From: Candidatus Omnitrophota bacterium
Lineage (GTDB): Bacteria; Omnitrophota; Gorgyraeia; Aquiviventales; Aquiviventaceae
Assembly: GCA_016193175.1 (NCBI GenBank)
Contig: JACPSR010000142.1
Coordinates: 54,332 to 118,331, forward strand
DNA length: 64,000 nt
Reading direction: 5' to 3'
Every line of letters begins with the position of its first letter. Within the stretch, counting starts at the first letter, position 1. The notes beneath the pieces were generated by a model. It was not told where the DNA came from, did not search any database, and was given only the letters and a program-made list of their open reading frames with translations. The translations under genes were made by a program, and so were the position numbers. Shown one piece after another: positions 1 to 64,000 of the stretch.

Positions 1-4
1 GCGG

Positions 5-988
5 ATGGCGCCGCAGCGCATCCTCGAGCTGTATGAGCGGATGTGGCGCATCCGGGTGGTGGAGGAGCGCATCAAAGATGAGTACGCCAGCCGTCGCATC
101 CGCGGGCCGGTCCATCTGAGCATCGGTCAGGAAGCGATTGCGGTGGGGGTGCTGTCTCCTTGCCGCCAAGCCGATGTCTGCTTGAGCACGCACCGCAACC
201 ACGCGCACTATCTGGCGAAAGGGGGAGGTCTGACGGGCATGGTGCATGAGCTGTACGGGTTGCCGAGCGGCTCGTGCAAAGGCTATGGCGGATCGATGCA
301 CCTGTTTGATCGGCAGGCCAACGTTCTGCTGTCGAGCGCCGTCGTGGCGGGGTCGGTGCCGATCGCAGCCGGGATCGCCTTTGCGCTGAAGCGGGATGGC
401 ACCGATGGTGTGTGCATCAGCTTCGTGGGGGATGGCGGGACGGATGAAGGGGTGTTCTACGAAACGCTCAATCTCGCGGCACTGCTCAAACTGCCCGTGT
501 TCTTCGTCGTGGAGAATAACGGCGTGTCCACGCTCACGCCCTTGGCGAAGCGGCAGGCGGTGCCTGACGTCGTATCCAAAGCCGAACGGTTCGGGGTGCA
601 GGGCATGAGGGTGGATGGGAACGACGCCGTCGAGGTCGCTGCGGCGTCGCAGCAGATCCTGGAGTGCATCCGGCGCAGCGGGGAGCCGTTGTTGCTGGAA
701 GCGGTCACCTATCGATTGTGCGCGCACGTCGGCCCGGCGGTCTACACCAGCGGCATCGGGGCGGATGAAGAGCTGTTGACGCACCTGGAGCAGGAGCCAT
801 TGAAAGCCTTCAAAGCCAGGATCCGGAGCGACTACCCTGAGCTCATCGAGGCCTGCGCGAAGCGAGAGCAAGCCGTGTCAGAGGAAGTCCATCAGGTGTT
901 CGAAGAGGCCAAGCGCCGGTTTGACGAGGAAGCGGTGCGGGTCGGATTGCCCCCGCCGCCTCCCCCGCCGGATCCTCGCCGGGTGTAA
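5..988 (+). CDS. ThDP-dependent 2-oxoacid dehydrogenase E1 component, alpha subunit (pyruvate/acetoin dehydrogenase E1-alpha family)
   Basis: 327-aa ORF. N-terminus LELYERMWRIRVVEERI and ThDP block GDGGTDEGVFYETLNLAALLKLPVFFVVENNG are typical of E1-alpha. A matching E1-beta gene follows. C-terminal poly-Pro tail. Confidence 0.8.
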   Translation: MAPQRILELYERMWRIRVVEERIKDEYASRRIRGPVHLSIGQEAIAVGVLSPCRQADVCLSTHRNHAHYLAKGGGLTGMVHELYGLPSGSCKGYGGSMHLFDRQANVLLSSAVVAGSVPIAAGIAFALKRDGTDGVCISFVGDGGTDEGVFYETLNLAALLKLPVFFVVENNGVSTLTPLAKRQAVPDVVSKAERFGVQGMRVDGNDAVEVAAASQQILECIRRSGEPLLLEAVTYRLCAHVGPAVYTSGIGADEELLTHLEQEPLKAFKARIRSDYPELIEACAKREQAVSEEVHQVFEEAKRRFDEEAVRVGLPPPPPPPDPRRV

Positions 989-1008
989 CGCATGGGAGGC
1001 GATGCCGT

Positions 1009-1154
1009 GATCCCACGCCCTGCGACGGGCTGCCGCAGGCAGCCCCTGCAACGCGAGCAAGACGGACGGACATGGTGAGGCAAGCGTTCTTCAGTCTAGG
1101 TGGTGTTGCAGCGCCCCGCCCAAGGGCGGGGCAGCCGCAGGGCGTGGGATGATC
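1009..1154 (+). repeat. Palindromic junction element, copy 1 (146 bp)
   Basis: Left arm GATCCCACGCCCTG 1009-1022 and right arm CAGGGCGTGGGATGATC 1138-1154 (13-bp inverted repeat). Hairpins GGGCTGCC-GCA-GGCAGCCC 1027-1045 and CCCCGCCC-AA-GGGCGGGG 1114-1131. Inner stem CTGCAAC/GTTGCAG 1046-1052/1105-1111. The ATG of the next CDS (1149) lies in the right arm. Confidence 0.85.
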
Positions 1155-2162
1155 GCTGCGCAGCAACGCGACACCGTCGTGCTGACCTTTGGCGAGGCCC
1201 TGGCCCGCGCGACGACGCAGGCGATGGAACAGGACGAACGCGTCGTGATGTATGGCGAGGGGATCAACGATCCCGGCGGGTTCTTCGGGTCGACCGTCGG
1301 GGTGAGGGACCGCTTCTCCGAAGCGAGGTGTTTCGACGTGCCGAATTCAGAGGAAGCGTTGATGGGGTTCGGGATCGGAGCCGGCCTCATGGGGTATCGG
1401 CCGATCTTCGTCAACCTTCGCGTCGAGTTTCTGATGTTGGCTATGAATCAGCTCGTCAATCACGCGGCGCGATTACCAACGATGTCCGGCTATCAATGCA
1501 CGATCCCGATGACCGTCAGGGCCATTATCGGCAAGTCGTGGGGACAAGCCGCGCAGCATTCCAGCGCCCTGCACTCGCTGTTTGCGAACATCCCCGGTCT
1601 GCAGGTCGTCGTGCCATCGAATGTCCAGGATGCCCCAGGGTTGCTCCTGGCCTCCATCCAGTCCGATAGACCGACGGTGTTCATTGAGCTCAAATCGCTG
1701 TACGACCTGAAAGCTCCGGTGATGGTGCCGGTGGAGCCGCTTCCATTGGGGCAGGCTCAGGTCGTCCGCCCCGGCGCCGATCTGACCTGTGTGGCCATCT
1801 CCGAGATGGTGGGGTTCGCCGAGCGCGTCGCCCAGCGCCTGGCTCCTCTGGGCATCGAAGCGGAGGTGCTTGATCTGAGGACCCTGGCTCCCTTGGATGC
1901 CGAGGCGATTCTCGCGTCGGTGAAGAGGACGCGACGGGTGGCGGTCTTCGACATCGGGTGGGAGCCGTTCGGCCTGGCAGCCGAAGTCGCCCGGGTGGTC
2001 AGCACCAGCGATCAGTTTCGTCTCGCCGGCCCGCTCCTGAGCGTTGCCCGAGCGCACGAGCACACCCCGGCGAGTTGTTTTTTGGAATACCGCCACTATC
2101 CCGGGGAAGACGAGACGGTGGCGAGGATCCGCGCGCTCTTTTCACGGAGTGATGCCTCATGA
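1149..2162 (+). CDS. ThDP-dependent 2-oxoacid dehydrogenase E1 component, beta subunit (transketolase-like pyrimidine-binding and C-terminal domains)
   Basis: 337-aa ORF. LTFGEALARATTQAMEQDERVVMYGEGI and FDVPNSEEALMGFGIGAGLMGYRPI are typical E1-beta blocks. Pairs with the upstream alpha subunit. Confidence 0.85.
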   Translation: MIAAQQRDTVVLTFGEALARATTQAMEQDERVVMYGEGINDPGGFFGSTVGVRDRFSEARCFDVPNSEEALMGFGIGAGLMGYRPIFVNLRVEFLMLAMNQLVNHAARLPTMSGYQCTIPMTVRAIIGKSWGQAAQHSSALHSLFANIPGLQVVVPSNVQDAPGLLLASIQSDRPTVFIELKSLYDLKAPVMVPVEPLPLGQAQVVRPGADLTCVAISEMVGFAERVAQRLAPLGIEAEVLDLRTLAPLDAEAILASVKRTRRVAVFDIGWEPFGLAAEVARVVSTSDQFRLAGPLLSVARAHEHTPASCFLEYRHYPGEDETVARIRALFSRSDAS

Positions 2163-3139
2163 CGCCGGCCCTGATCTCCATCATCATCCCGGCGCGCAAC
2201 GAAGAAGGCAACATCCCTCGCCTGGAGCAGGAAGTGCTGGCCGTCGTGGAGGCCTTGCCGGATGAGTTTGAGTTCATCGTCGTGGATAACGACAGCACGG
2301 ACCGCACGGGGGAGCTAGTCAAAGCCATCTGCGCCCGCGATCCGCGCTGGAAATATCTGCGGTTGAGCCGCAACTTCACGGTGGAGATGTCGATGACCGC
2401 CGGCTTGCGCGCGGCGCGCGGTGAGGCCATGATCGTCCTGTATTCCGACCTCCAGGACCCTCCGGCGGTGATCCCTCGATTCATTGCGAAGTGGCGCGAG
2501 GGGTATGACGTGGTGTACGGGGTGCGGACGGCCAGGCCGGGAGAACCGGTCTGGAGAAACCTGGCGGTCCATTGGGTGTATCGCGTGATCGCCTGGTCAT
2601 CCGACGTGCCGATCCCGCCGGATGCGGGCGATTTTCGTCTGATCAGCCGGCAGGTCCGCGACGCCCTTGAGCGGTGCGGGGAGTACAACCGCTACCTGCG
2701 GGGGCTGATTGCCTGGCTGGGGTTTCGGCAGGTCGGCATCCCGTATGAGCGGCGGGCGAGAACCGCGGGGAGGAGCCAAGCCCCGTTTTGGCATCTCGTG
2801 TTCTTCGCCTTCAACGCCATCACGAGCTTTTCCCTCAAGCCGCTGCGGCTCTTTACGTTTCTCGGGTTGGCCCTGTTATTGCTGTCCGCCTTGGCGCTGC
2901 CGGTCTACGTCATCCTGGCCATTGTGGGATCGCCCCCGCCCGGGATCACGACCATCATCACCCTCCTCTTTGTGGCGATCGGGTTGAACAGCCTGGGGAT
3001 CGGCATCTTGGGAGAGTACCTCGGCCGGACCTACGCTGAGGTGAAGCGCCGGCCGCTCTATGTCATTCAAGAAACCGTCAACCTTCCAGCGGATGCGACA
3101 GGTCCTGTAGCGCTTCACCCGGTGTTGGAAGAGCGATGA
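2159..3139 (+). CDS. Family 2 glycosyltransferase, polyprenyl-phosphate sugar synthase type (DPM1/GtrB/CsbB/ArnC-like)
   Basis: SIIIPARNEEGNI, VVDNDSTDRT and DLQDPP motifs, plus two C-terminal TM helices. ATGA overlap with both neighbours. Confidence 0.8.
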   Translation: MTPALISIIIPARNEEGNIPRLEQEVLAVVEALPDEFEFIVVDNDSTDRTGELVKAICARDPRWKYLRLSRNFTVEMSMTAGLRAARGEAMIVLYSDLQDPPAVIPRFIAKWREGYDVVYGVRTARPGEPVWRNLAVHWVYRVIAWSSDVPIPPDAGDFRLISRQVRDALERCGEYNRYLRGLIAWLGFRQVGIPYERRARTAGRSQAPFWHLVFFAFNAITSFSLKPLRLFTFLGLALLLLSALALPVYVILAIVGSPPPGITTIITLLFVAIGLNSLGIGILGEYLGRTYAEVKRRPLYVIQETVNLPADATGPVALHPVLEER

Positions 3140-5520
3140 CCGCGAAGAAGCCGGTGAAAACGTTGAACATCGAGTTTCTCGTGCCGCTGATGGTCTTGCT
3201 GGTCTTCAATGTCTCCTACTGTCTTAGCACCTTCATTCCGATTCACGACACCATGTTCAACGCCCAGGCCTTCCACGTGTTCTATCGCGAGTGGTTCTTT
3301 CATGGCGACCTGGCGCACTGGATTCCGTACGGGACATACGGCTGGACAAGCACGATGGAGCAACTGGCGTTCCTCTCGCCCATGAGCTACGTGGTGGCGT
3401 TGGCGGGCCGGCTGTTGCGCGTGACAGATGCTCTCCTCCTGTTCAAGGGTTCCGTGATCCTTGAGCAGCTCGTCCTGCTCCTCGGGATGTATCTGTTGTC
3501 TCGTCAGCTCTTCTCGAGGAGGAGCACGGTCCTCCTGGTCTGTCTCGGGGCGGTTGGCAGCACGGTCTGGTACGCTCAATACCATTTCAATTTTCGGATC
3601 TTCTATATGTTCCCGTTAGTTGTCCACCTCCTCATCCGCTTCTTTGAGACCCACCAGTCCGCGTGGTTGTGGGTCGCGGGCATCACGACAGTGGCCTGGG
3701 CGCTCGGCAACGTGCCGTACTTTGTGGCGCCATGGCTGTTGACGCTGTCGATCATCGTGCTGGTCCTCTTCTCGGCTGACCGCAAGAGCTGGCGCGCTCT
3801 GCGTGCGCGGTCGCGGGGCAACGTCCTCACGTTGACGCTCTTCACGGTCGCGGTGGCGGTCTATCTGTATCAGGTCGCCAAGGCAGCCGACTTCACGTTT
3901 CTGTCAGCCGGGAGGGATGCGACGACCGGAGCCGTGGGCATCCAGCCCTTCCTGTACCATGGTGGCCGCGCGGATCCTGGCGCGGTCCTGAAAAGCTTGG
4001 TGTTCGGATGGCCTTCGCATTTGCCGTGGGGCTCCACGCGAGATAACAGCATCTACGTCGGGCTGCTGTGCGTGGCCTGTTTTCTCTGGGCCGTCCTGCG
4101 AGTTCGTACGACGCGGTTTCTGGCATTGGCGGGCGCGCTCGCTGCCCTGGTCTGGCTCTCGTTTGGCGGGTTCTTCGCCACGGTCGCCTATTACGTGGTT
4201 CCGACGATGGATCGTTACCGACACGTTGGGCTGGTGTATGGGCTGGCAAAAATATTGTTCCTCCTGTGCGCGGGCTTCGGATGGGAGCACTTTTGGTCCG
4301 CTCGCAGTCGGGTCCGCACCGTCCTGGCGATGCTCATCGTCATGGGTGTGCTGGTGGACGCGTTGCGCGTCGTCTTTCCGTTTGATTTCTATCCATTGAC
4401 GCAACATGGGTGGGCGCGTCTTCGCGAGTTGCTGCAAGCCGGGGGACAGCTCGCGAACGAGGAGGTGTGGCCAACGATCTTTCTCTGGCGGGTGGGTCTC
4501 TACGTTCTCCTGATCGGACTGGGGAGCCTCATCATGCGTGTGGTGATCACGCTGCTGGGGAGGGCCCGTACGCGCCTGGTCGTCCCAACCCATGTGCATG
4601 GGGTCGCCCTGCGGACCGCGTTGGTCCTCGGCTTGGTGTTGGATCTGGTCTCCTACCAGGCGGTGGTCTATGCCGAGGCGCCCAAACTGTCTCCATCCTA
4701 CGTGGCGTATCTTGATGCGATGACGGTGGCCAACTGGCAATTCCAGGATCAGCGAACGACCAAGCCCGCTGGGGTCCGGGAGCAACAGGCGATGGATCTG
4801 ATTACCCGCCCGGGCGCCATGGCCTCCTATGCCTTGGCATACAGTTTCGCGCAGTTCGATCCGTGCGCAACGGCGTTCAGGGGGGACTGGTGGTCGGCAG
4901 GGGTTGTCACGCTGCTGCGAGCCACCAGCGAGGGCGAGTGGTGGGATGCCAAGGGCGAGGTGGTAGCACGCCTCGTGGGTTGCAACTCGCCAAAACTGCG
5001 CCTGGTGCCCCATGCGGTGTCCGCCGAGACCATTGAAGAAGCCATCGCGCTGATCCGCAGGACAACGGATCTCGAGCACGTAGTAGTGCTGCGAGGGGTG
5101 ACGCTGCCAGCCCAACCAGATCATGTTCGTGATGTTGGCACGGAGGCGGCTGGAACCGTGCGGGTGACGCGCTTTACGGCCAATGACTTGATTGTGGAAG
5201 CCGATGTGGCCTCGAACGTCGGCGCATGGCTCGTGTATGCGGATGCGTTTCATCCGGGTTGGATGGTTACTGTGAACGGACGACGCGTGCCCATCGCAGA
5301 GGCGTACCTCGCATTCAAAGCCGTCTGGTTGAATGATGGCCACTCGATCGTGCACTTCACGTTTCGTCACGGGGTGAGCTGGTTCCTCAGTTACATGATC
5401 GCGTTCTTTGGAACGTGCGCAGGCCTCGTCTTGCTGGCTGCCTGTTGGTGGGCCGCATGGTCCTCGCCACGACTGGTTCAGAACAGGATGACGCATGCGA
5501 GTGCTGGTCACAGGGCATAA
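3136..5520 (+). CDS. YfhO-like polytopic membrane protein (GT-C type glycosyltransferase candidate)
   Basis: 794 aa with many hydrophobic helices. The C-terminal soluble domain ends in YADAFHPGWMVTVNGRRVPIAEAYLAFKAVWLNDGHSIVHFTF, the pattern I associate with the YfhO family. Follows a polyprenyl-P-sugar GT2. Confidence 0.65.
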   Translation: MTAKKPVKTLNIEFLVPLMVLLVFNVSYCLSTFIPIHDTMFNAQAFHVFYREWFFHGDLAHWIPYGTYGWTSTMEQLAFLSPMSYVVALAGRLLRVTDALLLFKGSVILEQLVLLLGMYLLSRQLFSRRSTVLLVCLGAVGSTVWYAQYHFNFRIFYMFPLVVHLLIRFFETHQSAWLWVAGITTVAWALGNVPYFVAPWLLTLSIIVLVLFSADRKSWRALRARSRGNVLTLTLFTVAVAVYLYQVAKAADFTFLSAGRDATTGAVGIQPFLYHGGRADPGAVLKSLVFGWPSHLPWGSTRDNSIYVGLLCVACFLWAVLRVRTTRFLALAGALAALVWLSFGGFFATVAYYVVPTMDRYRHVGLVYGLAKILFLLCAGFGWEHFWSARSRVRTVLAMLIVMGVLVDALRVVFPFDFYPLTQHGWARLRELLQAGGQLANEEVWPTIFLWRVGLYVLLIGLGSLIMRVVITLLGRARTRLVVPTHVHGVALRTALVLGLVLDLVSYQAVVYAEAPKLSPSYVAYLDAMTVANWQFQDQRTTKPAGVREQQAMDLITRPGAMASYALAYSFAQFDPCATAFRGDWWSAGVVTLLRATSEGEWWDAKGEVVARLVGCNSPKLRLVPHAVSAETIEEAIALIRRTTDLEHVVVLRGVTLPAQPDHVRDVGTEAAGTVRVTRFTANDLIVEADVASNVGAWLVYADAFHPGWMVTVNGRRVPIAEAYLAFKAVWLNDGHSIVHFTFRHGVSWFLSYMIAFFGTCAGLVLLAACWWAAWSSPRLVQNRMTHASAGHRA

Positions 5521-6559
5521 CGGATATCTCGGGTCGGTCATGACCCCGCTACTGGTCGAATCCGGTCATGACGTTGTGGGTTTGGACACTGACTACTATG
5601 CGGGGTGCACCCTCGTGCCTGAGGCGGTACGGGTGCCGTCGCTCCGCAAAGACCTACGCGACCTTGAACCCCGTGACCTGGAAGGCTTCGATGCGGTGGT
5701 TCATTTGGCGGCACTGAGCAACGACCCGATCGGCAATCTGAATTCCCGCTGGACCGAGGAGATCAACTTCCAGGCCTCGGTGCGGCTGGCGGAGTACGCC
5801 AAGGCGGCGGGCGTGCGGCGGTTCCTGTTTTCTTCTTCCTGCATCATGTACGGAATGTCAGAGGCGGCGGTGGTCACGGAGGAGTCGCCGTTGGATCCCC
5901 AAACGGACTACGCCCGATCGAAGGTCAAGAGCGAACGGGCCATCGCGGCCCTGGCCGGCGACGGCTTCGCCCCGACGTTCCTGCGTAACGGCACGATCTA
6001 TGGCCTGTCCCCTCACATGCGGTTTGACACCGTCTTGAACAATCTCATGGGCTCGGCGGTTGCGACAGGGAAGGTCGTGCTGTACAGCGACGGCCAGCCG
6101 TGGCGGCCGGTCATCCATATTGAAGATGTGGCCCGCGCGTTCCTCCGGGTTCTGCAAGCCCCCATCGCGGTCGTACGGAGCCAGGCCTTCAATATAGGGG
6201 ATGCTGGTATGAATATCCAAATCGGCGAGCTGGCGCGGATCGTGGCGACGATTGTCCCTCGCTGCACCATCGAGCAGCTATCGCGTCCGGACGCCGACCA
6301 GCGGACCTACAAAACCGACTTCAGTAAGTTCGCCAAGACCTTTCCGGACTTTCGGTTTCATTGGACGGTAGAAGAAGGAGCGCGGGATCTGCACCGCGCG
6401 TTGACGGCGATTGGGTTGCGCCATGAGGCGTTTCTCGACCGTCGGTTTACCAGGCTGAAGTGGCTGCGCCATCTGCTCGACAGCGGCCGGCTTGACGCCA
6501 ATCTGCGGTGGCAGGAAAAGACAGCGGAGAGCGTAGAGCGGAGAGCGTGCAGCAGATGA
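5495..6559 (+). CDS. NAD-dependent sugar epimerase/dehydratase (extended SDR)
   Basis: MRVLVTGHNGYLGS Rossmann motif and catalytic YARSK. Confidence 0.8.
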   Translation: MRVLVTGHNGYLGSVMTPLLVESGHDVVGLDTDYYAGCTLVPEAVRVPSLRKDLRDLEPRDLEGFDAVVHLAALSNDPIGNLNSRWTEEINFQASVRLAEYAKAAGVRRFLFSSSCIMYGMSEAAVVTEESPLDPQTDYARSKVKSERAIAALAGDGFAPTFLRNGTIYGLSPHMRFDTVLNNLMGSAVATGKVVLYSDGQPWRPVIHIEDVARAFLRVLQAPIAVVRSQAFNIGDAGMNIQIGELARIVATIVPRCTIEQLSRPDADQRTYKTDFSKFAKTFPDFRFHWTVEEGARDLHRALTAIGLRHEAFLDRRFTRLKWLRHLLDSGRLDANLRWQEKTAESVERRACSR

Positions 6560-7065
6560 CGACGAAACACTTTAAGGATCTGCTCAACGCTGAACGCTCA
6601 ACGCTGAACGCTCGAATGATCGACGGCGTCAAGATCATCCCGCTCAAGCAGATCGTCGATGAGCGGGGAAAAGTCATGCACATGCTCAAAGCCACCGACC
6701 CGCACTTTCTCCGGTTTGGGGAGATTTATTTTTCCTGCGCCTGGCCTGGAGCCATCAAAGCCTGGCATGTGCACAAATCAATGACGTTGCATAACGCGGT
6801 GATCTCCGGGCGGGCCAAGCTCGTCCTGTACGACGGTCGCGACAGTTCACCGACGAAGGGTCAGCTCCAAGAGCTCTTCCTAGGTGAAGACAACTACTGC
6901 CTCGTGCAGATCCCACCGGGCATCACCAACGGCTACAAGGCCTATGGCGACAAGCTGGTGATCCTGGCCAACTGCGCGACGGAGCCGTATGACCCGGAGG
7001 AGATCATCCGCCTGGATCCGTTCACGCCGGACATCCCGTACCGGTGGGAGGTGAAGCATGGTTGA
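6556..7065 (+). CDS. RmlC-like cupin sugar-nucleotide 3,5-epimerase family protein
   Basis: IIPLKQIVDERGKV and FGEIYFSCAWPGAIKAWHVHK resemble the dTDP-4-dehydrorhamnose 3,5-epimerase fold. The 6556 start is an ATGA overlap. An alternative start at 6616 (MIDGVKIIPL) would leave a 56-bp spacer containing the 14-bp tandem repeat. Confidence 0.7.
   Translation: MTTKHFKDLLNAERSTLNARMIDGVKIIPLKQIVDERGKVMHMLKATDPHFLRFGEIYFSCAWPGAIKAWHVHKSMTLHNAVISGRAKLVLYDGRDSSPTKGQLQELFLGEDNYCLVQIPPGITNGYKAYGDKLVILANCATEPYDPEEIIRLDPFTPDIPYRWEVKHG
6583..6610 (+). repeat. 14-bp perfect tandem duplication (CTCAACGCTGAACG x2)
   Basis: Read directly: 6583-6596 is identical to 6597-6610, followed by a partial CTC. Confidence 0.9.
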
Positions 7066-8122
7066 CGCTCGCGTCCTGCACGCTGAGGGGGCGACGATCT
7101 CCGTGCCGCGGCGGCCGGCCGGCTCTGAGCCGGGGCTGGTCGTGACACGGACCCCGCTGCGGGTGAGCTTCGCGGGGGGTGGAACGGATCTGCCGGCCTT
7201 CTATGAACGCGAGCCGGGGGCCGTGCTGAGCACGACCATTGATCAGTACCTCTATGTGACGGTCAAGCGGCACGGCACACTCTTTCATGAGGGTTTCCGC
7301 CTGAACTACTCCGAAAGCGAACAGGTCGATCGGCTCGAGGACATGAAGAACAACATCGCCCGCGAATGTCTCCGGTTCCTCCAGGTCGAGTCGCCCGTCT
7401 ACATCAGTACGATCGCCGATCTGCCGGAGTTCTCCGGCCTTGGATCCTCCAGCAGTTTTGCCGTGGGACTCCTGAACGCCCTGCATGTCTTCAGGGGCGA
7501 GCGCGTCTCAGCCGGGCAGTTAGCGGAGGAGGCCGCGCATGTGGAGATCGATGTCTTGCGGCGACCCATCGGCAAGCAGGATCACTATGCGGCGGCATTT
7601 GGCGGGCTGAATTTCTTCTGCTTCATGCCGGATGGACGGGTGAGCGTCGAGCATCAACCGCTTCCACGTAGCGTCGTGCAACGGTTCTTCGAGCACCTGC
7701 TGTTGTTCTGGACGAGGATCCGTCGCGATGCCGGCACCGTCTTGATGGAACAGCAGCGCCGCATCGATGAGACGTTTGGGACGTTGCAGGCGATGCGGGA
7801 GGATGCCCGGACCCTCCACGCGCTCATGCGCAACGGCTTTGATCCGCTCGCGTTTGGAGCGGTCTTGGACCGCACCTGGTCGCTGAAGCGGCAATTGGCG
7901 AGCGGCATCACCAATGACTGCATTGATGCGTGGTACCAGCGGGCGCGGGAGGCGGGAGCTGTGGGGGGCAAGATCTGCGGAGCAGGCGGTGGCGGGTTTT
8001 TGCTCCTCGTGTTGCCGCCGGATCGCCGAGACACTGTCCGCCGAGCGCTTCCAGACCTGGACGAAGTGACGATCGGCTACGAGGCGCAGGGCTCGCGCGT
8101 CTTGCTGCCGTTTGTGGAGTGA
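7058..8122 (+). CDS. hddA: GHMP-family sugar kinase, D-glycero-D-manno-heptose 7-phosphate kinase-like
   Basis: RTPLRVSFAGGGTDLPAFY N-terminus and GHMP ATP motif PEFSGLGSSSSFAV. gmhA and gmhB are in the same cluster. Confidence 0.7.
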   Translation: MVDARVLHAEGATISVPRRPAGSEPGLVVTRTPLRVSFAGGGTDLPAFYEREPGAVLSTTIDQYLYVTVKRHGTLFHEGFRLNYSESEQVDRLEDMKNNIARECLRFLQVESPVYISTIADLPEFSGLGSSSSFAVGLLNALHVFRGERVSAGQLAEEAAHVEIDVLRRPIGKQDHYAAAFGGLNFFCFMPDGRVSVEHQPLPRSVVQRFFEHLLLFWTRIRRDAGTVLMEQQRRIDETFGTLQAMREDARTLHALMRNGFDPLAFGAVLDRTWSLKRQLASGITNDCIDAWYQRAREAGAVGGKICGAGGGGFLLLVLPPDRRDTVRRALPDLDEVTIGYEAQGSRVLLPFVE

Positions 8123-9093
8123 TGCAGGCGATGGGCGCCATCGGATCGCGCCACGTGCTGGTGACCGGGGGGACGGGCCTGGTCGGCTCCCACCTGGCCC
8201 GGCGGCTGACCGAAGCCGGGCACCGCGTGACCTTGCTGGTCCGCCCAACGTCAGACCGCAGCCGCCTGGCGGGATTCGAGTCTCGCCTGGAATGGGTCAG
8301 CGGGGATCTTCGGGATGCGGCCTCGGTGCAAGCTGCGGTTCGGCAGGCGGATCCGGAGCTGGTCTACCATTTGGCAAGCACGGCGCTGAACCAGGGCCAC
8401 GCTGGTCCGCGGGATCACGTTGAAACGATTGTCCTGGGCACGCAACATCTCTTGGAAGCGCTGAAGGACCGCCCGGGTCTGCGGATCGTGGCGGCCGGTT
8501 CCGCCGCGGAATACGGCAGTGGCACCGGCGTGCGCGAGGACCAACTGCTTCGTCCCAGCACCGTGCTGGGGGCGGCCAAAGCTGCGGCCTTCCATTTGCT
8601 GCAGGCCTATGCGCAGACCACCGGATTGCAGCCGGTGACGCTGCGGCTGTTCACGCCCTACGGGCCAGGCGAGCATCCGCGGCGCCTGATCCCATACGTC
8701 ATTGTGAGCGCGCTGGCCAAACAGGAGGTTGCGCTGACCTCGGGCGAGCAGGAGCGGGATTTTGTGTACATCGAAGATGTGGTGGACGCGTTGCTGGCGG
8801 CGACCTCGCCGTCGGTAGCCGGCGGCTCGGTCTTCAATATCGGATCGGGGCAGGGCACGCGCGTGCGCGACGTGGTCGAGCGCGTGCTCGGTTTGATGGG
8901 CAATCCGGTGCAGGCTCGCTTCGGCGCCGTTCCCACGCGGGCGGATGAGATCGTGCGCATGTCGGCCGACATCACCGCGGCGCAAGCGCAACTGGGCTGG
9001 TCGCCGCGCGTGCCGCTGGAGGAGGGGCTGCGGCGTTCGATCGCCTGGTTCGTTCAGCGCCGCCAGCCGACCGAGGCGGTGGCCGGGCGCTAA
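8122..9093 (+). CDS. NAD-dependent sugar epimerase/dehydratase/reductase (extended SDR)
   Basis: HVLVTGGTGLVGSHL Rossmann motif. TGATG junction with hddA. The in-frame ORF begins at 7930, but the N-terminal region overlaps hddA. Confidence 0.8.
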   Translation: MQAMGAIGSRHVLVTGGTGLVGSHLARRLTEAGHRVTLLVRPTSDRSRLAGFESRLEWVSGDLRDAASVQAAVRQADPELVYHLASTALNQGHAGPRDHVETIVLGTQHLLEALKDRPGLRIVAAGSAAEYGSGTGVREDQLLRPSTVLGAAKAAAFHLLQAYAQTTGLQPVTLRLFTPYGPGEHPRRLIPYVIVSALAKQEVALTSGEQERDFVYIEDVVDALLAATSPSVAGGSVFNIGSGQGTRVRDVVERVLGLMGNPVQARFGAVPTRADEIVRMSADITAAQAQLGWSPRVPLEEGLRRSIAWFVQRRQPTEAVAGR

Positions 9094-9094
9094 G

Positions 9095-10141
9095 ATGCCG
9101 GAGCAGAATCGCAAGTCGGCTTACGTGTACGACCAAGATGTCTTCCGGCCGGGAGCGCTCTTTTGCCGCCCTCATACAATCGCCTGGTTCGGTCGGATTC
9201 ACAGTGGCGGGGCGCTGGAGTTCTGTCACCAGGTGCGCTGGAACAACTGGGGATTCCGCGACGACGCACCGTATGGCCCACGGCGAACAGCGCGCGAACT
9301 CCGGATTGCTGTGCTCGGGGATTCTTTCGTGAGCAACCTCGACAGCGAGGCGGCGTGGCCAAATCTGGCGGATGGTTTGCTGAAAGCTCGCCTCGGGCCG
9401 GAAATCCGCGTGTTCAACTTAGGATTGCCCGGAGTCGGACCGGCGAACTGGATGGCGATGGAACACCTGGTGCGGGCGCTCGCGCCGGACCTGATTGTAG
9501 CGGCGTGTTATGACGGCATTCTGAAGCGACCGGCGATCCAGTTCGTTACAGACGTGCCTCGCCGGCGCTTTGTGTGCCGCTACGGCTATCCGCTGCACAG
9601 CGCGCGGCCGATCGGACTCTACGATCCGGCGTTCCGGACGCGGTGCGCTGAGGAGCGGGCGGCGGCGGTGCAGGCGCTGAATCATGCGCAGCGCGCTGCC
9701 GGGCCGACTACCTGGTCCCATGTGCGCACCTGGCTGGATCGGCGCTGGATGAATGGGCAGACCATCGGTGAGCTGAATGCGTCGCGCTTGCGGCGGATCC
9801 TTCGGTGGGCGCCCGCAGCCATGGTGGTGGGGTGTCCGTCCCAGGCCCGGTTCACGGGCGAGATCCTGGATGACGACTCCTCCCAAGCATTGGAGCGTGT
9901 GGCGGTGGCCGAACGGGTGCCATTGGTGGACCTGTACGCTGAGTTGCAGGGACGGAGTCCGGAGCAGCTCTATACCGCCAGCAGCGGTCATTGGAGCCGT
10001 TCCGGCAACCAGGCGGTGGCAGAGCGCCTCGCGGACCACTGGGAAGCATGGGCCCGGGCGCGCTGGACCGGTGCGGCGATGCGTGAAGCTACGCCATCCA
10101 TTCACGTGGATGGAGCTCCCGTCCGGGCAGCGGGACAATGA
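9095..10141 (+). CDS. SGNH/GDSL-type hydrolase or acyl-esterase family protein
   Basis: Block I IAVLGDSFV. Size and context fit a glycan O-acyl esterase/transferase. Start is the first ATG after the upstream stop. Confidence 0.55.
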   Translation: MPEQNRKSAYVYDQDVFRPGALFCRPHTIAWFGRIHSGGALEFCHQVRWNNWGFRDDAPYGPRRTARELRIAVLGDSFVSNLDSEAAWPNLADGLLKARLGPEIRVFNLGLPGVGPANWMAMEHLVRALAPDLIVAACYDGILKRPAIQFVTDVPRRRFVCRYGYPLHSARPIGLYDPAFRTRCAEERAAAVQALNHAQRAAGPTTWSHVRTWLDRRWMNGQTIGELNASRLRRILRWAPAAMVVGCPSQARFTGEILDDDSSQALERVAVAERVPLVDLYAELQGRSPEQLYTASSGHWSRSGNQAVAERLADHWEAWARARWTGAAMREATPSIHVDGAPVRAAGQ

Positions 10142-11394
10142 GCGCTGAGATGGAGGAGGTGGTGGTGGAGCCGCCTGTCGCGTGTGTCGTATGCGGCGGA
10201 ACGGCGGTGGAGTTGGTGCTCGACCTCGGGTGCACCGCACTGGCGAACAAGTTCCTTGCAACCTCTGAACTGGGGCGGCCGGAGCCGGTGTACCCGCTGC
10301 GCCTTGGGTATTGCCGCGAGTGCACGCATGTGCAGCTCCTCGACCGCGTGCCGCCCTCGGCCATGTTCACCGATTACCTCTATATGTCCTCCGCCTCTGA
10401 CACGCTGAAGGCGCACCTGTGGTCGCTGAGCGACGTCGTCCAGCGGCGCGCCCGCCTGACGGCGAGCGATTTGGTGATCGACATCGGTTGCAACGACGGC
10501 ACGCTGCTGGACGGGTTTGCGCGCTACGGCGTGCGGCTGCTGGGCGTCGATCCGGCGAAAAACCTGGCCGAGATAACCCGGTCCAAGCGCGTCGAGCGCT
10601 ACATCGGTTTTTTCAACGCGGAGACGGCCTGCGAGATTGTGCAGCGGTGGGGTCGGGCCTCGGCGGTGACCGCGACGAACACCTTCCCGCACATCCCTAA
10701 GCTGGAGGATTTTCTGACTGGCATCGAGCACGTGCTGGCGCCGGGCGGAGTGTTCGTGATCGAGGCACACTACCTGATGGATCTCCTGGACCGCTGCGCG
10801 TTCGATACGGTCTATCACGAGCATGTCTCGTACTGGGCGCTGGCACCCATGCAGCGGCTGTTTGCGCGCCATGGGATGCAGGTGGTGGACGTGGAGCGGT
10901 TGCCGATTCATCACGGGCAGCTGCGGGTGTTCGTGCAGCGGCGGGGTGAGGGAACGGTGCAGCCACGTGTGGCCGAGTTGCTGGACCTGGAGCGAGTCCG
11001 AGGGCTGAACCGGTTTGAAACGTACCAGCGCTTTGCTGGACAGGCCCAACGGATCAAGCGCGAGTTGCGCCAGACGCTGAGTCGATTGGCGGCGCAGGGC
11101 AAGCGCCTCGCCGGCTACGGGGCGCCCGCAAAAGCCAGCACGCTGCTGGGGTTTGTCGGGATCGGTCCGGAGAGGCTTGCGTACATCGCGGATAACAACC
11201 CTCTGAAACAAGGACGCTACATACCAGGCGTCCGCATCCCCGTCGTTCCGCCGGCACGGATTCTGGAGGACCCGCCGGATTATCTGTTGCTGTTGGCATG
11301 GAACTTTACAGACGAGATCATGCGGCAACAGGCGGAGTACCGAACGCGGGGCGGGAAGTTTATCATCCCCGTTCCTGAAGTGCAGTACCTGTAG
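10138..11394 (+). CDS. SAM-dependent sugar C-methyltransferase (TylCIII-like: Zn-ribbon, class I MT and C-terminal C-MT domains)
   Basis: Cys pairs CVVCGG ... CRECTHVQ, SAM motif VIDIGCNDG, and a long C-terminal domain as in NDP-hexose C-methyltransferases. Confidence 0.7.
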   Translation: MSAEMEEVVVEPPVACVVCGGTAVELVLDLGCTALANKFLATSELGRPEPVYPLRLGYCRECTHVQLLDRVPPSAMFTDYLYMSSASDTLKAHLWSLSDVVQRRARLTASDLVIDIGCNDGTLLDGFARYGVRLLGVDPAKNLAEITRSKRVERYIGFFNAETACEIVQRWGRASAVTATNTFPHIPKLEDFLTGIEHVLAPGGVFVIEAHYLMDLLDRCAFDTVYHEHVSYWALAPMQRLFARHGMQVVDVERLPIHHGQLRVFVQRRGEGTVQPRVAELLDLERVRGLNRFETYQRFAGQAQRIKRELRQTLSRLAAQGKRLAGYGAPAKASTLLGFVGIGPERLAYIADNNPLKQGRYIPGVRIPVVPPARILEDPPDYLLLLAWNFTDEIMRQQAEYRTRGGKFIIPVPEVQYL

Positions 11395-11418
11395 AGGGAG
11401 TGCGACATCGAGATCGAG

Positions 11419-12918
11419 ATGGAACGTGCAGACCACCGAGGTGAAGGTACCCTCTCGCCCCGCGAGGTTGAGATGGTCAATGCCTACGGTCCCTATCATC
11501 ATGCCGTCTGGTCTGCTGGGGGTGTGGCGATCAGCCATGAAGAACGGCTCAGCGGCCGCGGGGAGTTCTTGGTCGATCGGATTCGCGAATCCCTCCTGAA
11601 GCGTTTCACACTCGATGAGATCAAGACGTTTTCCATTCTGGACGTGGGATGCTATGACGGGTGGATCCTGCAGCAACTCAGCGAGTTACCGTTTGCCCGG
11701 TTGGTCGGCATCGAGCCGCGAGAGAAAAATCTCATGAAAGGGCAGAAGGTGAGGGAACTCCTGCGCATTCCCTCGCGCGTTGAGTTCAAAGTCGGCGACC
11801 TTGATTCGCTGGGCGAGGAGACGTTCGACGTGGTCATCTGCGCTGGGTTGCTTCATCATGTCGAATCTACGCCGGCGGCGCTGCGCCGCCTGAGGGCTGT
11901 CTGCCGGCGGTTCCTGTTTATCGAGACGATCTGTCTCTCATCCCGGCATATCACGAAGGCGCTCCAGCGCGAGATTGAGATGAAGGATGTCGTGTACTTT
12001 TATAAGCGCAAAATCTGCGGGGTGACAGGCCAGAAATGGGAGTCATCCTATTCCGATGGGTCAACTACCAGGCTCTGTGTCGTGAACATCCCGTCCTTGG
12101 AATCGCTGACGATGTATCTGGATCTCTGTGGATTTGAAGGGGTGGACATCGTGACGAATCCCGCGGAGTACCGTGCAGCCGTCTGGAGGGATCAACGGGC
12201 CTGCAACGCCGTCTGTCTTTCCGCGGTCATCCGGGCCGAACAGCCGGAAGCCGTTTCTGAGGAAGAGTCCTGGGTGCAGGGGTATGAGAGGGGGCTGGCC
12301 AGAACGATCCTGAAGAAAGCGTACGTGCAACCGCTCTATGAGATCTGGTGTCTGCGAAAGAAACGGGTCCGTCTTCCCGTGTCCTGTTGGACCACCTGGC
12401 TGTATCTCCGTTCGCCAAACCGGTGGGCGGGCCTGTGTCATTCCCTCACGGCCATCTGGTTCAAGGATCGGTATGCGCTGGAGATCGTCAAAAATCTGAG
12501 GTTTAACCCGGAAGACAAGCTCCGTCTGGAATATGGCAAAGTCCTCTGCGACGAGGGCGATACCGAGGGGGCCATCGCGGTTCTGAAGGCCGTGGTGCAG
12601 ACGCTCAACGCGGATTGGTGGTCGGTGTATCGGTCCTTTGCGCTGCTCTCGGACGCCTACGTGCGGATCGGATCGCACGAAGAAGCACAGCGGTATGCCT
12701 CGTTGTGCGCCACCTGCAACCCGAAGTTTCCGCACATCGCTCAGGCGGCACGGGGATTTCCCGAGAGCGACCGACAGGACCACGATGATGGTGCGATGTC
12801 GATGATCCCACGCCCTGCTTCGGTCCCGCCAACGGCGGGACCGTGTTTGCCCACAGCGCATCAACCCATCTTGCAAACACACGCTGCCTGCGGCAGCGGG
12901 AAGCGGGGCGTGGGATGA
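11419..12918 (+). CDS. Class I SAM-dependent methyltransferase with C-terminal helical-repeat (TPR-like) region
   Basis: ILDVGCYDGWILQQL and FDVVICAGLLHHV motifs. The last ~38 codons (12805-12918) are encoded by junction element copy 2, so the true C-terminus is uncertain. An alternative start is at 11473. Confidence 0.6.
   Translation: MERADHRGEGTLSPREVEMVNAYGPYHHAVWSAGGVAISHEERLSGRGEFLVDRIRESLLKRFTLDEIKTFSILDVGCYDGWILQQLSELPFARLVGIEPREKNLMKGQKVRELLRIPSRVEFKVGDLDSLGEETFDVVICAGLLHHVESTPAALRRLRAVCRRFLFIETICLSSRHITKALQREIEMKDVVYFYKRKICGVTGQKWESSYSDGSTTRLCVVNIPSLESLTMYLDLCGFEGVDIVTNPAEYRAAVWRDQRACNAVCLSAVIRAEQPEAVSEEESWVQGYERGLARTILKKAYVQPLYEIWCLRKKRVRLPVSCWTTWLYLRSPNRWAGLCHSLTAIWFKDRYALEIVKNLRFNPEDKLRLEYGKVLCDEGDTEGAIAVLKAVVQTLNADWWSVYRSFALLSDAYVRIGSHEEAQRYASLCATCNPKFPHIAQAARGFPESDRQDHDDGAMSMIPRPASVPPTAGPCLPTAHQPILQTHAACGSGKRGVG
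12802..12918 (+). repeat. Palindromic junction element, copy 2 (117 bp, right arm slightly degenerate)
   Basis: Left arm ATGATCCCACGCCCTG 12802-12817 and right arm GGGGCGTGGGATGA 12905-12918. Hairpins GGTCCCGCC-AAC-GGCGGGACC 12822-12842 and CGCTGCC-TGC-GGCAGCG 12882-12898. Inner stem GTGTTTGC/GCAAACAC 12843-12850/12873-12880. Confidence 0.85.
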
Positions 12919-12934
12919 GCTGCGAAGGGATCAT

Positions 12935-13837
12935 GTGACGATGCGGGTGGTGGTGACCGGATCAGAGAGCTTCATCGGTAGGGAATTGCGACGGCATGGC
13001 CAAGCGAAACAGATCGAATGGGTCGGCCTGGATACGGCCCCCGCTGACGATCCGGGGCACATCCAGATCGACATTCGCTCTCCGGAGCTTGCGGATGTCA
13101 TCCCAGAGGGGCTGGACGCGGTGGTGCACCTCGCGGCCATTTCGCGTGATCAAGATTGTCGTGCCAACCCGCAGCAGGCATTTGATGTCAACGTGTCAGG
13201 GACCCTGAACGTCATACGGGCCGCACGGGAGCGAAACGCCCGCCAATTCATCTTCGCCTCGAGTGAATGGGTGTATGGGGACGTGAGCTCCGATGCCGTC
13301 CAGACGGAAGATCAGCCCATTGCGGTGACGGGGATCCGGTCCGAGTATGCACTGTCCAAACTAGTCGGGGAGCAAGTGCTCCGCATGGCCTTCGCCCAGG
13401 GTCTCTGTCCGGTCACCGTGCTGCGGTTCGGGATTGTGTACGGCCCAAGGCCTTCCAACTGGTCGGCCGTGGAGACGCTCTTTCACGCGGTACGGACACA
13501 ACAGACCGTGACGGTGGGAAGCCTGGAGACGGCAAGACGATTCATCCATGTCTCCGACATCGCTGAGGGGATTGTGAGCGCGATCGGACAGGACGGATTC
13601 CAGATCTTCAATCTCAGCGGGGATCGGCTCATCACCCTGCGTGAAGTAATCGAGCAGAGTGCGTTGTTGCTTGATCGACGCCCCACCGTGGTAGAGCGGG
13701 CGCCGGAAGGCGTGAGCATCCGCAATCCTGATAACCGAAAGGCGAAGCACCTGCTTGGCTGGGAACCCGCCACGGATCTCCCACATGGATTGCGATCCCT
13801 GGACGAGACGCTGCAGACGACCGGTGCGCATGAGTGA
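12935..13837 (+). CDS. NAD-dependent sugar epimerase/dehydratase (SDR)
   Basis: RVVVTGSESFIGREL Rossmann motif and catalytic YALSK. GTG start at 12935 or ATG at 12941. Confidence 0.8.
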   Translation: MTMRVVVTGSESFIGRELRRHGQAKQIEWVGLDTAPADDPGHIQIDIRSPELADVIPEGLDAVVHLAAISRDQDCRANPQQAFDVNVSGTLNVIRAARERNARQFIFASSEWVYGDVSSDAVQTEDQPIAVTGIRSEYALSKLVGEQVLRMAFAQGLCPVTVLRFGIVYGPRPSNWSAVETLFHAVRTQQTVTVGSLETARRFIHVSDIAEGIVSAIGQDGFQIFNLSGDRLITLREVIEQSALLLDRRPTVVERAPEGVSIRNPDNRKAKHLLGWEPATDLPHGLRSLDETLQTTGAHE

Positions 13838-13843
13838 CCACGC

Positions 13844-14005
13844 GATCCCACGCCCTGGCACCGGTAGCGCCTCAATGACCACGAGTGAATACGCGGACAC
13901 CGCAGGCTGGTTCGGCACTGCCGAGGCCGGCCAGCAGATGAGACCAACCGGAGGAGCCGGCCAGGGCCACGCGATGCGTGGCCCGTGCCAGGGCGTGGGA
14001 TGATC
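13844..14005 (+). repeat. Palindromic junction element, copy 3 (162 bp, longest)
   Basis: Arms extend to 15 bp: CCCACGCCCTGGCAC 13847-13861 and GTGCCAGGGCGTGGG 13985-13999. Hairpin GGGCCACGC-GAT-GCGTGGCCC 13964-13984. The downstream ATG at 14000 lies in the right arm. Confidence 0.85.
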
Positions 14006-14845
14006 ACGACGCCTAAGGCCACGCGGCCGCCTCACAAGGGCTCCGTGCGGGGCCATCCCATCGAGGTTCGCAAATCCGTGTTGTCCATCCTCTACAAGAG
14101 CAAGGCCTCGCACCTGGGACCCTCCATGTCGGCGGTCGAGATGTTGCTTGCGATCTACAATTCCGTGGACCTTGATGCCATCCGTGCCAAAGATGTGCTC
14201 CGGCCTCGGGTGATCATCAGTAAAGGCCATTGCGCGGCGGCGACCTACAGCGTGATGGCCCACGTCGGGCTCATGGATTTTCGGACCCTCGAGACCTACC
14301 ATCAAGACGATTCCGCGCTGGCCGGGCATGTCAGCCATGCCGTGGAGTTCGTCGAACACTCGACGGGAGCGCTCGGCCATGGGCTGCCGGTCGCGTGTGG
14401 ATGCGCCATGGGGCTTCGGGCTCGTGGTGCCCCACAGACCCCCGTCTTTGCGCTCCTGGGTGATGGAGAACTCCAAGAGGGGGCGGTGTGGGAAGCCATC
14501 ATGTTCGCCAAGCACCACCAGCTGGCCAACCTCATCCTCCTGATCGATGACAACCGGATCAGTAGCATCACCAACACCGCAGAGGTCATCAACCTGCTGC
14601 CCCTGAAGGACCGCTTCGCCGGGTTCGGGCTTCGGGTCTATGAAGTCGATGGCCATGATGTCGAAGCGATCATTGAGGCGATTGATGACATCAAGAGGAT
14701 TCGGGAAGTCAGCGTGATTATTTGCCGGACGACGAAGGGCTACGGGGTCCCCTTCGCTGAAGGCGAGCCGATCTGGCATTACCGGACCCTGAACGAGCAG
14801 GACTACCGCGCTGCGATGGCGTATCTCGAACAGGGGCAGATCTGA
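14000..14845 (+). CDS. Transketolase, N-terminal (ThDP-binding) subunit
   Basis: SKASHLGPSMSAVEMLLAIY, GALGHGLPVACG and ThDP motif LLGDGELQEGAVWEA. Start is the ATG within the repeat arm. Confidence 0.85.
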   Translation: MITTPKATRPPHKGSVRGHPIEVRKSVLSILYKSKASHLGPSMSAVEMLLAIYNSVDLDAIRAKDVLRPRVIISKGHCAAATYSVMAHVGLMDFRTLETYHQDDSALAGHVSHAVEFVEHSTGALGHGLPVACGCAMGLRARGAPQTPVFALLGDGELQEGAVWEAIMFAKHHQLANLILLIDDNRISSITNTAEVINLLPLKDRFAGFGLRVYEVDGHDVEAIIEAIDDIKRIREVSVIICRTTKGYGVPFAEGEPIWHYRTLNEQDYRAAMAYLEQGQI

Positions 14846-15762
14846 TGCGAGGCCGCATCATGAACGCCGTCTTCGCGCGGATGCAGGCTGATGAGAACGT
14901 CTTCTTCCTCACGGCCGACATGGGAATTAATTTGGTCGAGAAGATTCAACAGGTGTTTCCATCCCGGTATCTCAATGTGGGCATTGCCGAACAGAACTTG
15001 ATCGGCATCTGTGCCGGGCTGTGCAATCTGGGCTTCCGTCCGGTGGCCTATACGATCTCGCAGTTCATCAGCCATCGCTGCTATGAGCAAATTCGCAACG
15101 ACCTGAAGCTTCACGACTATCCTATTACGCTGCTGGGAACCTCTGCGGGGTTTGATAACGCTCCGCTGGGCCCGACCCACCATATCGTGGACGACTGGGG
15201 CGCGGTCCGCACCATCCCGGGGATTGACATCTACTGTCCGTCCAGCGTCAGTTATGCGGACACGCTCGTGGACAAGATCTTGGCGCAGCCTCGTCCGGCG
15301 TATGTGCGGATTCCAAAGGGAGCCTTTGAACAACCCGCCTCGCGAGACGATACCCTGTATCTCGAGGGGGCACGCGGGGGCCCCTTGCTGATCTCGTATG
15401 GGTCAACCGTACAGACGTGCTTAGCGCTTCAGGCGCGGCATGCGGAGGTATCAGTCCTGGTGTGTAATCGGTTGCGTCCACTGCAGGCCGATCTCGTGCG
15501 GGCCGCGCTGCAGCGGCATCCCAGCGCATTCGTGGTCGAGGATCATTTCCCCAGCAGCGGCCTGTACAACATGCTATGTCAGTTCTGCATGGAGCATCGC
15601 CTCGCCTGCCAGCTGAGCAGTTTGGGCCCGCGGGAGGAGTATCACCTGAAGGTCGGGGCCTCGGCAGGCTACTATCATCGGCTCTATGGTTTTGACGAAC
15701 AAGGGATCGAGCGCGCGTTGTGGGGCCAATCACATGCTCTCATTGATTCTCCCAACCTATAA
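14845..15762 (+). CDS. Transketolase, C-terminal (pyrimidine-binding) subunit
   Basis: FFLTADMG, NVGIAEQNLIGICAGL and GPTHH motifs. TGATG junction with the N-terminal subunit. Confidence 0.85.
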   Translation: MRGRIMNAVFARMQADENVFFLTADMGINLVEKIQQVFPSRYLNVGIAEQNLIGICAGLCNLGFRPVAYTISQFISHRCYEQIRNDLKLHDYPITLLGTSAGFDNAPLGPTHHIVDDWGAVRTIPGIDIYCPSSVSYADTLVDKILAQPRPAYVRIPKGAFEQPASRDDTLYLEGARGGPLLISYGSTVQTCLALQARHAEVSVLVCNRLRPLQADLVRAALQRHPSAFVVEDHFPSSGLYNMLCQFCMEHRLACQLSSLGPREEYHLKVGASAGYYHRLYGFDEQGIERALWGQSHALIDSPNL

Positions 15763-16831
15763 TCGACCCGGGTTGCTTCGCCGGGTCCTGAGGTATTACG
15801 AGGCATGCCAATTTCCGCATCGGGTGCTCGTGGCGGACTCGAGTGACGCGCCTGCGGCGGAGGCGAACCGGCAGATCGTGGAGGCCGTCTCCCGCGCCAT
15901 GCCGGTCGAGTACCGGCGGTATGATTCCGCTCTTGAGGTGCCGATGAAACTGGCGGAAGCGCTCGAAGGGATTCAGTCGACGTACGCGGTGATCGGATCG
16001 GATGACGATTTTTTTGTTCCGAGTGCACTAGAACGAGGGGTGGCGTTTCTGGAATCGCATCCCGACTACGCCCTGGCGCATGGTGAGTCGGCGTATTTCG
16101 TCTTAGAGTCTGACAGGATCGTTTCCGGCCGGTGTGTGGGGGTGGGGCGATATCTGCAACGCACGATCGATCACGCGAGCGGCTCGGAGCGATTGGCGGC
16201 GCATCTCGCGCAATACACCACCACCTTTTATTCAGTCCATCGGACGGAGCAACTGCGCAGGAATTGGCGTCGAGTGGCTGCGCTGCCTCTCGATCATTTG
16301 TTCGACGAGTTGCTCCCGTCATGCCTGTCGCTCATCGAAGGCAAGAGTCAGAAACTCGACGAACTCTACATGGTGAGGCAAATCCACTCTGCGCAAACAG
16401 CACGGACACGGGGTTCCAGAGGCCTCGGTTGGGTGATGGGTCAACGCTGGTCAGAACACTACGCACGATTTCAGGATCTGCTGGCTGAGGAGCTGGTTGG
16501 CCAGGACAGGATCACCATGGAGGCCGCGAGGGAAGTTGCCAAACAGGCGTTCCGGCCCTATGTAGCCCGATATGTGGCCAAAGAAGTGGGGAAGTCGCGT
16601 CAGTTGCACGATAGCGTCGCCATCAGGATCGGGGCGCGAGTGCGCAGGGTGGCACGAGGGATGCCTCTGCTGCGTTGGGGCTGGCACCTGGCACGCGCGA
16701 TCAGGCCGATGTCGCGCACAGCCATCTCGCTTGAGGCGTTGCTTCGCCAGACCTCGCGCTATCACGAAGGATTTATGCCGATCTATCGAGCGGTGACGGC
16801 GCAGAACGGTCACGAGGTCGGTGCGTCATGA
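15734..16831 (+). CDS. Glycosyltransferase family 2-like protein (paralog 1 of a tandem pair)
   Basis: LILPTYNRPGLLRRVLRYY N-terminus (GT-A style) and VADSSD. C-terminal SRYHEGFMPIYRAVT is shared with the next gene. Confidence 0.5.
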   Translation: MLSLILPTYNRPGLLRRVLRYYEACQFPHRVLVADSSDAPAAEANRQIVEAVSRAMPVEYRRYDSALEVPMKLAEALEGIQSTYAVIGSDDDFFVPSALERGVAFLESHPDYALAHGESAYFVLESDRIVSGRCVGVGRYLQRTIDHASGSERLAAHLAQYTTTFYSVHRTEQLRRNWRRVAALPLDHLFDELLPSCLSLIEGKSQKLDELYMVRQIHSAQTARTRGSRGLGWVMGQRWSEHYARFQDLLAEELVGQDRITMEAAREVAKQAFRPYVARYVAKEVGKSRQLHDSVAIRIGARVRRVARGMPLLRWGWHLARAIRPMSRTAISLEALLRQTSRYHEGFMPIYRAVTAQNGHEVGAS

Positions 16832-16941
16832 TCCGCCCTAGCAGTCCCGCCGAAGGCGGGGTCGCCCGACGACCACAGGATTGCAACAGCGGGTGCGACG
16901 GCTCCACCACGGGTGGAGCCCTGCCAGGGCGTGGGATGATC
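16828..16941 (+). repeat. Palindromic junction element, copy 4 (114 bp, left arm carries a 2-nt deletion)
   Basis: Left arm ATGATCCGCCCT 16828-16839 (CA missing) and right arm CAGGGCGTGGGATGATC 16925-16941. Hairpins CCCGCC-GAA-GGCGGG 16846-16860 and GGCTCCACC-ACG-GGTGGAGCC 16900-16920. Upstream stop TGA 16829-16831 lies in the left arm; downstream ATG 16936 lies in the right arm. Confidence 0.85.
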
Positions 16942-18096
16942 ACCCTGTGCGTTCCCACCTACAATCGTCCCGCGTTCATCGAGCGGTTGCTGCGCTACTA
17001 CGCAGCCACCAGCTCTCGGCACTGGATCTTCATCGGCGATTCCAGCGATCCCAATGATGCCAAGCGCACCCAGCGGGCGGTCGCGTCGTGGGGGGGGCGG
17101 CTCCAGGTGCGCTACGAGGCGTGCGCGGGCTTAAGTTCCTGTGCCGCCTTGGAACATGTCAGTCGCCTCATCATGACCCCCTATTGCGCCTTTTTAGGCG
17201 ATGACGATTTCCTCTGCACGAATGGGATCGAGCAGTGCCTGGAGTTTCTGGAGCGCCATCCCAGCTACGGGGCGGCTCATGGAAAAGGCCTCCTGTTCCA
17301 AACCGAAACCGGAGCTGCGTACGGACCGATTGGGATGGTCAGGCCGTATCCGCAGGTCGTGCTGAATGCGGATTCTGCTGCCGGGCGACTGCGAGACGTA
17401 TTGACCGCACGCGTCGGCGGGCTGCTGTATTCGGTGCATCGGACTCACACGTGGCGGGCCATGTTCGCGGGGATCGGGCGGCTCTCAGGCACGACGAATA
17501 CGAACATCTTCAAAGATGAGCTCATCGCGGTTTGCCTCTCCGCCATTCGCAACACGGTGCAGGAACTCGACTGTTTGTACCTGATTCGTCACACACATGA
17601 GGCGATCTATAAGTACCCCACTATCTACGATTGGGTGACAGATCCGATGTGGTTTCCGTCGTTCCAGGCATTCCGTGATCGCCTGGTCACGGAACTGATG
17701 GAGCAGGACCGTCTGCATGAGCCAGACGCGCAGGCCGTCTTCAAGGATGTGTTCTGGTCCTTTCTGGCTCATGTCCTCATGAACGGTTGGCAGCGATCCC
17801 GGCAACCAGCGCGAGTGAAACCAGTGAGTCGGCTGCAGGTTCTGGCCAAGCGCGTGCCGGGCCTACAGCGCGGGTGGCAAAAGGTGTTGGCCATTCGGCA
17901 GCGGTGGCAAGACGAACTGTCGCTGCCGGCGCTGCTTCACCCCTCCTCACCGTACCATGACGATTTCATGCCGATTTATGAGGCGGTGACCCACGCGCCC
18001 GCGGACGCACTCGTGGCGGTGGCGTCCGAGCGCCACCTGGTGTCCAGCAAGGGCGCGTTGGATGCTGGTGCGGTGCTGAGAGAGCCCCATGGCTGA
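16936..18096 (+). CDS. Glycosyltransferase family 2-like protein (paralog 2 of a tandem pair)
   Basis: MITLCVPTYNRPAFIERLLRYY, IGDSSD and C-terminal SPYHDDFMPIYEAVT parallel the preceding gene. The open frame extends to the ATG at 16828 through the repeat. Confidence 0.5.
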   Translation: MITLCVPTYNRPAFIERLLRYYAATSSRHWIFIGDSSDPNDAKRTQRAVASWGGRLQVRYEACAGLSSCAALEHVSRLIMTPYCAFLGDDDFLCTNGIEQCLEFLERHPSYGAAHGKGLLFQTETGAAYGPIGMVRPYPQVVLNADSAAGRLRDVLTARVGGLLYSVHRTHTWRAMFAGIGRLSGTTNTNIFKDELIAVCLSAIRNTVQELDCLYLIRHTHEAIYKYPTIYDWVTDPMWFPSFQAFRDRLVTELMEQDRLHEPDAQAVFKDVFWSFLAHVLMNGWQRSRQPARVKPVSRLQVLAKRVPGLQRGWQKVLAIRQRWQDELSLPALLHPSSPYHDDFMPIYEAVTHAPADALVAVASERHLVSSKGALDAGAVLREPHG

Positions 18097-18271
18097 ACGG
18101 GATCAGACGCGGGTGTTGATTGTTGGGTGCCGACAAGTGGGCAGTCGGCATCTGCAGGCCGTCGCGACGTTGCCACACGTTGCTGAGATTGACGTCATCG
18201 ATCCGCGCGCTGCGGCGACGCTGACGAGGCACACAGAATCGGTGTTTGGCTACGAAGGAGGAACTGGATGA
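18089..18271 (+). pseudogene. N-terminal remnant (about 40 aa) of a Rossmann oxidoreductase, paralogous to the 5' end of CDS 21227-22231
   Basis: MAERDQTRVLIVGCRQVGSRHLQAVATLPHVAEIDVIDPR versus MAESDNARVLIVGCGELGSRHLQAVATLPDVAEIDVVDSR. Both have the same ATGGCTGA junction. The 60-codon ORF then diverges and stops. Confidence 0.65.
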
Positions 18272-18981
18272 CGCTCACAGGACTCGTGCAACGGGGATGT
18301 CGCACGTTTGGCTTCGAGGTGCGCCGTCTCCACGGCGGGGTCGTACCCCAGCCGCCGCCCATGATTGCGTACTGGCTCGACCGGGTCGAATATGTCCGGT
18401 GCCGCATGGAGCAGATTGCCCATCTCGATGGCGCTATCGTTGAATGCGGGGTCTATCGGGGTCGTACCCTGTCGATGTTCGCCTATTGGATGCAGCGGCC
18501 GGCGCACGCCCAGCGCCACCTCTTTGGATTCGATTCGTTCCGAGGGTTCCCCGCACCGACGCCGAACGATGGAGGAAACCGGGAGGCTCACGAGGGGAAC
18601 TATGGAGACACCTCCCCAGCGATCGTGCGCGCGTTCCTTGAAGCCTCAGGCATTCCTCGGGAATTCATGGAGACGCGGTGTCACCTGATCCCTGGCTTTT
18701 TCAGCGAGACCGTGCCCAATTGGACGCCGCAGCCTATTGCCCTGCTGCATGTGGACTGCGATCTCTATGAATCCACCATGCAGGTGCTCACCCTCCTTGC
18801 GCCGCAGGTCGTCCCAGGAGGCGTCATCCTGTTTGATGAGTACGAAGAGCCTCGGTATCCTGGGGCCAGGCAGGCGATCGAGGAGTATTTCGGTGAGGAG
18901 GTCTCGGCAATCCAAACGGACGCCTTCCGGAACAAGCACTACCTCGTCAAGGTAGGTGTGCCGGCTCAGAGGAGCGCCTAG
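18268..18981 (+). CDS. TylF/MycF-family class I SAM-dependent O-methyltransferase
   Basis: LLHVDCDLYESTMQVLTLLAPQVVPGGVILFDEY is characteristic of the macrocin-O-methyltransferase family. Confidence 0.7.
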   Translation: MTLTGLVQRGCRTFGFEVRRLHGGVVPQPPPMIAYWLDRVEYVRCRMEQIAHLDGAIVECGVYRGRTLSMFAYWMQRPAHAQRHLFGFDSFRGFPAPTPNDGGNREAHEGNYGDTSPAIVRAFLEASGIPREFMETRCHLIPGFFSETVPNWTPQPIALLHVDCDLYESTMQVLTLLAPQVVPGGVILFDEYEEPRYPGARQAIEEYFGEEVSAIQTDAFRNKHYLVKVGVPAQRSA

Positions 18982-20076
18982 GTGTCAGGATCGCCATGGC
19001 GTGGTGAGATGACGGCTGTGCTGACCGAGTATGCACAGGCCCATGTGGTGCGGGAGCCGCGTCTTGTCGAGCGGCTGTTAGTCATCGGGGGGCTGCCCGG
19101 GTGCGGGAAGGGCCTGTTGGCGCCGATCCTCGGCACCTTGGCCCGGATCGAGATCCAGAAGTACAACGAGGCCATCGAGCATGTCTGTGGACTGCGCCTC
19201 CTCGGCAAGCTGGATGAGGAGACGGCCACGGTGATGATCCGGATGCTCACGGACTTGGATCTCTATTACCTCAGCATGTCCAGAGAAGTTAATCTGAGAT
19301 TCGGGGACATCACATCCGTGTGGAAGAATGCCGGAACCCTCCGATATCTCCGAAGGCTGTACCAGCCCGGGGATGCGGCGGCGGTCGAGAGGATTCGACG
19401 CGAACACCCCATCCTCCAGATTCTCCTGCACAGCGGTCTGGCGATCAGCCCGCCGCTGTTTCGGGCCTTGGGAAGCGCCGTGCGGTTGCTCGATCTGGTC
19501 CGGCATCCCCTCCACCTCATTCACGTGTCGTGGCGGGCGTACATCGAACGCTATGGCATCGATGTCCGAGATTTCACGCTCTGGTGTGCGTACGAGGGCC
19601 GGGCGGTGCCGTATTTTGCGCAGGGATGGGAGGACCTCTACCTCAGATCGAACCCCATGGATCGCGTGATTTTTTCGATCGAGCGCTTGCTGGAGATGGG
19701 TCGCCAGGCGATAGAGAGCTTGCCTGATGATCAGAAGGCACAGGTGTTGATTGTCCCATTCGAGCGCTTTGTGCTGGATCCCTGGCCGTACCTGGAGCAA
19801 ATCGAGGGGTGGCTGGGCACACGGCGGACCTCCCTGACACGCAGGACCATGAAGCGGCAGCGCGTGCCGAGGGATCGGGTGACCGCGACGGTTGACCGTC
19901 CGATCGACAAGCTGTATCGCTGGAAGTCTGCGGGGAAGGCCACAGGTGCAGGCGGTGAGTTGGCCCAGCTGCGGCGCGCGGTGGCGACGGAGGCCTCCGC
20001 GGAGGGCCTCAAGGTACTCGACCGACTGTGTGCCGACTATGAGGCGACCTACCTCGACGGCGGCGTGAGATGGTGA
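18982..20076 (+). CDS. P-loop (GxPGxGKG) protein of unknown function, kinase- or sulfotransferase-like
   Basis: VIGGLPGCGKGLL resembles an NMP-kinase-type Walker A motif. GTG start at 18982 or ATG at 19009. The C-terminus LCADYEATYLDGGVRW is duplicated as a remnant at 23326-23413. Confidence 0.4.
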   Translation: MSGSPWRGEMTAVLTEYAQAHVVREPRLVERLLVIGGLPGCGKGLLAPILGTLARIEIQKYNEAIEHVCGLRLLGKLDEETATVMIRMLTDLDLYYLSMSREVNLRFGDITSVWKNAGTLRYLRRLYQPGDAAAVERIRREHPILQILLHSGLAISPPLFRALGSAVRLLDLVRHPLHLIHVSWRAYIERYGIDVRDFTLWCAYEGRAVPYFAQGWEDLYLRSNPMDRVIFSIERLLEMGRQAIESLPDDQKAQVLIVPFERFVLDPWPYLEQIEGWLGTRRTSLTRRTMKRQRVPRDRVTATVDRPIDKLYRWKSAGKATGAGGELAQLRRAVATEASAEGLKVLDRLCADYEATYLDGGVRW

Positions 20077-20342
20077 CCGGCGTCGGTCTCAGGGGGCTTG
20101 CGACGTCCACGCGACGTGGAGGGATTGGCACGCTGCGGGTTGCGGTTCTCGGGACGGGAAGTGCCGGCCTGATGCCTCTGCGTGCGCTGCGTCAGCTCGA
20201 GGGAGTTGAGCCAGTCGCGGTGCCAAGGCGTCTTGAATGCATCGAGGCGTTGGCTGCGATGGGCATGCGCACATCGCGAGATCTGCGTGAGGCAGCCGCA
20301 ACGGGCGCCATCCGCCGTGAGGGGCAATCCCATGACTCCTGA
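20070..20342 (+). pseudogene. N-terminal remnant (about 70 aa) of a Gfo/Idh/MocA oxidoreductase, paralogous to the 5' end of CDS 23407-24423
   Basis: RVAVLGTGSAGLMPLRALRQLEGVEPVAVPRR...RDLREAAATGA versus RVAVVGTGSAGMRHLDVLRQLDGVESIAVPKR...RDLREVVASGA. Both have the same ATGGTGA stop/start junction. Similarity ends near 20312 and the ORF stops at 20342. Confidence 0.65.
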
Positions 20343-21234
20343 GGCAGCCGAAGTTCGTATCGCCGCACCATCCATCGACGCTGGAGAACTCTATGATGTG
20401 GCGGCGGCTGGTGGGGAGTTCTGGTTCTACCAAGATCTCCGAGACAAGAGCCCTCGGTGGTATGATGAATGCTATTTCAACCCAGACTGCGTGTTGCTGT
20501 TTCCGGAGACCCGGCAGGTCTACTGGTTTGATCTCGACCACGTCTCGGTGGGGGCGGAGGCGACCGGTACCCGGCGGCACGTCTTGGGGAACCTCTGGAG
20601 GAAAAAATTCGCCTTCGCCTCCGATGGTAATCGACTGAGTATCCTGCCCTGTGCAGTGACAGGCCTGTGGAGGGGCAGGCCCACGGCGATGCGGCCGCAG
20701 GAGACAGAAGGCATCGCCTACGTGGTCGGCGATCGCTATCGGAGAGTATGCGAGATCAGGGCCGATGGCACGATGGATCCTCAAGAGCGACGCGAGCTCG
20801 ATGAGGCCTGGCGTCAGCACCGGAAGTTGAAGGTGGGGGTACCACTGGGCCGGAGCGTGCTCATCTATGGGATCCGGCTGGCGTTCCAGCAAAAGGGGGT
20901 CTACAGTTTTGCTTCGAAAACCGTGGTCATCCCATCCCCGCAGGCGCGGGCGTTCTCATGGGAGCAGGCATCACTTGGGAACATCTGCGTGGGATCGGAT
21001 GGCTCCTGTTCCATCTACCGTGAACAGACCTCGCGGCCGGGTCTCCTGCAGGTCCTCGCAACCTATGCTCCCACGGTGCTGCAACGGGCTAGCGGCATGT
21101 TGAACCGATCCCCGGATGGGTTCAAGGAATGGGTGCGGTCGCTGGCGCGGCCGATGCTTCGGTGTCTGCTCACATTTGAAGTCGACCATGCGCGGTGCCC
21201 GTTCACGATCTTTGTGAGGGAGGCCGATGGCTGA
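20332..21234 (+). CDS. Hypothetical protein (300 aa), no domain recognised
   Basis: Long ORF with balanced, protein-like composition. Its stop lies in an ATGGCTGA junction with the next gene. It sits between the two remnant-bearing junctions. Confidence 0.5.
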   Translation: MTPEAAEVRIAAPSIDAGELYDVAAAGGEFWFYQDLRDKSPRWYDECYFNPDCVLLFPETRQVYWFDLDHVSVGAEATGTRRHVLGNLWRKKFAFASDGNRLSILPCAVTGLWRGRPTAMRPQETEGIAYVVGDRYRRVCEIRADGTMDPQERRELDEAWRQHRKLKVGVPLGRSVLIYGIRLAFQQKGVYSFASKTVVIPSPQARAFSWEQASLGNICVGSDGSCSIYREQTSRPGLLQVLATYAPTVLQRASGMLNRSPDGFKEWVRSLARPMLRCLLTFEVDHARCPFTIFVREADG

Positions 21235-22231
21235 GTCGGACAACGCTCGGGTGCTGATCGTCGGGTGCGGCGAGCTTGGCAGTCGTCATCTGCAGGCCGT
21301 CGCGACGCTCCCAGACGTGGCGGAGATTGACGTCGTGGACTCACGCACCGAGGCGTTGAGGCAGGGACAGGAACGCCTCGTTGAGGTCACGGAGCGCAAC
21401 CCCCAAACGCGGTATCGTTGGCTATCCTCGTTGGAGGAGGCTGCTGGTGGGGGTCAACTGTGCATTGTGGCTACCCAGGCGGAAGGGCGCTGTCAGCTCG
21501 TGCGGGATGTGGTTGAGCGGCTAGGGTACGGAGGGTTTCTTTTGGAGAAGATCGTCGGCCAGTCCATCGAGGAAATTGAAGGTCTCGAAACGTTCTTGGG
21601 GGTGCGGGGGTGTACCGCCTGGGTCAACCTGAAAACACGGACGTACCCCATCTATCAGCACATCAAGCAGCGGCTGGAGCCTGGCGAGCCCATCCAATTG
21701 ACGTCGCTCGGCGGTAATCACGGTCTGGCCACGAACGGCGTGCATACGGCGGATTTGTTTGCGTTCTTCGATGGAACCGAGGAGATCGAGTTGGTTGGCT
21801 GCCGCGTTGATCCGATCCTGCATCCGTCAAAGCGGGGCGAGCGTCTCTTTGACCTCAGCGGAACCCTCCAAGGGGCCACGAAGAACGGGAGCCATTTTAT
21901 GCTGTCGTATGCGAAGGACCACAAGCAGTCGGAGCAGATCACGATTGCGGGTCGGCGCTATCGGTGCATCGTCGATCAGAGCGAGAGGAAGCGGTGGGTG
22001 GTCGAAAGCCACGTGGACACGGGTTGGGTGTGGCAGCCGGTCCCATCGACAGAGAACCTTCGGGTCAGCCTGATGAGCCGGCAATTTGTCCGGGAGATCC
22101 TCCATACCGGAACCTGCAGCCTGCCGACGCTCAAGGAGTCCTTGGTGGCGCACCGGTTCATCTTCGGGGCCATTCAGCCGGTGTTCAGTCAGCTGATGGG
22201 ACATGAGGTTGAGTTATGTCCGGTGACGTGA
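21227..22231 (+). CDS. Rossmann-fold oxidoreductase, Gfo/Idh/MocA-like
   Basis: RVLIVGCGELGSRHLQA N-terminal dinucleotide fold and FLLEKIVG (a variant of the EKP motif). Confidence 0.55.
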   Translation: MAESDNARVLIVGCGELGSRHLQAVATLPDVAEIDVVDSRTEALRQGQERLVEVTERNPQTRYRWLSSLEEAAGGGQLCIVATQAEGRCQLVRDVVERLGYGGFLLEKIVGQSIEEIEGLETFLGVRGCTAWVNLKTRTYPIYQHIKQRLEPGEPIQLTSLGGNHGLATNGVHTADLFAFFDGTEEIELVGCRVDPILHPSKRGERLFDLSGTLQGATKNGSHFMLSYAKDHKQSEQITIAGRRYRCIVDQSERKRWVVESHVDTGWVWQPVPSTENLRVSLMSRQFVREILHTGTCSLPTLKESLVAHRFIFGAIQPVFSQLMGHEVELCPVT

Positions 22232-23280
22232 CGGGGTCGGCGCTTGAGGCGCGCGCGCCGTGCTCTGCGTCGGAGCTTGCAGCCGCCATCGCCCGGGCGG
22301 ATGTGGCGGGTGCCGTTGCGACCGTGGTCGGAATCGGCACGATGGGCAAACACTTCGTGAGCGCGCTCCGGGCGCTCGGGGTGAAGCGTGTGCGCCTCTG
22401 CGCTCGTTCGCCAGGACCCTTGGAGTCGTTCCGAGCGTTCGAGGGGTTCGAAACGTTCGCCGGCGGCATTGAGCGGTTCGTCGGCCGACCGGCTCCTGGC
22501 GAGCTGGCGATTATCGCGACCCCGACGGCCTTGCTCATCCCGGCCGCCCGGCGGCTGGCGTCGCTGGGCTTCCGTCGGCTGCTGATTGAGAAACCTGTCT
22601 CGCTCTGGCCGGCGGAGATTGAGCGGCTGGCCGAGGAGCTTGAGGGCGAGGGGGTCGAGGCGTCCTGCGCCTACAACCGCGTCGCGTATCCCTCGTGTCA
22701 AGAAGTGCGGGCTCGTGTCGCCCGCGAGGGCGGGGCCACCTCGTGTACCTATACGTTCACCGAGCGGATCAAGCCGGATTGGCCGCAGACGTTTTCCGCG
22801 GAAGAGCTGGCGCGGTGGGGCATCGCCAACAGCTTGCATGTGATGAGCATGGCGCATGGGGTGATCGGCTGGCCCGCGTCCTGGTCGGCCCATCGTTCCG
22901 GCAGCCTGCCGTGGCACCCGACCGGAGCCGTCTTTATGGGGTCCGGCGTCTCGGATCGTGGGATCCCCTTTGGGTATCATGCGGATTGGGGTTCCACTGG
23001 CCGCTGGTCCGTCGAGGTCCATACCGCGGCCGCGTCGTATCGGTTGTGTCCCCTCGAACAAGTGTTTCGCCGGACATCGACGACGAGCGGCTGGACAGAC
23101 ATTCCGGTCGCGGCCTTCGCGCCGCAGGTGAAGGCGGGAATCACGGAGCAGGTGGCGGCGATGTTGTGTGAGGAGATCGGGGAGCGGGTGCCGCTGGTGT
23201 CGCTGCGCGCGGCCGCCTCGCTGTCGAGATACGCTGAAGCGGTCTTCGGCTATGACTCGGCGGAGACAGAGGCGCCATGA
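22216..23280 (+). CDS. Rossmann-fold oxidoreductase, Gfo/Idh/MocA-like
   Basis: VVGIGTMGKHFVSAL, IATPTALLIPAARRL and LLIEKPVS (EKP motif). Confidence 0.55.
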   Translation: MSGDVTGSALEARAPCSASELAAAIARADVAGAVATVVGIGTMGKHFVSALRALGVKRVRLCARSPGPLESFRAFEGFETFAGGIERFVGRPAPGELAIIATPTALLIPAARRLASLGFRRLLIEKPVSLWPAEIERLAEELEGEGVEASCAYNRVAYPSCQEVRARVAREGGATSCTYTFTERIKPDWPQTFSAEELARWGIANSLHVMSMAHGVIGWPASWSAHRSGSLPWHPTGAVFMGSGVSDRGIPFGYHADWGSTGRWSVEVHTAAASYRLCPLEQVFRRTSTTSGWTDIPVAAFAPQVKAGITEQVAAMLCEEIGERVPLVSLRAAASLSRYAEAVFGYDSAETEAP

Positions 23281-23325
23281 TCGTCGCAGTCGATCGCGCG
23301 GATCGATGAGGATGGAGACGCCAGT

Positions 23326-23413
23326 GCCAACCGTGTCATCCTTCGTTGAGACAGCGAGGCGGCTGTGCGCAGCCTATGAGGCGATGTACCTCGACGGTGG
23401 CGTGGCATGGTGA
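23326..23413 (+). pseudogene. C-terminal remnant of a paralog of CDS 18982-20076
   Basis: ARRLCAAYEAMYLDGGVAW* versus LDRLCADYEATYLDGGVRW*. DNA similarity runs from 23363, matching 20026 onward. It lies in otherwise non-coding 23281-23406. Confidence 0.55.
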
Positions 23414-24423
23414 TGGGCAGAGTGGCGACGCGGGTCGGGGTGCGGCGGGTGGCCGTCGTCGGAACGGGAAGCGCTGGCATGAGGCATCTGGATGTCCTAC
23501 GTCAACTCGACGGCGTTGAGTCGATCGCCGTGCCCAAGCGTCCCGAGCGTGCCGCAGAACTGGCCGGAGCTGGCCAGGCGGCGTTGCGCGATTTGCGCGA
23601 GGTGGTGGCGTCCGGTGCCACGCGCGCGATCATCGCGACGGATACCGGCTGTCACCTTGAAGATGGGCTTGCAGCGCTGGGGCAGGGGTTGGACCTGCTC
23701 ATCGAAAAGCCGCTGGCGACCAACGCCACCGACGCGGCACGGCTTCGCGCGGCGGCTGTCCACGCCGGGCGAAGACTATTCGTTGGTTGCGTCTTACGGT
23801 TTTCGGAATCCCTCAACGCCTTCCACTCGTTGCTGAAGCAGATCGGCCGGGTGCACTCGGTGCGCATCGAATGCCAGTCATATCTGCCGGACTGGCGGCC
23901 CGCCCGCCCCTATCAGGAGTCCTATGTGGCGCGTCGCGTAGAAGGCGGGGTCTTGTTAGATCTCATTCATGAGATCGACTACGCGGGGTGGATCTTCGGG
24001 TGGCCCAAGGCGGTTCAGGCGAGGCTACGCAACGTGGGGCGCTTGAGCATCGCGGAAGAGGAAACCGTTGATCTGCTGTGGGAAACGCCCATGGCCGGCT
24101 GCGTCTCGATGAGCTTGGATTATCTGACCCGCCCCCCACGCCGCGTGACGCGGGCCTGCGGGGAACGGGGGACCGTGGAGTGGGATGGCATCGCGGGGAC
24201 GGCGAGCTTGGCCCTTGCGGGACAAGCGCCGATGGTCGTCCGCTCTTCACAGACACGCGAGGAGATGTTCCTCGCCCAGGTGCGCGCGTTCCTCGAAGCG
24301 TGTGGTGACGGGCGCGATCCGCGACTGGCCACAGCTGAGGATGGCGTGAGGGCTCTGGCGGTCTGTGACGCAGCACGCCGGTCCTCTCAGAGCCGGCAGG
24401 AGGAGCCGGTGGTGATCCTATGA
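23407..24423 (+). CDS. Gfo/Idh/MocA family oxidoreductase (PtmF-like position in a nonulosonic acid cluster)
   Basis: RVAVVGTGSAGMRHL, LLIEKPLA (EKP motif) and a C-terminal alpha/beta domain. Directly upstream of neuA. Confidence 0.75.
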   Translation: MVMGRVATRVGVRRVAVVGTGSAGMRHLDVLRQLDGVESIAVPKRPERAAELAGAGQAALRDLREVVASGATRAIIATDTGCHLEDGLAALGQGLDLLIEKPLATNATDAARLRAAAVHAGRRLFVGCVLRFSESLNAFHSLLKQIGRVHSVRIECQSYLPDWRPARPYQESYVARRVEGGVLLDLIHEIDYAGWIFGWPKAVQARLRNVGRLSIAEEETVDLLWETPMAGCVSMSLDYLTRPPRRVTRACGERGTVEWDGIAGTASLALAGQAPMVVRSSQTREEMFLAQVRAFLEACGDGRDPRLATAEDGVRALAVCDAARRSSQSRQEEPVVIL

Positions 24424-25172
24424 GCGTCGGCAGGCGGTTGCTGGCGGTGATTCCCGCGAGGGGAGGATCGCGCGGGCTGCCGGGCAAGAACATCCGACTG
24501 TTTGCGGGGCTGCCCTTGATCGGCCATGCGGTTCGCTTTGCGCAAATGTGTCTTGAGATCACGCGAAGCGTCGTCTCCACGGATGACGAGGAGATTGCCC
24601 GAGTGGCGCGGAACTGTGGCGCGGAGGTCCCGTTCATCCGACCATCAGCGCTCTCGCAGGATGACACACCGCTGTGGCCGGTGGTTCGCCATGCGCTGGC
24701 ATGGGTCGAGGAGCACGAGGGAGAGGCCTACGACCTCGTGTTGCTCTTGGATCCCACCTCACCAGCGAGGGAGCCCTTGGATGTGAGCCAGGCGATGGAG
24801 CGGCTGCGGCACGCCCCAGAAGCCGACGGCATCATCGGGGTATCGCAGCCGGACTTCAACCCCATCTGGCACTGCGTGGTCGAACGTGACGGATGGATGG
24901 CCCATCTGATTGATAGCGGCAGGCAATTTCATCGTCGGCAGGACGTTCCCACGGTGTACCGCATCAACGGCTCGCTCTACCTGTGGCGGGCCGCTTTCGT
25001 CCGGGACCAAGCCGCTGCGTGGGAAGCGGGAAGGCACCTGATGTACGAGATTCCGGAGTCTCGGGCGATGTCGATCGACACGATCGAGGAGTTTGAACAG
25101 GCGGAGTTGTTGGTCACAGGGGGCCTCATCCATCTGCCGTGGGTGCAGGAGGACGAAAGCAGAGCAAGATGA
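24420..25172 (+). CDS. neuA: N-acylneuraminate (nonulosonate) cytidylyltransferase
   Basis: LAVIPARGGSRGLPGKNIRLFAGLPLIGHAV is the CMP-NeuAc synthetase family signature. Confidence 0.85.
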   Translation: MSVGRRLLAVIPARGGSRGLPGKNIRLFAGLPLIGHAVRFAQMCLEITRSVVSTDDEEIARVARNCGAEVPFIRPSALSQDDTPLWPVVRHALAWVEEHEGEAYDLVLLLDPTSPAREPLDVSQAMERLRHAPEADGIIGVSQPDFNPIWHCVVERDGWMAHLIDSGRQFHRRQDVPTVYRINGSLYLWRAAFVRDQAAAWEAGRHLMYEIPESRAMSIDTIEEFEQAELLVTGGLIHLPWVQEDESRAR

Positions 25173-26002
25173 CCAAGGGTCAGGTGACGGCAACGGCGAC
25201 GCGAACCCTCGCGGATCTCATGCGACTGTCAGGACGCAAGGCGCTGATTACTGGAGGGACCGGGCATGTGGGGGTGGCGGTCGGCGAGGCGCTGGTTGAG
25301 TTGGGCGCGACCGTGGCGGTGCTCGATGTCGATGCCGCGAGATGCCAGGAGCGCGCGGACGCCTTGGGCCGGATGCGAGCGCGCAGCGCGGTGGCGATTC
25401 CTTGCGACCTTCGTGACGAGCAAGCGACCCGGGGCGCCATCCACCGGTCGATTGAATGGCTGGGGGGTTTGGACATCCTCGTCCATTGCGCGGCCTATGT
25501 GGGGACGGACCAGCTCCCCGGCTGGGTGGTACCGTTTGAGCAGCAGACGGTGGACGCGTGGGATGCGGCCATGCGGGTCAATCTGACCTCCGCCTTCATT
25601 ATGGTGCAGGAAGCCCGCACGATGCTGGACGCCTCCGGTACCGGCTCGGTGATCCTCATTGGCTCGACGTACGGACTGGTCGGCCCTGATCCGCGCCTCT
25701 ACGAGGGTACGACGATGGGGACTCCCGCAGGTTACGCGGCTTCCAAGGGCGGCGTGCTGCAACTCACGCGGTATCTCTCGACCGTCCTGGCGCCACGCGT
25801 GCGCGTGAATGCCATCACCCCGGGAGGGATCTGGCGCAATCAGCCGGAGGCGTTCCACCAGCGCTATGTCAGCCGCACGCCGCTGGGCCGCATGGCTTCC
25901 GAGGAAGATCTGAAAGGGGCGGTCGCGTATCTGGCCAGCGACCTCTCGGCCTACGTGACAGGGCAGAATCTCGTCGTCGATGGAGGATGGACGGCATGGT
26001 GA
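25169..26002 (+). CDS. Short-chain dehydrogenase/reductase (PtmA-like)
   Basis: ALITGGTGHVGVAVG, YAASKGG catalytic Y-x3-K, and C-terminal VTGQNLVVDGGWTAW. Confidence 0.8.
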   Translation: MTKGQVTATATRTLADLMRLSGRKALITGGTGHVGVAVGEALVELGATVAVLDVDAARCQERADALGRMRARSAVAIPCDLRDEQATRGAIHRSIEWLGGLDILVHCAAYVGTDQLPGWVVPFEQQTVDAWDAAMRVNLTSAFIMVQEARTMLDASGTGSVILIGSTYGLVGPDPRLYEGTTMGTPAGYAASKGGVLQLTRYLSTVLAPRVRVNAITPGGIWRNQPEAFHQRYVSRTPLGRMASEEDLKGAVAYLASDLSAYVTGQNLVVDGGWTAW

Positions 26003-27039
26003 TCGCCGAGCGATCCGTCGGTCCGGGGCAGCCGTGCCTCATTATCGCGGAGGCCGGGGTCAATCATAACGGCGACATGGCGCTCGCGCGGCGCTTGATC
26101 GACGCCGCCGCCGAGGCCGGGGCTGACGCGGTCAAGTTCCAGACCTTCAAGGCCGAACGGTTAGCGAGCGCATCGGCTCCCAAGGCCGCTTATCAATGGC
26201 AGGCCACCGATCGCTGGGAATCGCAGCGCGAGATGCTGCGTCGATTGGAGCTGTCGGAATCGGCTCATCGAGGCCTCATGGTCTCTTGCCAGCAGCGCGG
26301 CATCCTGTTTCTCTCATCTGCTTTTGAGGAGGAAAGCGCCGATCTGTTGGAGCGGTTGGGCGTGTGCGCCTTCAAGATTCCATCAGGAGAACTGACGAAT
26401 CTGCGGTTCTTGGAGCATGTCGCTCAGAAGGGCAAGCCGATGATTGTGTCGACCGGGATGTCCACCCTCTCGGAGGTTGAGCAGGCGGTGCAGATCATTC
26501 GACGAGCCAGGAACGATCAACTCATCCTGCTCCATTGTGTCAGCGACTACCCGGCCAATCCATCGGATGCAAATCTGCGCGCCATGCATACGATGGCTGA
26601 GGCGTTCAACGTGCCAGTGGGGTATTCCGATCACACCCCGGGTGTCGATGTCGCCTTAGCCGCCGTGGCCTTAGGGGCGTGTGTCATCGAAAAGCATTTC
26701 ACGTTGGATCGGGCGCTTCCGGGACCGGATCATCGCGCTTCACTCGAGCCCAATGAGTTGCGTCAACTGGTTGAAGGTATTCGGAGGGTCGAAGCTGCGC
26801 TGGGACATGGGCGCAAGGAACCGGCTCAGCGCGAAGCCCCGACCGCCGCGGTGGCGCGCAAAAGTCTCGTGGCCGCCAGGGATATTCCGGCTGGGAGTCT
26901 CCTGACCGAAACACTCATTGTGGCCAAGCGTCCCGGGACCGGTTTACCGCCAGCCCTCTTGCCTCAACTGGTTGGACGAAAGACCGTCCACGATATTCCT
27001 GCCGGCGCGCTCTTGACCCTCGACATGGTGGCTTCATGA
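25987..27039 (+). CDS. neuB: N-acetylneuraminate/legionaminate synthase family (NeuB) with C-terminal SAF domain
   Basis: PCLIIAEAGVNHNGDMALARRLIDAAAEAGADAVKFQTF and GYSDHTPG. An alternative start at 25996 gives an ATGGTGA overlap. Confidence 0.9.
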   Translation: MDGMVIAERSVGPGQPCLIIAEAGVNHNGDMALARRLIDAAAEAGADAVKFQTFKAERLASASAPKAAYQWQATDRWESQREMLRRLELSESAHRGLMVSCQQRGILFLSSAFEEESADLLERLGVCAFKIPSGELTNLRFLEHVAQKGKPMIVSTGMSTLSEVEQAVQIIRRARNDQLILLHCVSDYPANPSDANLRAMHTMAEAFNVPVGYSDHTPGVDVALAAVALGACVIEKHFTLDRALPGPDHRASLEPNELRQLVEGIRRVEAALGHGRKEPAQREAPTAAVARKSLVAARDIPAGSLLTETLIVAKRPGTGLPPALLPQLVGRKTVHDIPAGALLTLDMVAS

Positions 27040-28961
27040 GAACGATTGGGGTGGTGACGGTTGGTCGCTCAGATTACGGCATCTACGTGCCCATCCTGCG
27101 CGCCATTCAGCACGAGCCGGCTCTGCAGTTGCATCTCATCGTTAGCGGGATGCATCTGTTGGAGGAGTTCGGGTTGACGGTGCGCGAGATTGAAGCCGAC
27201 AGATTTCCGATCGGCGCGCGCGTGTTCCTCCCGTTGCCTGAGGACAGCCCCGAGGCGATCGCGGCGGCGATCGGTGCGGCGGTGACGGGGTTTGCTCGCG
27301 CGTATGCCTCGCAGCGGCCGGATCTGTTGATCGTGCTGGGGGACCGGTTCGAGATGTACGCCGCGGCGGTGGCGGCTTTGCCCTTGAAGATTCCGGTGGC
27401 GCATATCCATGGTGGGGAACTGACGCAAGGTGCGATGGATGACGCGCTGCGTCATTCACTGACGAAACTCAGCCATCTTCACTTCGTCGCGACGGAGGAG
27501 TATGCCCACCGCGTCATCCAACTCGGGGAAGAGCCCTGGCGCGTGACGGTGTCGGGTGCGCCGAGCTTGGATCACGTCGGGATGGTGCCGTTGCTGACGG
27601 CTGAAGCCCTGTGTAACCGGTTTGGATGGCATTGGGAGGCGGCGCCGCTACTGGTGACCTACCATCCGGTGACACTGGAGTACGAGCAGACCGAGTGGCA
27701 GATGACTGAACTCCTCGACGCCCTGGAGGAATGCAAGCGGCCCATGATCTTCACGATGCCCAATGCCGACATGCATGGCCGTGTGATTCGACGACTCCTC
27801 ACAGCGTTCATCGCCTCCCACCCCAATGCGCACGCGGTGGAGAATCTTGGAACCCAAGGCTATTTCAGCTTGATGGCCGCTGCCGCGGCGATGATCGGAA
27901 ACTCCTCCAGCGGTCTGATTGAAGCGCCGTCGTTCGGTCTGCCGGTCGTGAACATCGGGACGAGGCAACAGGGGCGGGTACGGGCCTCGAACGTCATTGA
28001 TGTGGGCTATAGTCGAACGGAGATCATCCGCGGCATTCGCCAGGCGCTGACGGCCGAGTTCCGAGCCGCCATCCGCCATGGCACCAACCCCTATGGCGAT
28101 GGGCACGCCGCCACGGTGATCGTGAACACCCTCAAGGCGATGCCGTTGGATGATCGGTTGATCAAAAAGCGATTCGTCGATCTGCCGGTGGAGAGGCCGG
28201 ACCGTGCTGACTCGCCGGCCCTCGTGCCAACTCGGGGTGAACCGATGGAACGGTGTGTGATCCTTGGGGGCGGAGGGCACGCCCGTGTGGTCATCGACAG
28301 CCTCCTCGCCAGCAAGCTGGCGGTGCCGTATGCCGTCGTTGACGCTGATCGGTCGCTGTGGGGCAAGGAGCTGTTGGGCGTGCCGGTCGTCGGGGACGAT
28401 GAGCGGCTGCGAGAACTGCGCTGTGAGGGGGTGACGCGATTCATCGTGGGGCTTGGCGGGGTCGGGGATAACGGCCCGCGACAGCAGCTCTTTTGTCTGG
28501 GAATGACCAGTGGTCTTGCCCCGCTGACGGTATGCCACCCGTCTGCGATTTGTTCACCCTCAGCGGTGATCGGTGAGGGATCCTTTCTCGCGCCGGCAAC
28601 CGTGGTGAACTCAGGGGCCGGACTGGGGGTGAATGTGATTGTGAATACGGGGGCGATCGTGGAACATGACTGCGCCATCGGTGACCACGTCCACCTCGCG
28701 ACCGGGGCAAGACTCTCAGGGCACGTCCTCGTCGGCGCGGGCGCCCATATTGGCGCCGGGGCCACCATTCGGCAGCGTGTGACGATCGGCGAGGGGGCGA
28801 TTGTTGGCGCGGGCGCGGTCGTCGTGAAATCGGTTGAGCCCTGGACGGTTGTGGTGGGCGTGCCCGCCCGAGTCCTGGAGCAAGAGCCGGCTGACGCTCA
28901 CGACAAAACGCATGACCGCCAACACGTCTCAGGGCGACAACAGAAGGAAGGGGCCCTATGA
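27036..28961 (+). CDS. neuC: Fusion protein: hydrolysing UDP/GDP-N-acetylhexosamine 2-epimerase (NeuC/LegG-like) with a NeuD/PglD-family hexapeptide acetyltransferase
   Basis: The N-terminal ~385 aa start IGVVTVGRSDYGIYVPILRAI. The C-terminal ~220 aa contain VILGGGGHARVVIDSL plus left-handed beta-helix repeats (GAHIGAGATIRQRVTIGEGAIVGAGAVV). Confidence 0.85.
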   Translation: MRTIGVVTVGRSDYGIYVPILRAIQHEPALQLHLIVSGMHLLEEFGLTVREIEADRFPIGARVFLPLPEDSPEAIAAAIGAAVTGFARAYASQRPDLLIVLGDRFEMYAAAVAALPLKIPVAHIHGGELTQGAMDDALRHSLTKLSHLHFVATEEYAHRVIQLGEEPWRVTVSGAPSLDHVGMVPLLTAEALCNRFGWHWEAAPLLVTYHPVTLEYEQTEWQMTELLDALEECKRPMIFTMPNADMHGRVIRRLLTAFIASHPNAHAVENLGTQGYFSLMAAAAAMIGNSSSGLIEAPSFGLPVVNIGTRQQGRVRASNVIDVGYSRTEIIRGIRQALTAEFRAAIRHGTNPYGDGHAATVIVNTLKAMPLDDRLIKKRFVDLPVERPDRADSPALVPTRGEPMERCVILGGGGHARVVIDSLLASKLAVPYAVVDADRSLWGKELLGVPVVGDDERLRELRCEGVTRFIVGLGGVGDNGPRQQLFCLGMTSGLAPLTVCHPSAICSPSAVIGEGSFLAPATVVNSGAGLGVNVIVNTGAIVEHDCAIGDHVHLATGARLSGHVLVGAGAHIGAGATIRQRVTIGEGAIVGAGAVVVKSVEPWTVVVGVPARVLEQEPADAHDKTHDRQHVSGRQQKEGAL

Positions 28962-30505
28962 TTCTGGTAACGATTGTCAGACCGCCCGTGGTGTTCTCCC
29001 GGCGGTCCTATAGCGTCGCCATCGTGCCCCCGCTTGGGCCCGCCTATTTAGCGGCGGCGCTGCGAACAGCAGGGCATCAGGTGAGGATCGTTGATGCCGT
29101 GGGGGGACGGATTTCGCACATCGGGGCCACCGCACGGCCGAACCTCCTCTATCAGGGGCTCTCGATCGACGAGATGATCGCCGGCATGGACCCCGAGACG
29201 CAGCTCATGGCCGTGTCGGCCATGTTCTCACAGGATTGGCCGCATGTCGAAGTCTTGATCGCGAAGATTGCGCAGCGGTTTCCAGAGGTCCCGATCGTGG
29301 TCGGAGGAGAACATGCCACCGCCGCGTGGGACTACATCTTGGACACCTCGCCAGCGATCACCTGTGTCGGTCTGGGCGAGGGGGAAGAGACCATTTGTGA
29401 TCTGGCCAGGTGGGTCGAACACGGAGGCGACCTGAGCGCCATCCCGGGCATCGCCTACCGGCAAGCCGGGCGTCCCGTCATGACGTCGCCGCGCAAACGG
29501 ATCATGGCCGTCGATGACATTCCCCCTCCGGCCTGGAATTTGGTTCCGCTCGAGGCCTATCTGGACGGCGGCTACGGCCACGGGGTCGATTTGGGACGGA
29601 GCATGCCGATCTTGGCCACACGCGGATGCCCATTCCAGTGCACGTTCTGCTCAAACCCGGCGATGTGGACGACCCGCTATGTGATGCGGGATGTCGGCAA
29701 AGTCGTCGATGAAATTGCGCGCTATCTGCGCGAGTATCGCGCGACGAACGTCGATTTTTACGACCTCACCGCCATCATCAGGAAAGATTGGATCATGAAG
29801 TTCTGCGACGAAATTCTGCACAGGCGGCTGACACTCACCTGGCAGCTTCCGAGCGGAACGCGCAGCGAAGCCCTTGACGCCGAAGCGCTGCGCAAAATGT
29901 TTGAGGCTGGATGCCGCAACCTGACCTATGCCCCTGAGAGCGGGTCCGAGCGGACATTGAAGGCGATCAAGAAAGAAGTGCGCTTGCCAAAGATGGTCAG
30001 ATCGATCAAAGCGGCGAAGCGCGCGGGCATTCATCTCAAGTGTAACCTGATCATCGGCTTTCCGAAGGAACGGCGCCGTGACCTCTTTCGCACGATCTGG
30101 TTTGCCTTGAAGATGGCCTGGATGGGCGTCGATGACGCCCCGCTCTTTCTGTTTTCGCCCTACCCCGGAAGCGAGTTGTATCACTATCTGCGCTCAACCG
30201 GAGCGATCCAGAAGATGGACAACGACTATTTTGAGTCGCTGCTCTGCTTTATGGATCTGTCCAAGTCGAGCCGCTATTGTGAGCGCATCGGGCCTCTGGA
30301 GCTCAACATCTACCGATGTGTCGGGATGTCCCTCTTCTATGTGCTGAGCTACCTGCGGCACCCCGCACGAATCGTGCGGACGATCCGGAACCTCTGGCAC
30401 AGCGAGTCAGCCACCGTGTTTGAGCAACGGCTCATTGAGATGAAGCGACGAGTGTCCATGGCGATGGCAGGCCGGTCGGTCGAATCGGCGGTGAATTCTC
30501 GATGA
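28958..30505 (+). CDS. B12-binding domain radical SAM enzyme (class B)
   Basis: N-terminal cobalamin-binding-like Rossmann region and radical SAM cluster motif RGCPFQCTFCSNP. Confidence 0.8.
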   Translation: MILVTIVRPPVVFSRRSYSVAIVPPLGPAYLAAALRTAGHQVRIVDAVGGRISHIGATARPNLLYQGLSIDEMIAGMDPETQLMAVSAMFSQDWPHVEVLIAKIAQRFPEVPIVVGGEHATAAWDYILDTSPAITCVGLGEGEETICDLARWVEHGGDLSAIPGIAYRQAGRPVMTSPRKRIMAVDDIPPPAWNLVPLEAYLDGGYGHGVDLGRSMPILATRGCPFQCTFCSNPAMWTTRYVMRDVGKVVDEIARYLREYRATNVDFYDLTAIIRKDWIMKFCDEILHRRLTLTWQLPSGTRSEALDAEALRKMFEAGCRNLTYAPESGSERTLKAIKKEVRLPKMVRSIKAAKRAGIHLKCNLIIGFPKERRRDLFRTIWFALKMAWMGVDDAPLFLFSPYPGSELYHYLRSTGAIQKMDNDYFESLLCFMDLSKSSRYCERIGPLELNIYRCVGMSLFYVLSYLRHPARIVRTIRNLWHSESATVFEQRLIEMKRRVSMAMAGRSVESAVNSR

Positions 30506-32025
30506 CGCGAGGAGGAGGTTGGCGGCTCCCGCTGCTGCTCTATCTGGCGGGCCTGCTCCATTGGATCGGCTTCCTGTATCTCGATGTCACGCCCTCCGGC
30601 CAGGAGCGGGAACTGGTGTCCATAGCGCTCCGGAGTCCTGAGACGCTCTTGAAGCGTCCGAACTTCGGGATGGAAGACGGCGTCTACATCGGCGACGTCT
30701 GGTTCGTCTATGAGCGCATGCTCACGGCGCTCCAGCAGGCGGTTCGCAGCCGCCAGATCCCCTACCATCTGCCTGGCCTGAGCGGCTATGAGATGATGCC
30801 AACCACCGCCTCGCCGGTCGGCGATCGGCTCTTCGGTTTTCCCAATGGCTGGCCCTGGTCGCCGGAGGCGCTCCTCTTGGCCGTCCTGGATCTTCCAACC
30901 TTCGTCATCGTGACGTGGCTCATCATGTACTCGGTGGGATTTGCGGGGTGCCTCTTGATCCGGCGCCAGTACAGTCTGGGGCCGATGGCCTTCACGTTCC
31001 TGGCGGTGCTGTTCCATCTGAACGGTTGGATCACCACCCACATGACGACCAAGATGCCCGATAACACCGGCTACTATCTGAGCCCGTATCTCGTGCTGCT
31101 CCTGCTGAGGGCCGGGGAAGTGGCCCCCACGGATCGCTACGCGCAGCGGCGTCTCGGGTTATGGATCGGGTTGGTGATGGCGCTGATGTGGTGGCAGGGG
31201 TCGTGCCATCCCTTCATCCACTGGCTCACCATGCTGGGCTTCTGGGGCATTGTGAATTGGAGGAAATGGCGGGTCACGGTGGTGAGTGTGGTGAGCGCGT
31301 TTGCCCTGGCGGCGTTTCGCGTGATTCCGCCTGCGCTCAGTTGGGGCATGAAGCACCGCTATCATGTGGACAATCCCGCGATCATGGGGTTCTGGTCATT
31401 CGATCAATACATCGACGCGCTCGCGGTGTGCCACCCGTTCATCCCCGACGGGGGGTGGGAGCAATTCAATTGCTACGTCAGCGTGTTTGGCTTATGGGCG
31501 ATTCTCTATCTCGCGTTCTGGGCACCATGGAACGGCTCGAGGTGGGTGCGCCTGCGTCCCTGGCAGTCCTTGCTCATTCCCTCCGTGATCTTGGCGGTGA
31601 TGTCGTTCCGTCACATGAAGAGCGTGCTCATTCCGAATTGGATCCCCCTCTTTAACGCCGAGGCCTACACAGGACGATACATGATGATCCCCCTGGTCGT
31701 GTGGATCATTGTCGCGAGTATCAACCTCCAGGGCGCGGTCGAGGCGTTCTGGTCGCAGCGGCGGCTGCGATGGCTCATGGTCAGCGGGCTTGGCGTGATC
31801 GCGGCGTCCTTGCTGAACCATTCGCGCTTGTGGCGCATCTGGATGGCGACAAAGTTTGCGCACTGGGGTGGCTATGGGCCCACGCTGCCTGCGCGGTTGG
31901 CGAACGACATGACCGACCGCCTGTACATCAACGCGGTCGACCTGAGTCTGGGCATCAGCCTGGTCGCCTTGGTCGTGGTGATCGCCTTGTTGGTCGTGCC
32001 GCGCAAGCGACAGGGCGTGGGATGA
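30502..32025 (+). CDS. Polytopic membrane protein of unknown function (polymerase, ligase or GT-C candidate)
   Basis: 507 aa with many hydrophobic helices. ATGA junctions on both sides. The last codons QGVG* coincide with a solo junction-element arm. Confidence 0.55.
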   Translation: MTRGGGWRLPLLLYLAGLLHWIGFLYLDVTPSGQERELVSIALRSPETLLKRPNFGMEDGVYIGDVWFVYERMLTALQQAVRSRQIPYHLPGLSGYEMMPTTASPVGDRLFGFPNGWPWSPEALLLAVLDLPTFVIVTWLIMYSVGFAGCLLIRRQYSLGPMAFTFLAVLFHLNGWITTHMTTKMPDNTGYYLSPYLVLLLLRAGEVAPTDRYAQRRLGLWIGLVMALMWWQGSCHPFIHWLTMLGFWGIVNWRKWRVTVVSVVSAFALAAFRVIPPALSWGMKHRYHVDNPAIMGFWSFDQYIDALAVCHPFIPDGGWEQFNCYVSVFGLWAILYLAFWAPWNGSRWVRLRPWQSLLIPSVILAVMSFRHMKSVLIPNWIPLFNAEAYTGRYMMIPLVVWIIVASINLQGAVEAFWSQRRLRWLMVSGLGVIAASLLNHSRLWRIWMATKFAHWGGYGPTLPARLANDMTDRLYINAVDLSLGISLVALVVVIALLVVPRKRQGVG

Positions 32026-32027
32026 TC
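32011..32027 (+). repeat. Solo right arm of the junction element
   Basis: CAGGGCGTGGGATGATC is identical to the right arms of copies 1, 3 and 4. It carries the stop of 30502-32025 and the ATG (32022) of the hisF paralog. No convincing left arm is present. Confidence 0.7.
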
Positions 32028-32900
32028 GTGCGGCTGATTCCGCGGCTGGACATCAAGGGACCGAATTTGGTGAAGGGGATCCATCTCGAGGGTCTGCGCG
32101 TGCTCGGGAAACCCGAACGATTTGCGCGGATCTACTACGAGCAGGGGGCCGATGAGCTGTTGTACATGGATGTGGTGGCCAGTCTCTATGGCCGTAAGAG
32201 CCTTTTAGACATCGTGACGAGAACCGCCAAGGAGCTCTTTATCCCCCTGACAGTTGGCGGGGGGTTGCGGACGTTAGAGGATATCACACAGGCGTTATGG
32301 GCTGGAGCGGACAAAGTCGCCATCAACACCGCGGCCATCCAGCAGCCCCAACTGATTCATGACGCCGCGCGGAAGTTCGGCTCTTCCACGATCGTCGTCT
32401 CCATTGAGGCGATGCACAAGCCTGATGGACGATACGAGGCCTATACCGATAACGGGCGCCAACGCACAGGCGTCGATGCCGTGGAGTGGGCCCAGCGGGC
32501 AGCGGAGCTGGGTGCCGGCGAGCTGTTGGTGACATCGATCAACCGTGAGGGAACCGGCACCGGGTTTGATGTCGAGCTGACCAGACAGATTGCTGAACGC
32601 GTTCCGATTCCTGTGATCGCATGCGGAGGGGCTGGGATGGTCAGGCACGTCTACGAGGTGATCACGCAGGGCAAGGCCGATGCCGTCTGTCTGGCGTCGA
32701 TCCTGCACTACGGTGTCGTTCGGAACCTCCCACCCAGTGAACGCGACGTTGCTGAAGAAGGCAATACCGCGTATCTCAGAAGCGGCAAGGGCTTTTCGCG
32801 AGTCGAGGAGGCGACCTTGCCGGACATCAAGGCCTACCTCCTCGAGCGAAGGATCTTCTGCCGCGGGGCTCTGCGGGAGTCCGCCAATGCGATCGTGTAA
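32022..32900 (+). CDS. hisF: Imidazole glycerol phosphate synthase cyclase subunit paralog (HisF/WbuZ-like)
   Basis: RLIPRLDIKGPNLVKGIHLEGLRVLGKP and GADELLYMDV. Located in a glycan cluster next to hisH- and wbuX-like genes. Confidence 0.85.
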   Translation: MIVRLIPRLDIKGPNLVKGIHLEGLRVLGKPERFARIYYEQGADELLYMDVVASLYGRKSLLDIVTRTAKELFIPLTVGGGLRTLEDITQALWAGADKVAINTAAIQQPQLIHDAARKFGSSTIVVSIEAMHKPDGRYEAYTDNGRQRTGVDAVEWAQRAAELGAGELLVTSINREGTGTGFDVELTRQIAERVPIPVIACGGAGMVRHVYEVITQGKADAVCLASILHYGVVRNLPPSERDVAEEGNTAYLRSGKGFSRVEEATLPDIKAYLLERRIFCRGALRESANAIV

Positions 32901-33579
32901 GAAGCGGGTGGCGATTGTCGATTACGGGATGGGCAATCTGTTCAGCGTCCAGCAGGCCTGCGAGCACGTGGGGCTGGAGGCGGCGATCACCTCATCCGCA
33001 CAGGCCATCCTGTCGGCGGACGGGGTGATTCTCCCCGGCGTCGGGGCCTTCGGGGACGCCATGGCGACGCTCGCGCAGCGAGATCTGATCGGCGTCCTGA
33101 GGGACGTGGCCGACTCGGACAAACCGTTCCTCGGGATCTGTTTAGGCATGCAGTTGCTCATGACGGAAAGCCATGAGTTTGGGCGGCACGAGGGGTTGAA
33201 GATCTTGGAGGGTGACGTCGTGCGCTTGGCCGAGACGCGTCCCGAAGATGGTCGGATCGTGAAGGTCCCTCAAGTCGGGTGGAATCGAATCCGGCAGATC
33301 AACGGGCGACCGTGGGACGATTCCTGGTTGGCAGGGCTGGCGGATGGCACGTTTATGTACTTCGTCCACTCCTTCTATGTCCAACCGGCCGATCCGAGCC
33401 TGATCTGCGCCACGACCCGGTATGGGCAGACGACGTTTTGCTCAAGCCTTCGGCGTGGGAACGTGTTAGCCTGTCAGTTTCACCCGGAGCGCAGCGGCCC
33501 TCAGGGGCTGCAGGTGTATGCGAATTTCGGCGCGGCGCTGCAGCGGCCGGTTGCGGAATCGAGGGTCTCGACTCGATGA
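32887..33579 (+). CDS. hisH: Glutamine amidotransferase subunit paralog (HisH/WbuY-like)
   Basis: VAIVDYGMGNLFSVQQA, catalytic GICLGMQLL and FHPERS. Confidence 0.85.
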   Translation: MRSCKKRVAIVDYGMGNLFSVQQACEHVGLEAAITSSAQAILSADGVILPGVGAFGDAMATLAQRDLIGVLRDVADSDKPFLGICLGMQLLMTESHEFGRHEGLKILEGDVVRLAETRPEDGRIVKVPQVGWNRIRQINGRPWDDSWLAGLADGTFMYFVHSFYVQPADPSLICATTRYGQTTFCSSLRRGNVLACQFHPERSGPQGLQVYANFGAALQRPVAESRVSTR

Positions 33580-34799
33580 GTCTGGCCGTCCCCACACAAC
33601 GCTCCGAAGCCAAATATGGGTTGCCCGAGGCGGTGGTCTTCTGTCAGCGCTGCGTCATGTCGAACCAGCGTCCCTGCTCCTCGGTTGAATTCCGGCACAC
33701 GAAGGACCGGAGACATCGAACCCTCCGGTTTGACGATGAAGGGGTCTGCGATGCCTGCCGGGTCGCCGAACAGAAGGAGCAGATTGACTGGGCCAAGCGG
33801 GAAGAGGAACTGCTCCGGTTGCTTGACCGGCATCGCCGACGCGACGGCGGGTATGACTGCATCGTGCCGGGCAGCGGCGGCAAGGACAGCGCCTACGCCG
33901 CGCATGTGCTGAAGTACAAGTACGGGATGCACCCCTTGACGGTCACCTGGCCTCCGATCCTCTATACCGAGATCGGATGGAAGAACTTCAGGAGCTGGCT
34001 CGAGGTGGGCGGCTTTGACAACATCACGTTCAAGCCAAACGGCCGGGTGCATCGATTGTTGACACGGCTGGCCATTGAACACCTCCTGCATCCCTTTCAG
34101 ACCTTCATTCTTGGACAGAAGAATCTCGCTCCAAAGATCGCGTTACAAACGCGGGTGCCGCTGATTTTCTATGGCGAAAACGAAGCCGAGTACGGCAACC
34201 CTATTGCCGATACGAGCTCGTCGCTGCGCGATCGATCGTACTACACGATGCGCAACCTCTCGGAAGTGTACCTCGCGGGACTGTCCATCCCCGAGCTGCA
34301 GGAGCGGTATCGCCTGTCCTTGAATGATCTCAGCGCCTACCTGCCGGCCGACGGCCACGCCCTGGAAGAGTCGCAGATCGAAGTCCACTACCTTGGCTAC
34401 TACCTCAAGTGGACACCGCAGGAGAGCTACTACTACGCCGTAGAGCATACGGGCTTTGAGGCCAACCCGTTTCGAACCGAAGGGACGTACAGCAAGTACA
34501 ACAGCTTGGATGACAAGATCGACGGCCTGCACTACTACACGACGTACATCAAATTTGGCATCGGACGCGCCACGTATGATGCCTCGCAGGAAATCCGCAA
34601 CAAGCACCTCACGCGAGAGGAGGGGGTGGCACTCGTGCGGCGCTTTGACGGGGAGTTTCCGGAGCGGTACCTCCGTGAGGTGATGGACTTCATCGAATGC
34701 TCGCCAGAGCGGTTCCTGGAGTTGTGCGATACGTTCCGCTCCCCCCATCTCTGGAAGAAGGTCGAGGGTCGCTGGATGCTCCGTTGCCAGGTGGCATGA
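33576..34799 (+). CDS. N-acetyl sugar amidotransferase (WbuX/PseA/PtmG family, PP-loop ATPase)
   Basis: CQRCVMSN ... CDAC zinc-ribbon-like N-terminus and PP-loop CIVPGSGGKDSAY. Confidence 0.85.
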   Translation: MSLAVPTQRSEAKYGLPEAVVFCQRCVMSNQRPCSSVEFRHTKDRRHRTLRFDDEGVCDACRVAEQKEQIDWAKREEELLRLLDRHRRRDGGYDCIVPGSGGKDSAYAAHVLKYKYGMHPLTVTWPPILYTEIGWKNFRSWLEVGGFDNITFKPNGRVHRLLTRLAIEHLLHPFQTFILGQKNLAPKIALQTRVPLIFYGENEAEYGNPIADTSSSLRDRSYYTMRNLSEVYLAGLSIPELQERYRLSLNDLSAYLPADGHALEESQIEVHYLGYYLKWTPQESYYYAVEHTGFEANPFRTEGTYSKYNSLDDKIDGLHYYTTYIKFGIGRATYDASQEIRNKHLTREEGVALVRRFDGEFPERYLREVMDFIECSPERFLELCDTFRSPHLWKKVEGRWMLRCQVA

Positions 34800-34812
34800 A
34801 CGAGGACGCTCA

Positions 34813-35889
34813 ATGTACACGGACCTGACCACGTTGTGCATCGGACGAGCGAGTTCGTTACGAGCCGCCATAGCCCAGATGGACCGCAGCCGATTTGGCA
34901 TCGTGCTGGTGACCGACGACCAGCGACGCCTGGTGGGCACGATCACCGATGGGGATATCCGCCGCGCCATTTTGGCGAACGTGGATCTTGAGCAATCGGT
35001 GAACGTGCTCCTGGCGCGAAAGGCAACAACTCGCTTTGCGAAGCCCATCACGGCCGCGGCGGGCTCCGATCCCAATCTCTACCTGGCACTCCTGAAACAG
35101 CACAACATCCTTCACCTTCCGCTGATCGACGATGAGCAGCACGTCGTGGGGATGGTGACGAGGGATGAATTTCTGCCCAACGAGGTGCTGCCGCTCCACG
35201 CAGTGGTCATGGCGGGAGGGCTCGGTAGTCGTCTGCACCCCCTCACCGAAGAGCTCCCGAAACCGATGCTGCCGATCGGCAATCGTCCATTGCTCGAGAT
35301 CATCATCGCGCAGCTACGAGAGGCCGGCATTCGTCGCGTCCAGGTCACGACGCACCACAAGCCGGAGAAGATTGAGGAGCATTTTGGCGATGGGAAGGAC
35401 TTCGGGATCAACCTCTCCTATGTCGCAGAAGACCGACCGTTAGGAACAGCGGGGGCCCTGGGATTGCTCGGCGTTCCCAAGGAGACGACGTTGGTCATGA
35501 ACGGCGATATCCTGACGCAGGTGGATTTCCGGGCGATGCTGGTCTACCACCGGGAGTACGGGGCGGACCTCACGATGGCAGTGCGCCAGTACGACCTCAA
35601 GGTGCCCTACGGCGTGGTCGAGTGCGAGGATTCGGTGGTCCGTTCCCTCAGCGAAAAACCCACGGTGGGATTTTTTGTCAACGCGGGCATTTATCTGCTG
35701 GAGCCTCCCGTCTACCAATTCATCCCGAACGGCCAACCGTTCGACATGACGGAGTTGATCCAGTGCCTGCTCAAGGCGGGGAGGATGGTCGTCAGCTTCC
35801 CGGTCCGGGAATACTGGCTTGATATCGGAGAGCACGCGGGGTATGAGCGGGCAGAGCAAGACGTTCGCAACGAGAAGGTGCGGGTATGA
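34813..35889 (+). CDS. CBS-domain sugar-phosphate nucleotidyltransferase (PtmE/HddC-like)
   Basis: Tandem CBS region (LVGTITDGDIRR, VVGMVTRDEF), then NTP-transferase motif AVVMAGGLGSRLHPLTEELPKPMLPI. Confidence 0.8.
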   Translation: MYTDLTTLCIGRASSLRAAIAQMDRSRFGIVLVTDDQRRLVGTITDGDIRRAILANVDLEQSVNVLLARKATTRFAKPITAAAGSDPNLYLALLKQHNILHLPLIDDEQHVVGMVTRDEFLPNEVLPLHAVVMAGGLGSRLHPLTEELPKPMLPIGNRPLLEIIIAQLREAGIRRVQVTTHHKPEKIEEHFGDGKDFGINLSYVAEDRPLGTAGALGLLGVPKETTLVMNGDILTQVDFRAMLVYHREYGADLTMAVRQYDLKVPYGVVECEDSVVRSLSEKPTVGFFVNAGIYLLEPPVYQFIPNGQPFDMTELIQCLLKAGRMVVSFPVREYWLDIGEHAGYERAEQDVRNEKVRV

Positions 35890-36002
35890 TCCCACGCCCT
35901 AGCTGGGCTCCGCCTAAAGGCGGAGCCGCGAAACGGTGCCCCGTGTTTCTGTCATTGATGTTTCGCCCCACCAATAGGCGGGGCAGCCAGGGCGTGGGAT
36001 GA
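35886..36002 (+). repeat. Palindromic junction element, copy 5 (117 bp)
   Basis: Left arm ATGATCCCACGCCCT 35886-35900 and right arm CAGGGCGTGGGATGA 35988-36002. Hairpins GGCTCCGCC-TAAA-GGCGGAGCC 35906-35927 and CCCCACC-AATA-GGCGGGG 35966-35983. Inner stem CGAAAC/GTTTCG 35929-35934/35960-35965. Upstream TGA 35887-35889 and downstream ATG 35999 lie in the arms. Confidence 0.9.
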
Positions 36003-36970
36003 AGGTGCTGCTAACAGGCGGGGCGGGCTATGTGGGGTCAGTCGTGGCGCACGACTTGCTGTCCCGTGGACATGAAGTGCGGGTCGTTGATATGTTGCTG
36101 TACGGAGGCCAGGGGCTGTTGGGGTTGTACCAGGATGAGCGATTCAGTTTCTTGGGTGGGGATCTCCGGTCTGCACAGCTCGTCGAATTGGCCCTGCACG
36201 GTATGGACGCCGTGGTCCATTTGGCGGCGATCGTGGGCGACCCGGCCTGCGCGCGCCAGCCTGAGCTCGCGCGTGCCGTGAACCTCGATGCTTCCCTCCA
36301 GCTCTTCCGCGCGAGCTGCGCGCGAGAGGTTGAGCGGTTCGTATTCGCCTCGACCTGCAGCAACTACGGTCGGATGTCGAACCCGTCTGTCTGGCTCACC
36401 GAGGAGTCCGAACTGCGTCCCGTCTCGCTGTACGCCCAAACCAAAGTGGAGGTGGAACAAGCCTTCTTGAGTCCCTCGGCGGCTTCTCGGCCCGTCACGA
36501 CCGTCCTCCGGTTCGCGACGGTGTTTGGGGTGTCACCTCGGATGCGGTTTGATCTCACGGTGAACGAGTTCACGATGGAGCTGCTGACAAAACGCAAGCT
36601 CACGATCTACGGCGCGCAGTTCTGGCGGCCCTACCTCCACGTCCGGGATGCGGCGCGGGCCATCGGGTTGGTGCTGGAGAGTCCGCTCGACAAGATCGCC
36701 AACCAGGCGTTCAACGTGGGCGATGCCAATCAGAACTACCAGAAGGGGGCATTAGCGGAGCTGATCCGCGCGCAGATCGGCAACCACGCGCGGATTGAGC
36801 GCGTTGAGAAAACGGAGGATCCGCGGGATTACCGGGTCTCATTTGACAAGATTCAACGGGGGTTGGGTTTCCAGATCACCCGGACGGTCGAGCAGGGCGT
36901 TCAAGAGCTCATCGAGGCCATCTCCTCCGGCGTCATCACCGAATGCGATCACTCACGGTATCGAAACTAG
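35999..36970 (+). CDS. NAD-dependent sugar epimerase/dehydratase (extended SDR; LegB-like dehydratase candidate)
   Basis: MKVLLTGGAGYVGS and catalytic YAQTK. Confidence 0.8.
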   Translation: MKVLLTGGAGYVGSVVAHDLLSRGHEVRVVDMLLYGGQGLLGLYQDERFSFLGGDLRSAQLVELALHGMDAVVHLAAIVGDPACARQPELARAVNLDASLQLFRASCAREVERFVFASTCSNYGRMSNPSVWLTEESELRPVSLYAQTKVEVEQAFLSPSAASRPVTTVLRFATVFGVSPRMRFDLTVNEFTMELLTKRKLTIYGAQFWRPYLHVRDAARAIGLVLESPLDKIANQAFNVGDANQNYQKGALAELIRAQIGNHARIERVEKTEDPRDYRVSFDKIQRGLGFQITRTVEQGVQELIEAISSGVITECDHSRYRN

Positions 36971-38181
36971 CGCCCCGCCGAGCGCCTGGCGGTCCTGAGG
37001 CGGCCCGAGCGCCTGAAATCCCGCTCTCGGTCCCCGCGCTGCGTGGGAACGAATGGAAGTATCTCAAGGCATGCCTGGATACCGGCTGGGTCTCATCCGC
37101 CGGACCGTTTGTGGAACGGTTCGAGCAAGCGTTCGCCCACCATCTTGGTGGAGCCGTGTATGCCGTGGCGGTCGTGAATGGGACCGCGGGTCTGCATCTG
37201 GCGCTTCGCGCCATCTGTGTCGAGCCTGAGGACGAGGTGATCGTGCCAACCCTTACGTTCATTGCACCGGTCAACGCGATCCGGTATTGCGGGGCGCATC
37301 CGGTGTTTATCGATGCGGATCCGCAGACCTGGCAGATCGATGTCAACCAGGTGGGGCGATTTTTGGGGCAGGAATGCGAAGTTCGACCGGACGCCCCAGG
37401 GCCAGCGGTGTCCGCGAAGACCTGCTGGAACAAGCGGACCGGACACCGCGTGCGGGCCATTCTGCCTGTCCATGTACTCGGATTGGCGTGCGACATGGAG
37501 CGCCTTAACGCGTTGGCCAACACCTACCACCTCAAGGTCATTGAAGATGCGGCTGAGGCGATCGGTGTGCGCTATCACAACCGGCCGGCTGGCATGTGGG
37601 GAGACATCGGCGTGTTCAGCTTTAACGGCAACAAGACGCTGACCTGTGGTGGCGGAGGGATGGTTGTCGCGGAGAAACGGTACACGGACTACGTTCGTTA
37701 TCTCTCCACGCAAGCCAAGGATGATCCGCGGGACTACTATCATAAAGAAGTGGGATACAACTATCGGCTGACGAACCTCCATGCGGCGCTCGGGTTGGCT
37801 CAACTCGAACAACTCGATGCCTTCCTGCAGCGCAAGCGGAACATCGCGAGACGGTATCGTGAGGCGTTCGCCGAAATCCCCAACGTCACGCCCATGCCGC
37901 AGCAAGACGGGGCGGCCTCTTGGTTATACACGATCCTGACGCCGGACCGTGAGCAGCGGGATTCGTTCTTAGCTGCGCTGGAGGATGAGGGCATTGAAGC
38001 CCGGCCCTTGTGGCGGCCGATTCATACCTTGCCGCCCTACAAGGGCTGCCAGAGCGCCGGATCGCTTGAGACCGCGGTGAATCTCTACGAGCGGGCGGTC
38101 AGTCTTCCCAGCAGCGTGGGATTGAGCGATCAGGAGTTGGCGCGGTGCGTCCAGACGGTACGCGCGTGGGCGCAGCGATGA
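36943..38181 (+). CDS. DegT/DnrJ/EryC1/StrS family PLP-dependent sugar aminotransferase
   Basis: VVNGTAGLHLALRA, and FSFNGNKTLTCGGGG containing the PLP lysine. The start is uncertain (28-nt overlap with the upstream gene if 36943). Confidence 0.85.
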   Translation: MRSLTVSKLAPRRAPGGPEAARAPEIPLSVPALRGNEWKYLKACLDTGWVSSAGPFVERFEQAFAHHLGGAVYAVAVVNGTAGLHLALRAICVEPEDEVIVPTLTFIAPVNAIRYCGAHPVFIDADPQTWQIDVNQVGRFLGQECEVRPDAPGPAVSAKTCWNKRTGHRVRAILPVHVLGLACDMERLNALANTYHLKVIEDAAEAIGVRYHNRPAGMWGDIGVFSFNGNKTLTCGGGGMVVAEKRYTDYVRYLSTQAKDDPRDYYHKEVGYNYRLTNLHAALGLAQLEQLDAFLQRKRNIARRYREAFAEIPNVTPMPQQDGAASWLYTILTPDREQRDSFLAALEDEGIEARPLWRPIHTLPPYKGCQSAGSLETAVNLYERAVSLPSSVGLSDQELARCVQTVRAWAQR

Positions 38182-40316
38182 TGTATTTCATTGAGCGTCT
38201 GACACTCAGAGTCTGGGTCGGGTGGGTTCTGCCGCAGCTGCTTCGGGATCGTGTGGGAGGACGTCGCGGCGGTCGGTGTTACGTCTTCGATGGCTCCAGA
38301 CCCGCCATGAGGGTGGCGCGGATGTCACGCTGGCTGACGGGAGTCGGGGTTGAGTGGTGTCACTTCCGAGCCCTGGAGGTTCGCGATGAGCGCGGCGTCC
38401 AGCTACGGTTGAGGACGATCACTCAGGACATGGCTGACGTTCTGGATGAGGTGACGAACAACCCGCTGTTCCGCCACGTCGCGCGCAACGGCAGCTCGGG
38501 GAGGCTCTGGACCTATCTGACGAAGATTCTCGGGACGATCGTCGTTCATGAGTGCCCATCGTTTTGTCGCACACCGTTTGTCATCCAGTTATGCGCGTGG
38601 AAGCTTCGCAGGGAGCGGCCGGGTGGCCAATGGCCGGTCGCGTTCTTAGACCAACAGCCGTGGATGGACGAGCTCGTGCGGTATGGAGCTCGGTCTGGCG
38701 TTACGGTCATCCCGGTCGGCCGACCCCTCAAGCTGCACGCAGGGTTGCGGCGCCAGCTGACGCCGGAGCTCAGGGAGTGGGTATGGGTCCTGAAGACGTG
38801 CTGGCAGCTTGCCAGGCTGCGGCTTCATCGGCAGCACAGGCGGATCCTCAAGACCAGCGATAGGGCTGGTGAGATCCGCGCCTCTTGCCAGAGGTCGCGG
38901 GTTGGGGTTCAGTACAACGGGCACCTGAATCTCAAGTGCCCAGAACGGCATTCGGATCTATTTTTCTGGCAACAGTCATCGCTCGCAGGAAACGATCTCG
39001 TGGTGGTCTTCAAGGATCCGTGGTATCCACTTGATGAGCCGCAGGGGACTGAACTCACCGCGTGCGGCATGGAGGCGGTCGTGCTGGCGCCTCTCGCCAC
39101 GACCCTTCCCACAGCACCCGTGTTCATTCATCGACCTCAGAGGAAATATTGGGAGCGACCTCGGCTGGCGCTCCCACGACGAAATCTGAATGCCGCGTGG
39201 CTGCGTGATCAGATGTCCGACTATAGGGCGGTGCAAGACTACTGGGCCGCTCTGTGCGACGCCTGTGGCATCAAGGTCTTCGTCACGTGGTTTAAGTACG
39301 ACGCCGTGCACTGTGCGATCGCCGAGGCGCTCCGGCAGGTTGGGGGTCTCCTGGCGATGTACCAGCGGGCCTACGAATTTAATCCTTCACCGGAGACGGC
39401 CGTGGCCACGGATCTGTTCTTCGGGTTCTCGAAGCGCGGCGCCGAGATCGAGCGCCGCTCCCGCTCGGTGATCCAGTATCATGTAACGACCGGCTATCTG
39501 GGCGATCATCGGTTCCCGCTCCTGCAACCAGCAGCGCGGCGTGTTCGACAGGAACTTGAGCGACACGGGGCGCGTCATGTCCTTGCGTACTGTGATGAGA
39601 ACTCGAGAGCTGATGAGCGTTGGTACGTCGGCAACACGTTGATGCGCCAACACTACGCGTTCCTGCTTGAGCGGGTCCTCATGGAACCCTGGTTCGGGCT
39701 CCTGGTGAAGCCGAAGGCGCCTTCGACGCTGAGACAGCGGCTCGGTCCGGTGTCTGAGCTCCTGCAGCGGGCCGAGGCGACGGGACGGTGTGTCGTGTAT
39801 CAGGATGGGCTCAGGCACAGCTCGATTCCGCCGGCTGCCGCGGCGCTCGCCTCCGACATCCTGGTCCACGGTCATCTGACCGCGGGAACGGCGGCAGCAG
39901 AGGCCACCCTGGCCGGCGTGCCGACGCTCTTGCTGGATCGGGAGGGCTGGTCGATTAGTCCGTTGCATCAGCTGGGTGGGCAGGTGGTCTTTACCGACTT
40001 GGACCGTCTATGGAAGGCCTGTCTTGAACACTGGAAACACCCTGGGGGGGTGCCAGGCTTCGGCGATTGGTCCCCCATGCTGGATGATCTCGATCCGTTT
40101 CGGGATGGTCGAGCCGCCCAGCGCATGGGCACGTATCTGAACTGGCTGTTGGACGGATTCAAGGCGGGGAAGGATCGGGAGACCGTGATGGCCGATGCGG
40201 CCGAACGCTACGGTTCCATCTGGGGCCAGGATAAGATCACCACGGTCAATGCGAGTCATCCGAACCGCCCCGAGACGGATGCGCGCCTCGCGGATTCAGC
40301 TGCTGTGGGCGTCTGA
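38178..40316 (+). CDS. Large hypothetical protein (712 aa), possible GT-B-like glycosyltransferase
   Basis: No firm motif. The C-terminal region (ILVHGHLTAGTAAAEATLAGVPTLLLDREGW) resembles the end of GT-B folds. ATGA junction upstream. Confidence 0.45.
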   Translation: MMYFIERLTLRVWVGWVLPQLLRDRVGGRRGGRCYVFDGSRPAMRVARMSRWLTGVGVEWCHFRALEVRDERGVQLRLRTITQDMADVLDEVTNNPLFRHVARNGSSGRLWTYLTKILGTIVVHECPSFCRTPFVIQLCAWKLRRERPGGQWPVAFLDQQPWMDELVRYGARSGVTVIPVGRPLKLHAGLRRQLTPELREWVWVLKTCWQLARLRLHRQHRRILKTSDRAGEIRASCQRSRVGVQYNGHLNLKCPERHSDLFFWQQSSLAGNDLVVVFKDPWYPLDEPQGTELTACGMEAVVLAPLATTLPTAPVFIHRPQRKYWERPRLALPRRNLNAAWLRDQMSDYRAVQDYWAALCDACGIKVFVTWFKYDAVHCAIAEALRQVGGLLAMYQRAYEFNPSPETAVATDLFFGFSKRGAEIERRSRSVIQYHVTTGYLGDHRFPLLQPAARRVRQELERHGARHVLAYCDENSRADERWYVGNTLMRQHYAFLLERVLMEPWFGLLVKPKAPSTLRQRLGPVSELLQRAEATGRCVVYQDGLRHSSIPPAAAALASDILVHGHLTAGTAAAEATLAGVPTLLLDREGWSISPLHQLGGQVVFTDLDRLWKACLEHWKHPGGVPGFGDWSPMLDDLDPFRDGRAAQRMGTYLNWLLDGFKAGKDRETVMADAAERYGSIWGQDKITTVNASHPNRPETDARLADSAAVGV

Positions 40317-40943
40317 ATGGGGAACGCGCACAGACCGGACATCCGTCGAGCCGTGTTTCTCGATCGGGATGGCACCATTGCCCAGTACCGGGAGTACTGT
40401 TGTCGCCCGCAGGATTTTCGATTGCTCCCAGGGGTGGGCCACGCCATTCGGACATTGAATCACGCGGGGCTGGCGGTGATCGTCATGACCAACCAATCGG
40501 CGATTGCGCGAGGCTGGTTGACGGGGGACGTCTTGGAGCAGATTCACCGAAAAATGCGCCGTGCCCTCAGTCGCGTGGGGGCGCGGATCGACGCCATCTA
40601 CGTCTGTCCGCACCATCCGGACGACGGATGTGCGTGTCGAAAACCTGGGATCGCGATGCTCCAGCAGGCTGCAAAGGACTTTGAGCTGTCCTTGGCGTCC
40701 TCCTATGTGGTGGGAGACCGGATGCTGGATGTGCTCTCGGGGCGCGCCGCGGGAAGTCAGACTATCCTTGTCCGCTCAGGCCACAGACTGGAACCGACCA
40801 ACGGCGTTACGCCTGACCACGAGGCGCAGGACCTGAGCGAGGCCGTGGCGTGGATCCTTCAACAGGAGGGGCTGCAAGCGGGACGGGGCAGGCCTCTTGC
40901 CGCGGCGCGAGGTCCGAGCGACCATGCGGGAGTGCAGAGATGA
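40317..40943 (+). CDS. gmhB: D-glycero-D-manno-heptose 1,7-bisphosphate phosphatase (HAD-IIIA)
   Basis: AVFLDRDGTI, VMTNQSAIARG and Zn-binding CPHHPDDGCACRKP. Confidence 0.85.
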   Translation: MGNAHRPDIRRAVFLDRDGTIAQYREYCCRPQDFRLLPGVGHAIRTLNHAGLAVIVMTNQSAIARGWLTGDVLEQIHRKMRRALSRVGARIDAIYVCPHHPDDGCACRKPGIAMLQQAAKDFELSLASSYVVGDRMLDVLSGRAAGSQTILVRSGHRLEPTNGVTPDHEAQDLSEAVAWILQQEGLQAGRGRPLAAARGPSDHAGVQR

Positions 40944-42607
40944 CATTGGACACGCGAGTGGAGACTCCTCCAACCTTGGCAGACGAACCCTCTCATCCTG
41001 ACGCTGAAGGATCCACCCAGACATCTGCAAGGGCGCTCGAGCAACTGGAAGCTGCCTTGGACGCGGTGCGTCGTCAGTGCCCCTGGCTTCCGGTGTTCGC
41101 AATTCGATGGATGCACTTAAAGCATCCCGTGCACCCCGTGCAGCTGCTCCTCCTGCGCGAACATCTGGGTGTTAGTGGAGAGACACCCGATCGTACCGAG
41201 CGACCTCGGTGGGTATTCACCCAGTGGATTCGCCCAAGACTCCTGAGGCGACTCGGACAATGTGTGATCTATGCGATCTACGTCAGTTGCCGGCTGGTCA
41301 GGCTTCAGATTGCGCTGCGTCGTCAGGTGCGGGCCCTCAGGCGACAGCCGTTTGAGGTGCTGATCAAAACGTGCTGCTTTGAAGCAGAGCGGCCGGCGGA
41401 TGGGAGCGATTTTTATTTCGGTGATTTGCAGCAACGATTGGTCAGGCGTGGCGTGCGAACACTGCTCTTGTCCGGGAATGTGCGGCGTGGCAGTTGGACG
41501 GCGTTTGGCCGGGCCCATCTCGCCGCGCCGCCGCTGGCACGGCTGCCGGAGTTAGCGCTGCTGTCTCCACTGGCGCCACTTCGTCTGATGCTGGCGCAAG
41601 TTCGGGCCGCCATCCGGTTGCGTCGCAGGGTGCGGGAGACCGACGATCCGTTGATCAAACACATCACCCTGCTCGCCAGCCACGATTGTCTGGCGCCGGA
41701 TACCACGCGGGCTGGACTGTATTGCTGGGTCATGAAGCGTGCCGTTCAGACGTGGCGTCCTCGGGCCTTCGTGACCCTCTACGAGGGACACGCCTGGGAG
41801 GCGTGTGCGCGATGGGGCGTGAAGGCTCACGATCCGTCCTGTCAAACCGTGGGGTATCAACATACCGCCATCTTTCCGGAATCGCTGTCGTTAACGTCTC
41901 CATCGAAGGCGCCGACAGACCGTCTCGTGCCTGACACCATTCTGGCCTTGGGGCAGATTCCGTTGGACTTCATGGCGTCTGGACACGCAGATCATCACGT
42001 CCGTCTGGTGCGGTTTGGGAGTTTTCGCTATCGCCATGCGAATGTCGATCGACCGGCGGATCGAACCCGTCGTGTCATCCTCGTCGTTCCCGAAGGGTTT
42101 GCGTCGGAGGTCAAGGTGCTCTTTGAGTTCGCCGTGGCCTGCGCCAAGCGGTTGCCCCGCTATACCTTTGTGCTCCGATGCCATCCAGAAGTGCCCATGG
42201 CCGTGGCGGTCCGATTGATGCCAGGGGCACTGACCAGCCAACCGAACATTGAGCTTTCGGACCGTCGTCTGATCGAGGAGGATTTTGCCCGCTCGTCAGC
42301 CGTGTTGTATCGCGGATCCTCGACGGTCCTCTATGCGGTCCTTCACGGCCTGTTGCCGCTGTACGTCCATATGCCCACCCTGCTGGATCGTGACCCGCTG
42401 TACCGCATGCCGGCCTGGCGCCGACGCTGTGTCAGTCCTGATCATCTCGCGACGCAGTTGGCGTGGCATGAGCAAGCCCCGATGGAGCGCTTGGAAGAGG
42501 AATGGGCGCGGGCGGTGCGGTATGTCACGGATTATACCGGCCCGGTGACCGATGAGCAGATCGACGCGTGGCTTACCACGGTCGGTCTCAACGGGAGCGC
42601 GCGCTGA
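40940..42607 (+). CDS. Large hypothetical protein (555 aa), possible GT-B-like surface carbohydrate biosynthesis protein
   Basis: No firm motif. C-terminal SAVLYRGSSTVLYAVLHGLLPLYVH resembles the GT-B C-terminal region. Its stop TGA 42605-42607 opens junction element copy 6. Confidence 0.45.
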   Translation: MTLDTRVETPPTLADEPSHPDAEGSTQTSARALEQLEAALDAVRRQCPWLPVFAIRWMHLKHPVHPVQLLLLREHLGVSGETPDRTERPRWVFTQWIRPRLLRRLGQCVIYAIYVSCRLVRLQIALRRQVRALRRQPFEVLIKTCCFEAERPADGSDFYFGDLQQRLVRRGVRTLLLSGNVRRGSWTAFGRAHLAAPPLARLPELALLSPLAPLRLMLAQVRAAIRLRRRVRETDDPLIKHITLLASHDCLAPDTTRAGLYCWVMKRAVQTWRPRAFVTLYEGHAWEACARWGVKAHDPSCQTVGYQHTAIFPESLSLTSPSKAPTDRLVPDTILALGQIPLDFMASGHADHHVRLVRFGSFRYRHANVDRPADRTRRVILVVPEGFASEVKVLFEFAVACAKRLPRYTFVLRCHPEVPMAVAVRLMPGALTSQPNIELSDRRLIEEDFARSSAVLYRGSSTVLYAVLHGLLPLYVHMPTLLDRDPLYRMPAWRRRCVSPDHLATQLAWHEQAPMERLEEEWARAVRYVTDYTGPVTDEQIDAWLTTVGLNGSAR

Positions 42608-42719
42608 TCCCACGCCCTCGCAGCCTCGCCTTCGGCGAGGTCGCCAACGAGACGAAATGTCAAGAGGGGCTGGCGACGGCTCCGCCTACGGCGGAGCCCT
42701 GCCAGGGCGTGGGATGATG
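42605..42719 (+). repeat. Palindromic junction element, copy 6 (115 bp)
   Basis: Left arm TGATCCCACGCCCT 42605-42618 and right arm CAGGGCGTGGGATGATG 42703-42719. Hairpins CCTCGCC-TTC-GGCGAGG 42624-42640 and GGCTCCGCC-TAC-GGCGGAGCC 42678-42698. Inner stem GTCGCCA/TGGCGAC 42640-42646/42671-42677. Confidence 0.9.
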
Positions 42720-43739
42720 CGGTGTCTCCTGTTTGGCTTTGGCTACATGGGCAAGATCCGCTATCAGGTCCTGCGTCAACATCCCCTAGTGCGCGGCATC
42801 ACCATCGTGGATCACGGCGTGGATCCATCAACCGTCGGGCTCGATGGGCTCCTCCTTCCTGCAGGGGCCCCCATTCCGTGGGACGAAACCGACGCCGTCT
42901 TCGTCTGTACCCCGAACAATGTCACACCGGACCTGTGCGTGGAAGGGCTGCGTCGGTGTCGCCGGGTGTTTTGTGAAAAGCCGCCAGGACGAAACTGGGA
43001 GGATTTCTGTCGGATCGCCGACATGGCGGCCGCGGTCCCTGACCACACGCTGGTGTTCGGGTTCAACCACCGGTTGCACCCGTCTGTGCAGGCGGCCAAG
43101 TCGCTCATCGGCGAGGGCGGCCTGGGCGAGGTGCTGTATCTGAAGGGGACCTACGGCAAATCAGGCGGCATCCGGTATCGTGAGAGCTGGCGCACCAATC
43201 CGGACATCGCAGGCGGGGGCATTTTGCTCGATCAGGGCATCCATATGCTGGATTTGTTTCACCTCTTCCTTGGGCCGCTTACCGTGGTCGATGCCGTCCT
43301 GGTGGATTCCTTCTGGGGAACGGGATTGGAAGACAACGCCTTCATCCTGCTCCGCTCCGAGCAGGGAGTGCCGGTGTTCCTGCATTCTTCCGCGACGTTC
43401 TGGAAACACACGTTCCGCATCGAGGTCGGCTGTCGCAATGGCTACTTGGTGGCCAGTGGGTTGTTGTCACAGACCGGCAGCTACGGCCGTGAGCAGCTCG
43501 TCATCGGCAAGCGACAGTTCGAAGATGAGGCGCTGGCGCTGGGCAACCCCCGCGAGGAAATCATCCACTTCGACCGTGATGAGTCATGGGACAAAGAGGT
43601 CAACGAATTTCTTCTTGCCGCCCATGAAGGCCGACCGGCCACGCATGGCACGCTCGAGGATGCCCGACGGGTCATGCAGGTCATTCGGGATGTCTACGCC
43701 TTGGCCGATCGCCACGTCGTGAAACGGGCCGTCCCATGA
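42714..43739 (+). CDS. Gfo/Idh/MocA family oxidoreductase
   Basis: LLFGFGYMGKIRYQVL N-terminal fold, VFCEKPPG (EKP motif) and a C-terminal domain. Start is the ATG in the repeat arm. Confidence 0.8.
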   Translation: MMRCLLFGFGYMGKIRYQVLRQHPLVRGITIVDHGVDPSTVGLDGLLLPAGAPIPWDETDAVFVCTPNNVTPDLCVEGLRRCRRVFCEKPPGRNWEDFCRIADMAAAVPDHTLVFGFNHRLHPSVQAAKSLIGEGGLGEVLYLKGTYGKSGGIRYRESWRTNPDIAGGGILLDQGIHMLDLFHLFLGPLTVVDAVLVDSFWGTGLEDNAFILLRSEQGVPVFLHSSATFWKHTFRIEVGCRNGYLVASGLLSQTGSYGREQLVIGKRQFEDEALALGNPREEIIHFDRDESWDKEVNEFLLAAHEGRPATHGTLEDARRVMQVIRDVYALADRHVVKRAVP

Positions 43740-44728
43740 GAACCATTCAGACCAGTGCGAGCTTTCCCCTCTCCTCCGTCAAGCCCCTCGATGGGTTGCT
43801 GCGCTATCGCAGCTACTGTCTGGAGAGGACGCGCCAGGCGCTTCGCGGTCCCACCAGGCGCCGTCAACGCTCACCCATTGACGGCGCACCGCTTGAGCCC
43901 TTCGGCGACGTCGAGGGATTGCGCTACCTGCGGTGTCCGAACAGCGGGAGCCTGTTTCTCGAGGAGTTGCCGGCGTCGGCATCATGGGCGAAGCTCCTCC
44001 AGGACGTGAGCCGCCACCGGTTTTCATCAGAGGGCTTCTACCCTGGATTGGCGCAGTCGCGCACCGATCACGTCTACACCCCAAAGTTGGAATGGATTCG
44101 GGACACCCTCCGATTGCAGGGGATGCATCAGCCGATCATCCTGGAGGCCGCCACACCTCCCAGCACCTTCACGCATCTGCTGAAGGACAGCGGGATGTGT
44201 TCAGAGGTGCTGGTCGTTGATGAAATGACCGTGGCCGCGGGGTCCGGCCACGACGCTGACGCGCCTCGCGTCCACGCCGCGATTCTGCTAGAATCGCTGG
44301 ATCGCGTGGATGATCCGGTGGCGCTGTTGCAAGCCGTGGTGAGTCGGATGGAGGAGGGCGGGTTGCTGTTTGTGACGGCGTTGGTGTGTTCAGGGTTTGA
44401 CCTGGCGGTGCTGGGACTCAACAATCTGTATCTGTGTCCCCCGGATCGGACCAACTGTTTTAGCCTCCAGGGGCTGTCGCGCGTGCTGACCCAAGCCGGG
44501 TTGACGTTACTCGAAGTCAGCACGCCGGGGGTGTTGGACGTCGAGGTGGTCCGCGCCCACCTCCAGCACAATCCGTCGCTGCCGGTGTCGCGCTTCGAGC
44601 GGCAGCTCATCGAGGCCGATGCCCCAACCCACGTGACGCTCCAGGCCTTTTTACAGCAGCAAGGCCTGAGCTCATTTGCGCGGTTAGTCGGAAAGAAGGT
44701 GTCCTTAGGAAAGGGGGAGCACGTATGA
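43736..44728 (+). CDS. Hypothetical protein, class I methyltransferase-like fold (weak)
   Basis: 330 aa. AAILLESLDRVDDPVALLQAVVSRMEEGGLLFV resembles the distal part of SAM-MT folds, but no clear GxGxG motif is present. Confidence 0.4.
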   Translation: MRTIQTSASFPLSSVKPLDGLLRYRSYCLERTRQALRGPTRRRQRSPIDGAPLEPFGDVEGLRYLRCPNSGSLFLEELPASASWAKLLQDVSRHRFSSEGFYPGLAQSRTDHVYTPKLEWIRDTLRLQGMHQPIILEAATPPSTFTHLLKDSGMCSEVLVVDEMTVAAGSGHDADAPRVHAAILLESLDRVDDPVALLQAVVSRMEEGGLLFVTALVCSGFDLAVLGLNNLYLCPPDRTNCFSLQGLSRVLTQAGLTLLEVSTPGVLDVEVVRAHLQHNPSLPVSRFERQLIEADAPTHVTLQAFLQQQGLSSFARLVGKKVSLGKGEHV

Positions 44729-46284
44729 CCGAACGACATCAGTTTCGGGTATTACTGGCCTATCCGAATTTGAGCATGATGCTCACCCCATCCTATGCAG
44801 TGGGATTGTTTACCGCTATTCTGAAAGCCCAGGGGTATGAGATCGAGCTGTTTGACTGCACCCCCTATCTGGCGACGTACGAATACCTGGGGGAGCCGTT
44901 GCCCGTCACACGAGCCAACAAACTCCTCAACAGCCGGCGGTTTGACGCCTTCACCCTCTGGGGCGAGCCAAAAACACATCTCCTGGATGACTTTGTCAAG
45001 ACCATCGAAGCGTTCAAGCCGCACGTCGTCATCTTTTCAACCCTGGTGGAAGACACCTGGCCCCAGGCGAAAGACCTCCTGAAGCTCCTGGCCCACTACC
45101 CCTCCATCAAGACGCTGGTCGGTGGAGTCTTCTCCACGATGGCCCCCGAGGTGATCGCAGATCCTCACACGCAGTGTGTCGGGCTTGGGGAGGGTGAGGA
45201 GGTCATCGTGGAGTTCTGCGAGTGCGTCCGCCACGGCGTGGCTCCGACCCACATCCAGGGGACCTGGGCGAAGGATGTTGATGGGACGGTGATCCACAAC
45301 CCGGCGCGCCCGCTTGTGGATATCAACAAGGTGGTGCCGGATTTCTCACTGTTCGACGAGCGGCGGTTTCTCCGGCCGTTGGGAGCACGGATCTGGAAGG
45401 CGATCCCGCTGGAAACCTACCGCGGCTGCCCGTATACCTGCACCTTCTGCAATTCCCCCAGACAGGTCCTCCTCGCGAAAGAACGGCAGCAGGGATTCTT
45501 CCTGCGACGCAAGACCATGGCGACACTCCGTCATGAGATGGAGGTCATGATCGAGCGCTACCGACCGGAGTTCTTTTACATCAACGATGACGCGTTCATG
45601 GCCCGGCCGAAGCAGGAGATCGCCGAGTTCGTCGCCATGTACAAGGACTTCAAGATTCCGTTTTGGTTTCAAACGCGATTCGAGGACGTCGATGCCGAGA
45701 AGCTGGACTGGGTGTCGAGCGTGGGGTGCTACCGGATCTCGTTTGGTCTTGAGCATGGCAACGAGCACTACCGGCAGGAGAAACTCAGGCGGAAGATGAC
45801 GAACGAGTTCATCCTGCAGCAGTCAAAGATTGTCACGGCATCAGGCATTCCGTATACGCTGAATGTCCTCGTCGGCATGCCCTATGAGACCCGGGAGTTG
45901 CTCTTCGACAGCATTCGGCTCTGCCGCGGGATTGGCATGTTTGATTCCCTGAGCGTGAACGTCTTCGTGCCGTACCACGGTACACCCCTGCGGGAGATGG
46001 CGATTCAAGAAGGGTGGTTAGATCCCGAGGCTCAGACCACCTCGGTCATCTCGAAGTCTCTCCTGACAATGCCTGAGCCCTATCTACAAGCCGATGAGAT
46101 CCTTGCGCTGCAGCGGGTCTTTCCCCTGTACGTGCGGTTGCCCGAATCACGATACCAGGAGGTTCGGATCGCGGAGCAGGACGATGACGAAGGGAAGGCG
46201 GTCTTTGAAGCCCTGTCAAAGGAGTTCTATCAAATGGTGTATGGGAAAGATGAAGCCGAACGCATGCTCACGTATGCTGGCTAG
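44725..46284 (+). CDS. B12-binding domain radical SAM enzyme (class B)
   Basis: N-terminal B12-like domain (FKPHVVIFSTL, LVGGVF) and cluster motif YRGCPYTCTFCNSP. Confidence 0.8.
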   Translation: MTERHQFRVLLAYPNLSMMLTPSYAVGLFTAILKAQGYEIELFDCTPYLATYEYLGEPLPVTRANKLLNSRRFDAFTLWGEPKTHLLDDFVKTIEAFKPHVVIFSTLVEDTWPQAKDLLKLLAHYPSIKTLVGGVFSTMAPEVIADPHTQCVGLGEGEEVIVEFCECVRHGVAPTHIQGTWAKDVDGTVIHNPARPLVDINKVVPDFSLFDERRFLRPLGARIWKAIPLETYRGCPYTCTFCNSPRQVLLAKERQQGFFLRRKTMATLRHEMEVMIERYRPEFFYINDDAFMARPKQEIAEFVAMYKDFKIPFWFQTRFEDVDAEKLDWVSSVGCYRISFGLEHGNEHYRQEKLRRKMTNEFILQQSKIVTASGIPYTLNVLVGMPYETRELLFDSIRLCRGIGMFDSLSVNVFVPYHGTPLREMAIQEGWLDPEAQTTSVISKSLLTMPEPYLQADEILALQRVFPLYVRLPESRYQEVRIAEQDDDEGKAVFEALSKEFYQMVYGKDEAERMLTYAG

Positions 46285-46903
46285 AGGGCAGTCGTTCCTC
46301 CAGCAATATCGCGACGAGGCCGCCCAGATTGCCCAGGCGCTGGACGTCGAGACGATGGATCACATGGTGGGGCGGCTTGTCCGGTTGCGCGATGAAGGCG
46401 GTCGTCTCTTCCTCTGCGGCGTGGGCGGGAGTGCCGGAAACTGCAGCCATGCGGTGAACGATTTTCGCAAGCTCGCCGGGATCGAAGCGTACAGTCCGGT
46501 GGATAATGTCTCAGAGCTGACAGCGCGAACCAACGACGAGGGCTGGGAGACGGTGTTTGCGGCATGGCTGAAGGTGAGCCGGGCCAGTTCGCGTGACGTG
46601 CTGTTCATCCTGTCAGTCGGTGGGGGCAGCCGAGAGCGCAACATCAGCGCCAACCTGGTGGCCGCTATTGATGAGGCCAAGGCCCGGGGCATGGATGTGT
46701 TGGGGGTCGTGGGACGGGACGGCGGGTACACGAAGCGACGAGGCGATCTGGTGCTGGTCATTCCGACGGTCAACGAGCAATCGGTCACGCCGCACACCGA
46801 GGCGTTCCAGGCCGTCGTGTGGCATGCCCTCGTGTCCGATCCACGCCTGATGGTGTGTGGCAACAAGTGGGAGACGCAGACCCTCCATGAGTCGAAGGTG
46901 TAA
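46274..46903 (+). CDS. gmhA: SIS-domain sedoheptulose 7-phosphate isomerase
   Basis: RLFLCGVGGSAGNCSHAVNDFRK and VLFILSVGGGS are typical of phosphoheptose isomerase. Start chosen inside the longer ORF at 46094. Confidence 0.8.
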   Translation: MLARGQSFLQQYRDEAAQIAQALDVETMDHMVGRLVRLRDEGGRLFLCGVGGSAGNCSHAVNDFRKLAGIEAYSPVDNVSELTARTNDEGWETVFAAWLKVSRASSRDVLFILSVGGGSRERNISANLVAAIDEAKARGMDVLGVVGRDGGYTKRRGDLVLVIPTVNEQSVTPHTEAFQAVVWHALVSDPRLMVCGNKWETQTLHESKV

Positions 46904-47996
46904 CCGAACCGCACGACGCCACCAACCCATCGGCAAGACGAAAGCCGTCGTCTTCACGACGCTCGCGGTGTTCCTCTCGGCAGCTCTCACGGCTGGTGCC
47001 GTGATCGGCGTGGATCTCTCTCTGCACAAGCGATTCGAAACCTCAGCGGGGCTGAACGTCCGGGGCTACCGCGGTCCGCTGGTCGGAAGGAAGCAACCCG
47101 GAGAGCGGCGGATCGTCGTGCTGGGCGGCAGCGCCGCCTTCGGCTATGGTGTGCGGGTGCATGAAGCGTTCCCCGCGGCCCTTGAGCGACAGCTCAACGA
47201 CGGCCAACGACGGGGGGATCGGGGAGCTGTCGGTGTGGTGAACCTCGCGTACAACCGGGAAGGGGCCTACGCGTTACTCTCTACACTCAAAGACTATGAG
47301 GCGCTGGATTACGACATGGCGCTTTTCTACACGGGATATAACGACTTGCCAGAAGAGCCAAACCTCCAGGTCTATCGACACGAATCGCTCGCCTTCACGT
47401 TGACCGGCTACCACCCAATTCTCCCCCTGGTCTTGAAAGAGAAGTGGATGGCCCTGCGTCACGGAGGCAATCTGGAAGCGGCGTATCGGGAAGCCGGTCA
47501 GCGGGTGCCACCCCACCCCGTCCTCTTCCGGCCGGGGGGTGGGCCGCCGGGCAATGCCGAGATGCGCAAGACGGCTGCCGATATCCGGCAAGCCCTGGAA
47601 CGTCGTCTCGGCCGCCTGACCTACCCGGACACATTGGTTGCCGCGGCGGGCGTCGAGTGCGGTGGTCGCTGGGCGCACTATTGCCAGGGCGTGGCGGTTG
47701 CGGTTGAGTACGCGTTTGAACGCGGGAAGCGGGTCCTCGTCGTGACCGAGCCCTATCTCTCGGACGACCATGTGGCGCAGCAGGCCGCGCTGGCGAACAT
47801 GCTGAAGGCGCGCTTCGGAAACGAACAGCGAGTGCAATATGTGAACCTCGGCCAGGGCGTGGTGGACCTCGACGATTCGAATCTGTGTTTCGATGGGATG
47901 CATCTGACGGCAGCGGGCAACGAGCGGATCGCCGAACACCTCGCCGGTCCCATCCTGGAGATCTTGGATCGGGCCGCAGCGACTGCGGGTTCATGA
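46887..47996 (+). CDS. Membrane-anchored SGNH-like hydrolase/acyltransferase family protein
   Basis: N-terminal TM helix (VVFTTLAVFLSAALTAGAVIG), VVLGGSAAFGYG block and distal DGMH block. Confidence 0.5.
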   Translation: MSRRCNRTARRHQPIGKTKAVVFTTLAVFLSAALTAGAVIGVDLSLHKRFETSAGLNVRGYRGPLVGRKQPGERRIVVLGGSAAFGYGVRVHEAFPAALERQLNDGQRRGDRGAVGVVNLAYNREGAYALLSTLKDYEALDYDMALFYTGYNDLPEEPNLQVYRHESLAFTLTGYHPILPLVLKEKWMALRHGGNLEAAYREAGQRVPPHPVLFRPGGGPPGNAEMRKTAADIRQALERRLGRLTYPDTLVAAAGVECGGRWAHYCQGVAVAVEYAFERGKRVLVVTEPYLSDDHVAQQAALANMLKARFGNEQRVQYVNLGQGVVDLDDSNLCFDGMHLTAAGNERIAEHLAGPILEILDRAAATAGS

Positions 47997-48154
47997 TGGG
48001 AAAGGCCAGAATCCTGTTTGAGTTTTGGGAGTTTCTGAGAACACAGAAGAAGTGTTGGCTCCTTCCGATCATCGTGGTGCTGTGCCTGCTGGGGATCTTG
48101 GTCGCCTTTTCTCAAAGCAGCGTGGTGGCGCCATTCATCTACACCCTGTTTTAG
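47993..48154 (+). CDS. Small membrane protein, DUF5989-like (carbamoyltransferase-associated)
   Basis: 53 aa, MMGKARILFEFWEFLRTQKKCWLLPIIVVLCLLGILV. I recall this type next to SxtJ and carbamoyltransferase genes. ATGA junction upstream. Confidence 0.6.
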   Translation: MMGKARILFEFWEFLRTQKKCWLLPIIVVLCLLGILVAFSQSSVVAPFIYTLF

Positions 48155-48550
48155 ATGGCGGACACGACGCGCGCACAGGAGCGGTCGTTCGGACTATCGG
48201 TCGGTCTCATCTTCGGACTGCTGGCGGCCTTCGCCCTGTGGCGGGGGCGGCCGGCGGTGGGATGGGTGTGCGGACTGATCGCCGTTGCGCTCGTGGTGCC
48301 TGCCCTCACCAGGCCGGCGTGGCTTCGCATCCCCAGCCGCCTGTGGTGGCGGCTGGCCCGTGCGCTGGGATGGGTCAACACGCGGGTGCTGTTGTCGGTG
48401 TTCTTCTTCTTCGTTGTGACGCCGACGGGACTGGTCATGCGGTTATGCGGCTGGGATCCCCTGCACCGGCGACGCGCCAGCCGCGGCAGCGGCTGGGTGC
48501 CGCATTCGGAGCGGTATCGAGACCCCAAGCACTACGAACGGATGTACTGA
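48155..48550 (+). CDS. SxtJ-family membrane protein
   Basis: 131 aa. ERSFGLSVGLIFGLLAAFALWRG and TRVLLSVFFFFVVTPTGLVMR match my recollection of SxtJ-like proteins. Confidence 0.6.
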   Translation: MADTTRAQERSFGLSVGLIFGLLAAFALWRGRPAVGWVCGLIAVALVVPALTRPAWLRIPSRLWWRLARALGWVNTRVLLSVFFFFVVTPTGLVMRLCGWDPLHRRRASRGSGWVPHSERYRDPKHYERMY

Positions 48551-48586
48551 ACCTCTTCATGAGAAGCGAACCATGAGGTGCGAGCG

Positions 48587-49591
48587 ATGAATGCTTCGCC
48601 AGAAGTGTCGATGATCTTCCCACTGCGTGATGAAGCCGGCAACCTCAAGGTCTTATACGAACGGGTCCGGGAAGCCTTTCGTCAGGCGGGCGTGCCGTCG
48701 TACGAACTGGTGTTTGTCGATGATGGAAGTCGAGACGAGTCGCTGACCATCATTAAGACCTTGCGTGCAGACGATCCCTGTGTCCGGTACCTGTCTCTGA
48801 GCCGAAGCTTCGGGCACCAGGCGGCGCTGTTTGCTGGACTGTGCTGGGCCCGTGGTCGAGCCGTGATAATGATGGACGCCGATTTACAGCATCCGCCAGA
48901 GCTCATCCCTGAGATGATCCGACTCTGGCGCGAGGGCTATGAGATCGTCTACACGACGAAGCGCAACGCCCAGATAGCGTGGTTCTGGCGGTGGCAAATG
49001 CGGTTGGTCTACCCAGTGCTTTCGAAGCTCGCTGGTCTGCGGCTCTCCTTCGGGCAGTCCGACTTTAGGCTACTGGACAGCAAGGTCGCCGAGGTCCTGC
49101 GCTCCATGCCGGAATATCGGAAGTTTCTCCGCGGATTGGTCAGCTGGGTCGGATTCAAGCAAATCGGGATCGCCTACACGGTTCCGAAGAGGTGCGAGGG
49201 TCGTTCGAAGTATTCCTACCGGACGCTCGCGCGACTCGCCCTGGACGGCCTCTTCGCGTTTTCAGCGTTCCCCTTACGCATGCTATTGTGGTTTGGAATC
49301 ACGCTCTCGGCAATACTTGCGCCGTACATGGTCTGGGTCATGTCCCTGGGTGTGAGGAGGATGTTGGGGGAAGTCGTCGACTATCCGACAGGGTGGGTGA
49401 CGGTCGTGGTCGCGGTGTTGTTGATAGGGAGTGTCCAGCTCGTTGCCATCGGGTTGATGGGAGAATACATTGCACGGATTTTTGAGCAGACGCAAGGCCG
49501 CCCGCCCTTCATCGTTCGCGAGTATTCAGATCAGGAACAACGGGCCGTGCCGGTTCCTGAGAGATGGGCGGAGCCTGTTGGACTTGGGTGA
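48587..49591 (+). CDS. Family 2 glycosyltransferase, polyprenyl-phosphate sugar synthase type (paralog of 2159-3139)
   Basis: SMIFPLRDEAGNL, FVDDGSRDES, DADLQHPP and two C-terminal TM helices. GTG at 48578 is an alternative start. Confidence 0.8.
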   Translation: MNASPEVSMIFPLRDEAGNLKVLYERVREAFRQAGVPSYELVFVDDGSRDESLTIIKTLRADDPCVRYLSLSRSFGHQAALFAGLCWARGRAVIMMDADLQHPPELIPEMIRLWREGYEIVYTTKRNAQIAWFWRWQMRLVYPVLSKLAGLRLSFGQSDFRLLDSKVAEVLRSMPEYRKFLRGLVSWVGFKQIGIAYTVPKRCEGRSKYSYRTLARLALDGLFAFSAFPLRMLLWFGITLSAILAPYMVWVMSLGVRRMLGEVVDYPTGWVTVVVAVLLIGSVQLVAIGLMGEYIARIFEQTQGRPPFIVREYSDQEQRAVPVPERWAEPVGLG

Positions 49592-49601
49592 TGTCTCGCC
49601 G

Positions 49602-50480
49602 ATGAGAGCGAGCGTGGTCATTAACGCTGACGACTTTGGGATCCATCGCGCGGTGAATCGAGCCATCCAACGAGCGCATCATGAGGGCGTGGTGACCAGC
49701 GCCTCTCTGATGACGTGCGGGGTGGCGTTCGATGATGCGCTGGAACGCCTCAAGGTGAGCCCTGCGCTCGGGGTCGGGATCCATTTGACGTTAGTGGAAG
49801 AACGTCCGGTGCTGCCGTCCTCACACGTGCCGTCATTAGTGGGTCCTGATGGCCGGATGCCGAGATCCTATTGGCACTTTGTGAACGGATGGCTCAGGGG
49901 TCGCATTCAGCCATGCGATGTCCAGCGCGAATTGGAAGCCCAAGTGGACCGACTGCTTGCCAACGGGATTCAGCCCACCCATGCGGATAGCCATCAACAC
50001 ATCCACGTGGTGCCTGGAGTGTGGTCCATCGTGGCGCGGATTGCCCACGCCTACCGGATTCCGTTTCTCCGAACGCCGTGCTTCACGTCGTTGTGGGAGC
50101 ACATCGACAGCTGGTCAGAGCCGTTTCTAAGGGGCGGGATGAATCTGCTAAGGGCCATGCGTTGTCTGTGGTGGCCATCCAAGATTGCCCGGGCCGATTA
50201 CCTTGATGGACTGAGCCAGAGCGGCCGCATGACAGCCGAAGCGTTGCTGAGGATTCTGACGTCCCTGCGCCCTGGGCTTACCGAAATCATGGTGCATCCC
50301 GGAGAGGAGAACGAGACGTTACGACGCCTGTACTCCTGTGGACCCTGGCAGGGGTTCGATTGGGAAGCTGAGCTGGCGGCGTTGACCGATGCGCGGGTCC
50401 AGGCCGTCTGTCGTCAGGAGACGTTCTCGTTGACTCACTTCGGGGCTGTGTGGGCATCCATCTCAGAGGAGCGGCGATGA
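49602..50480 (+). CDS. YdjC/ChbG/HpnK-family carbohydrate deacetylase
   Basis: VVINADDFGIHRAVNRAIQRAHHEGVVTSASLM and HADSHQHIH metal-site motifs. Confidence 0.8.
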   Translation: MRASVVINADDFGIHRAVNRAIQRAHHEGVVTSASLMTCGVAFDDALERLKVSPALGVGIHLTLVEERPVLPSSHVPSLVGPDGRMPRSYWHFVNGWLRGRIQPCDVQRELEAQVDRLLANGIQPTHADSHQHIHVVPGVWSIVARIAHAYRIPFLRTPCFTSLWEHIDSWSEPFLRGGMNLLRAMRCLWWPSKIARADYLDGLSQSGRMTAEALLRILTSLRPGLTEIMVHPGEENETLRRLYSCGPWQGFDWEAELAALTDARVQAVCRQETFSLTHFGAVWASISEERR

Positions 50481-52480
50481 GGTCGGACGAACGTCGGAGC
50501 GACACCAGCGCGCCTGCCATGACGACGCGGATTTTGGGAATTTCCGCCTACTATCACGATGCGGCCGCGTGCCTGCTGGTCGACGGGGAGATTGTCGCTG
50601 CCGCGCAGGAGGAGCGCTTTACGCGCAAGAAGCACGATGAGCGGTTTCCGTCGAACGCGATCAGGTACTGTCTTCAGGCAGGCAGAATTCCCATCGAGGC
50701 GGTCGATCTCGTCGGCTTCTATGAGAAGCCCATTGTGAAATTCGAGCGGCTCATTGAAACCTACTTGGCCGACGCCCCGCGGGGTCTGCGCTCGTTTTTG
50801 ATGGCGATGTCAACGTGGTTGGGGGAAAAACTGTGGTTGGCGGACACGATCCAACGGGAGCTGGGCTGGAGGCGTCCCGTGTTGTTTGGTGATCACCACG
50901 AATCCCATGCGGCCTCGGCCTTTTACCCCTCACCGTTTGAGGAGGCGGCGGTCCTCACGATGGATGCCGTTGGGGAATGGGCCACGGCCTCGTATGGCTA
51001 CGGGAAGGGCAACGAGCTGGTCCTGTTGAAGGAGATGCGATTCCCCCACTCCTTGGGATTGTTGTACTCGGCGTTCACCTATTTCTGCGGGTTCAAGGTC
51101 AACTCGGGCGAATACAAGTTGATGGGTCTGGCCCCCTACGGCGAGCCTCGGTATGTCGAGGCCATTCGGGATCACCTCGTGGACATTCGCGAGGACGGCA
51201 GTCTGTGGCTCAACCTTGAGTCCTTCAACTACTGCACCGGTCTGACGATGACCTCCCCCGCCTTTGCGCGGCTCTTCGGGGGACCTCCGCGTAAGCCTGA
51301 CGACGCCATCACGCAGCGAGAGATGGATCTCGCTCGCTCGATTCAGGAGATTACCGAGGAGATCATGCTCCGTATGGCCTGCCATGTCTATCGAGAAACA
51401 CGGCTGCCCTATCTGTGCCTCGCGGGCGGGGTGGCGTTGAACTGTGTCGGCAATGGCCGGATCTTGCGGGAGGGTCCGTTCAAGGAGCTTTGGGTGCAGC
51501 CGGCTGCGGGTGATGCCGGGGGCGCGTTGGGTGTGGCCATGGCGCTGTGGCATCGGTATCTGGGGAAGCCTCGGCTCAGCCCGGAGCGCGAGGGCACGTG
51601 GCATCCTGCCATGAAGGGGAAGGGGCGCGGGGCGCCGGTTGCTCTCGCCGTCGGTGCGGGTCTGCAGCGTGGCGAGGGTGCCACGTTGGCGTCGGCGCAT
51701 GAATCCAACGACCTGCCCGTGTACACGGATCGGATGAAGAGTGCGCTGTTGGGCCCGGCGTTCTCCGAGGAGGAGATTGGTGCGTGGCTGGCAAAGCAAG
51801 GCTACCCTGCGCAGCGCCTCGAGCGCGAGGCGCTGGTTGAGCGCGTGGCGGAGCTGTTGGCTAAGGGTGAGGTCATTGGGCTGTTCCAGTCTCGCATGGA
51901 GTTTGGGCCACGGGCGCTCGGCGCGCGATCCATCATCGGGGATGCCCGTTCGCCCCAGATGCAGTCGCTCATGAACCTGAAGATCAAATTCCGGGAATCC
52001 TTCCGGCCATTTGCGCCCTCCGTCCTGCGGGAACATGTCGGGGACTGGTTTGCATTTGACGGGGAGAGTCCGTACATGCTGCTCGTGTGTGATGTCGCGG
52101 TCCATCGGCGGCTGCCGCTGGCGCCAGCCGATGCGGCGCGCCTAGGCCTGGAGAAACTCCAAGTTCCCCGCTCGGAGATTCCGGCGGTGACCCATGTCGA
52201 TCACTCGGCGAGGATCCAGACCGTGCGGCGGAAGCACAACCCGCTGTTCTACGACATCCTGCGCGCCTTCTATGAGCGGACCGGCTGCCCCGTCATCATC
52301 AATACCTCGTTCAACGTCCGTGGGGAGCCGATCGTCTGCACGCCGGATGACGCCTATCGATGCTTCATGCGCACCCAGATTGACGCGCTCGTGTTGGAGT
52401 GTTTTGTCCTCGAGAAGGGTGAGCAGGTCCCGACCGGGGAGCCACAGGAAGTCTGGCAATGGGAGATCCCGCCCGATTGA
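50477..52480 (+). CDS. NodU/CmcH-family carbamoyltransferase
   Basis: ILGISAYYHDAAACLLVDGEIVAAAQEERFTRKKHD N-terminus and a C-terminal carbamoyltransferase domain (NTSFNVRGEPIVCTP). The 50477 start gives an ATGA overlap; 50519 is an alternative. Confidence 0.85.
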   Translation: MRSDERRSDTSAPAMTTRILGISAYYHDAAACLLVDGEIVAAAQEERFTRKKHDERFPSNAIRYCLQAGRIPIEAVDLVGFYEKPIVKFERLIETYLADAPRGLRSFLMAMSTWLGEKLWLADTIQRELGWRRPVLFGDHHESHAASAFYPSPFEEAAVLTMDAVGEWATASYGYGKGNELVLLKEMRFPHSLGLLYSAFTYFCGFKVNSGEYKLMGLAPYGEPRYVEAIRDHLVDIREDGSLWLNLESFNYCTGLTMTSPAFARLFGGPPRKPDDAITQREMDLARSIQEITEEIMLRMACHVYRETRLPYLCLAGGVALNCVGNGRILREGPFKELWVQPAAGDAGGALGVAMALWHRYLGKPRLSPEREGTWHPAMKGKGRGAPVALAVGAGLQRGEGATLASAHESNDLPVYTDRMKSALLGPAFSEEEIGAWLAKQGYPAQRLEREALVERVAELLAKGEVIGLFQSRMEFGPRALGARSIIGDARSPQMQSLMNLKIKFRESFRPFAPSVLREHVGDWFAFDGESPYMLLVCDVAVHRRLPLAPADAARLGLEKLQVPRSEIPAVTHVDHSARIQTVRRKHNPLFYDILRAFYERTGCPVIINTSFNVRGEPIVCTPDDAYRCFMRTQIDALVLECFVLEKGEQVPTGEPQEVWQWEIPPD

Positions 52481-52529
52481 CGGCGAACACTATGGCACAG
52501 GGACAGTCCTGAAGAGAAAGGTGGAAGCC

Positions 52530-53288
52530 ATGAGAACCTTAACCGGGATCTTTTTGGACACCGGAAGTCTGGAAGAGATTCGGAAGTACCATGCGTTGGG
52601 GATCATCCGGGGTGTGACGACCAACCCGACGATCCTGGCGAAAGAGGGACTGAGGGGAGGATGGTTGGGGATTGAGGAGCGCTGCCGGCAGATCGCGCAG
52701 CTCGTCAGCCCGCTGCCCGTCTCGGTGGAAGTCACCACGAACGACCCAGAAGGGATGCTCGAGCAGGCCCAGAGGTTTGTCAGCTGGGCGCCCAACATCA
52801 ACGTCAAGATTCCGATTCACGACGTGGAGGGCGGCACGGAGAACTTGCGGCTCGTGCATGAGCTGGAGACGCAACACGACATTCGCGTCAACGTGACCGC
52901 CATGATGAGCGCGCAGCAGTGTCTGCTGGCGGCGATGGCGGGTGCGACCTATGTCTCCTTGTTCGGGGGGCGGGTCAACAACATGGGCTACAACGCGTGC
53001 CAGGAGATCCGGCGCCTCCGGGGTTTGTTGGATGCCTTTGGCAGCCCCGCCAAGATGATCGTCGGATCCACCCGCGAGGTCCTGAACATCGTGGAGTGGT
53101 TTGAAGCGGGCGCGGATATTGTTACGACGGTCCCGCCGTTGCTGGAAGGGATGCTTGTGCATCCCTACAGCAAGGAGACGGTCCAGCAGTTCCTCCGGGA
53201 CGCCGCGAAGCTGGAGCAGGTTGACGAGCGTCGACAGCCGGAGCGTATCTCGAAACCGGGTCCTCGTGTTGCGCGCGTGTTGGCCTGA
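52530..53288 (+). CDS. Transaldolase family protein (fructose-6-phosphate aldolase/TalC-like)
   Basis: IFLDTGSLEEIRKYHALGIIRGVTTNPTIL and Schiff-base lysine context NINVKIP. GAAAGGTGGA precedes the ATG, RBS-like. Confidence 0.85.
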   Translation: MRTLTGIFLDTGSLEEIRKYHALGIIRGVTTNPTILAKEGLRGGWLGIEERCRQIAQLVSPLPVSVEVTTNDPEGMLEQAQRFVSWAPNINVKIPIHDVEGGTENLRLVHELETQHDIRVNVTAMMSAQQCLLAAMAGATYVSLFGGRVNNMGYNACQEIRRLRGLLDAFGSPAKMIVGSTREVLNIVEWFEAGADIVTTVPPLLEGMLVHPYSKETVQQFLRDAAKLEQVDERRQPERISKPGPRVARVLA

Positions 53289-53300
53289 CGGGGTGATGGG

Positions 53301-54242
53301 ATGAGCCAGTGGTACGACGATTGGCAGCACCAGCGGCATGCGGAGGCGTTCGATGGACGCTGGCAGCTCGATCGTCGCAACCTGATCCGCAACCAGGAAG
53401 GCTTCAACGACGTCCGGCTGCTGAATGAACGGATTGACCAGGATCGTTCGCTCCAGCTACTGGAAGTCGGATGCGCCACCGGAGAGTTCTACCGCTACTT
53501 GCGCAGTCGCTATCCCTACACGCGCTACTACGGTCTGGACGTCTCCGGTCCGGCCATCGCGCGAGCCAAACAGAAGTACGCCGAGGGGACATTCATCATG
53601 GGCGAGCCCGCCGCCTCCATCAGCGCGACCCTCCGACTCCATGGCCTGCCGGAGCATCCGCATCTCGTGTACGCCAAGGACGTCATCCAGCACCAGACCG
53701 AGCCTCTCGCCTTCCTCTCGGAGCTCATCAGAATCGCAGAGGAGACGGTGATCGTCCGATGCCGCACGCGGGATGTCGGCCACACGGAGTGGGATCCAGA
53801 ACGCTCCTGCCAGTACCATTACGAAGGCTGGATGCCATTCATCGTGCTCAATCTTCAGGAGCTCATTGACGCTGCGATGGCCGAGGCGCTCAGAGCAGAA
53901 GTGGTCGTCTATCGAAGCCATATCGTCCTCGGCGGAACGCACAACCGGTTTGTGCCCAAGGAGCTGTTTGTGGCCTCGACAGGAACCGCGGAGACAGCCC
54001 TTGGCGTGTTCAAGCGCACAGCGCATTCTGGGCGAGTGACGATTGCGGATCGTTTGGATCAGAATCCGAGGTATACCTGGGACTACGTGCTGAAGCACGC
54101 AGCGCGACAGGCCTGGGATGCCTTACGAGTGTGCAGGGTGCGCGACGCGGGGCCGCCTGTCGTGGCGCAGTTCCAATGGAGCCGTTCGAGCGGACTGATG
54201 CAGCACGACCAAGGGCGATCAGTCGAAGAGGCCAGAAGCTGA
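53301..54242 (+). CDS. Class I SAM-dependent methyltransferase
   Basis: LLEVGCATGEFYRYL and YYGLDVSGPAIARAK motifs. Confidence 0.7.
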   Translation: MSQWYDDWQHQRHAEAFDGRWQLDRRNLIRNQEGFNDVRLLNERIDQDRSLQLLEVGCATGEFYRYLRSRYPYTRYYGLDVSGPAIARAKQKYAEGTFIMGEPAASISATLRLHGLPEHPHLVYAKDVIQHQTEPLAFLSELIRIAEETVIVRCRTRDVGHTEWDPERSCQYHYEGWMPFIVLNLQELIDAAMAEALRAEVVVYRSHIVLGGTHNRFVPKELFVASTGTAETALGVFKRTAHSGRVTIADRLDQNPRYTWDYVLKHAARQAWDALRVCRVRDAGPPVVAQFQWSRSSGLMQHDQGRSVEEARS

Positions 54243-54243
54243 C

Positions 54244-55941
54244 ATGTGGCTCTTCATGATCCTCTGCAGCCTCCTGTATACGGTGACGCGCTTCACCGGG
54301 CTGGAATACCTGTCGCTGTACTCTGGCGGTGCGTTTCAGGTCCTGCATCCGGAGAGCTTTCCTGTCGATCGCTACATGCCGCCGTTTCGGGCCACGCTGC
54401 TCTCGCTCTATTATGTCGTCGTGCGGTTGGTGGGCGACCTCTGGCTGGACGATCGCTTTACGATTGTGGTGTACGGCGGGCTCGTCCTCATGGCCGTCGT
54501 GGTCTTGGACAAGACGGCACGGCTCTTCGGCGCAGACCGTCCCGCAGCACGTGTTGCGATGCTCTCCCTGATGCTGACGATTGGCAACGGCTTTAAACGC
54601 ACGCAGTTTGTGAGCGCGTTGGAGTTTAACCCCACGACCATGGCAGGACCCGTGGCGTACTGGTTGTTCTACCTGGTGCTTGCCGGAAAGCGCCCAGCCC
54701 TCATTTTCGCTGTCATGGCCCTTCTGGCGTCCATCTCCATCAAGAACGCATGGTTGCCAATCCTGATTGGCCTGGCGATCCTGTTCAAGGAACGCTTGAC
54801 ACCCCGCGGCAAATGGCGTGTGGGGTTGAGCGTCCTGGGACTGATCGCGGCGGCCCTTGGGGTGTATTACGCGGTGGTCAGGCTGCAGAATCCAAACCAG
54901 GTGGCCCTGTTCGACTTCATCCTGGAGGAGATGGAACGAGAAGAAGCCAACCCCTTCTGGGACGCCTGGTGGAGTAACCTGGCGTTTCTGGTGGTGTGCG
55001 CCGGAGCCTGGTGGGTCAGGCTTCCTTCCGTCGTGCTTGAACAACGGGTGAAGATGACCGCTGTCGTTGGGGCTACCGTCTGGTTGCTTGGTGGGGTGTA
55101 CCTGTCCTACACGCCGGACATGCTCAAGATCCCCTACGTGGTCCCCTTTGATGTCGAGAGGGCCCTGGTGTGGCCGCAGTATGTCCTCCTCGTCGCGATC
55201 GCGGCCTCGGTGTTGAGGCGTCTCGACTCGGCCTCCTCATGGAGAGGTGTCTGGGTTTGCATCGCGGTGCTGTTGGCGATCTATCTGACGCCATTCCACC
55301 TGAAGCGGGCCAGCACGGTCGTCGTCCTCTTGGGGCTGATGTGGCTGTGGCGGTACGTGTCTGAACGGCGGCGGGCGATCGATCCGTCCTGGCGGCTGCG
55401 GATCGTCGCTGGCGCGCTCTGCGCCACGACGTTGTCCACATTGGTCTCGTGGACGGTCCATCGGATGCCAGCCCTTCAGTTTTTGGCTGAGCATGGCATC
55501 ATGGGGGACAACCCGGGAGCCAAGTGGGTGGGAATCAACGAGTACATCCGGGAAAGGACACCCCCCAACTCGCTGGTCCTCGCCTTCTCGATGGGGGACT
55601 ATCCATGGCGGCGTCCTCAACGACTCACGCTCGAGACGTCCTTGCGCACGCGGACCGGTCGGTCTATGCCATTTGGATCTCCCGTGGTGTTCGTGTTCGA
55701 TTACCTCTCCATTGGCTGGTCCGTCCACGAACGTGGGCCACATCATGACCGGCTCATCGACGCATGGGAACGGCACGACGTGACTGGCGTCACGGCGAGC
55801 CTGAACGCCATTGGAGCGCCTGACTATCTGGTGGTCCCGACGACGAAGGCACAGTGGCTTCAAGACCGCTCGAGCTTTCCCTACCGGATCGAGACGGTCA
55901 TTCGCGAATTCACGATCCTGCGAAAGGCCATCTCTGCGTGA
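54244..55941 (+). CDS. Polytopic membrane protein with C-terminal soluble domain (GT-C or polymerase candidate)
   Basis: 565 aa, about 10 or more hydrophobic helices followed by a ~150-aa hydrophilic C-terminus. Confidence 0.55.
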   Translation: MWLFMILCSLLYTVTRFTGLEYLSLYSGGAFQVLHPESFPVDRYMPPFRATLLSLYYVVVRLVGDLWLDDRFTIVVYGGLVLMAVVVLDKTARLFGADRPAARVAMLSLMLTIGNGFKRTQFVSALEFNPTTMAGPVAYWLFYLVLAGKRPALIFAVMALLASISIKNAWLPILIGLAILFKERLTPRGKWRVGLSVLGLIAAALGVYYAVVRLQNPNQVALFDFILEEMEREEANPFWDAWWSNLAFLVVCAGAWWVRLPSVVLEQRVKMTAVVGATVWLLGGVYLSYTPDMLKIPYVVPFDVERALVWPQYVLLVAIAASVLRRLDSASSWRGVWVCIAVLLAIYLTPFHLKRASTVVVLLGLMWLWRYVSERRRAIDPSWRLRIVAGALCATTLSTLVSWTVHRMPALQFLAEHGIMGDNPGAKWVGINEYIRERTPPNSLVLAFSMGDYPWRRPQRLTLETSLRTRTGRSMPFGSPVVFVFDYLSIGWSVHERGPHHDRLIDAWERHDVTGVTASLNAIGAPDYLVVPTTKAQWLQDRSSFPYRIETVIREFTILRKAISA

Positions 55942-56780
55942 TGGTGAACGAGCGTGTTCAGGTGAAACGAGAAAAGCGGATGGATGTGGCAGATCCCCTG
56001 GCTGTGGCGGAACGGTTGCGTCGCCGCTTGAAGCAGCGGGCGCTCACCTTCGGGGCGTGGATCTCGATCGGGCATCCGGAGATCGCCAGCATCTTCGCCG
56101 GCGCGCGGGGGGACTTCGTGGGGTTCGACCTGGAGCATACGACGATCGATTTTGCGACAGCCCAGCAGATCATCCGGGCCTGCCACGAGTTTGGCCGCGC
56201 GTGCCTGCCACGCATTGGCCCGGGGAATCTGGAGCAGCTCAGTCGCCTGCTCGATGCCGGGGCCGACGGCGTGGTCGTCCCGCAGGTGCAGGGTCGTGAT
56301 GACATCGAGCGCGTCGTCGATGCGCTGCGGTACCCGCCGGCGGGCCGGCGTAGCTTCGGGGTCGCCGCGGCCCATCAGTACGGGCGCGCGTTTGACGCGT
56401 ATGTGCGGTCGGCGAACGCCTCCCTGTCGCTCATCGTGCAGGTCGAAACGATTGGGGCGGTGGAGCAGGTCAAGCCGATTGTGGCGCATCCGGATGTGGA
56501 TGGCGTGATGGTCGGACCCTATGACCTTTCTGGGTCCCTTGGCATTCCAGGGAAGCTGTCCGATCCCCGCGTCACCGAGGCAGCCGGGCGCGTGGTGACG
56601 GCGTGCGCCTCGGCCGGCAAGAGTTGCGGCACGCACCTCGTGCGCCCAAGCCTTGAGGGGATCCGGCGGCATCTCGCCGACGGGTTCACGTTTCTCGTCC
56701 TGGGCTCCGATGTCTTCAACCTGGCGCAGCGAAGCGAAGAGCTCGATGCGATGATCGAGGCGTGCCATGCCGACCGTTGA
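55941..56780 (+). CDS. HpcH/HpaI-family class II (pyruvate-dependent) aldolase
   Basis: TFGAWISIGHPEIASIFAGARGDFVGFDLEHT and VQVETIGAVEQV blocks are typical of 2-keto-3-deoxy-acid aldolases. Confidence 0.8.
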   Translation: MVNERVQVKREKRMDVADPLAVAERLRRRLKQRALTFGAWISIGHPEIASIFAGARGDFVGFDLEHTTIDFATAQQIIRACHEFGRACLPRIGPGNLEQLSRLLDAGADGVVVPQVQGRDDIERVVDALRYPPAGRRSFGVAAAHQYGRAFDAYVRSANASLSLIVQVETIGAVEQVKPIVAHPDVDGVMVGPYDLSGSLGIPGKLSDPRVTEAAGRVVTACASAGKSCGTHLVRPSLEGIRRHLADGFTFLVLGSDVFNLAQRSEELDAMIEACHADR

Positions 56781-57531
56781 GGAACGCTTCAATCTGCGCG
56801 GAAAAGTCGCCGCGATCATTGGGGGCGCGGGGTACCTGTGTTCCACGCTGGCGGAGGCGATGGCGGAAGCCGGCATATCGGTCTTCATCCTCGACGTGGC
56901 TGAGCCGGTGCGGGGCAACCCGGTACCGACGGGTACCATGCTGCCGTGCCTTCGCTGCGATGTCACCTCGAAGGATGATCTCATTCGCTGTCGGGACCAG
57001 ATTCAGCGAGAGCACGGCCGGATCGATATCCTGCTCAACGGCGCCGGGACAAACGCCCCCACCCCATTCTTCGACATCTCGCTCGAGGAATTCGACCGCA
57101 TCATGCGAGTGAACCTGCTGGGAACCCTCCTAAGTTGCCAAGTGTTCGGCGAAGTTATGGTGCGCCAGCGTGCGGGGAGCATCATCAATTTCACCTCTGT
57201 ATCCAAAGACCCCCCCCTTTCGAAAGCGTTCGTCTACTCCACGGCCAAGGCGGGCGTGGCCAATCTGACGCAGAACCTGGCGCGGGAGTGGGCGCCGTTC
57301 AACGTGCGGGTGAACGCGCTGCGGCCAGGGTTCTTCCCAACCGCCTGGAGCATGCGGCACTTCATTGACGAGCCGCGCAAGGCCGCCATCCTGAACCACA
57401 CTCCCATGGGTCGGTTTGGTCAGCCCGAGGAGCTCATCGGCGCGGTGCTGTGGCTGGCCTCCGATGCGGCCAGCTTCGTGACTGGTTCCATCGTGACGGT
57501 GGATGGCGGTTTCACGGCGATGACCATTTAA
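56767..57531 (+). CDS. Short-chain dehydrogenase/reductase
   Basis: AAIIGGAGYLCSTLA, YSTAKAG catalytic motif and C-terminal VTGSIVTVDGGFTA. Confidence 0.85.
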   Translation: MPTVEERFNLRGKVAAIIGGAGYLCSTLAEAMAEAGISVFILDVAEPVRGNPVPTGTMLPCLRCDVTSKDDLIRCRDQIQREHGRIDILLNGAGTNAPTPFFDISLEEFDRIMRVNLLGTLLSCQVFGEVMVRQRAGSIINFTSVSKDPPLSKAFVYSTAKAGVANLTQNLAREWAPFNVRVNALRPGFFPTAWSMRHFIDEPRKAAILNHTPMGRFGQPEELIGAVLWLASDAASFVTGSIVTVDGGFTAMTI

Positions 57532-58289
57532 TGAGCTTGCGACGTCAGGGTCGTGTCGTGGCGATCACGGGAGGCACACGGGGGATTGGTCGCTCGGTCG
57601 CAGAGCTGTTCCATGACCGTGGTGAAGCCGTTGCGGTCTGCGGCCGTTCAGACCCAGAGCCTGCGCTGCCACCCGAGATTCTGTTCGGCCGTGTCGACGT
57701 GCGCGATCGCGAGGCTCTGGACGGTTTCGTTGGGAAGGTTGTGGAGCAGTGGGGAGCGCCGAATGTGTTCGTCAATTGTGCCGGCGTCTCGCGGTGGCGG
57801 GCCGTTGAGGAGATCGATGAGGCCTTTGTGCGGGAGGTGCTGGACACGATTGTCCGTGGGACGCTGTGGGGATGTGCGGCGGCTGCGAAGGTGATGACAG
57901 AGGGCGGCTGCATCGTGAATATCTCGAGCCTCGCTGGCAAGCGAGGCAGCGCGAATAACAGCGTCTACTGCGCCGCCAAGTTCGCGGTCAACGGCATCAC
58001 CCAGGCGTTGGCGAAGGAGCTCGGTCCGAGGGGCATTCGCGTCAATGCGGTGTGTCCGGCCTATGTGCCGACACCTCAGGTCCTTGCCGCGTTAGCGGAG
58101 CCGGTCTCGCCAGCCCGTGGTCAAGATGTGGAGCAGTACCTGGAGCAATTTGCGGCGACGCAGACTGCGCTGGGGCGGCTCTCCGACGCGCACGAGATCG
58201 CCGAGGCCGTGTACTTCCTGGCCAGTCCAGCAGCGTCTGCGATCACCGGACAGTGTCTCAATGTGGACTGCGGAACGCTCCCTCAGTGA
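57531..58289 (+). CDS. Short-chain dehydrogenase/reductase
   Basis: VAITGGTRGIGRSV, YCAAKFA catalytic motif and ITGQCLNVDCG. TAATG junction. Confidence 0.85.
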   Translation: MSLRRQGRVVAITGGTRGIGRSVAELFHDRGEAVAVCGRSDPEPALPPEILFGRVDVRDREALDGFVGKVVEQWGAPNVFVNCAGVSRWRAVEEIDEAFVREVLDTIVRGTLWGCAAAAKVMTEGGCIVNISSLAGKRGSANNSVYCAAKFAVNGITQALAKELGPRGIRVNAVCPAYVPTPQVLAALAEPVSPARGQDVEQYLEQFAATQTALGRLSDAHEIAEAVYFLASPAASAITGQCLNVDCGTLPQ

Positions 58290-58299
58290 GACGCCACGC

Positions 58300-59076
58300 A
58301 TGCCGGTGCGGGTAGCGGCGGTCATCCCTGCGCGGATGGCCTCACACCGGTTTCCGGGCAAGCCGCTGCTTTCGATCAGAGGGCTGCCCCTCGTGGAGCA
58401 TGTGCGACGGCGGGCGACTTTGTGCGGCCGGTTCTCAGAGGTCGTCGTGGCGACGTGTGATCCGGAGATCGCCCAAGTGGTTGAGGGCTATGGTGGGCGG
58501 TGCCTGATGACCTCCTCAGCGCATCCGGCCGCGACCGATCGAGTCGCTGAGGCGGCCCGTCAGTTGGACTGCACCCATGTGGTCAACGTGCAGGGGGATG
58601 AAGTCTTGGTGCTGGCGAGCGACTTGGCACGGATGGTCCGCGCTATTGAGACAGAGCCTGAGGTACCAGCCTGGAATGCAGTGACGACCATTGAGCAAGC
58701 CAGCGAGCTGAGTGATTCGGCCATCGTCAAGTGCGTCGTCTCCATGTCTGGACGGATCCTCTATTGCTTGCGCGACGGTTCATCGCTGGCGATGAAGCTG
58801 GGTCCGGCGTATGAGCCCATTCGGACGGTCGTGGGAATCCTCGGCTATACCCGAACCTTCTTGGAGCAGTACACCGTCCTGGCGCGCACCCCGCTTGAAG
58901 TAGCCGAGGGGATCGACCAATCCCGCATCCTGGAGCATGACATCCTGTTGCGGGCGGTCGAGTTTAGCAGGGGCTATCCTGCCATCAACGAGCCGCGCGA
59001 GGTAGAGCTGGTGCGGCAGTATCTTGCCGAAGATCCGGTGCAACAGGCCGTGCTCGATCAGGTGCTCCAGCGATGA
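58300..59076 (+). CDS. KdsB-family 3-deoxy-ulosonate cytidylyltransferase
   Basis: VAAVIPARMASHRFPGKPLLSIRGLPLVEHV and VVNVQGDE motifs of the CMP-Kdo synthetase family. Confidence 0.8.
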   Translation: MPVRVAAVIPARMASHRFPGKPLLSIRGLPLVEHVRRRATLCGRFSEVVVATCDPEIAQVVEGYGGRCLMTSSAHPAATDRVAEAARQLDCTHVVNVQGDEVLVLASDLARMVRAIETEPEVPAWNAVTTIEQASELSDSAIVKCVVSMSGRILYCLRDGSSLAMKLGPAYEPIRTVVGILGYTRTFLEQYTVLARTPLEVAEGIDQSRILEHDILLRAVEFSRGYPAINEPREVELVRQYLAEDPVQQAVLDQVLQR

Positions 59077-60017
59077 GCCGTGGGGTCGTGTACGTCGCGC
59101 TGCAGCAGTTCTGCGAGTTCGAGCCAGTCCCGAAGCAGCTCTTGCGCGAGGCCGGATGGGAGGTTCGGGTCAACGAGCTGGGTCGTCGCTTAACATCAGA
59201 GGACTTGATCCACGTACTTCGTGACGCCGAGGCGGTCGTGGCGGGTGTCGAGCCCTACGATGCCGCCGTCCTCGAGGCGCTGCCCCGCCTGCAATGCATC
59301 AGCCGATGCGGTGTGGGGACGGATGCCATCGATCTCGATGTGGCGCGTCGGAAAGGCATTGCCGTGTACACAACGCCTGACGAAGTCGTCGAGCCCGTCG
59401 CGCAGATGACAGTGGCCATGATCCTGGCCTTGGCGAGGAATCTACCCCAATACCTCGCAGCCAGCCGACAGGGCGCGTGGGTCAAGCGTCCCGGATGGCT
59501 GCTGTCTGAGTGGACGGTGGGCCTGGTAGGGTTTGGCCGGATTGGCAGGACGGTGGAACGGTATCTCCGTGTTTTTGGGCCACGTGTCCTCGTGTCAGAT
59601 CCATTCGTCGCGCCCCACGAGGTTCCGGAGACGGCCCACTGGTGTCCGCTTCCTCGGCTATTAGCTGAGGCTGATGTGGTGTCGCTCCACGCGAACCGTC
59701 CTCGACAAGAAGGTGTGCTGATGGGCCGCGCAGAGTTGGGGCAGATGAAGGCCGGCAGTCGACTCATCAACACCTCGCGGGGATACCTCGTTGATGAGCA
59801 GGCCCTCGAGGCGGCGCTCCGATCCGGGCATCTGGCGGCAGCCGCATTCGATGTGTTTGAGCAGGAACCTTATACAGGGCCGTTGACGAGGTTCCCACAC
59901 GTGCTCTGCACGCCGCATGTCGCCTCGCTGACGCGCGCCTCACGGGCTGCCATGGAGCGGCGGGCCGTCCAGCACCTCCTGGAGCACTTTACGCGGATGC
60001 CAGCGCCAAGCCGATGA
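59073..60017 (+). CDS. D-isomer-specific 2-hydroxyacid dehydrogenase (phosphoglycerate dehydrogenase-like)
   Basis: NAD site VGLVGFGRIGRTVERYL, NTSRG, and catalytic-region TPHVAS. Confidence 0.85.
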   Translation: MSRGVVYVALQQFCEFEPVPKQLLREAGWEVRVNELGRRLTSEDLIHVLRDAEAVVAGVEPYDAAVLEALPRLQCISRCGVGTDAIDLDVARRKGIAVYTTPDEVVEPVAQMTVAMILALARNLPQYLAASRQGAWVKRPGWLLSEWTVGLVGFGRIGRTVERYLRVFGPRVLVSDPFVAPHEVPETAHWCPLPRLLAEADVVSLHANRPRQEGVLMGRAELGQMKAGSRLINTSRGYLVDEQALEAALRSGHLAAAAFDVFEQEPYTGPLTRFPHVLCTPHVASLTRASRAAMERRAVQHLLEHFTRMPAPSR

Positions 60018-61213
60018 TCAACACAGCTTCGAATCCGCGCGTGACGGTGCTGTTGCCGGTGTACAACGGGATGCCGTATCTCGCTGAGGCGATTGAGAGC
60101 GTCTTGGCCCAGACGTTCACCGACCTTGAGCTGCTGATCGTCGATGATGCCAGCACCGATGAGTCCATAGCCTGTATCCAGCGTTTCCGGGACCAGCGGA
60201 TTCGACTGGTGCGCAACGAGCGCAACATGGGGCAGGTGGGGTCATTAAATCGGGGATTGGCATTGGCCCGCGCGCCGTACATCGCCCGCCTCGACCAGGA
60301 TGATCGGTGTCTGCCCGACCGATTGCGGCAACAGGTCGCGGTGTTGGACCGATACCCCAACGTGGGGCTGGTGGGGTCGTGGTTGTGGTTGCATCGCGGG
60401 GGACTGCATGGGCGGCGGACGGTCGTTGTGGGCATGACGCAGGTTCAGGATTACGGCTCATTCCTCGGTGCAGTCCTCACCTACGCCTCTCCGATTGATC
60501 ACCCGACGGTGATGTTCCGCCGGGATGCCGCGCTGTCTGCAGGCGGCTATGACGACTCCTTCAAGTTCTGCGAAGACTATGCGCTCTGGTGCGCGATGGC
60601 GACAAGGCGCTGGAGTGCGGTGGTGCTCCGAGCCCCCCTGATCATGAGACGCGTCCATGAGACGCAGCAGAGCCGAACGTACGCAGGGGTACAGCGGCAG
60701 AATGCGCGGCGCGCTCATCACGCGTTGGTGGCGTCGCTGGGCGCGGATGGAGCGGCCCAGCGACTGAGTCAGGTCCTCCAGATGGAGGAGGCGTTTTGGG
60801 AGGCGTGTCCGTCTCAGGCGACAGTCCAGCAGGCCCTGGATGTGCTGGAGGCGTTCCTGCAGCGGCTGGAACGGGCCCTGGCGCTGACACCGTTTGAGGC
60901 TGCCCATCTGCGTCACCGGGTGCACTGGTGGATGAGCCATGGGGCTCTGATGGGGATTCTTCAGCGGCGGTACCGAAGCCTGCCGGTGTACCGGTTTGCG
61001 TTGCGCGGCGGCTGGCGGATGGCGCGGTGCCCGGCGATGTGGGTGTATCCCGTGTGTCTGGCGCTGTCACCCCTATTCGTCCCCTCGGTGCGTGGGGTGC
61101 TTGTGAAGATCCTCCTCCGGATCGGCCGGCAGAAGTACGTGGTGCGATCGTTGTCCCATCGCCTCGGGGAGTGGATCGGCCGGTTTTCGTCCCACTTATG
61201 CCGTGCGGTGTGA
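60014..61213 (+). CDS. Family 2 glycosyltransferase
   Basis: VTVLLPVYNGMPYLAEAIESVLAQTFTDLELLIVDDASTDES and RLDQDD (DxD-like) motif. Confidence 0.8.
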   Translation: MINTASNPRVTVLLPVYNGMPYLAEAIESVLAQTFTDLELLIVDDASTDESIACIQRFRDQRIRLVRNERNMGQVGSLNRGLALARAPYIARLDQDDRCLPDRLRQQVAVLDRYPNVGLVGSWLWLHRGGLHGRRTVVVGMTQVQDYGSFLGAVLTYASPIDHPTVMFRRDAALSAGGYDDSFKFCEDYALWCAMATRRWSAVVLRAPLIMRRVHETQQSRTYAGVQRQNARRAHHALVASLGADGAAQRLSQVLQMEEAFWEACPSQATVQQALDVLEAFLQRLERALALTPFEAAHLRHRVHWWMSHGALMGILQRRYRSLPVYRFALRGGWRMARCPAMWVYPVCLALSPLFVPSVRGVLVKILLRIGRQKYVVRSLSHRLGEWIGRFSSHLCRAV

Positions 61214-61222
61214 GGTCGGCCC

Positions 61223-62530
61223 ATGGAGCTCCTCTATATTTCCTATGACGGGATGTTGGAGCCGCTCGGCCAGTCGCAGGTCCTCAGTTATTTGCGCCAG
61301 ATCGCCAAGCACCGCACGGTTGCGCTCTTGTCGTACGAGAAACGGCGAGATCTGAAGGACCGTGGGCGGCTCGTGCCGCTGGCGCAGGAGCTTCAGGCTG
61401 CGGCGATCCACTGGCGACGGCTGCGCTACCACAAATGGCCTTCGCTGTTGGCGACAGGCTACGATGCCTTGCGCGGGATCGTTGCAGGGATCGTCCTCTG
61501 CCGACGGCATCGCATCCGTGTGGTGCACGCCAGGGGCTATGTGGCCTCCGTCATTGCGGTACGCCTCAAGCGGTGCTGCGGGACGCGGTTCATCTTCGAT
61601 ATGCGCGGGTTCTGGGCTGATGAGAAGGTGGACGCGGGACATTGGAGTTCCCATTCGCTTGCCTACCGACTGGCCAAGCGATGGGAGCGTCGGTTCTTTG
61701 AGGAGGCCGATGCGATCGTCTCGTTGACGGCGGAGGGCATCGCGGCATTTCCGACGCTTGGGTATCGAATCCCATCGGATCGGCCCACCGTCGTCGTGCC
61801 GACCTGCGTGGACCTCGATCGGTTTGTCCCTGGCCAGAAGGACCCGGAGCTGCTCACGCGGTTTGGATTGCACGACGCGACCGTCATAGGGTGTGTCGGC
61901 AACACCGGCAACTGGTATCTCCGGGACTGGATGTTGCGCTACCTGGCGTTTGTGTGTGGTCACCTCCCCAACGTCAAGGTCTTGTTAGTCACGAGGGATG
62001 ATCACGCGCGTCTGAAGAAAGACGCCGTGGCGGCCGGCGTGCCGCCTGACCGACTCGTGCTGACTCAAGCCTCGTTTGAAGAGATGCCGGCCTACCTGCG
62101 CCTGCTGGATCTTGCGGTATTCTTCAGGAAGCTGCAGTTTTCCAAACAGGGCTCCTTGGCGGCTAAGCTCGGAGAGCTGCTCGCGAGCGGCGTGCCAATG
62201 GTGATCAACGAAGGGATCGGGGATGCTGGCGCGCTGATCCGCCAGGAGCGGGTTGGTGTGGTGTTGTCAGACGTCAGCGATGCGGCGTTCGAGACGACGT
62301 TTGATGACGTGGCTCGACTGCTTCAGGACCCCCTGTGTCGAAGGCGATGTCGGCAGGTGGCTGAGCGCCACTTCGATCTCCGTATGGGGGTGGGGAGGTA
62401 TCTTGAGTTATACCGTCGCCTCAATGGGTCGGACGAACCGAGGGGAGGGGAGGATGAAGGTATTGGTGACCGGGGCGGAAGGGATGTTGAGCAGTGCCCT
62501 GTGCCCGGAGCTGCGGCAGCGGGGCCATGA
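61223..62530 (+). CDS. Family 4 (GT-B) glycosyltransferase
   Basis: MELLYISYDGMLEPLGQSQV N-terminus and C-terminal GT1/GT4-type region (SLAAKLGELLASGVPMVINEGIGD). The 3' end overlaps the next gene by 77 nt. Confidence 0.7.
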   Translation: MELLYISYDGMLEPLGQSQVLSYLRQIAKHRTVALLSYEKRRDLKDRGRLVPLAQELQAAAIHWRRLRYHKWPSLLATGYDALRGIVAGIVLCRRHRIRVVHARGYVASVIAVRLKRCCGTRFIFDMRGFWADEKVDAGHWSSHSLAYRLAKRWERRFFEEADAIVSLTAEGIAAFPTLGYRIPSDRPTVVVPTCVDLDRFVPGQKDPELLTRFGLHDATVIGCVGNTGNWYLRDWMLRYLAFVCGHLPNVKVLLVTRDDHARLKKDAVAAGVPPDRLVLTQASFEEMPAYLRLLDLAVFFRKLQFSKQGSLAAKLGELLASGVPMVINEGIGDAGALIRQERVGVVLSDVSDAAFETTFDDVARLLQDPLCRRRCRQVAERHFDLRMGVGRYLELYRRLNGSDEPRGGEDEGIGDRGGRDVEQCPVPGAAAAGP

Positions 62531-63350
62531 GGTGATCCCGACGGATCTGGAGCCGAGAAGCCCTGGCACCGTTCAGCTTGACGTGCGGGATGAGGGCGCC
62601 GTTCATGCGGTGCTCACGGCGGAGCGACCCCAGTTCCTCCTGCACCTTGCGGCAGAAACGGACGTGGATCGATGCGAGAAGGAACCCGCGCACGCGTACC
62701 TGACCAATGCCGTAGGGACCGAATACCTGGCAAGCGCCTGCGGGCGATCCCGCATCCGGATGCTCTATGTGAGTACCGCGGGGGTCTTCAACGGCCTGAA
62801 GCCCACGCCCTATGTGGAGTCTGATCAACCCGATCCGGTGAACGTCTATGGCCGGGCGAAACTGAGCGGGGAAATCGCCGTGCGGCACCACGTGTCCGCC
62901 CATCTGATCGTGCGGGCCGGATGGATGGTGGGCGGGCATGACCGGGACAAAAAATTCGCCGGAAAGATTCTGCAGTTGCTGCAGACTCGGAACACGCTGT
63001 CGGTCGTGACCGATAAGATCGGCAGCCCCACCTTCACCGAGGACCTCGCTCGGGGGATTGCCACGCTGATCGAAACCGAGCACGTCGGCATGTTTCACAT
63101 GACGAACCAAGGCGTGTGTTCCCGCTACGAGTTTGCGTGCAAGCTCGTGGAGTTCCTCGGTCGATCGGACATCACCATCAGGCCGGTGACCTCGGAGGCC
63201 TTCCCGTTGCCAGCGCCCAGAGCGCCCTCGGAGGCCATGGCGAACCAACGGCTGCAATCCTTGGGGTTGGATCACATGCCGCCGTGGCAGGACGCCTTGA
63301 GGATCTATGTGCAGCGGTACCTGACGCACAGCACGTTGCAGCAGGTGTGA
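62454..63350 (+). CDS. RmlD-like NAD(P)-dependent 4-keto-sugar reductase (SDR)
   Basis: MKVLVTGAEGMLSSAL and YGRAKLSGE catalytic motif. The purine-rich GAGGGGAGGGGAGG precedes the ATG. Confidence 0.8.
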   Translation: MKVLVTGAEGMLSSALCPELRQRGHEVIPTDLEPRSPGTVQLDVRDEGAVHAVLTAERPQFLLHLAAETDVDRCEKEPAHAYLTNAVGTEYLASACGRSRIRMLYVSTAGVFNGLKPTPYVESDQPDPVNVYGRAKLSGEIAVRHHVSAHLIVRAGWMVGGHDRDKKFAGKILQLLQTRNTLSVVTDKIGSPTFTEDLARGIATLIETEHVGMFHMTNQGVCSRYEFACKLVEFLGRSDITIRPVTSEAFPLPAPRAPSEAMANQRLQSLGLDHMPPWQDALRIYVQRYLTHSTLQQV

Positions 63351-63365
63351 CACGAAGTCAGCATC

Positions 63366-64000
63366 ATGCGCGTTCTCTTTCTAACCCCGCATCCCGCGGA
63401 AGGAGCGAGTAGCCGGTATCGTGTGTTGCAGTACCTGCCGCATTTGCGGCTGCAGGGCATCCACTGCATGGTGAGCCCCTTTCTGACGCCACGGTTCTAC
63501 CGGATTGCGTACCAACGGGGGCGGTGGGGAGCCAAGCTCGGCCACTTCCTCATCAGCAGCCTCAAGCGGCTTCGAGACGTCATCCGCAGCGGCCGATACG
63601 ATGCGGTGTTCATCCACCTCGAAGCCTTCCCGATCGGCCCCCCGATTATCGAGTGGCTCTTGGCGGTCCGCGATGTGCCGATGGTCTTTGACCTTGACGA
63701 TGCCATCTTTCTGTCTCGGAGCAGCCCGTCGAACCCCATCGCCGCGTGGCTTCGCATGCCGCAAAAATTGCCGTCGATCCTGCGGTGGAGTCGGTGCGTG
63801 ATTACCTGCAACGACTACCTGCGCCAGTACGCCGAACGGTTCAACCCTCAGGTCTACATGATTCCCACGTGTGTGGACGTCGAGCAGTTTTGCGTGCCTC
63901 CCCCCCGGCCTCTTCGGCGGCGCCCCCTGATCGGATGGATTGGCAGCCACAGCACGGCCCCCTTTCTCGAGGCCCTGAAACCCGTCTTGAGTCGTCTGGC
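63366..64000 (+). CDS. Family 4 (GT-B) glycosyltransferase, 3'-truncated by the window end
   Basis: My own translation from ATG 63366 is stop-free to 64000: MRVLFLTPHPAEGASSRYRVLQYLPHL...LIGWIGSHSTAPFLEAL. This ORF is not in the supplied track because it is open-ended. Confidence 0.7.
   Translation, partial: MRVLFLTPHPAEGASSRYRVLQYLPHLRLQGIHCMVSPFLTPRFYRIAYQRGRWGAKLGHFLISSLKRLRDVIRSGRYDAVFIHLEAFPIGPPIIEWLLAVRDVPMVFDLDDAIFLSRSSPSNPIAAWLRMPQKLPSILRWSRCVITCNDYLRQYAERFNPQVYMIPTCVDVEQFCVPPPRPLRRRPLIGWIGSHSTAPFLEALKPVLSRL

Follow-up and report, generated by a model that had tools for sequence, protein, structure and literature searches.

Genes of the locus

The stretch of DNA analysed here (the window; 64,000 nucleotides) derives from an uncultured Omnitrophota bacterium and is occupied by one giant cell-surface glycan gene cluster (>64 kb), all genes of which are located on a single strand. 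Two radical SAM genes, rSAM1 and rSAM2, both lie inside this cluster and are translationally coupled within it. The ORFs were called mechanically; the features relevant to the two genes are as follows.

22216..28961, + strand: legionaminic-type nonulosonate genes, first half, i.e. two GFO/IDH/MocA proteins, CMP-sugar synthetase (24420), SDR (25139), NeuB/LegI-like synthase (25987) and NeuC+NeuD fusion (27036)
28958..30505, + strand: rSAM1, class B-type radical SAM enzyme, 515 aa (domains, motif, AF2 model, Foldseek)
30502..32025, + strand: 507-aa polytopic membrane protein with at least six TM-like segments, coupled to rSAM1
31701..38181, + strand: legionaminic-type nonulosonate genes, second half (mechanical ORF starts), i.e. 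a HisF/HisH/WbuX amidotransferase set (acetamidino formation), CBS-nucleotidyltransferase (34813), 4,6-dehydratase-like SDR (35999) and LegC-family aminotransferase (36943)
38145..40316, + strand: 723-aa conserved protein with orthologs in related loci
40317..44728, + strand: rSAM2 module, upstream half, i.e. GmhB-like HAD phosphatase (40317), 585-aa unannotated soluble protein (40850), GFO/IDH/MocA oxidoreductase (42552) and MT23-like protein (43736), whose SAM motif I is degenerate
44725..46284, + strand: rSAM2, class B-type radical SAM enzyme, 519 aa (domains, motif, AF2 model, Foldseek)
46274..46903, + strand: SIS_2 sugar-phosphate isomerase
48578..50480, + strand: ArnC/PgfS-type polyprenyl-phosphate GT2 (two C-terminal TM helices) and HpnK-like YdjC deacetylase
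52194..53288, + strand: TAL_FSA (fructose-6-phosphate aldolase/transaldolase-like), a module member
55854..60017, + strand: rSAM2 module, downstream half, i.e. HpcH/HpaI class II pyruvate aldolase (55854), KduD/FabG-like SDRs (56767 and 57450), KdsB-like cytidylyltransferase (58117) and D-2-hydroxyacid dehydrogenase (59073)

The original prediction had placed both genes in a glycan operon with nonulosonate genes, and these are real and of the legionaminic type: the candidate genes for LegC (443 bits; cut-off 420), NeuB (460; 400), NeuC (439; 236), NeuD (209; 161) and WbuX (369; 203) all scored above their family cut-offs, and a CMP synthetase is present with a score under the cut-off (PseF model, 144 bits; cut-off 206). 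The true start of HisF is probably near 32030. The rSAM1 gene sits between the two halves of this pathway, directly downstream of the NeuC+NeuD fusion gene, and is translationally coupled to both neighbours by 4-nt ATGA overlaps (at 28958 and 30502). No Pfam match was obtained for the 507-aa polytopic protein that follows, which is possibly a glycan transferase or polymerase, and neither a Pfam nor a PDB match for the 723-aa protein (38145).

The conserved rSAM2 module spans approximately 40.3–60.0 kb of the window (40317–60017). The rSAM2 gene is coupled through a 4-nt ATGA overlap at 44725 to a methyltransferase-like ORF (43736), the upstream neighbour originally predicted. The downstream neighbour most likely starts with the ATG at 46274, which lies 11 nt upstream of the rSAM2 stop; it had been named gmhA, but is only a SIS_2 protein, with 60 bits for the GmhA model (TIGR00441; cut-off 209). 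The HpcH protein aligns over its full length with HpaI, GarL and the 2-keto-3-deoxy-sugar aldolase YfaU, the KdsB-like protein scores 193.3 bits (cut-off 193), the second SDR resembles KduD and mannonate oxidoreductases, and the HpnK-like YdjC protein scores 199.6 bits (cut-off 232.6). Other genes reminiscent of heptose pathways are scattered in the window and comprise a GHMP kinase (7058), the GmhB-like HAD (170 bits; cut-off 178) and an HddC-like nucleotidyltransferase. The locus also encodes five conventional methyltransferases, among them a TylC3-type sugar C-methyltransferase; no PEP mutase, aminoglycoside or hopanoid genes are present at the locus.

Class and fold of the two proteins

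Both ORFs are intact and translate without interruption, as had been predicted. Over 436 residues, the two products are only 24% identical and are therefore clearly different, mutually unrelated proteins. The predicted B12-binding-like domain and CxxxCxxC motif were also recovered in both. rSAM1 carries the B12-binding domain (PF02310) at residues 22–149 (E 2e-15; 56.9 bits, cut-off 32.1) and the Radical_SAM domain (PF04055) at residues 220–379 (E 3e-18; 67 bits, cut-off 29.5), with the [4Fe-4S] cluster motif RGCPFQCTFC, the cysteines of which (C224/C228/C231) are invariant in 13 homologs. For rSAM2, the same domains were found at residues 48–163 (E 1e-12; 48.2 bits, cut-off 32.1) and 230–398 (E 1e-14; 55 bits, cut-off 29.5), with the motif RGCPYTCTFC (C235/C239/C242 invariant in the family alignment). 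The GG motif of the B12-binding domain is likewise invariant in each family alignment (G116/G117 in rSAM1; G133/G134 in rSAM2).

The AF2 models (pLDDT 88.5 for rSAM1 and 79 for rSAM2) exclusively gave class B structures as top Foldseek matches (E 1e-13 to 1e-21), i.e. MgmA first, followed by AprD4, TsrM, CysS, OxsB and TokK for rSAM1, and OxsB and AprD4 at the head of the list, then MgmA, TsrM, CysS and TokK, for rSAM2. By architecture and predicted fold, both proteins are class B-type radical SAM enzymes, as originally proposed. They have the same overall class B fold as MgmA (9ccb), TsrM (6wte), TokK (7kdx) and CysS (9n1b), from which they differ by low identity (13–18%) and by reaching no family model cut-off; these four enzymes act on peptides, proteins, carbapenams or polyketide-type intermediates.

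The original prediction further took class B membership to imply a methylase, which does not follow. The nearest solved relative of both proteins is AprD4 (PDB 6fd2; apramycin 1,2-diol dehydratase), the top PDB sequence match (E 8e-16 for rSAM1 and 2e-15 for rSAM2), no sequence signature is available that would mark out a methylase, and in the fold list methylases are intermingled with OxsB and AprD4. AprD4 shares with both proteins an N-terminal B12-like Rossmann domain and a radical SAM barrel and is a top fold match (TM approximately 0.63–0.74), although at only 17–18% identity in the structural alignment; it also acts on a sugar, as is proposed here, albeit on an aminoglycoside rather than on a cell-surface glycan precursor. 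AprD4 is not known to bind cobalamin, and as this enzyme shows, a class B fold, here a predicted one, is by itself no guarantee of cobalamin use. The AprD4 match of rSAM1 is confined to the radical SAM half, and the cobalamin-binding methylases TokK, CysS and TsrM align in sequence with the B12-domain region of rSAM1 (approximately residues 97–265). For rSAM2, no cobalamin methylase except MgmA was detectable in the sequence search against solved structures.

None of the NCBIfam equivalog cut-offs was reached by rSAM1 or rSAM2. The best matches were BchE (TIGR02026; 163 and 75 bits, respectively, cut-off 481), ApyD and HpnJ (TIGR03471; 115 and 71 bits, cut-off 578), all far under cut-off; the AprD4 family model (NF033070) gave 70.2 and 57.8 bits (cut-off 500), and lipid-acting HpnR and ladderane-type radical SAM proteins were also among the matches.

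One or both proteins may catalyse non-methylating sugar chemistry, such as an AprD4-like dehydration/deoxygenation, an HpnJ- or OxsB-like ring contraction/rearrangement, or an epimerisation, with a B12-like domain that may then be vestigial. We consider this rather unlikely. It would accord with the AprD4 matches, with MgmA as the sole cobalamin methylase detected by sequence for rSAM2, with OxsB and AprD4 leading the rSAM2 fold list, with BchE and HpnJ, both non-methylases, as top NCBIfam matches, with the HpnK-like YdjC and GT2 genes in the operon and an HpnJ-like radical SAM gene beside rSAM1 in two related loci (L009, L010), with the five methyltransferases already at the locus, and with the occurrence of the rSAM2 family in SAR11 SAGs, a lineage not known to have a B12-dependent metabolism. 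Against it stand the low AprD4 and HpnJ scores, the B12-binding domains above the Pfam threshold with their invariant GG motif, and the preponderance of methylases among characterised class B enzymes. Beyond the observed architecture, predicted fold, operon coupling and gene co-occurrence, we infer the substrates, cobalamin use and methylation; C-methylation is plausible for both rSAM1 and rSAM2.

Gene neighbourhoods of the two families

The rSAM2 family is discrete and distributed over many phyla (about 550 clusters at 50% identity; 549 at E≤1e-30). Co-occurring genes were counted in loci flanked by 10 kb or more of sequence, 30 of the rSAM2 family and 25 of the rSAM1 family as control; the loci are phylogenetically non-independent, and CTP_transf_3 was found in 18 of the 30 rSAM2-family loci versus one of the 25 controls (Fisher p 1e-5), and HpcH in 11 versus one (Fisher p 4e-3). 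Genes for 2-hydroxyacid dehydrogenases often accompany the family as well. At 30–50% identity (SAR11, Methylobacter, Thalassospiraceae, Nitrospira and others), a cytidylyltransferase gene is present in 15 of 19 loci. A SAR11 locus (L036) has the order polysialyltransferase-like, epimerase, rSAM2 homolog, HpcH, KdsB-like, ABC transporter. For homologs of 59–69% identity (L014, L015, L017, L019, L022), the cytidylyltransferase/aldolase context is mostly absent, and two of these homologs sit among unrelated genes.

A compact version of the module is found in a Nitrospirae MAG (L001), with genes for a 553-aa hypothetical protein, GFO, rSAM2, MT23 and SIS, followed by TAL_FSA, HpcH, two SDRs and CTP_transf_3, and with no kinase or sugar-1-phosphate nucleotidyltransferase. 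This gene set is also kept in L011, L012, L013, L016, L020 and L040, and the SIS gene adjoins rSAM2 in L001, L011, L013, L016 and L020; the conserved partners of SIS are HpcH, TAL_FSA and CTP_transf_3, not heptose kinase or transferase genes.

The rSAM1 family is larger and is not tied to nonulosonate genes. It recurs beside large polytopic membrane proteins, several of GT-C type (PMT_2 or YfhO-like): within ±5 kb, a polytopic protein is encoded in 27 of 32 rSAM1-family loci versus 8 of 28 rSAM2-family loci, and an ArnC-like GT2 in 8 of 32 versus none of 28. The polytopic neighbours are heterogeneous, and many are without family assignment. One locus (L008) has the order ArnC-like GT2, rSAM1 homolog, PMT_2; L009 and L010, which encode relatives of 74–76% identity and are also Leg-type loci, have the order ArnC-like GT2, HpnJ-like radical SAM protein, epimerase, rSAM1, polytopic protein. 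In L010, a weak homolog of the 507-aa protein of the window is encoded directly 3' of the rSAM1 ortholog (28% identity, E 2e-10). Gene order is shuffled even among such close relatives, as the YfhO-like protein 3' of rSAM1 in L009 corresponds to positions 3136–5520 of the window.

According to the original prediction, rSAM1 follows the nonulosonate genes; this holds for the window, where the NeuC+NeuD fusion is directly upstream, but the proximity is conserved only in the two closest relatives, in which other genes intervene before NeuB/C/D. A C-methylation of a legionaminic-type nonulosonate or its CMP ester by rSAM1, and of a GDP-heptose intermediate from GmhA-type genes by rSAM2, is improbable in our view. 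The coupling of rSAM1 between the legionaminic-type pathway halves, the Leg-type setting of its close relatives, and the rSAM2 homologs among NeuB/NeuC/LegC-like genes in two marine alphaproteobacterial SAGs (L035, L047) would agree with the nonulosonate part, as the SIS, GmhB-like, GHMP kinase and HddC-like genes would with the heptose part; however, NeuB occurs in only 3 of the 30 rSAM2-homolog loci and in none of the 25 rSAM1-family controls, and in L009 and L010 the placement of the rSAM1 cassette with respect to the Leg genes varies. The GDP-heptose proposal for rSAM2 in particular finds no support in the recurrent neighbours in the 30 loci (CTP_transf_3, HpcH aldolase, 2-hydroxyacid dehydrogenase), in the low GmhA score of the SIS protein, or in the compact module of L001, which has HpcH and CTP_transf_3 without the kinase or nucleotidyltransferase.

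Non-sugar substrates (lipid, polyprenol or peptide), with radical SAM genes merely co-located with glycan genes, are very improbable, since both genes are translationally coupled within a 64-kb run of sugar-pathway genes and rSAM2 shows strong cross-phylum synteny with sugar-acid genes, even though rSAM1 homologs occur near UbiA, methyltransferases and further radical SAM genes (L006) or among unrelated genes (L007), some rSAM2 homologs are isolated (L015, L017) or, in L022, beside a CDP-alcohol phosphatidyltransferase, and HpnR and ladderane-type proteins are among the NCBIfam matches.

Proposed roles and related systems

The reading that we prefer, and to which we give an even chance, is that both enzymes tailor sugars, rSAM2 acting on a 3-deoxy-2-ulosonic acid made by the module and rSAM1 on a sugar destined for a lipid-linked form. 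The likely substrate of rSAM2 is a 3-deoxy-2-ulosonic acid and not GDP-heptose, because of the CTP_transf_3/HpcH context and the SIS score under the GmhA cut-off. A sugar phosphate would be made and isomerised by TAL_FSA and SIS, dephosphorylated by the HAD phosphatase, and condensed with pyruvate by the HpcH/HpaI aldolase to the 3-deoxy-2-ulosonic acid, which would be redox-tailored and CMP-activated; rSAM2 would act on the free ulosonic acid or, by analogy with Fom3, on its CMP-linked form. Most likely, a 5'-deoxyadenosyl radical would abstract a hydrogen atom from an unactivated sp3 carbon, to which the methyl group of methylcobalamin would then be transferred to form a C-methyl branch.

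The class B enzymes GenK, GenD1, MoeK5 and Fom3 introduce C-methyl groups at unactivated carbon atoms in sugars, and all four are known from actinomycete antibiotic pathways. The substrate of Fom3 is a cytidylylated phosphonate, and in this respect Fom3 parallels the tight linkage of rSAM2 to cytidylyltransferases. The rSAM2 module shares its logic with the Kdo pathway (KdsD-KdsA-KdsC-KdsB) and nonulosonate pathways (NeuB/LegI and NeuA/LegF), i.e. a sugar-phosphate isomerase, a C3 condensation, a HAD phosphatase and a CTP_transf_3 cytidylyltransferase. Unlike these pathways, the module would use an HpcH/HpaI pyruvate aldolase for the condensation in place of a PEP-dependent KdsA/NeuB synthase, and it additionally comprises further oxidoreductases, the class B radical SAM enzyme and the MT23-like protein.

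rSAM2 appears to belong to a widespread, undescribed pathway to a CMP-activated, Kdo/sialic-acid-like sugar acid. Only tentatively do we propose, more specifically, that positions 40317–60017 encode an undescribed HpcH-based route to a CMP-3-deoxy-2-ulosonate, to which rSAM2 might add a C-methyl group or another radical modification. If true, the surface sugars so produced would form a new family resembling Kdo and sialic acid, widespread in uncultured bacteria (including SAR11) and DPANN archaea and represented on at least one marine phage-like contig.

For rSAM1, the most likely role would be the modification of a sugar bound for lipid-linked, extracytoplasmic transfer. A further comparison is offered by the hopanoid head-group system HpnI/HpnK/HpnJ (GT2, YdjC deacetylase, and ring contraction by a B12-type radical SAM enzyme): an ArnC-type GT2 and an HpnK-like YdjC are encoded in the window, and L009 and L010 have, beside rSAM1, a radical SAM protein with HpnJ as best match. 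The HpnJ scores of rSAM1, rSAM2 and this protein (115, 71 and 151 bits; cut-off 578) are all under the cut-off, and the GT2 of the window, unlike HpnI, is of the polyprenyl-phosphate type.

Architecture and family of the two radical SAM proteins

Two radical SAM proteins with B12-binding-type domains are predicted in the window, and both open reading frames translate without interruption:

28958-30505, + strand: rSAM1, 515 aa; Pfam B12-binding domain at residues 22-149 (56.9 bits, cut-off 32.1), Radical_SAM domain at residues 220-379
44725-46284, + strand: rSAM2, 519 aa; Pfam B12-binding domain at residues 48-163, Radical_SAM domain at residues 230-398

The N-terminal cobalamin-binding-like domain of the original prediction is thus borne out in both by Pfam, and at only 24% identity they are indeed different proteins. 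The predicted cluster motifs (RGCPFQCTFC in rSAM1; RGCPYTCTFC in rSAM2) were found, and the three cysteines of each are unchanged across 13 aligned homologs per family. Just one or two additional cysteines are invariant in either alignment, and nothing points to an auxiliary Fe-S cluster. Both genes are translationally coupled to their neighbours by start/stop overlaps (ATGA at 28958, 30502 and 44725); the SIS_2 sugar-phosphate isomerase gene downstream of rSAM2 most likely starts at ATG 46274, 11 nt ahead of the rSAM2 stop.

Neither protein could be assigned to a named family: 33 NCBIfam matches for rSAM1 and 18 for rSAM2 were all sub-threshold, with no equivalog among them. The best match was BchE (163 and 75 bits, respectively, vs a cut-off of 481), and ApyD, a P-methyltransferase family, HpnJ and AprD4 were each matched at a fraction of their own thresholds; an HpnI/K/J-like ring-contraction system was considered and retained as an analogy only, every score being below cut-off. 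Among solved structures, both proteins are closest in sequence to AprD4 (E 8e-16 for rSAM1, 2e-15 for rSAM2), a radical SAM 1,2-diol dehydratase whose substrate is an aminoglycoside sugar, and the cobalamin methylases TokK, CysS and TsrM align with rSAM1 through its B12-domain region. When AlphaFold models (pLDDT 88.5 for rSAM1, 79 for rSAM2) were searched against the PDB by Foldseek, the top matches were class B structures only (OxsB, AprD4, MgmA, TsrM, CysS and TokK; E 1e-13 to 1e-21). The class B architecture of both proteins is therefore established by domain, sequence and fold matches.

Conserved gene context of rSAM2

The following genes are predicted downstream of rSAM2:

48578, + strand: ArnC/PgfS-type polyprenyl-phosphate GT2
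49470, + strand: HpnK-like YdjC deacetylase
50450, + strand: NodU-like carbamoyltransferase
52194, + strand: TAL_FSA protein, module member
55854, + strand: HpcH/HpaI aldolase, aligning over its full length with HpaI, GarL and the 2-keto-3-deoxy-sugar aldolase YfaU
between 55854 and 58117, + strand: two SDRs, module members
58117, + strand: KdsB-like cytidylyltransferase (CTP_transf_3), module member
59073, + strand: 2-hydroxyacid dehydrogenase, module member

The rSAM2 module (40317-60017), which recurs in several phyla, comprises genes for a HAD protein, a 585-aa protein, a GFO/IDH/MocA oxidoreductase (GFO), a Methyltransf_23-like (MT23-like) protein, rSAM2, the SIS protein, the TAL_FSA protein, the HpcH/HpaI aldolase, the two SDRs, the KdsB-like cytidylyltransferase and the 2-hydroxyacid dehydrogenase. 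The same set, dispersed over 40.3-60.0 kb in the window, forms a compact operon of about 10 genes (7215-17546) in a Nitrospirae MAG (locus L001), with an rSAM2 homolog of 62% identity, in the order 553-aa hypothetical protein, GFO, rSAM, MT23-like, SIS_2, TAL_FSA, HpcH_HpaI, SDR, SDR and CTP_transf_3; the 585-aa, MT23-like and 723-aa proteins are orthologous between loci by BLAST.

A scan of species-representative genomes yielded 44 rSAM2-family loci (35-84% identity) in Omnitrophota, Planctomycetes, Dehalococcoidia, Terriglobia, Leptospiraceae, Woese- and Nanoarchaeota, Thalassospiraceae, Methylobacter, Pelagibacteraceae, Nitrospira and others. The family is discrete, with 549 clusters (50% identity, E<=1e-30) out of 24,797 weaker relatives. 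In tblastn searches of all window proteins against the family loci, the full module was found in six (L011, L012, L013, L016, L020, L040), and the recurrent neighbours in distant loci were CTP_transf_3, HpcH and the 2-hydroxyacid dehydrogenase. Co-occurrence was counted in the 30 rSAM2-family loci that have 10 kb or more of flanking sequence, with 25 rSAM1-family loci as control: CTP_transf_3 was present in 18/30 (within 3 kb in 10) vs 1/25 and HpcH in 11/30 vs 1/25 (Fisher p 1e-5 and 4e-3, respectively, kinship of loci being ignored). In a SAR11 single-cell genome the order is polysialyltransferase-like gene, epimerase, rSAM2 homolog, HpcH, KdsB-like gene and ABC transporter. Exceptions are the rSAM2 homologs of 59-69% identity in L014, L015, L017, L019 and L022, which mostly lack the module context. 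In the Omnitrophota locus L009, GFO, MT23, SIS and HpcH are present and the usual rSAM2 position is without rSAM2, but the locus ends soon after.

From this context we infer that the pathway in which rSAM2 acts leads to a CMP-activated 3-deoxy-2-ulosonic acid built by pyruvate aldol addition; the module has the look of a hitherto undescribed way of making a CMP-ulosonic acid by means of an aldolase. The original prediction named GDP-heptose intermediates as possible substrates and placed 'gmhA' downstream of rSAM2; the SIS protein there scores 60 bits vs the GmhA cut-off of 209. On this score and on the conserved partners the GDP-heptose reading was rejected, and rSAM2 seems not to take part in making GDP-heptose; 'gmhA' adjoining such an rSAM should not automatically be annotated as heptose biosynthesis. 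A GHMP kinase (7058), a GmhB-like HAD (40317) and a CBS-nucleotidyltransferase (34813) could still belong to a distinct heptose branch within this locus.

Class B radical SAM enzymes are a huge group, most of them without assigned function, and the sugar-acting ones have been characterised almost solely from actinomycete antibiotic pathways. Full-text literature searches of incomplete coverage returned no link of radical SAM/cobalamin enzymes to ulosonic, nonulosonic, legionaminic or sialic acid or O-antigen biosynthesis, and none of HpcH with cytidylyltransferases; both negatives are absence of evidence only. The two enzymes are ordinary in architecture; their pathway context is undescribed and widely conserved. 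The rSAM2 family, with its roughly 550 clusters, turns up reproducibly within gene sets for cell-surface sugar acids in Omnitrophota, Planctomycetes, Nitrospirae, SAR11 and DPANN archaea; radical, possibly cobalamin-dependent, chemistry would thereby extend to primary surface-glycan biosynthesis, and the module hints that Kdo/sialic-acid-like sugars can be made by a non-canonical route that relies on an aldolase. The compact L001 module is small enough for heterologous reconstitution, so that the hypothesis is directly testable.

The consecutive GT2, YdjC and carbamoyltransferase genes (48578-52480) suggest a lipid-linked sugar decoration that is deacetylated and carbamoylated. The 723-aa (38145-40316) and 585-aa (40850-42607) proteins are large and soluble, with orthologs of 36-69% identity in related loci; sequence searches of Pfam and the PDB, lenient thresholds included, gave no match for either, and both are candidates for novel glycosyltransferases.

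Two tandem rSAM2-family matches, as paralog pairs or split genes, were found in each of L030, L034, L040 and L051. On a 302-kb metagenome contig (L139, about 10001-13723), an HpcH/KdsB-like/GFO/MT23-like module adjoins a gene of the rSAM1 family (46% identity), after which comes one for a DUF6044/YfhO-like membrane protein; such a module can thus occur with a member of either rSAM family. On TARA/JGI marine contigs of up to 284 kb (L003/L004), an rSAM2 homolog of 59% identity (10001-11647) lies among genes for a HAD/PNKP phosphatase, a cupin mannose-6-phosphate-isomerase-like protein and PMM. These contigs carry many genes of phage-like type (PG_binding, Peptidase_M15, GH25 lysozyme, N6_N4 methylase), and this homolog may be virus-encoded; tblastn with rSAM2 against phage and plasmid collections gave generic B12-rSAM and BchE matches only (24-26% identity) and no family member.

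Proposed chemistry

Beyond architecture and synteny, all claims on the two rSAMs are inferential. By analogy to characterised class B enzymes, the majority of which are methylases, C-methylation is the most likely chemistry of both: a 5'-deoxyadenosyl radical would abstract an H atom, and methylcobalamin would then donate the methyl group. This reading is favoured since the B12 domain is above the Pfam threshold and contains a GG motif that is invariant in both families, and since an unactivated carbon would be beyond the reach of the conventional TylC3-type C-methyltransferase of the locus. A serious alternative is AprD4-like dehydration, HpnJ/OxsB-like rearrangement or epimerisation, for AprD4 is the best solved sequence relative of both proteins, and OxsB and AprD4 stand alongside methylases among the top Foldseek structures; fold comparison with the PDB does not separate methylases from non-methylases, all six top structures lying within a few orders of magnitude of one another. 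A 'B12-binding radical SAM' in a glycan locus should therefore not automatically be annotated as a methylase.

In the MT23-like protein adjoining rSAM2 (43736-44728), SAM motif I is degenerate: ILEAATPPS, with no glycines, replaces GxGxG in three orthologs, and the L009 and L001 proteins share this feature. Judged by this motif the protein is perhaps no conventional methyltransferase, and its own role is uncertain.

rSAM1 and the legionaminic-type locus

Family scans identified a legionaminic-type nonulosonate pathway in the window, divided by rSAM1; it is listed here with genes of the upstream part:

3136-5520, + strand: YfhO-like membrane protein
7058-8122, + strand: GHMP kinase, possibly HddA-like, far upstream
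10138-11394, + strand: TylC3-type NDP-hexose C-methyltransferase (Methyltransf_13, 23 and 14)
24420, + strand: CMP-sugar synthetase (below cut-off)
25139, + strand: SDR (no named-family score)
25987, + strand: NeuB/LegI-like synthase (460 bits, cut-off 400)
27036-28961, + strand: NeuC+NeuD fusion, 641 aa (NeuC 439 bits, cut-off 236)
31701, 32680 and 33279, + strand: HisF, HisH and WbuX for acetamidino formation (WbuX 369 bits, cut-off 203)
34813, + strand: CBS-nucleotidyltransferase (below cut-off)
35999, + strand: 4,6-dehydratase-like SDR (below cut-off)
36943, + strand: LegC-family aminotransferase (443 bits, cut-off 420)

NeuC (hydrolysing 2-epimerase) and NeuD (acetyltransferase) are one fused protein in the window and two genes in the related locus L010.

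The original prediction has rSAM1 follow the nonulosonate genes directly. Their association holds in the window, where rSAM1 is coupled to the NeuC+NeuD gene, and otherwise only for relatives of 74-76% identity (L009, L010), whose Omnitrophota loci are of a similar kind. In these two loci, a cassette of ArnC-like GT2, HpnJ-like 442-aa rSAM, epimerase, rSAM1 and polytopic protein differs in its position relative to the legionaminic-type genes, and a fixed functional link to NeuB/NeuC was rejected. The rSAM1 family is large (>5,800 matches) and variable in context, and nonulosonate genes did not recur near its homologs in 80 metagenome loci. An Elusimicrobia homolog lies between an ArnC-like GT2 and a PMT_2 GT-C; other homologs are isolated or beside methyltransferases, further rSAMs and UbiA.

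A large polytopic protein is encoded within 5 kb on either side in 27/32 rSAM1-family loci vs 8/28 rSAM2-family loci, and immediately downstream in 9/38 vs 0/27; an ArnC-like GT2 is found in 8/32 vs 0/28. The gene after rSAM1 in the window encodes a 507-aa protein, in which six or more segments are TM-like. The YfhO-like protein next after rSAM1 in L009 has its window ortholog at 3136-5520, and gene order is hence fluid. A single conserved GT-C partner was true in part only, as ten polytopic neighbours scanned were heterogeneous (PMT_2, DUF6044/YfhO-like, Wzy_C, a TM-GT2 fusion and several without family). Tentatively, rSAM1 might modify a sugar handled by lipid-linked, extracytoplasmic transfer machinery.

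The TylC3-type gene is followed by more methyltransferases, epimerases and GT2s. The locus contains five conventional methyltransferase-like genes (10138, 11419, 18268, 43736, 53301) beside the two rSAMs, which suggests a heavily methylated glycan. The window forms a glycan supercluster of unusual length for co-directional genes, a single gene run across 64 kb (about 62% GC, no tRNA) with every credible gene of 1-64000 on the + strand and frequent 4-nt start/stop overlaps.

Follow-up and report, generated by a model that had tools for sequence, protein, structure and literature searches.

Palindromic elements on the start codons of Omnitrophota gene junctions: probable MITEs with an open frame that may relay translation

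Palindromic elements of about 105-155 bp in high-GC Omnitrophota are, in our judgement, probably non-autonomous transposable elements (MITEs) whose mini-ORF forms a relay that keeps the neighbouring genes coupled, its translation being inferred. The elements move, duplicate their target site, are placed at start codons, follow a 3n+2 length rule and avoid stop codons. They were studied in a stretch of 64,000 nucleotides, called the window throughout, and in related loci. A sequence-only reading of the window had proposed a MITE- or REP-like palindromic family that is non-randomly placed at gene junctions. The present analysis supports this and goes beyond it in three respects, namely the nature of the terminal TGAs as a target-site duplication, a mini-ORF spanning the element, and mobility across Omnitrophota genomes.

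Results

Anatomy of the element family

The six full copies and the solo right arm previously reported for the window were all recovered in their places (Table 1). Altogether, 57 copies with a TCCCACGCCCT...AGGGCGTGGGA core were found across seven Omnitrophota or PVC metagenome-assembled genomes. The perfect 11-bp terminal inverted repeats (TIRs) TCCCACGCCCT and AGGGCGTGGGA, present in 57-58 copies, meet the TIR criterion for a MITE and enclose three hairpins within the core. Variant arms (TCCCCCCACCT, TCCCACGACCT, TCCCACAATCT and others) occur in some subfamilies and are altered in concert on both sides. Core sizes range from 84 to 194 bp and the sole ORF is a frame of 35-65 codons (MIPRP...QGVG), so that the MITE criterion of small size without a transposase is met as well. 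The paired-arm pattern gave four matches in the window and none in 100 dinucleotide-preserving shuffles. Tandem pile-ups of elements were seen at locus L031.

The terminal TGAs had been counted as part of a 12-15 bp inverted repeat, which has to be corrected. The (A)TGA found at both ends is a direct repeat lying outside the core, i.e. a 3-bp target-site duplication (TSD), and only the 11-bp arms are perfect inverted repeats. The flank pairs are TGA/TGA in 31 copies, TCA/TCA in 22, CCA/CCA in 2 and TAA/TAA in 1; the duplicated target is TGA in most copies, TGG or TAA being rare. Both flanks co-vary in the two CCA/CCA pairs and in the TAA/TAA pair. With duplicated flanks on the copies and a single TGA at the empty sites described below, the TSD criterion for a MITE is fulfilled.

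Table 1. Coordinates of elements and empty junctions in the window. Positions of full copies are given as left TSD or flank / core / right TSD.
Feature	Position	Strand	Description
c1 with TSDs	1008-1010 / 1011-1149 / 1150-1152	+	139-bp core, subfamily E
c2 with TSDs	12803-12805 / 12806-12915 / 12916-12918	+	110-bp core; 1 mismatch in right arm
c3 with flanks	13843-13845 / 13846-14000 / 14001-14003	+	155-bp core; left flank reads CGA; element and mini-ORF span 13830-14003
c4 with TSDs	16829-16831 / 16832-16936 / 16937-16939	+	105-bp core, subfamily B; left arm lacks 2 nt
Solo right arm	32012-32025	+	AGGGCGTGGGA (32012-32022) and TGA (32023-32025)
c5 left TSD	35887-35889	+	TGA, stop codon of NTP-transferase gene 34813-35889
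c5 core	35890-35999	+	110 bp, subfamily A; TIRs TCCCACGCCCT and AGGGCGTGGGA, three internal hairpins
c5 right TSD	36000-36002	+	TGA; A 35999 (last base of the element) and TG form the ATG of epimerase gene 35999-36970
c5 mini-ORF	35886-36002	+	MIPRPSWAPPKGGAAKRCPVFLSLMFRPTNRRGSQGVG and stop; from original start codon to right TGA; ATGA overlap with both neighbouring genes
Empty ATGA junction	40940-40943	+	HAD hydrolase gene / 555-aa ORF; JAUYPJ L147:14004-14104 holds 101-bp variant-TIR element
c6 with TSDs	42605-42607 / 42608-42714 / 42715-42717	+	107-bp core, subfamily B
Empty ATGA junction	60014-60017	+	JAUYPJ ortholog holds 110-bp element and extra TGA

Copies in the window

The six copies are clustered in one glycan operon, with up to ten genes between consecutive copies. 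As had been noted from the sequence, the upstream TGA stop lies within the left end of c4, c5 and c6, while the upstream gene stops earlier in c1 (TAA 986-988) and c3 (TGA 13835-13837). Copy c1 is located between the E1 dehydrogenase alpha and beta genes at the GTGA start of the beta gene; its mini-ORF is broken, having a length of 3n+1 and stops inside. The mini-ORF of c3 begins at ATG 13830, overlapping the upstream stop (ATGAGTGA), and ends with a TGA (14001-14003) overlapping the transketolase-N ATG 14000. In c4, the 2-nt deletion in the left arm brings the mini-ORF into frame with the downstream GT2 gene (ORF 16828-18096), and in c6 the target was a CTGATG junction, so that the left end has no start codon.

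Copy c2 entered an in-frame ATG-A seven codons ahead of the original stop of a methyltransferase/TPR gene, and the C-terminus of this protein is consequently now encoded by the element; the earlier finding that ORF 11419-12918 reads through the entire element holds. The right arm had been thought always to carry the downstream ATG. This is generally true, the exception being c2, where the right-hand ATG starts no more than a 7-codon remnant and the downstream epimerase most likely starts at ATG 12941, as predicted from the N-terminal MRVVVTG motif. At the solo right arm, the upstream 507-aa ORF ends with ...RQGVG and its stop inside the arm, and the next gene starts at ATG 32022. Gene callers are misled at two of the copies, a 499-aa ORF reading through c2 and a 422-aa ORF through c4. 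Two Logan contigs (L002 and L006) start within the c5 element, 28 nt ahead of the epimerase start.

Filled and empty sites

The element family is mobile and common to several Omnitrophota genomes. The clearest pair of filled and empty sites is formed by the junction at 60014-60017, a bare ATGA in the window, and its ortholog in the close relative JAUYPJ (L055), which contains a 110-bp core plus one extra TGA between nearly identical flanks. This JAUYPJ element (L055:1265-1374) matches the c5 core, which resides at a different locus, in 106 of 110 positions; the two elements are thus 96% identical, as against 80-91% for their host genes. Conversely, four loci orthologous to the c5 junction, at about 70% identity, show just an ATGA (L067-L069, L078), and JAUYPJ has an unfilled TGATG there (L147). 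The 60014/L055 pair and the c5 site fulfil the MITE criterion of presence/absence polymorphism at orthologous sites. A further junction, at 40940, is empty in the window and filled in JAUYPJ; since the flanks are too diverged for an informative nucleotide alignment with L147, this pair is matched by gene-order position alone.

Placement at stop/start junctions

Insertions are targeted to start codons with A or G as the next base, for the most part ATGA or GTGA junctions in which the upstream stop overlaps the downstream start, and surviving copies are found almost exclusively on such start codons. The base at position -4, determined for 56 copies, is A in 45, G in 7, T in 2 and C in 2. A long ORF (at least 100 codons) begins at the last A of the element plus TG in 46 of the 57 copies; with this threshold, 31 copies coincide with both a stop and a start and 15 with a start only. 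The corresponding background among all TGA sites of the same loci is about 19% at a start (17% start only) and 1.8% at stop and start. In the 46 copies with a long downstream ORF, the TGA polarity matches the sense strand of the flanking genes. Random orientation or placement, which would have refuted the original proposal, was therefore not found.

The insertion rebuilds both codons. The left TGA keeps the upstream stop, and the terminal A together with the duplicated TG remakes the downstream ATG and its ATGA overlap, the original start codon and Shine-Dalgarno site remaining at the left edge of the element. A Shine-Dalgarno-like tetramer precedes the left ATG in 19 of 54 copies, compared with 39 of 128 unoccupied junctions and 15% of random positions. 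As far as can be judged from sequence, the left start codons look ordinary.

An ordinary selfish MITE, without any adaptation to translation, might produce this distribution if it accepted any T(G/C)A target and insertions outside stop/start overlaps were lethal, the frame and the 3n+2 length being inherited from a few founders. The window consists of a single continuous operon, leaves hardly any intergenic DNA and offers about 25-30 free NTGA junctions among 1,989 TGA/TCA sites, and selection alone accounts for the placement within it. The same loci, however, contain about 644 non-coding TGA/TCA sites against about 165 junction sites, from which about 20% of copies would be predicted at junctions, whereas 31/57 (54%) were observed at stop plus start and 46/57 (81%) exactly on the start codon in the 100-codon test. 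Moreover, the exact ATG placement is kept even where no upstream gene overlaps (L053, L017, L024:5579, L033:5714, L015). We return to this explanation with the reading frame.

An open frame spanning the element

Of the 57 cores, 47 have a length of 3n+2, as do 12 of the 18 distinct length classes. Reading from the original ATG, 42 of the 57 copies contain no stop before the right-hand TGA. Stop codons occur in the mini-ORF frame at 0.0023 per codon, compared with 0.011-0.021 in the five other frames, and this roughly 7-fold depletion is confined to the mini-ORF frame. Among oriented cores of 3n+2 length, 43 of 46 are open, while with shuffled interiors 18.7 were open on average and 29 at most. 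The depletion persists in the variable central third (2 stops in 601 codons of the mini-ORF frame versus 66 in 2997). Three additional variant-TIR copies outside the search pattern also follow the mini-ORF rule; a fourth, the small and diverged L056:7252 (84 bp, 3n, in-frame stops), breaks it. An intact mini-ORF is missing in 15 of the 57 copies, including c1, c6 and the entire 103/106-bp subfamily, and the relay is therefore not obligatory. It should also be borne in mind that the copies share ancestry, so that the counts are not fully independent.

Judged from sequence, and without expression data for these uncultured organisms, these properties make the element look like a translated relay cistron preserving translational coupling. 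According to this model, ribosomes ending the upstream gene would re-initiate on the mini-cistron, melt the very stable four-way junction while translating it, terminate at the new ATGA and then re-initiate on the downstream gene. Through such a relay translational coupling would survive the insertion. That the mini-ORF is translated and in this way rescues coupling is inferred.

The frame also bears on the selfish MITE that is merely filtered by lethality. GC-rich DNA is often open by chance, and about 40% of shuffled interiors were open, as this explanation requires. Descent from a few founders does not account for the avoidance of stops in loops whose variable sequence was not inherited, or for 3n+2 lengths in twelve different length classes. 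We regard this explanation as unlikely, although it cannot be discarded. A bolder reading, held with somewhat less than even confidence, is a mobile lineage adapted to the overlaps of coupled genes. It would combine strand-specific recognition of start codons by an undescribed transposition mechanism with a relay cistron whose frame, 3n+2 length and stop-free loops would be kept by selection, sparing the expression of the host operon.

Structure, strands and orientation

RNA folds of the window copies had z-scores of -3.6 to -9.0. The four-helix junction proposed earlier was predicted in all six, including c3, for which only the outer stem and one hairpin had been traced. In subfamily A, 98.4% of the cells are paired, and compensatory changes were found at 11 pairs as compared with 4.8 +/- 1.5 in shuffles, none of 500 shuffles reaching the observed value. 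Minimum free energies did not differ between sense and antisense strands (25 vs 30 copies, p = 0.62), and the sense strand had 79 G-U pairs as against 114 for the antisense strand. Given equal stability on both strands and the lack of sense G-U enrichment, nothing indicates that selection acts on the RNA fold as such, and maintenance of the fold as sense RNA was dropped.

Within a subfamily, the interiors nearly always point the same way with respect to the sense strand, close pairs having the same orientation in 94 cases and the opposite in 1. The previous statement that all copies share one orientation therefore needs to be divided: it applies to the polarity of the TGAs with respect to the genes but not to the interiors, those of c4 and c6 (subfamily B) being the flipped form of the c5 interior (subfamily A). 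Selection for an open frame can explain fixed orientation only in part. It fits subfamily A, in which the reverse frame has stops in 10 of 13 copies, and fails for subfamily C, in which 11 of 11 copies are forward even though 7 of 10 could be read through in reverse. Nor is the fixed orientation accounted for by a symmetric cut-and-paste transposase with a T-N-A target.

Strand specificity of this degree would be compatible with REP/REPIN-like elements, i.e. elements moved as single-stranded DNA by an HUH transposase (RAYT or IS200/IS605-type) and inserted 3' of a TGA, the right TGA being carried by the element. The helices are near-perfect Watson-Crick with few G-U pairs, as DNA hairpins would have, and REP-like palindromes of Pseudomonas and Xanthomonas contain the same 11-mer arms. 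An element-borne TGA is, however, at odds with the flanks that co-vary in three independent copies (TGG/TGG twice, TAA/TAA once) and fit target duplication. The conserved GTAG-type tetranucleotide is absent, and no RAYT or TnpA gene was found in any locus examined. We consider this mechanism improbable, and membership in REP/REPIN was not met. The 11-mer matches in Pseudomonas, Xanthomonas, Caulobacteraceae and others were assigned to a different family because the Proteobacterial ones have longer outward inverted repeats and lack TGA flanks.

Similarly little probability was given to a structured RNA selected by the host at cistron boundaries, where it would stabilise the mRNA, be processed by RNase III or gate translation. 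Very stable folds with covariation, a start codon at the foot of the outer helix and the concentration of six copies in one glycan operon are compatible with such a role. They are outweighed by the presence/absence variation among close relatives at orthologous junctions, by the TSD and the tandem pile-ups at L031, by the missing strand asymmetry in stability and G-U usage, and by interior sequences and helix orders that vary between subfamilies. Integron-like attC recombination sites delimiting gene cassettes, suggested by conserved ends around a variable branched centre, a length of 100-155 bp and a gene-boundary position with single polarity, can practically be dismissed, as the RYYYAAC/GTTRRRY (R''/R') core is absent, up to ten genes lie between successive copies where a cassette would hold one or two, and the elements are simple insertions in conserved gene pairs, splitting even the E1 alpha and beta subunits of one enzyme, that relatives keep merely without the 113 bp.

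Searches for a transposase and for known families

In agreement with the sequence-only reading, no transposase was found in the window. None with matching ends was detected in about 390 kb of Omnitrophota loci (60 loci) or in the 10-kb extensions on either side of the source contig, which also contained no additional copies; the search was confined to these loci and flanks and did not extend to whole genomes. When all loci were searched for an autonomous partner in the form of arm pairs with matching TSDs 220-6000 bp apart, every pair proved to be two separate MITEs. The scan of viral contigs with the paired-arm pattern gave no matches. An Rfam search of the entire window returned nothing at gathering thresholds, so that the match to a described RNA family which would have refuted the original proposal did not materialise; with E-value thresholds, c5 produced only meaningless hairpin matches, the best being to a plant miRNA hairpin model (34.5 bits vs a threshold of 150). 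A full-text search of the published literature revealed no account of the element family or of an ATGA-targeting MITE.

Discussion

Few positions in compact genomes are as constrained as stop/start overlaps, which represent a new niche for selfish DNA; the element occupies it while leaving both genes intact and probably sparing translational coupling. To our knowledge, MIRUs (mycobacterial interspersed repetitive units) and, within genes, RPEs (Rickettsia palindromic elements) have been the only previous examples of this niche. Should the lineage indeed be adapted to the overlaps of coupled genes, its fitness as selfish DNA would hinge on translation. Mechanistically, it is puzzling what enzyme could generate a 3-bp duplication, placement on start codons and a fixed orientation from ends that are perfectly symmetric. 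The element can also be seen as a portable module of about 107 nt for any ATGA junction, useful for studies of termination and re-initiation and for operon engineering. In metagenomics, such elements break assemblies and mislead gene callers, and strains of uncultured Omnitrophota could be distinguished by whether a given copy is present.

With respect to the target, 3-bp T-N-A duplications are made by IS1031-type members of the IS5 family and by PIF/Harbinger transposons, and TGA, TCA and TAA are seen in the Omnitrophota elements, a likeness that serves only as a lead. The TIR tips of the latter (TCCCAC...) are not known to match those of these transposons, TGG targets are used too, and no related transposase was found. 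With respect to the position, MIRUs reportedly lie between cistrons inside operons and were proposed to maintain translational coupling; they are said to contain a small ORF in the same direction, which at its two ends overlaps the stop and the start codon of its neighbours. The small ORF overlapping the stop and start of its neighbours is shared with our elements. Unlike these, MIRUs are tandem direct repeats of 46-101 bp and are not known to have TIRs, a TSD or a multi-hairpin fold. Membership in the MIRUs was not met, as the copies are single with inverted ends, and only the behaviour is held in common.

Bacterial MITEs such as the Neisseria Correia/NEMIS elements have been reviewed (PMC3184786). 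The likeness to them comprises a size of roughly 100-150 bp, TIRs, a short TSD, many dispersed copies without a transposase gene, and co-transcription with the neighbours. Correia elements duplicate TA and are mostly found ahead of genes or between them, at positions that are not exact to the codon. The Omnitrophota elements differ in their sense-strand TGA duplication exactly at the start codon, by which stop and start are rebuilt, and in a frame that is open from end to end under the 3n+2 length rule. With REP/BIME/REPIN sequences (PMC3116915, PMC2817692) they share a GC-rich palindromic make-up and a location within operons; movement by a strand-specific single-strand mechanism is conceivable for REPINs and Omnitrophota elements alike, and the same 11-mer occurs in Pseudomonas REP-like repeats. 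REPINs have no TSD, possess a conserved tetranucleotide and a link to a RAYT gene, and lie after genes, whereas the Omnitrophota elements lie on start codons (PMC3116915, PMC2817692).

RPEs (Ogata et al. 2000, cited in PMC3184786) are palindromic and mobile and survive in translated sequence by staying open in the frame of the host gene. A palindromic mobile element kept open in translated sequence is thus common to both families. RPEs insert in frame inside genes and join the protein, which implies a length of 3n, while the Omnitrophota element would form a separate relay cistron between genes, with core plus one TGA being 3n+2. It fuses to a neighbouring gene only exceptionally (c2, c4). With cores of 3n+2 in 47 of 57 copies and a location between genes, membership in the RPEs was not met. 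The Omnitrophota family is of the MITE kind already known, and in behaviour it resembles the MIRUs and the RPEs of Rickettsia.

Results

Copies in the window and their fold

In the window, the 12-mer ATCCCACGCCCT and its complement picked out six pairs of arms plus a solo arm, which recovered the six full copies (c1 to c6, by position) and the solo right arm proposed by a sequence-only reading. The paired pattern TCCCACGCCCT-N-AGGGCGTGGGA gave 4 matches in the window and none in 100 shuffles; the right arm of c2 has one mismatch and the left arm of c4 a 2-nt deletion. RNA folding returned an outer helix around three hairpins for all six copies, at free energies of −62 to −99 kcal/mol and z-scores of −3.6 to −9.0. 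The four-helix plan suggested earlier is therefore predicted for every copy, without the exception made for c3. The interval first taken as the archetype is exactly the extent of the c5 mini-ORF, i.e. the frame from the original left start codon to the right TGA. Since c2 was inserted at an in-frame start codon, the C-terminus of the upstream methyltransferase-gene protein is now element-coded.

Positions and state of element copies and related features (L-numbers are loci from other genomes or assemblies; other positions are in the window)
Feature	Position	Description
c1		Length 3n+1, internal stops; without intact relay (mini-ORF)
c2		Insertion at in-frame ATG-A, seven codons ahead of methyltransferase gene stop
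c3	13830 (ATG) to 14003	Mini-ORF; start overlaps upstream stop
c4		2 nt lost; frame fused to downstream GT2 gene
c5	35886-36002	Mini-ORF; canonical copy
c6		Insertion at CTGATG; without left start codon and without intact relay
Extra two-gene block	28958-32025	B12/radical-SAM gene (515 aa) and unknown 507-aa ORF, between syntenic blocks adjacent in distant relative L084
Solo right arm	32012-32025	Right edge of extra block
Element pairs around one or two genes	12806-14000; L147:14004-15827; L024:3451-5685; L033:4728-5817	In the window, c2 and c3 enclose a single 300-aa epimerase gene
Direct tandem	L031:234-554	Three elements, one shared TGA per neighbouring pair
Small diverged member	L056:7252-7335	84 bp; arms TCCCACGACCT and AGGTCGTGGGA; TAA duplication at TAATG junction
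REP-like repeats, Pseudomonas/Xanthomonas	L050:7253-7954; L014:1261-1644; L013:7682-7806	GGCAAGCCAGGC-TCCCACGCCCT...AGGGCGTGGGA-GCGTGGCTTGTC; internal tandem sub-repeats, longer outward inverted repeats, no TGA flanks
Identical flanking genes	6559-10141; L148:15411-18993	L148 is from JACPTW (GCA_016192565.1), second MAG of same population

The window genes form one plus-strand run of >60 kb at 62% GC, encoding sugar-nucleotide and glycan enzymes. Nearly all genes of 1-64000 lie on the plus strand and NTGA stop/start overlaps make up about 25-30 of the junctions, so this operon stands out for its length and tight coupling. It contains LegC/NeuB-type nonulosonic-acid genes, many epimerases and methyltransferases, radical-SAM genes and glycosyltransferases. 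Groundwater assemblies contain genes identical to those of the window. Between its identical flanks, L148 differs from the window in a sugar isomerase ORF (149 aa vs 169/185 aa), a 359-nt gap and a different 229-aa gene, which is strain-level variation of the glycan cluster. The extra two-gene block may be left over from a deletion or from gene gain mediated by an element. Two short-read Logan contigs from sister samples (L002, L006) begin inside c5, 28 nt before the epimerase start; thus, the repeats fragment Omnitrophota assemblies.

Distribution and target-site duplication

When one genome was scanned for each of 185,579 species, 60 loci were returned; six Omnitrophota MAGs and a further MAG labelled Planctomycetales account for 46. 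In these, the core has a direct 3-bp repeat on its two sides and not an inverted one: TGA...TGA in 31 copies, TCA...TCA (the same on the other strand) in 22, CCA...CCA in 2 and TAA...TAA in 1. As left and right flanks vary in step in the rare types, the 3-bp flank is a target-site duplication outside the element, and the earlier placement of the terminal TGAs inside the inverted repeat has to be abandoned. The small diverged member shows T-A-A as a possible target, and co-varying arms.

The remaining matches came from Pseudomonas, Xanthomonas, Caulobacteraceae and others, where the same 11-mer lies inside longer outward REP-type inverted repeats. All of these matches were treated as a different family because of these longer repeats and the absence of TGA flanks. 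L012 and L025, from Hyphomonadaceae and Caulobacteraceae, hold comparable single palindromes.

Filled and empty sites

Window 54318-61281 aligns at 80-91% identity with L055, from the close-relative Omnitrophota MAG JAUYPJ. The orthologous junction is ...gccgATGAtcaac... in the window and ...ctcgATGA[110-bp core]TGAcgacc... in JAUYPJ. Conversely, alignment with four orthologous metagenome loci shows just an ATGA at the junction holding c5 (NTP-transferase/epimerase), and the JAUYPJ counterpart of this junction is TGATG. The element is therefore mobile. At a third junction (HAD/527-aa), JAUYPJ carries a variant-arm copy and the window a bare ATGA at 40940; the flanks are too diverged for alignment, so gene order is the sole basis for this pair. 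With differences at 4/110 positions, c5 and the element of L055 (a different locus) are closer to each other than the host genes are.

The direct tandem is what new copies would give by inserting into the duplication of one already in place. The bracketing pairs look like a composite-transposon arrangement.

Placement on start codons

Copies were oriented with the duplication reading TGA before counting. The preceding base was A in 45/56, G in 7/56, and T and C in 2/56 each, hence insertion hit a start codon with A as its next base; both TGG cases fall on ATGG start codons. With long ORFs defined by a 100-codon threshold, 31/57 copies lay at both a stop and a start (1.8% of all TGA sites in the same loci), 15/57 at a start only (17%), 5/57 at a stop only (7%) and 6/57 at neither (74%). 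Exactly on the start codon were 81%. A crude neutral model (644 non-coding T(G/C)A sites against ~165 junction sites) expects ~20% of copies at junctions, whereas 54% were at stop plus start. Placement is thus far from random, as the earlier reading of gene-junction siting had it, and may reflect either a preference at insertion or later retention. Several right flanks start with TCCC, as does the left end of the element, which hints that the target resembles joined element ends.

An open frame across the element

The original start codon remains at the left edge. An SD-like tetramer precedes it in 19/54 copies, a rate similar to that of unoccupied junctions (39/128), compared with 15% of random positions. 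The core is 3n+2 long in 47/57 copies and in 12/18 length classes (104, 107, 110, 113, 125, 128, 131, 140, 149, 152, 155, 194), and in 42/57 copies the frame is open from the left start codon across the whole element to the right TGA. The product reads MIPRP...(R/Q)QGVG*. Stops are depleted in this frame only (0.0023 per codon vs 0.011-0.021 in the other five), also in the variable central third (2/601 vs 66/2997). Open frames were found in 43/46 oriented 3n+2 cores; for shuffled interiors the mean was 18.7 and the highest count 29. Three variant-arm copies outside the search pattern follow the rule as well, and a fourth, L056:7252, breaks it. This open frame spanning the element is a new finding. 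Peptide conservation is confined to arms and stems; hence, there is no case for a functional peptide.

Structure and orientation

The four-way junction of subfamily A, which includes c5 and comprises 13 independent insertions, shows 98.4% pairing, with 11 compensatory pairs against 4.8 ± 1.5 in shuffles (reached by 0/500) and 0-3 in slid controls. Helix order varies among subfamilies, subfamily B (including c4 and c6) being a flipped form of A. Sense and antisense folds are equally stable and a test for G-U pairs on the sense strand showed no enrichment, so that the palindromes look maintained at the DNA level, or merely symmetric. A selected sense-RNA structure is not claimed.

Orientation relative to the sense strand was the same in 94 closely related pairs and opposite in 1; the first L031 copy, a flipped form of L016:2445, gives the only clear opposite pair. 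Subfamily C is forward in 11/11 copies; its reverse frame is nevertheless open in 7/10. A fixed orientation is not what a symmetric transposase that cuts at T-N-A would be expected to give, and a strand-specific mechanism or an unidentified selective factor may be the cause.

Discussion

This is a non-autonomous mobile element with a 3-bp duplication, placed codon-exactly on start codons. Its insertion regenerates both stop and start, and its length and stop-codon pattern leave an uninterrupted frame between the old start and the new ATGA. By inference, ribosomes leaving the upstream gene would re-initiate at the old ATG, translation of the mini-cistron would unwind the −70 to −100 kcal/mol structure, and termination at the new ATGA would be followed by downstream re-initiation. 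As the two ATGs lie directly against the outer helix, 30S subunits should load there only poorly on their own, which should make expression strictly coupled. A role as a weak Shine-Dalgarno site is possible for the AGGG of the right arm, 7 nt ahead of the ATG.

The MITE criteria that could be tested were met. No autonomous partner was found by an arm-pair search of all loci or in the 10-kb flanks of the source contig, in keeping with the earlier remark that the window holds no transposase. The defining features of REP/REPIN, attC, MIRU and RPE sequences were not met. No Rfam family matched the element, which bears out its initial non-recognition, and full-text searches found no description of it in the literature searched. 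The feature is real and well supported, the adaptation is unusual and testable, and the transposition mechanism is unknown.

MIRUs, in work attributed to Supply and colleagues in 1997, are reportedly small ORFs located between cistrons, with overlaps onto the stop and start of the adjoining genes. RPEs are palindromic mobile DNA kept open within translated sequence (PMC3184786). It is to these two, MIRUs and RPEs, that the element comes closest in behaviour.

Follow-up and report, generated by a model that had tools for sequence, protein, structure and literature searches.

In Neisseria, Correia elements carry 26-bp repeats, duplicate TA and give rise to promoters or IHF sites, and no link to start or stop codons is known for them. 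The MIRUs of mycobacteria are not known to have either terminal inverted repeats or a strong palindromic fold. In the part of PMC12548453 that recounts Supply et al. (1997), MIRUs are described as containing an internal ORF coupled to the downstream gene by a -4 overlap, an arrangement thought to minimise the impact of the insertion on expression. Termination-reinitiation is established behaviour at -4 overlaps (PMC6728339, PMC12548453), and synthetic bicistronic designs exploit a short leader ORF whose end lies on the gene's start codon and which supplies ribosomes whatever the structure (PMC12548453). A ribosome termination structure (RTS), a stable fold directly behind a stop codon, governs re-initiation and has been proposed to act as an insulator against it (PMC7518266). 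According to a 2024 review of prokaryotic MITEs, RNase III acts on the paired repeats of Correia elements; the terms 'start codon' and 'stop codon' are both absent from that text (PMC10969869). Searches of the literature on Omnitrophota repeats, and on MITEs with a link to start or stop codons, turned up no earlier account of an element like the one reported here.

The stop-start junction of copy 6

The window, that is, the whole 64-kb stretch of DNA analysed, contains a junction at which a sequence-only reading had proposed a stem device that closes the downstream start codon. The start codon does lie in a very stable stem, and the element sits exactly between the stop and the start; the stem, however, corresponds to the terminal repeats of a mobile element. 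We consider it likely that this stretch, the sixth copy in the window, is a member of a non-autonomous, MITE-like family of palindromic elements that inserts at (A)TGA junctions and carries a relay frame in most of its copies. The features of the junction are as follows.

40940..42607, + strand: upstream gene, 555 aa, without a Pfam family
42604..42717, + strand: relay frame of copy 6, CTG-ATC-CCA...GGA-TGA, 37 codons, stop-free
42605..42607, + strand: duplicated target TGA, left copy, the stop of the upstream 555-aa gene
42608..42714, + strand: copy 6, element proper, TCCCACGCCCT...AGGGCGTGGGA, 107 nt, with boundaries taken from filled/empty pairs of the family elsewhere
42625..42639, + strand: 5' GC-rich hairpin, CTCGCC-TTC-GGCGAG
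42640..42677, + strand: central hairpin, 7-bp stem GTCGCCA/TGGCGAC, variable loop
42678..42698, + strand: 3' GC-rich hairpin, GGCTCCGCC-TAC-GGCGGAGCC
42714..42716, + strand: ATG made of the element's terminal A and the TG of the duplication; an extra Met codon, homologs having a single Met before (R/N/K)CL
42715..42717, + strand: duplicated TGA, right copy, the stop of the relay frame, overlapping both ATGs
42717..43739, + strand: downstream Gfo/Idh/MocA oxidoreductase gene, 340 aa, native start ATG 42717

The complementarity that had been described is exact: ATCCCACGCCCT (42607-42618) is the reverse complement of AGGGCGTGGGAT (42704-42715). The left arm opens with the final A of the upstream TGA; at the other end, the A and U of ATG 42714-42716 close the right arm, and a second ATG (42717-42719) follows directly. 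These arms consist of the element ends plus one base each of the duplicated TGA. They form an outer stem of 12 perfect bp, or of 16-17 bp with one mismatch, which leads into a multi-branch junction. The 115-nt RNA has a predicted fold of -72.5 kcal/mol, compared with -46.5 +/- 3.5 for shuffles (z = -7.5). The suggestion that the start site is closed agrees with a predicted P(unpaired) of 0.12-0.16 in the start region, about 3 SD below the 0.395 +/- 0.088 of 19 ordinary ATGA junction starts in the window. The absence of a GGAGG at normal spacing was likewise borne out, the nearest GGAG lying 18 nt upstream of the ATG, and there is no Shine-Dalgarno sequence at usable spacing. We found no promoter or terminator in the element. 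Homologs of the oxidoreductase begin with M(R/N/K)CL, and ATG 42717 is therefore taken as its native start. Public gene calls place the start of this gene within copy 6, and other copies give rise to spurious N- or C-terminal extensions in annotation.

At the orthologous 555-aa/Gfo junction, the element is absent in relatives at 79-91% identity; the closest empty ortholog (P0001, 91% identity) has an ATGA overlap. Since the same gene order exists in relatives without the element, we interpret copy 6 as an insertion into an existing junction and not as a cassette boundary. An integron-like cassette boundary was rejected on the grounds that the genes flanking copy 6 are adjacent in these relatives.

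A family of palindromic elements in Omnitrophota

In Omnitrophota MAGs and metagenomes, the family occupies 132 sites with at least 152 unique copies. We retrieved 50 stretches with the element from species-representative genomes, nearly all of them Omnitrophota MAGs, and at least 120 from metagenomes, while the single MAG JACPTX holds at least 17 loci. The hosts are almost only GC-rich Candidatus Omnitrophota, and the two-arm pattern was not found in viral contigs. Several features of a MITE are present: the element is short, does not code for a transposase, has terminal inverted repeats, shows a target-site duplication and presence/absence polymorphism at orthologous sites and occurs in dispersed copies. 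Copies measure 103-169 nt, and their sole ORF is a non-conserved frame of 35-57 codons. An Rfam search gave no match for the whole window at the gathering score and, for the locus at E <= 10, only matches with E > 2. ARAGORN detected no tRNA, and no tmRNA was found.

Six copies of the family lie within the 64 kb of the window, where the two-arm pattern occurs at five places compared with none expected from shuffles. Besides copy 6, the window contains the following copies and related sites.

1010..1150, + strand: copy 1, L=141; left GTG at 1007, with GGGAGG at 996-1001 before it
12805..12916, + strand: copy 2, L=112; upstream ORF 11419-12918 continues across the element as far as the right-end TGA, its stop
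13845..14001, + strand: copy 3, L=157; relay ORF from ATG 13830 to TGA 14003, overlapping genes on both sides
16831..16937, + strand: copy 4, L=107, left arm shortened by a 3-nt deletion; left ATG 16828 in frame with right ATG 16936
32011..32025, + strand: solo right-arm remnant CAGGGCGTGGGATGA at an ATGA junction
35889..36000, + strand: copy 5, L=112; canonical, with ATGA at each side and relay ORF 35886-36002
60014..60017, + strand: empty target site ATGA, whose ortholog in MAG contig JAUYPJ010000037.1 (L044) is filled

The window elements sit in a long co-directional gene cluster, for which co-transcription would be expected. It had been stated that the same arm covers the start codon in every full copy; this is true of five of the six right arms, the exception being copy 2, whose right arm is GGGGCGTGGGAT and whose right ATG opens just 7 codons, the gene starting at 12941. 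The statement that a stop abuts the left arm in copies 4-6 only is accurate for functional stops, whereas a TGA triplet abuts the arm in five of the six copies. That most other junctions are ATGA overlaps was overstated: NTGA -4 overlaps account for 26 of 66 long-ORF stops on the + strand of the window, the commonest type but no majority.

Five of the six window copies have perfect terminal inverted repeats of 11-12 nt, TCCCACGCCCT(G)/(C)AGGGCGTGGGA. The ends are exact in 54 of 62 copies from a relaxed search, which added only 8 of the 62; the copies having been gathered by exact arms, this conservation is partly due to ascertainment. The interior is a GC-rich multi-hairpin region with conserved stems and freely varying loops. 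Across the family, predicted fold energies are about -70 to -100 kcal/mol, with the rebuilt start codon buried. The interior has one direction in 113 of 128 clustered copies, a bias for which selection for an open frame accounts only in part. The terminal repeats pair equally well on either strand, the antisense fold is slightly more stable, and G-U pairs number 251 in the sense and 314 in the antisense orientation. These counts show no excess of G-U pairs on the sense strand and so give no sign of RNA-level selection on the stems.

The same lack of strand bias, together with conserved ends and an interior that is variable yet structured, would suit a site acting at the DNA level, whether an attC-like cassette boundary or a REP/REPIN-like sequence served by a domesticated tyrosine transposase, with the coding-frame features being incidental. 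The mostly fixed orientation relative to the genes and the failure to find a classical transposase partner also fit such a site. We nevertheless regard it as very unlikely, given that the attC core GTTRRRY is absent from copy 6 and that neither the 3n+1 length rule nor the avoidance of stops (see below) would be expected. No Y1 transposase was found near the copies, which is a weak test: tblastn of approximate IS200/IS608 TnpA queries against the loci gave no match, and single-copy RAYT genes would probably lie outside the sampled DNA. More generally, no transposase was identified, and a search of roughly 1 Mb of flanking DNA, again a weak test, found no two arms separated by more than 200 nt, as would be expected of an autonomous relative with the same ends.

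Insertion at (A)TGA with duplication of TGA

Comparison of filled and empty sites shows the empty form as N-ATGA-N and the filled form as N-ATGA[TCCCAC...GTGGGATGA]N. Four clean pairs were available (L044 vs window 60014-60017, L022 vs L104, L145 vs L126 and L089 vs L044), and tandem copies (L026, L083) share the joint GGGATGATCCC. The element is a small mobile DNA element with the target (A)TGA, and TGA is duplicated. A picture identical to a TGA duplication would arise if the element itself ended in TGA and inserted 3' of a TGA. Two other schemes, one in which the target is TGATGA and AT is duplicated and one in which GAT is duplicated, were rejected because empty sites have a single ATGA and the tandem joint is GGGATGATCCC.

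Across the 132 sites, the left codon is ATG at 105, GTG at 15, CTG at 7 and TTG at 5, and the right end is always ATGA. A non-ATG left flank is associated with a right-hand ATGATG (Fisher p = 2e-5); this pattern is expected if TGA was duplicated at ATGA junctions in one case and at TGATG junctions in the other. An A precedes TGA at 80% of the sites, even though any TGA stop should tolerate the insertion. Insertion at (A)TGA duplicates TGA and leaves the original NTGA at the left end. The last base of the element is A, which explains why the right end is always ATGA. The upstream stop is thus retained and a start codon rebuilt for the downstream gene. The TGA duplication and the terminal A together account for the finding of surviving copies exactly at stop/start overlaps or start codons.

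The placement relative to genes is pronounced. The right ATG opens at least 100 codons at 100 of 118 untruncated sites (85%), compared with 25% for any ATGA in the same DNA, and the left TGA closes at least 100 codons at 77 of 120 sites (64%) against a background of 11%.

Reading frame across the insertions

The arm-to-arm length L equals 1 mod 3 at 118 of the 132 sites (p = 5e-41). The rule also holds in 18 of 28 distinct lengths (p = 1e-3), and within clusters length changes are mostly multiples of 3. Copies 1 and 4 of the window are among the 14 out-of-frame sites. Between the left ATG and the right TGA, 106 of 118 copies (90%) have no stop in frame, a number that falls to 53 of 118 (45%) when the element is flipped. 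Internal indels of +/-1 are compensated, altering the peptide but not the exit frame. Variation in the relay peptides shows no codon-position periodicity and no third-position excess, and the peptides matched no Pfam family. Given a frame that is kept and a peptide that is not conserved, what is preserved is a relay mini-ORF (MIPRP...QGVG*) with a 4-nt overlap with both neighbours. These patterns point to clear selection in the family for continuous translation across the insertion.

An open frame that usually has an ATG and a stop could also encode a functional small protein family (MIPRP...QGVG), a reading that we find barely credible. The interior of the peptide is not conserved, compensated frameshifts swap the internal frame between copies (RRRNVPP in place of KAKRPA, for example), and the conserved termini are the translated terminal repeats and nothing more. 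A functional peptide was accordingly rejected, there being neither codon-position periodicity nor a Pfam match.

Within the window, a relay ORF overlapping both neighbours by 4 nt is present at copies 3 and 5. The frame of copy 3 opens further upstream, at an ATG of its own (13830) that lies in frame and overlaps the stop of the preceding gene. The arrangement fails for copy 1, where the relay frame is interrupted by a stop at 1076-1078 and the right ATG (1149) opens the gene at 1149-2162. Copy 6 keeps the relay frame without the ATG. Fusion to a neighbouring gene occurs only as an exception, for example in copies 2 and 4 of the window. At sites without an upstream gene, Shine-Dalgarno sequences were not enriched ahead of the left ATG.

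In most copies, the old ATG opens the MIPRP...QGVG* frame, which runs through the whole element to the right TGA and overlaps the rebuilt ATG. A ribosome ending the upstream gene, or starting at the old ribosome-binding site, would translate this frame and melt the structure on its way. It would then terminate at the rebuilt ATGA and re-initiate on the downstream gene, so that coupling survives the insertion. Paired terminal repeats, the 'outer stem', would make independent initiation at the downstream ATG unlikely. We infer translation of the relay frame, with termination-reinitiation at the right ATGA delivering ribosomes, from the behaviour of -4 overlaps (PMC6728339, PMC12548453) and from the MIRU precedent (PMC12548453). 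The idea that coupling is kept across the insertion is thus consistent with the frame selection seen family-wide, but its signature is a relay ORF and not the unmasking of a stem.

Possible routes of translation across copy 6

Copy 6 probably landed at a TGATG (-1) junction. Such an insertion accounts for its left codon CTG, its native start at ATG 42717 and a relay frame that lacks a canonical start where one normally lies, GTG 42568 being the closest start in frame. Six other sites share CTG in place of the left ATG, and no alternative start was consistently present near the CTG sites.

With no left ATG in copy 6, the melting of the stem put forward in the sequence-only reading keeps some plausibility for this copy. 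A ribosome terminating at UGA 42605-42607 would melt the left arm and free the AUG, possibly with a direct hand-over at the foot of the helix. With a stop codon in its A site, a ribosome covers about 12 nt beyond it and hence most of the left arm. The geometry of copy 6 is as that reading describes, its start region is less accessible than ordinary junction starts, a Shine-Dalgarno sequence at usable spacing is missing, and some route other than the start-less relay frame is needed there. We still consider such a switch unlikely. It leaves unexplained the 3n+1 lengths, the stop-free frame and the left ATG at 80% of sites, and the stems of the antisense strand are as good as those of the mRNA strand. 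The claim that melting the left arm frees the start is not favoured by equilibrium folding: with the left arm held single-stranded, the right arm is predicted to re-pair downstream, giving a P(unpaired) of 0.06 compared with 0.12 without the ribosome. Moreover, in the published model stable post-stop structures insulate against re-initiation (PMC7518266).

A variant specific to CTG-type sites can be envisaged, in which the paired repeats juxtapose UGA and AUG at the foot of the -72 kcal/mol structure and the terminating ribosome is handed across the helix, the 107-nt interior being neither translated nor fully melted. We hold this to be decidedly improbable. If true, a mobile element would be delivering a bacterial counterpart to ribosome shunting or bypassing.

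Typical RNase III substrates are about 20 bp long, longer than the outer stem of copy 6. This length bears on the suggestion that the duplex of the terminal repeats is a processing site, cut by RNase III or another RNase, which would segment a >60-kb transcript or tune its stability. The elements lie within a long co-directional cluster and would be co-transcribed, RNase III cuts the terminal repeats of Correia elements, and ERIC alters mRNA decay (PMC10969869). Processing of this kind, which would be compatible with our preferred reading of copy 6 as an inserted family member, nonetheless seems improbable to us: a stem of 12 perfect bp, or 16-17 bp with a mismatch, compares poorly with the 26-bp Correia repeats, a cut within it would take away the context of the downstream start codon, and the frame rule is left unexplained.

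If copy 6 and its relatives are read as relay-carrying insertions, they represent a selfish element of codon precision, apparently evolved for transparency to translation. The element would target the ATGA overlap, the prevailing stop/start arrangement of gene-dense operons, rebuild both codons and, with its 3n+1 length, use a throw-away frame to relay ribosomes onward. Its more than 130 sites (in-frame, out-of-frame, start-less and fused) constitute a natural set for studying re-initiation through extremely stable RNA structure.

Comparison with known systems

The family shares with Correia elements and ERIC a length of 100-160 nt, non-autonomy, terminal inverted repeats, a short target duplication, dispersed and co-transcribed copies and a long hairpin. 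It differs from Correia elements in its 12-nt arms, its TGA duplication, the ATGA at both ends, the 3n+1 lengths and the stop-free relay frame. Like the Rickettsia palindromic elements (RPEs), it is palindromic and mobile, has a length and frame compatible with translation, and is tolerated on insertion into coding DNA; RPEs, however, lie within genes and are translated into the host protein, whereas the Omnitrophota element forms a separate mini-cistron between genes. REP/REPIN sequences resemble it as GC-rich palindromes just 3' of genes, with conserved stems, variable loops and symmetry between strands, but REPs are extragenic and follow no codon-level placement or frame rule. An RTS is generic, non-repeated and local, while in Omnitrophota the structure belongs to a mobile repeat that also has a relay ORF.

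The closest likeness is to MIRUs, which also place a relay ORF at start codons or between co-directional cistrons and with which the family shares tandem copies (L026, L083). A sequence relationship is not to be expected, and the architecture differs: MIRUs are direct repeats, often tandem, of Mycobacterium, in contrast to the inverted ends, strong fold and TGA duplication of the Omnitrophota family. The decades-old and little-tested MIRU proposal in mycobacteria is the sole comparable idea. The Omnitrophota family is independent of it, is built differently and belongs to an uncultured phylum, which suggests that the relay strategy is general.

Copies of the element in the window

Copy 6, the feature studied here, is one of six copies of a palindromic MITE-like element. 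Their state is described by the relay frame, the reading frame that runs from the left ATG through the element to the right TGA.

Copies and remnant in the window (coordinates, strand, description)
Copy 1, 1010-1150, gene strand: relay frame broken by a stop
Copy 2, 12805-12916, gene strand: fused to the upstream ORF
Copy 3, 13845-14001, gene strand: complete relay ORF, 13830-14003
Copy 4, 16831-16937, gene strand: 3-nt arm deletion; in-frame fusion to the downstream gene
Copy 5, 35889-36000, gene strand: complete relay ORF, 35886-36002
Copy 6, 42607-42715, gene strand: frame kept, CTG start
Solo right arm, CAGGGCGTGGGATGA, 32011-32025: at an ATGA junction; left arm absent nearby

The six copies have invariant ends, while their interiors are only ~50% identical; predicted folds of all six (6/6) share an outer stem and GC-rich hairpins whose loops vary. 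Five matches to the two-arm pattern lie in the window, compared with none in 100 shuffles. As the sequence-only reading had noted for copy 6, ATCCCACGCCCT at 42607-42618 and AGGGCGTGGGAT at 42704-42715 are exact reverse complements of each other. Its 115-nt RNA has a predicted folding energy of -72.5 kcal/mol, compared with -46.5 +/- 3.5 for shuffles (z = -7.5), and the arm pairing is far above chance. The TGA at 42605-42607 is the stop of the upstream ORF, and the GA directly after the right arm produces ATGATG at 42714-42719.

The other copies differ in their relation to neighbouring genes. The left flank of copy 1 carries GGGAGG, 7 nt and then GTG 1007. In copy 2, the upstream ORF (from 11419) crosses the entire element to the right-end TGA, giving an element-derived C-terminal extension; the next gene has a separate start, ATG 12941, with GAAGGGA at 12924-12930. 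The right ATG of copy 2 is not a gene start, which corrects the earlier reading that the arm pairing covers the start codon in every full copy. The 3-nt left-arm deletion of copy 4 gives an arm-to-arm length of 107 nt and puts the left ATG 16828 and the right ATG 16936 in one frame; a glycosyltransferase-like ORF downstream (16828-18096) may thereby have gained 36 element-derived residues at its N terminus. At the solo arm, the upstream ORF 30502-32025 ends in ...RKRQGVG*, as in relay ORFs; this arm looks like what is left of a copy that lost its 5' part or had it fused, in frame, to the gene upstream.

The window (1-64000) is a single co-directional cluster of sugar- and polysaccharide-modifying genes, including epimerases, aminotransferases, glycosyltransferases, radical SAM enzymes, methyltransferases and a carbamoyltransferase, along with SxtJ and DUF5989 proteins. 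The window has a positive GC skew along its full length, and no tRNA was found in it. Two direct repeat pairs, 18077-18217/21215-21355 and 20023-20081/23360-23418 (76% and 81% identity), look like paralogous gene ends. The gap before the gene at 23407 is spanned by a further, inverted repeat pair of 24 nt (23202-23373; 92% complementary, 124 nt apart).

Mobility and target site

Empty-site queries made from the flanks of every copy were run against all collected loci and gave clean filled/empty pairs. The empty site at window 60014-60017 reads ...CCAAGCCG-ATGA-TCAACAC..., and its filled ortholog in JAUYPJ010000037.1 (locus L044), whose flanks are 91% identical to those of the window, reads ...CCAACTCG-ATGA-[TCCCACGCCCT...AGGGCGTGGG-ATGA]-CGACCAAC.... 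The same behaviour was observed in the locus pairs L022/L104, L145/L126 and L089/L044. These pairs show that the element is mobile: it inserts at (A)TGA, duplicates the TGA and rebuilds ATGA. The simplest account combines perfect terminal inverted repeats of 11-12 nt, TCCCACGCCCT(G), and a TGA duplication of 3 bp; insertion 3' of TGA by a TGA-ending element would yield the same sequence. The terminal A of the element makes the right junction ATGA in every case, whatever precedes the left TGA; at the target, an A before the TGA is preferred.

The L044 copy (1264-1375) and window copy 5 (35889-36000) share 96% identity at two different junctions, a likeness that points to fairly recent movement. 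Tandem copies share the joint GGGATGATCCC, head to tail, with three copies in L026 (233-555) and two in L083 (342-~600).

Distribution of the family

Among species-representative genomes, 50 stretches carry the exact two-arm pattern, nearly all of them in Candidatus Omnitrophota MAGs that are GC-rich and come from groundwater and sediment. At least 120 metagenome contigs carry it too; none was found in the viral contigs searched. The window genes are also present on contigs of the NCBI MAG GCA_016187645.1 and of several Logan assemblies, with an identical element in each. The pattern appears once in a Thermodesulfobacteriota MAG (L031, 6848-6978) and once in a Limnocylindrales MAG (L048, 2737-2887), with flanks that differ from the family (TCA...TGA and CC...CA); distant relationship, horizontal transfer or binning error could each account for the two matches. 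The census comprised 152 unique copies, representing 132 distinct sites after flank clustering; copies were gathered by exact arms, and the degree of arm conservation is partly ascertainment.

Placement at genes and the relay frame

The left codon is ATG at 105 of the 132 sites, GTG at 15, CTG at 7 and TTG at 5. An ORF of at least 100 codons starts at the right ATG at 100/118 untruncated sites (background over all ATGA motifs of this DNA, 25%), and one ends at the left TGA at 77/120 sites (background, 11%). At roughly one site in four, no gene adjoins the element on its upstream side; there, as in copy 1, the insertion hit a start codon whose gene has its own ribosome-binding site. ATGATG on the right is found in 11/27 copies with a non-ATG left codon versus 6/105 with ATG (Fisher p = 2e-5), an excess that TGA duplication at a native TGATG (-1) junction predicts; copy 6 is of this kind.

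The arm-to-arm length is 1 mod 3 at 118/132 sites (binomial p = 5e-41) and for 18 of the 28 distinct lengths, which range from 103 to 169 nt (p = 1e-3). At such lengths, the frame of the left ATG, a codon that overlaps the upstream TGA, crosses the element and has the right TGA as its stop; this TGA in turn overlaps the rebuilt ATG. This frame is stop-free in 106/118 copies, compared with 53/118 when each element is flipped, a control that leaves composition and structure unchanged. Inside similarity clusters, lengths step by 3 (106/109/127, 109/112, 130/133/136/145, 142/145, 151/154). In the 106-nt cluster, a +/-1 indel in one loop is offset by an indel in another, so the internal peptide changes frame (…RRRNVPP… vs …KAKRPA…) with no effect on total length or exit frame. 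The L026 tandem copies, at 105 and 108 nt, are off the usual 3n+1 register.

Variation showed no codon-position periodicity (entropy 1.52, 1.61 and 1.61 bits at positions 1, 2 and 3), and relay peptides matched no Pfam family. The conserved feature is the passage of the frame to its stop on the right-hand ATGA, open to a ribosome along its length, and not the product; the family is constrained to maintain an open frame joining the two ATGA motifs.

Structure at the DNA or RNA level

In the nine copies nearest copy 6, 98.2% of cells in four helices are paired, with compensatory double changes at three pairs and free loop variation. G-U pairs number 251/7099 on the sense strand versus 314/7175 on the antisense strand, whose fold is slightly more stable. 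Stem quality is equal on both strands, and thus nothing shows that structure was shaped on mRNA; a DNA palindrome recognised in transposition fits equally well. Interior orientation is biased (113:15 within clusters), not fixed, and the copy 6 subfamily is the flipped form of a common 109-nt subfamily. Open-frame selection accounts for only part of this bias.

Copy 6 and the expression of the downstream gene

Copy 6 lies between genes for a 555-aa protein and a Gfo/Idh/MocA oxidoreductase, which in relatives at 79-91% protein identity are adjacent, with a 4- or 13-nt overlap and without the element. Oxidoreductase homologs start M(R/N/K)CL..., with one Met only, so the native start is ATG 42717, and ATG 42714 was created by the element. 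More than 100 homologs point to a 340-aa protein from ATG 42717. Public gene calls place the start within the element, at ATG 42657 (360 aa; window 42657-43739; loci L001, L002, L005 and L006), and the family is probably a source of systematic start-site errors in Omnitrophota MAG annotations.

The start region of copy 6 has a predicted mean P(unpaired) of 0.12-0.16, against 0.395 +/- 0.088 at 19 ordinary ATGA junction starts in the window. It would thus be about 3 SD less accessible, in line with the closed start site proposed earlier, and the downstream start has, as also proposed, no Shine-Dalgarno sequence such as GGAGG at usable spacing. ATGA overlaps had been described as forming most other junctions; NTGA -4 overlaps are indeed the commonest type in the window, but not a majority (26/66 long-ORF stops).

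The established behaviour of -4 overlaps supports a termination-reinitiation reading (PMC6728339, PMC12548453). On this basis, we infer that ribosomes ending the upstream gene, or initiating at the old start, would translate the relay frame, unwinding the structure along the way, then stop at the right ATGA, where translation of the downstream gene would begin by re-initiation. With that start buried by the paired repeats, downstream expression would depend tightly on the relay.

Copy 6 keeps the relay frame but opens with CTG, like 5% of sites, and the closest start codon in that frame, GTG 42568, lies within the upstream gene. Relay operation cannot be assumed here, which keeps in play for this copy the model of the sequence-only reading, in which a terminating ribosome melts the stem and frees the downstream start. 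We consider that model unlikely. When 42590-42619 was forced single-stranded to mimic a terminating ribosome, the predicted fold had the right arm paired anew, with coding sequence downstream of it, and P(unpaired) in the start region dropped to 0.06, so unmasking was not supported, in what is a weak test, an equilibrium calculation on GC-rich RNA that is silent on kinetics. In published work, structures immediately 3' of stop codons are viewed as insulating against re-initiation (PMC7518266). RNase III processing at the outer stem, an unlikely reading that would be compatible with the others, has a precedent in Correia elements (PMC10969869); the stem here has only 12 perfect bp, or 16-17 bp with a mismatch.

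Comparison with known systems

Rfam, ARAGORN and promoter/terminator scans gave no match for the element, which falls into no Rfam family, and it lacks the defining features of Correia elements and of attC sites. Literature searches returned no description of Omnitrophota repeats or of MITEs rebuilding start and stop codons, and neither start nor stop codons come up in a review of prokaryotic MITEs from 2024 (PMC10969869). The codon-precise targeting and the 3n+1 rule are of specialist interest, and the in-frame, out-of-frame, start-less and fused variants form a natural series for re-initiation studies. In size, inverted ends, target duplication, copy number and filled/empty sites, the element has the structure of a MITE; the one exception is that no autonomous partner with the element's ends was found in the collected loci, a weak test. 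Its inferred behaviour, a relay ORF with -4 overlaps, agrees with the idea put forward for MIRUs, from which it differs in architecture, host and its strong fold.
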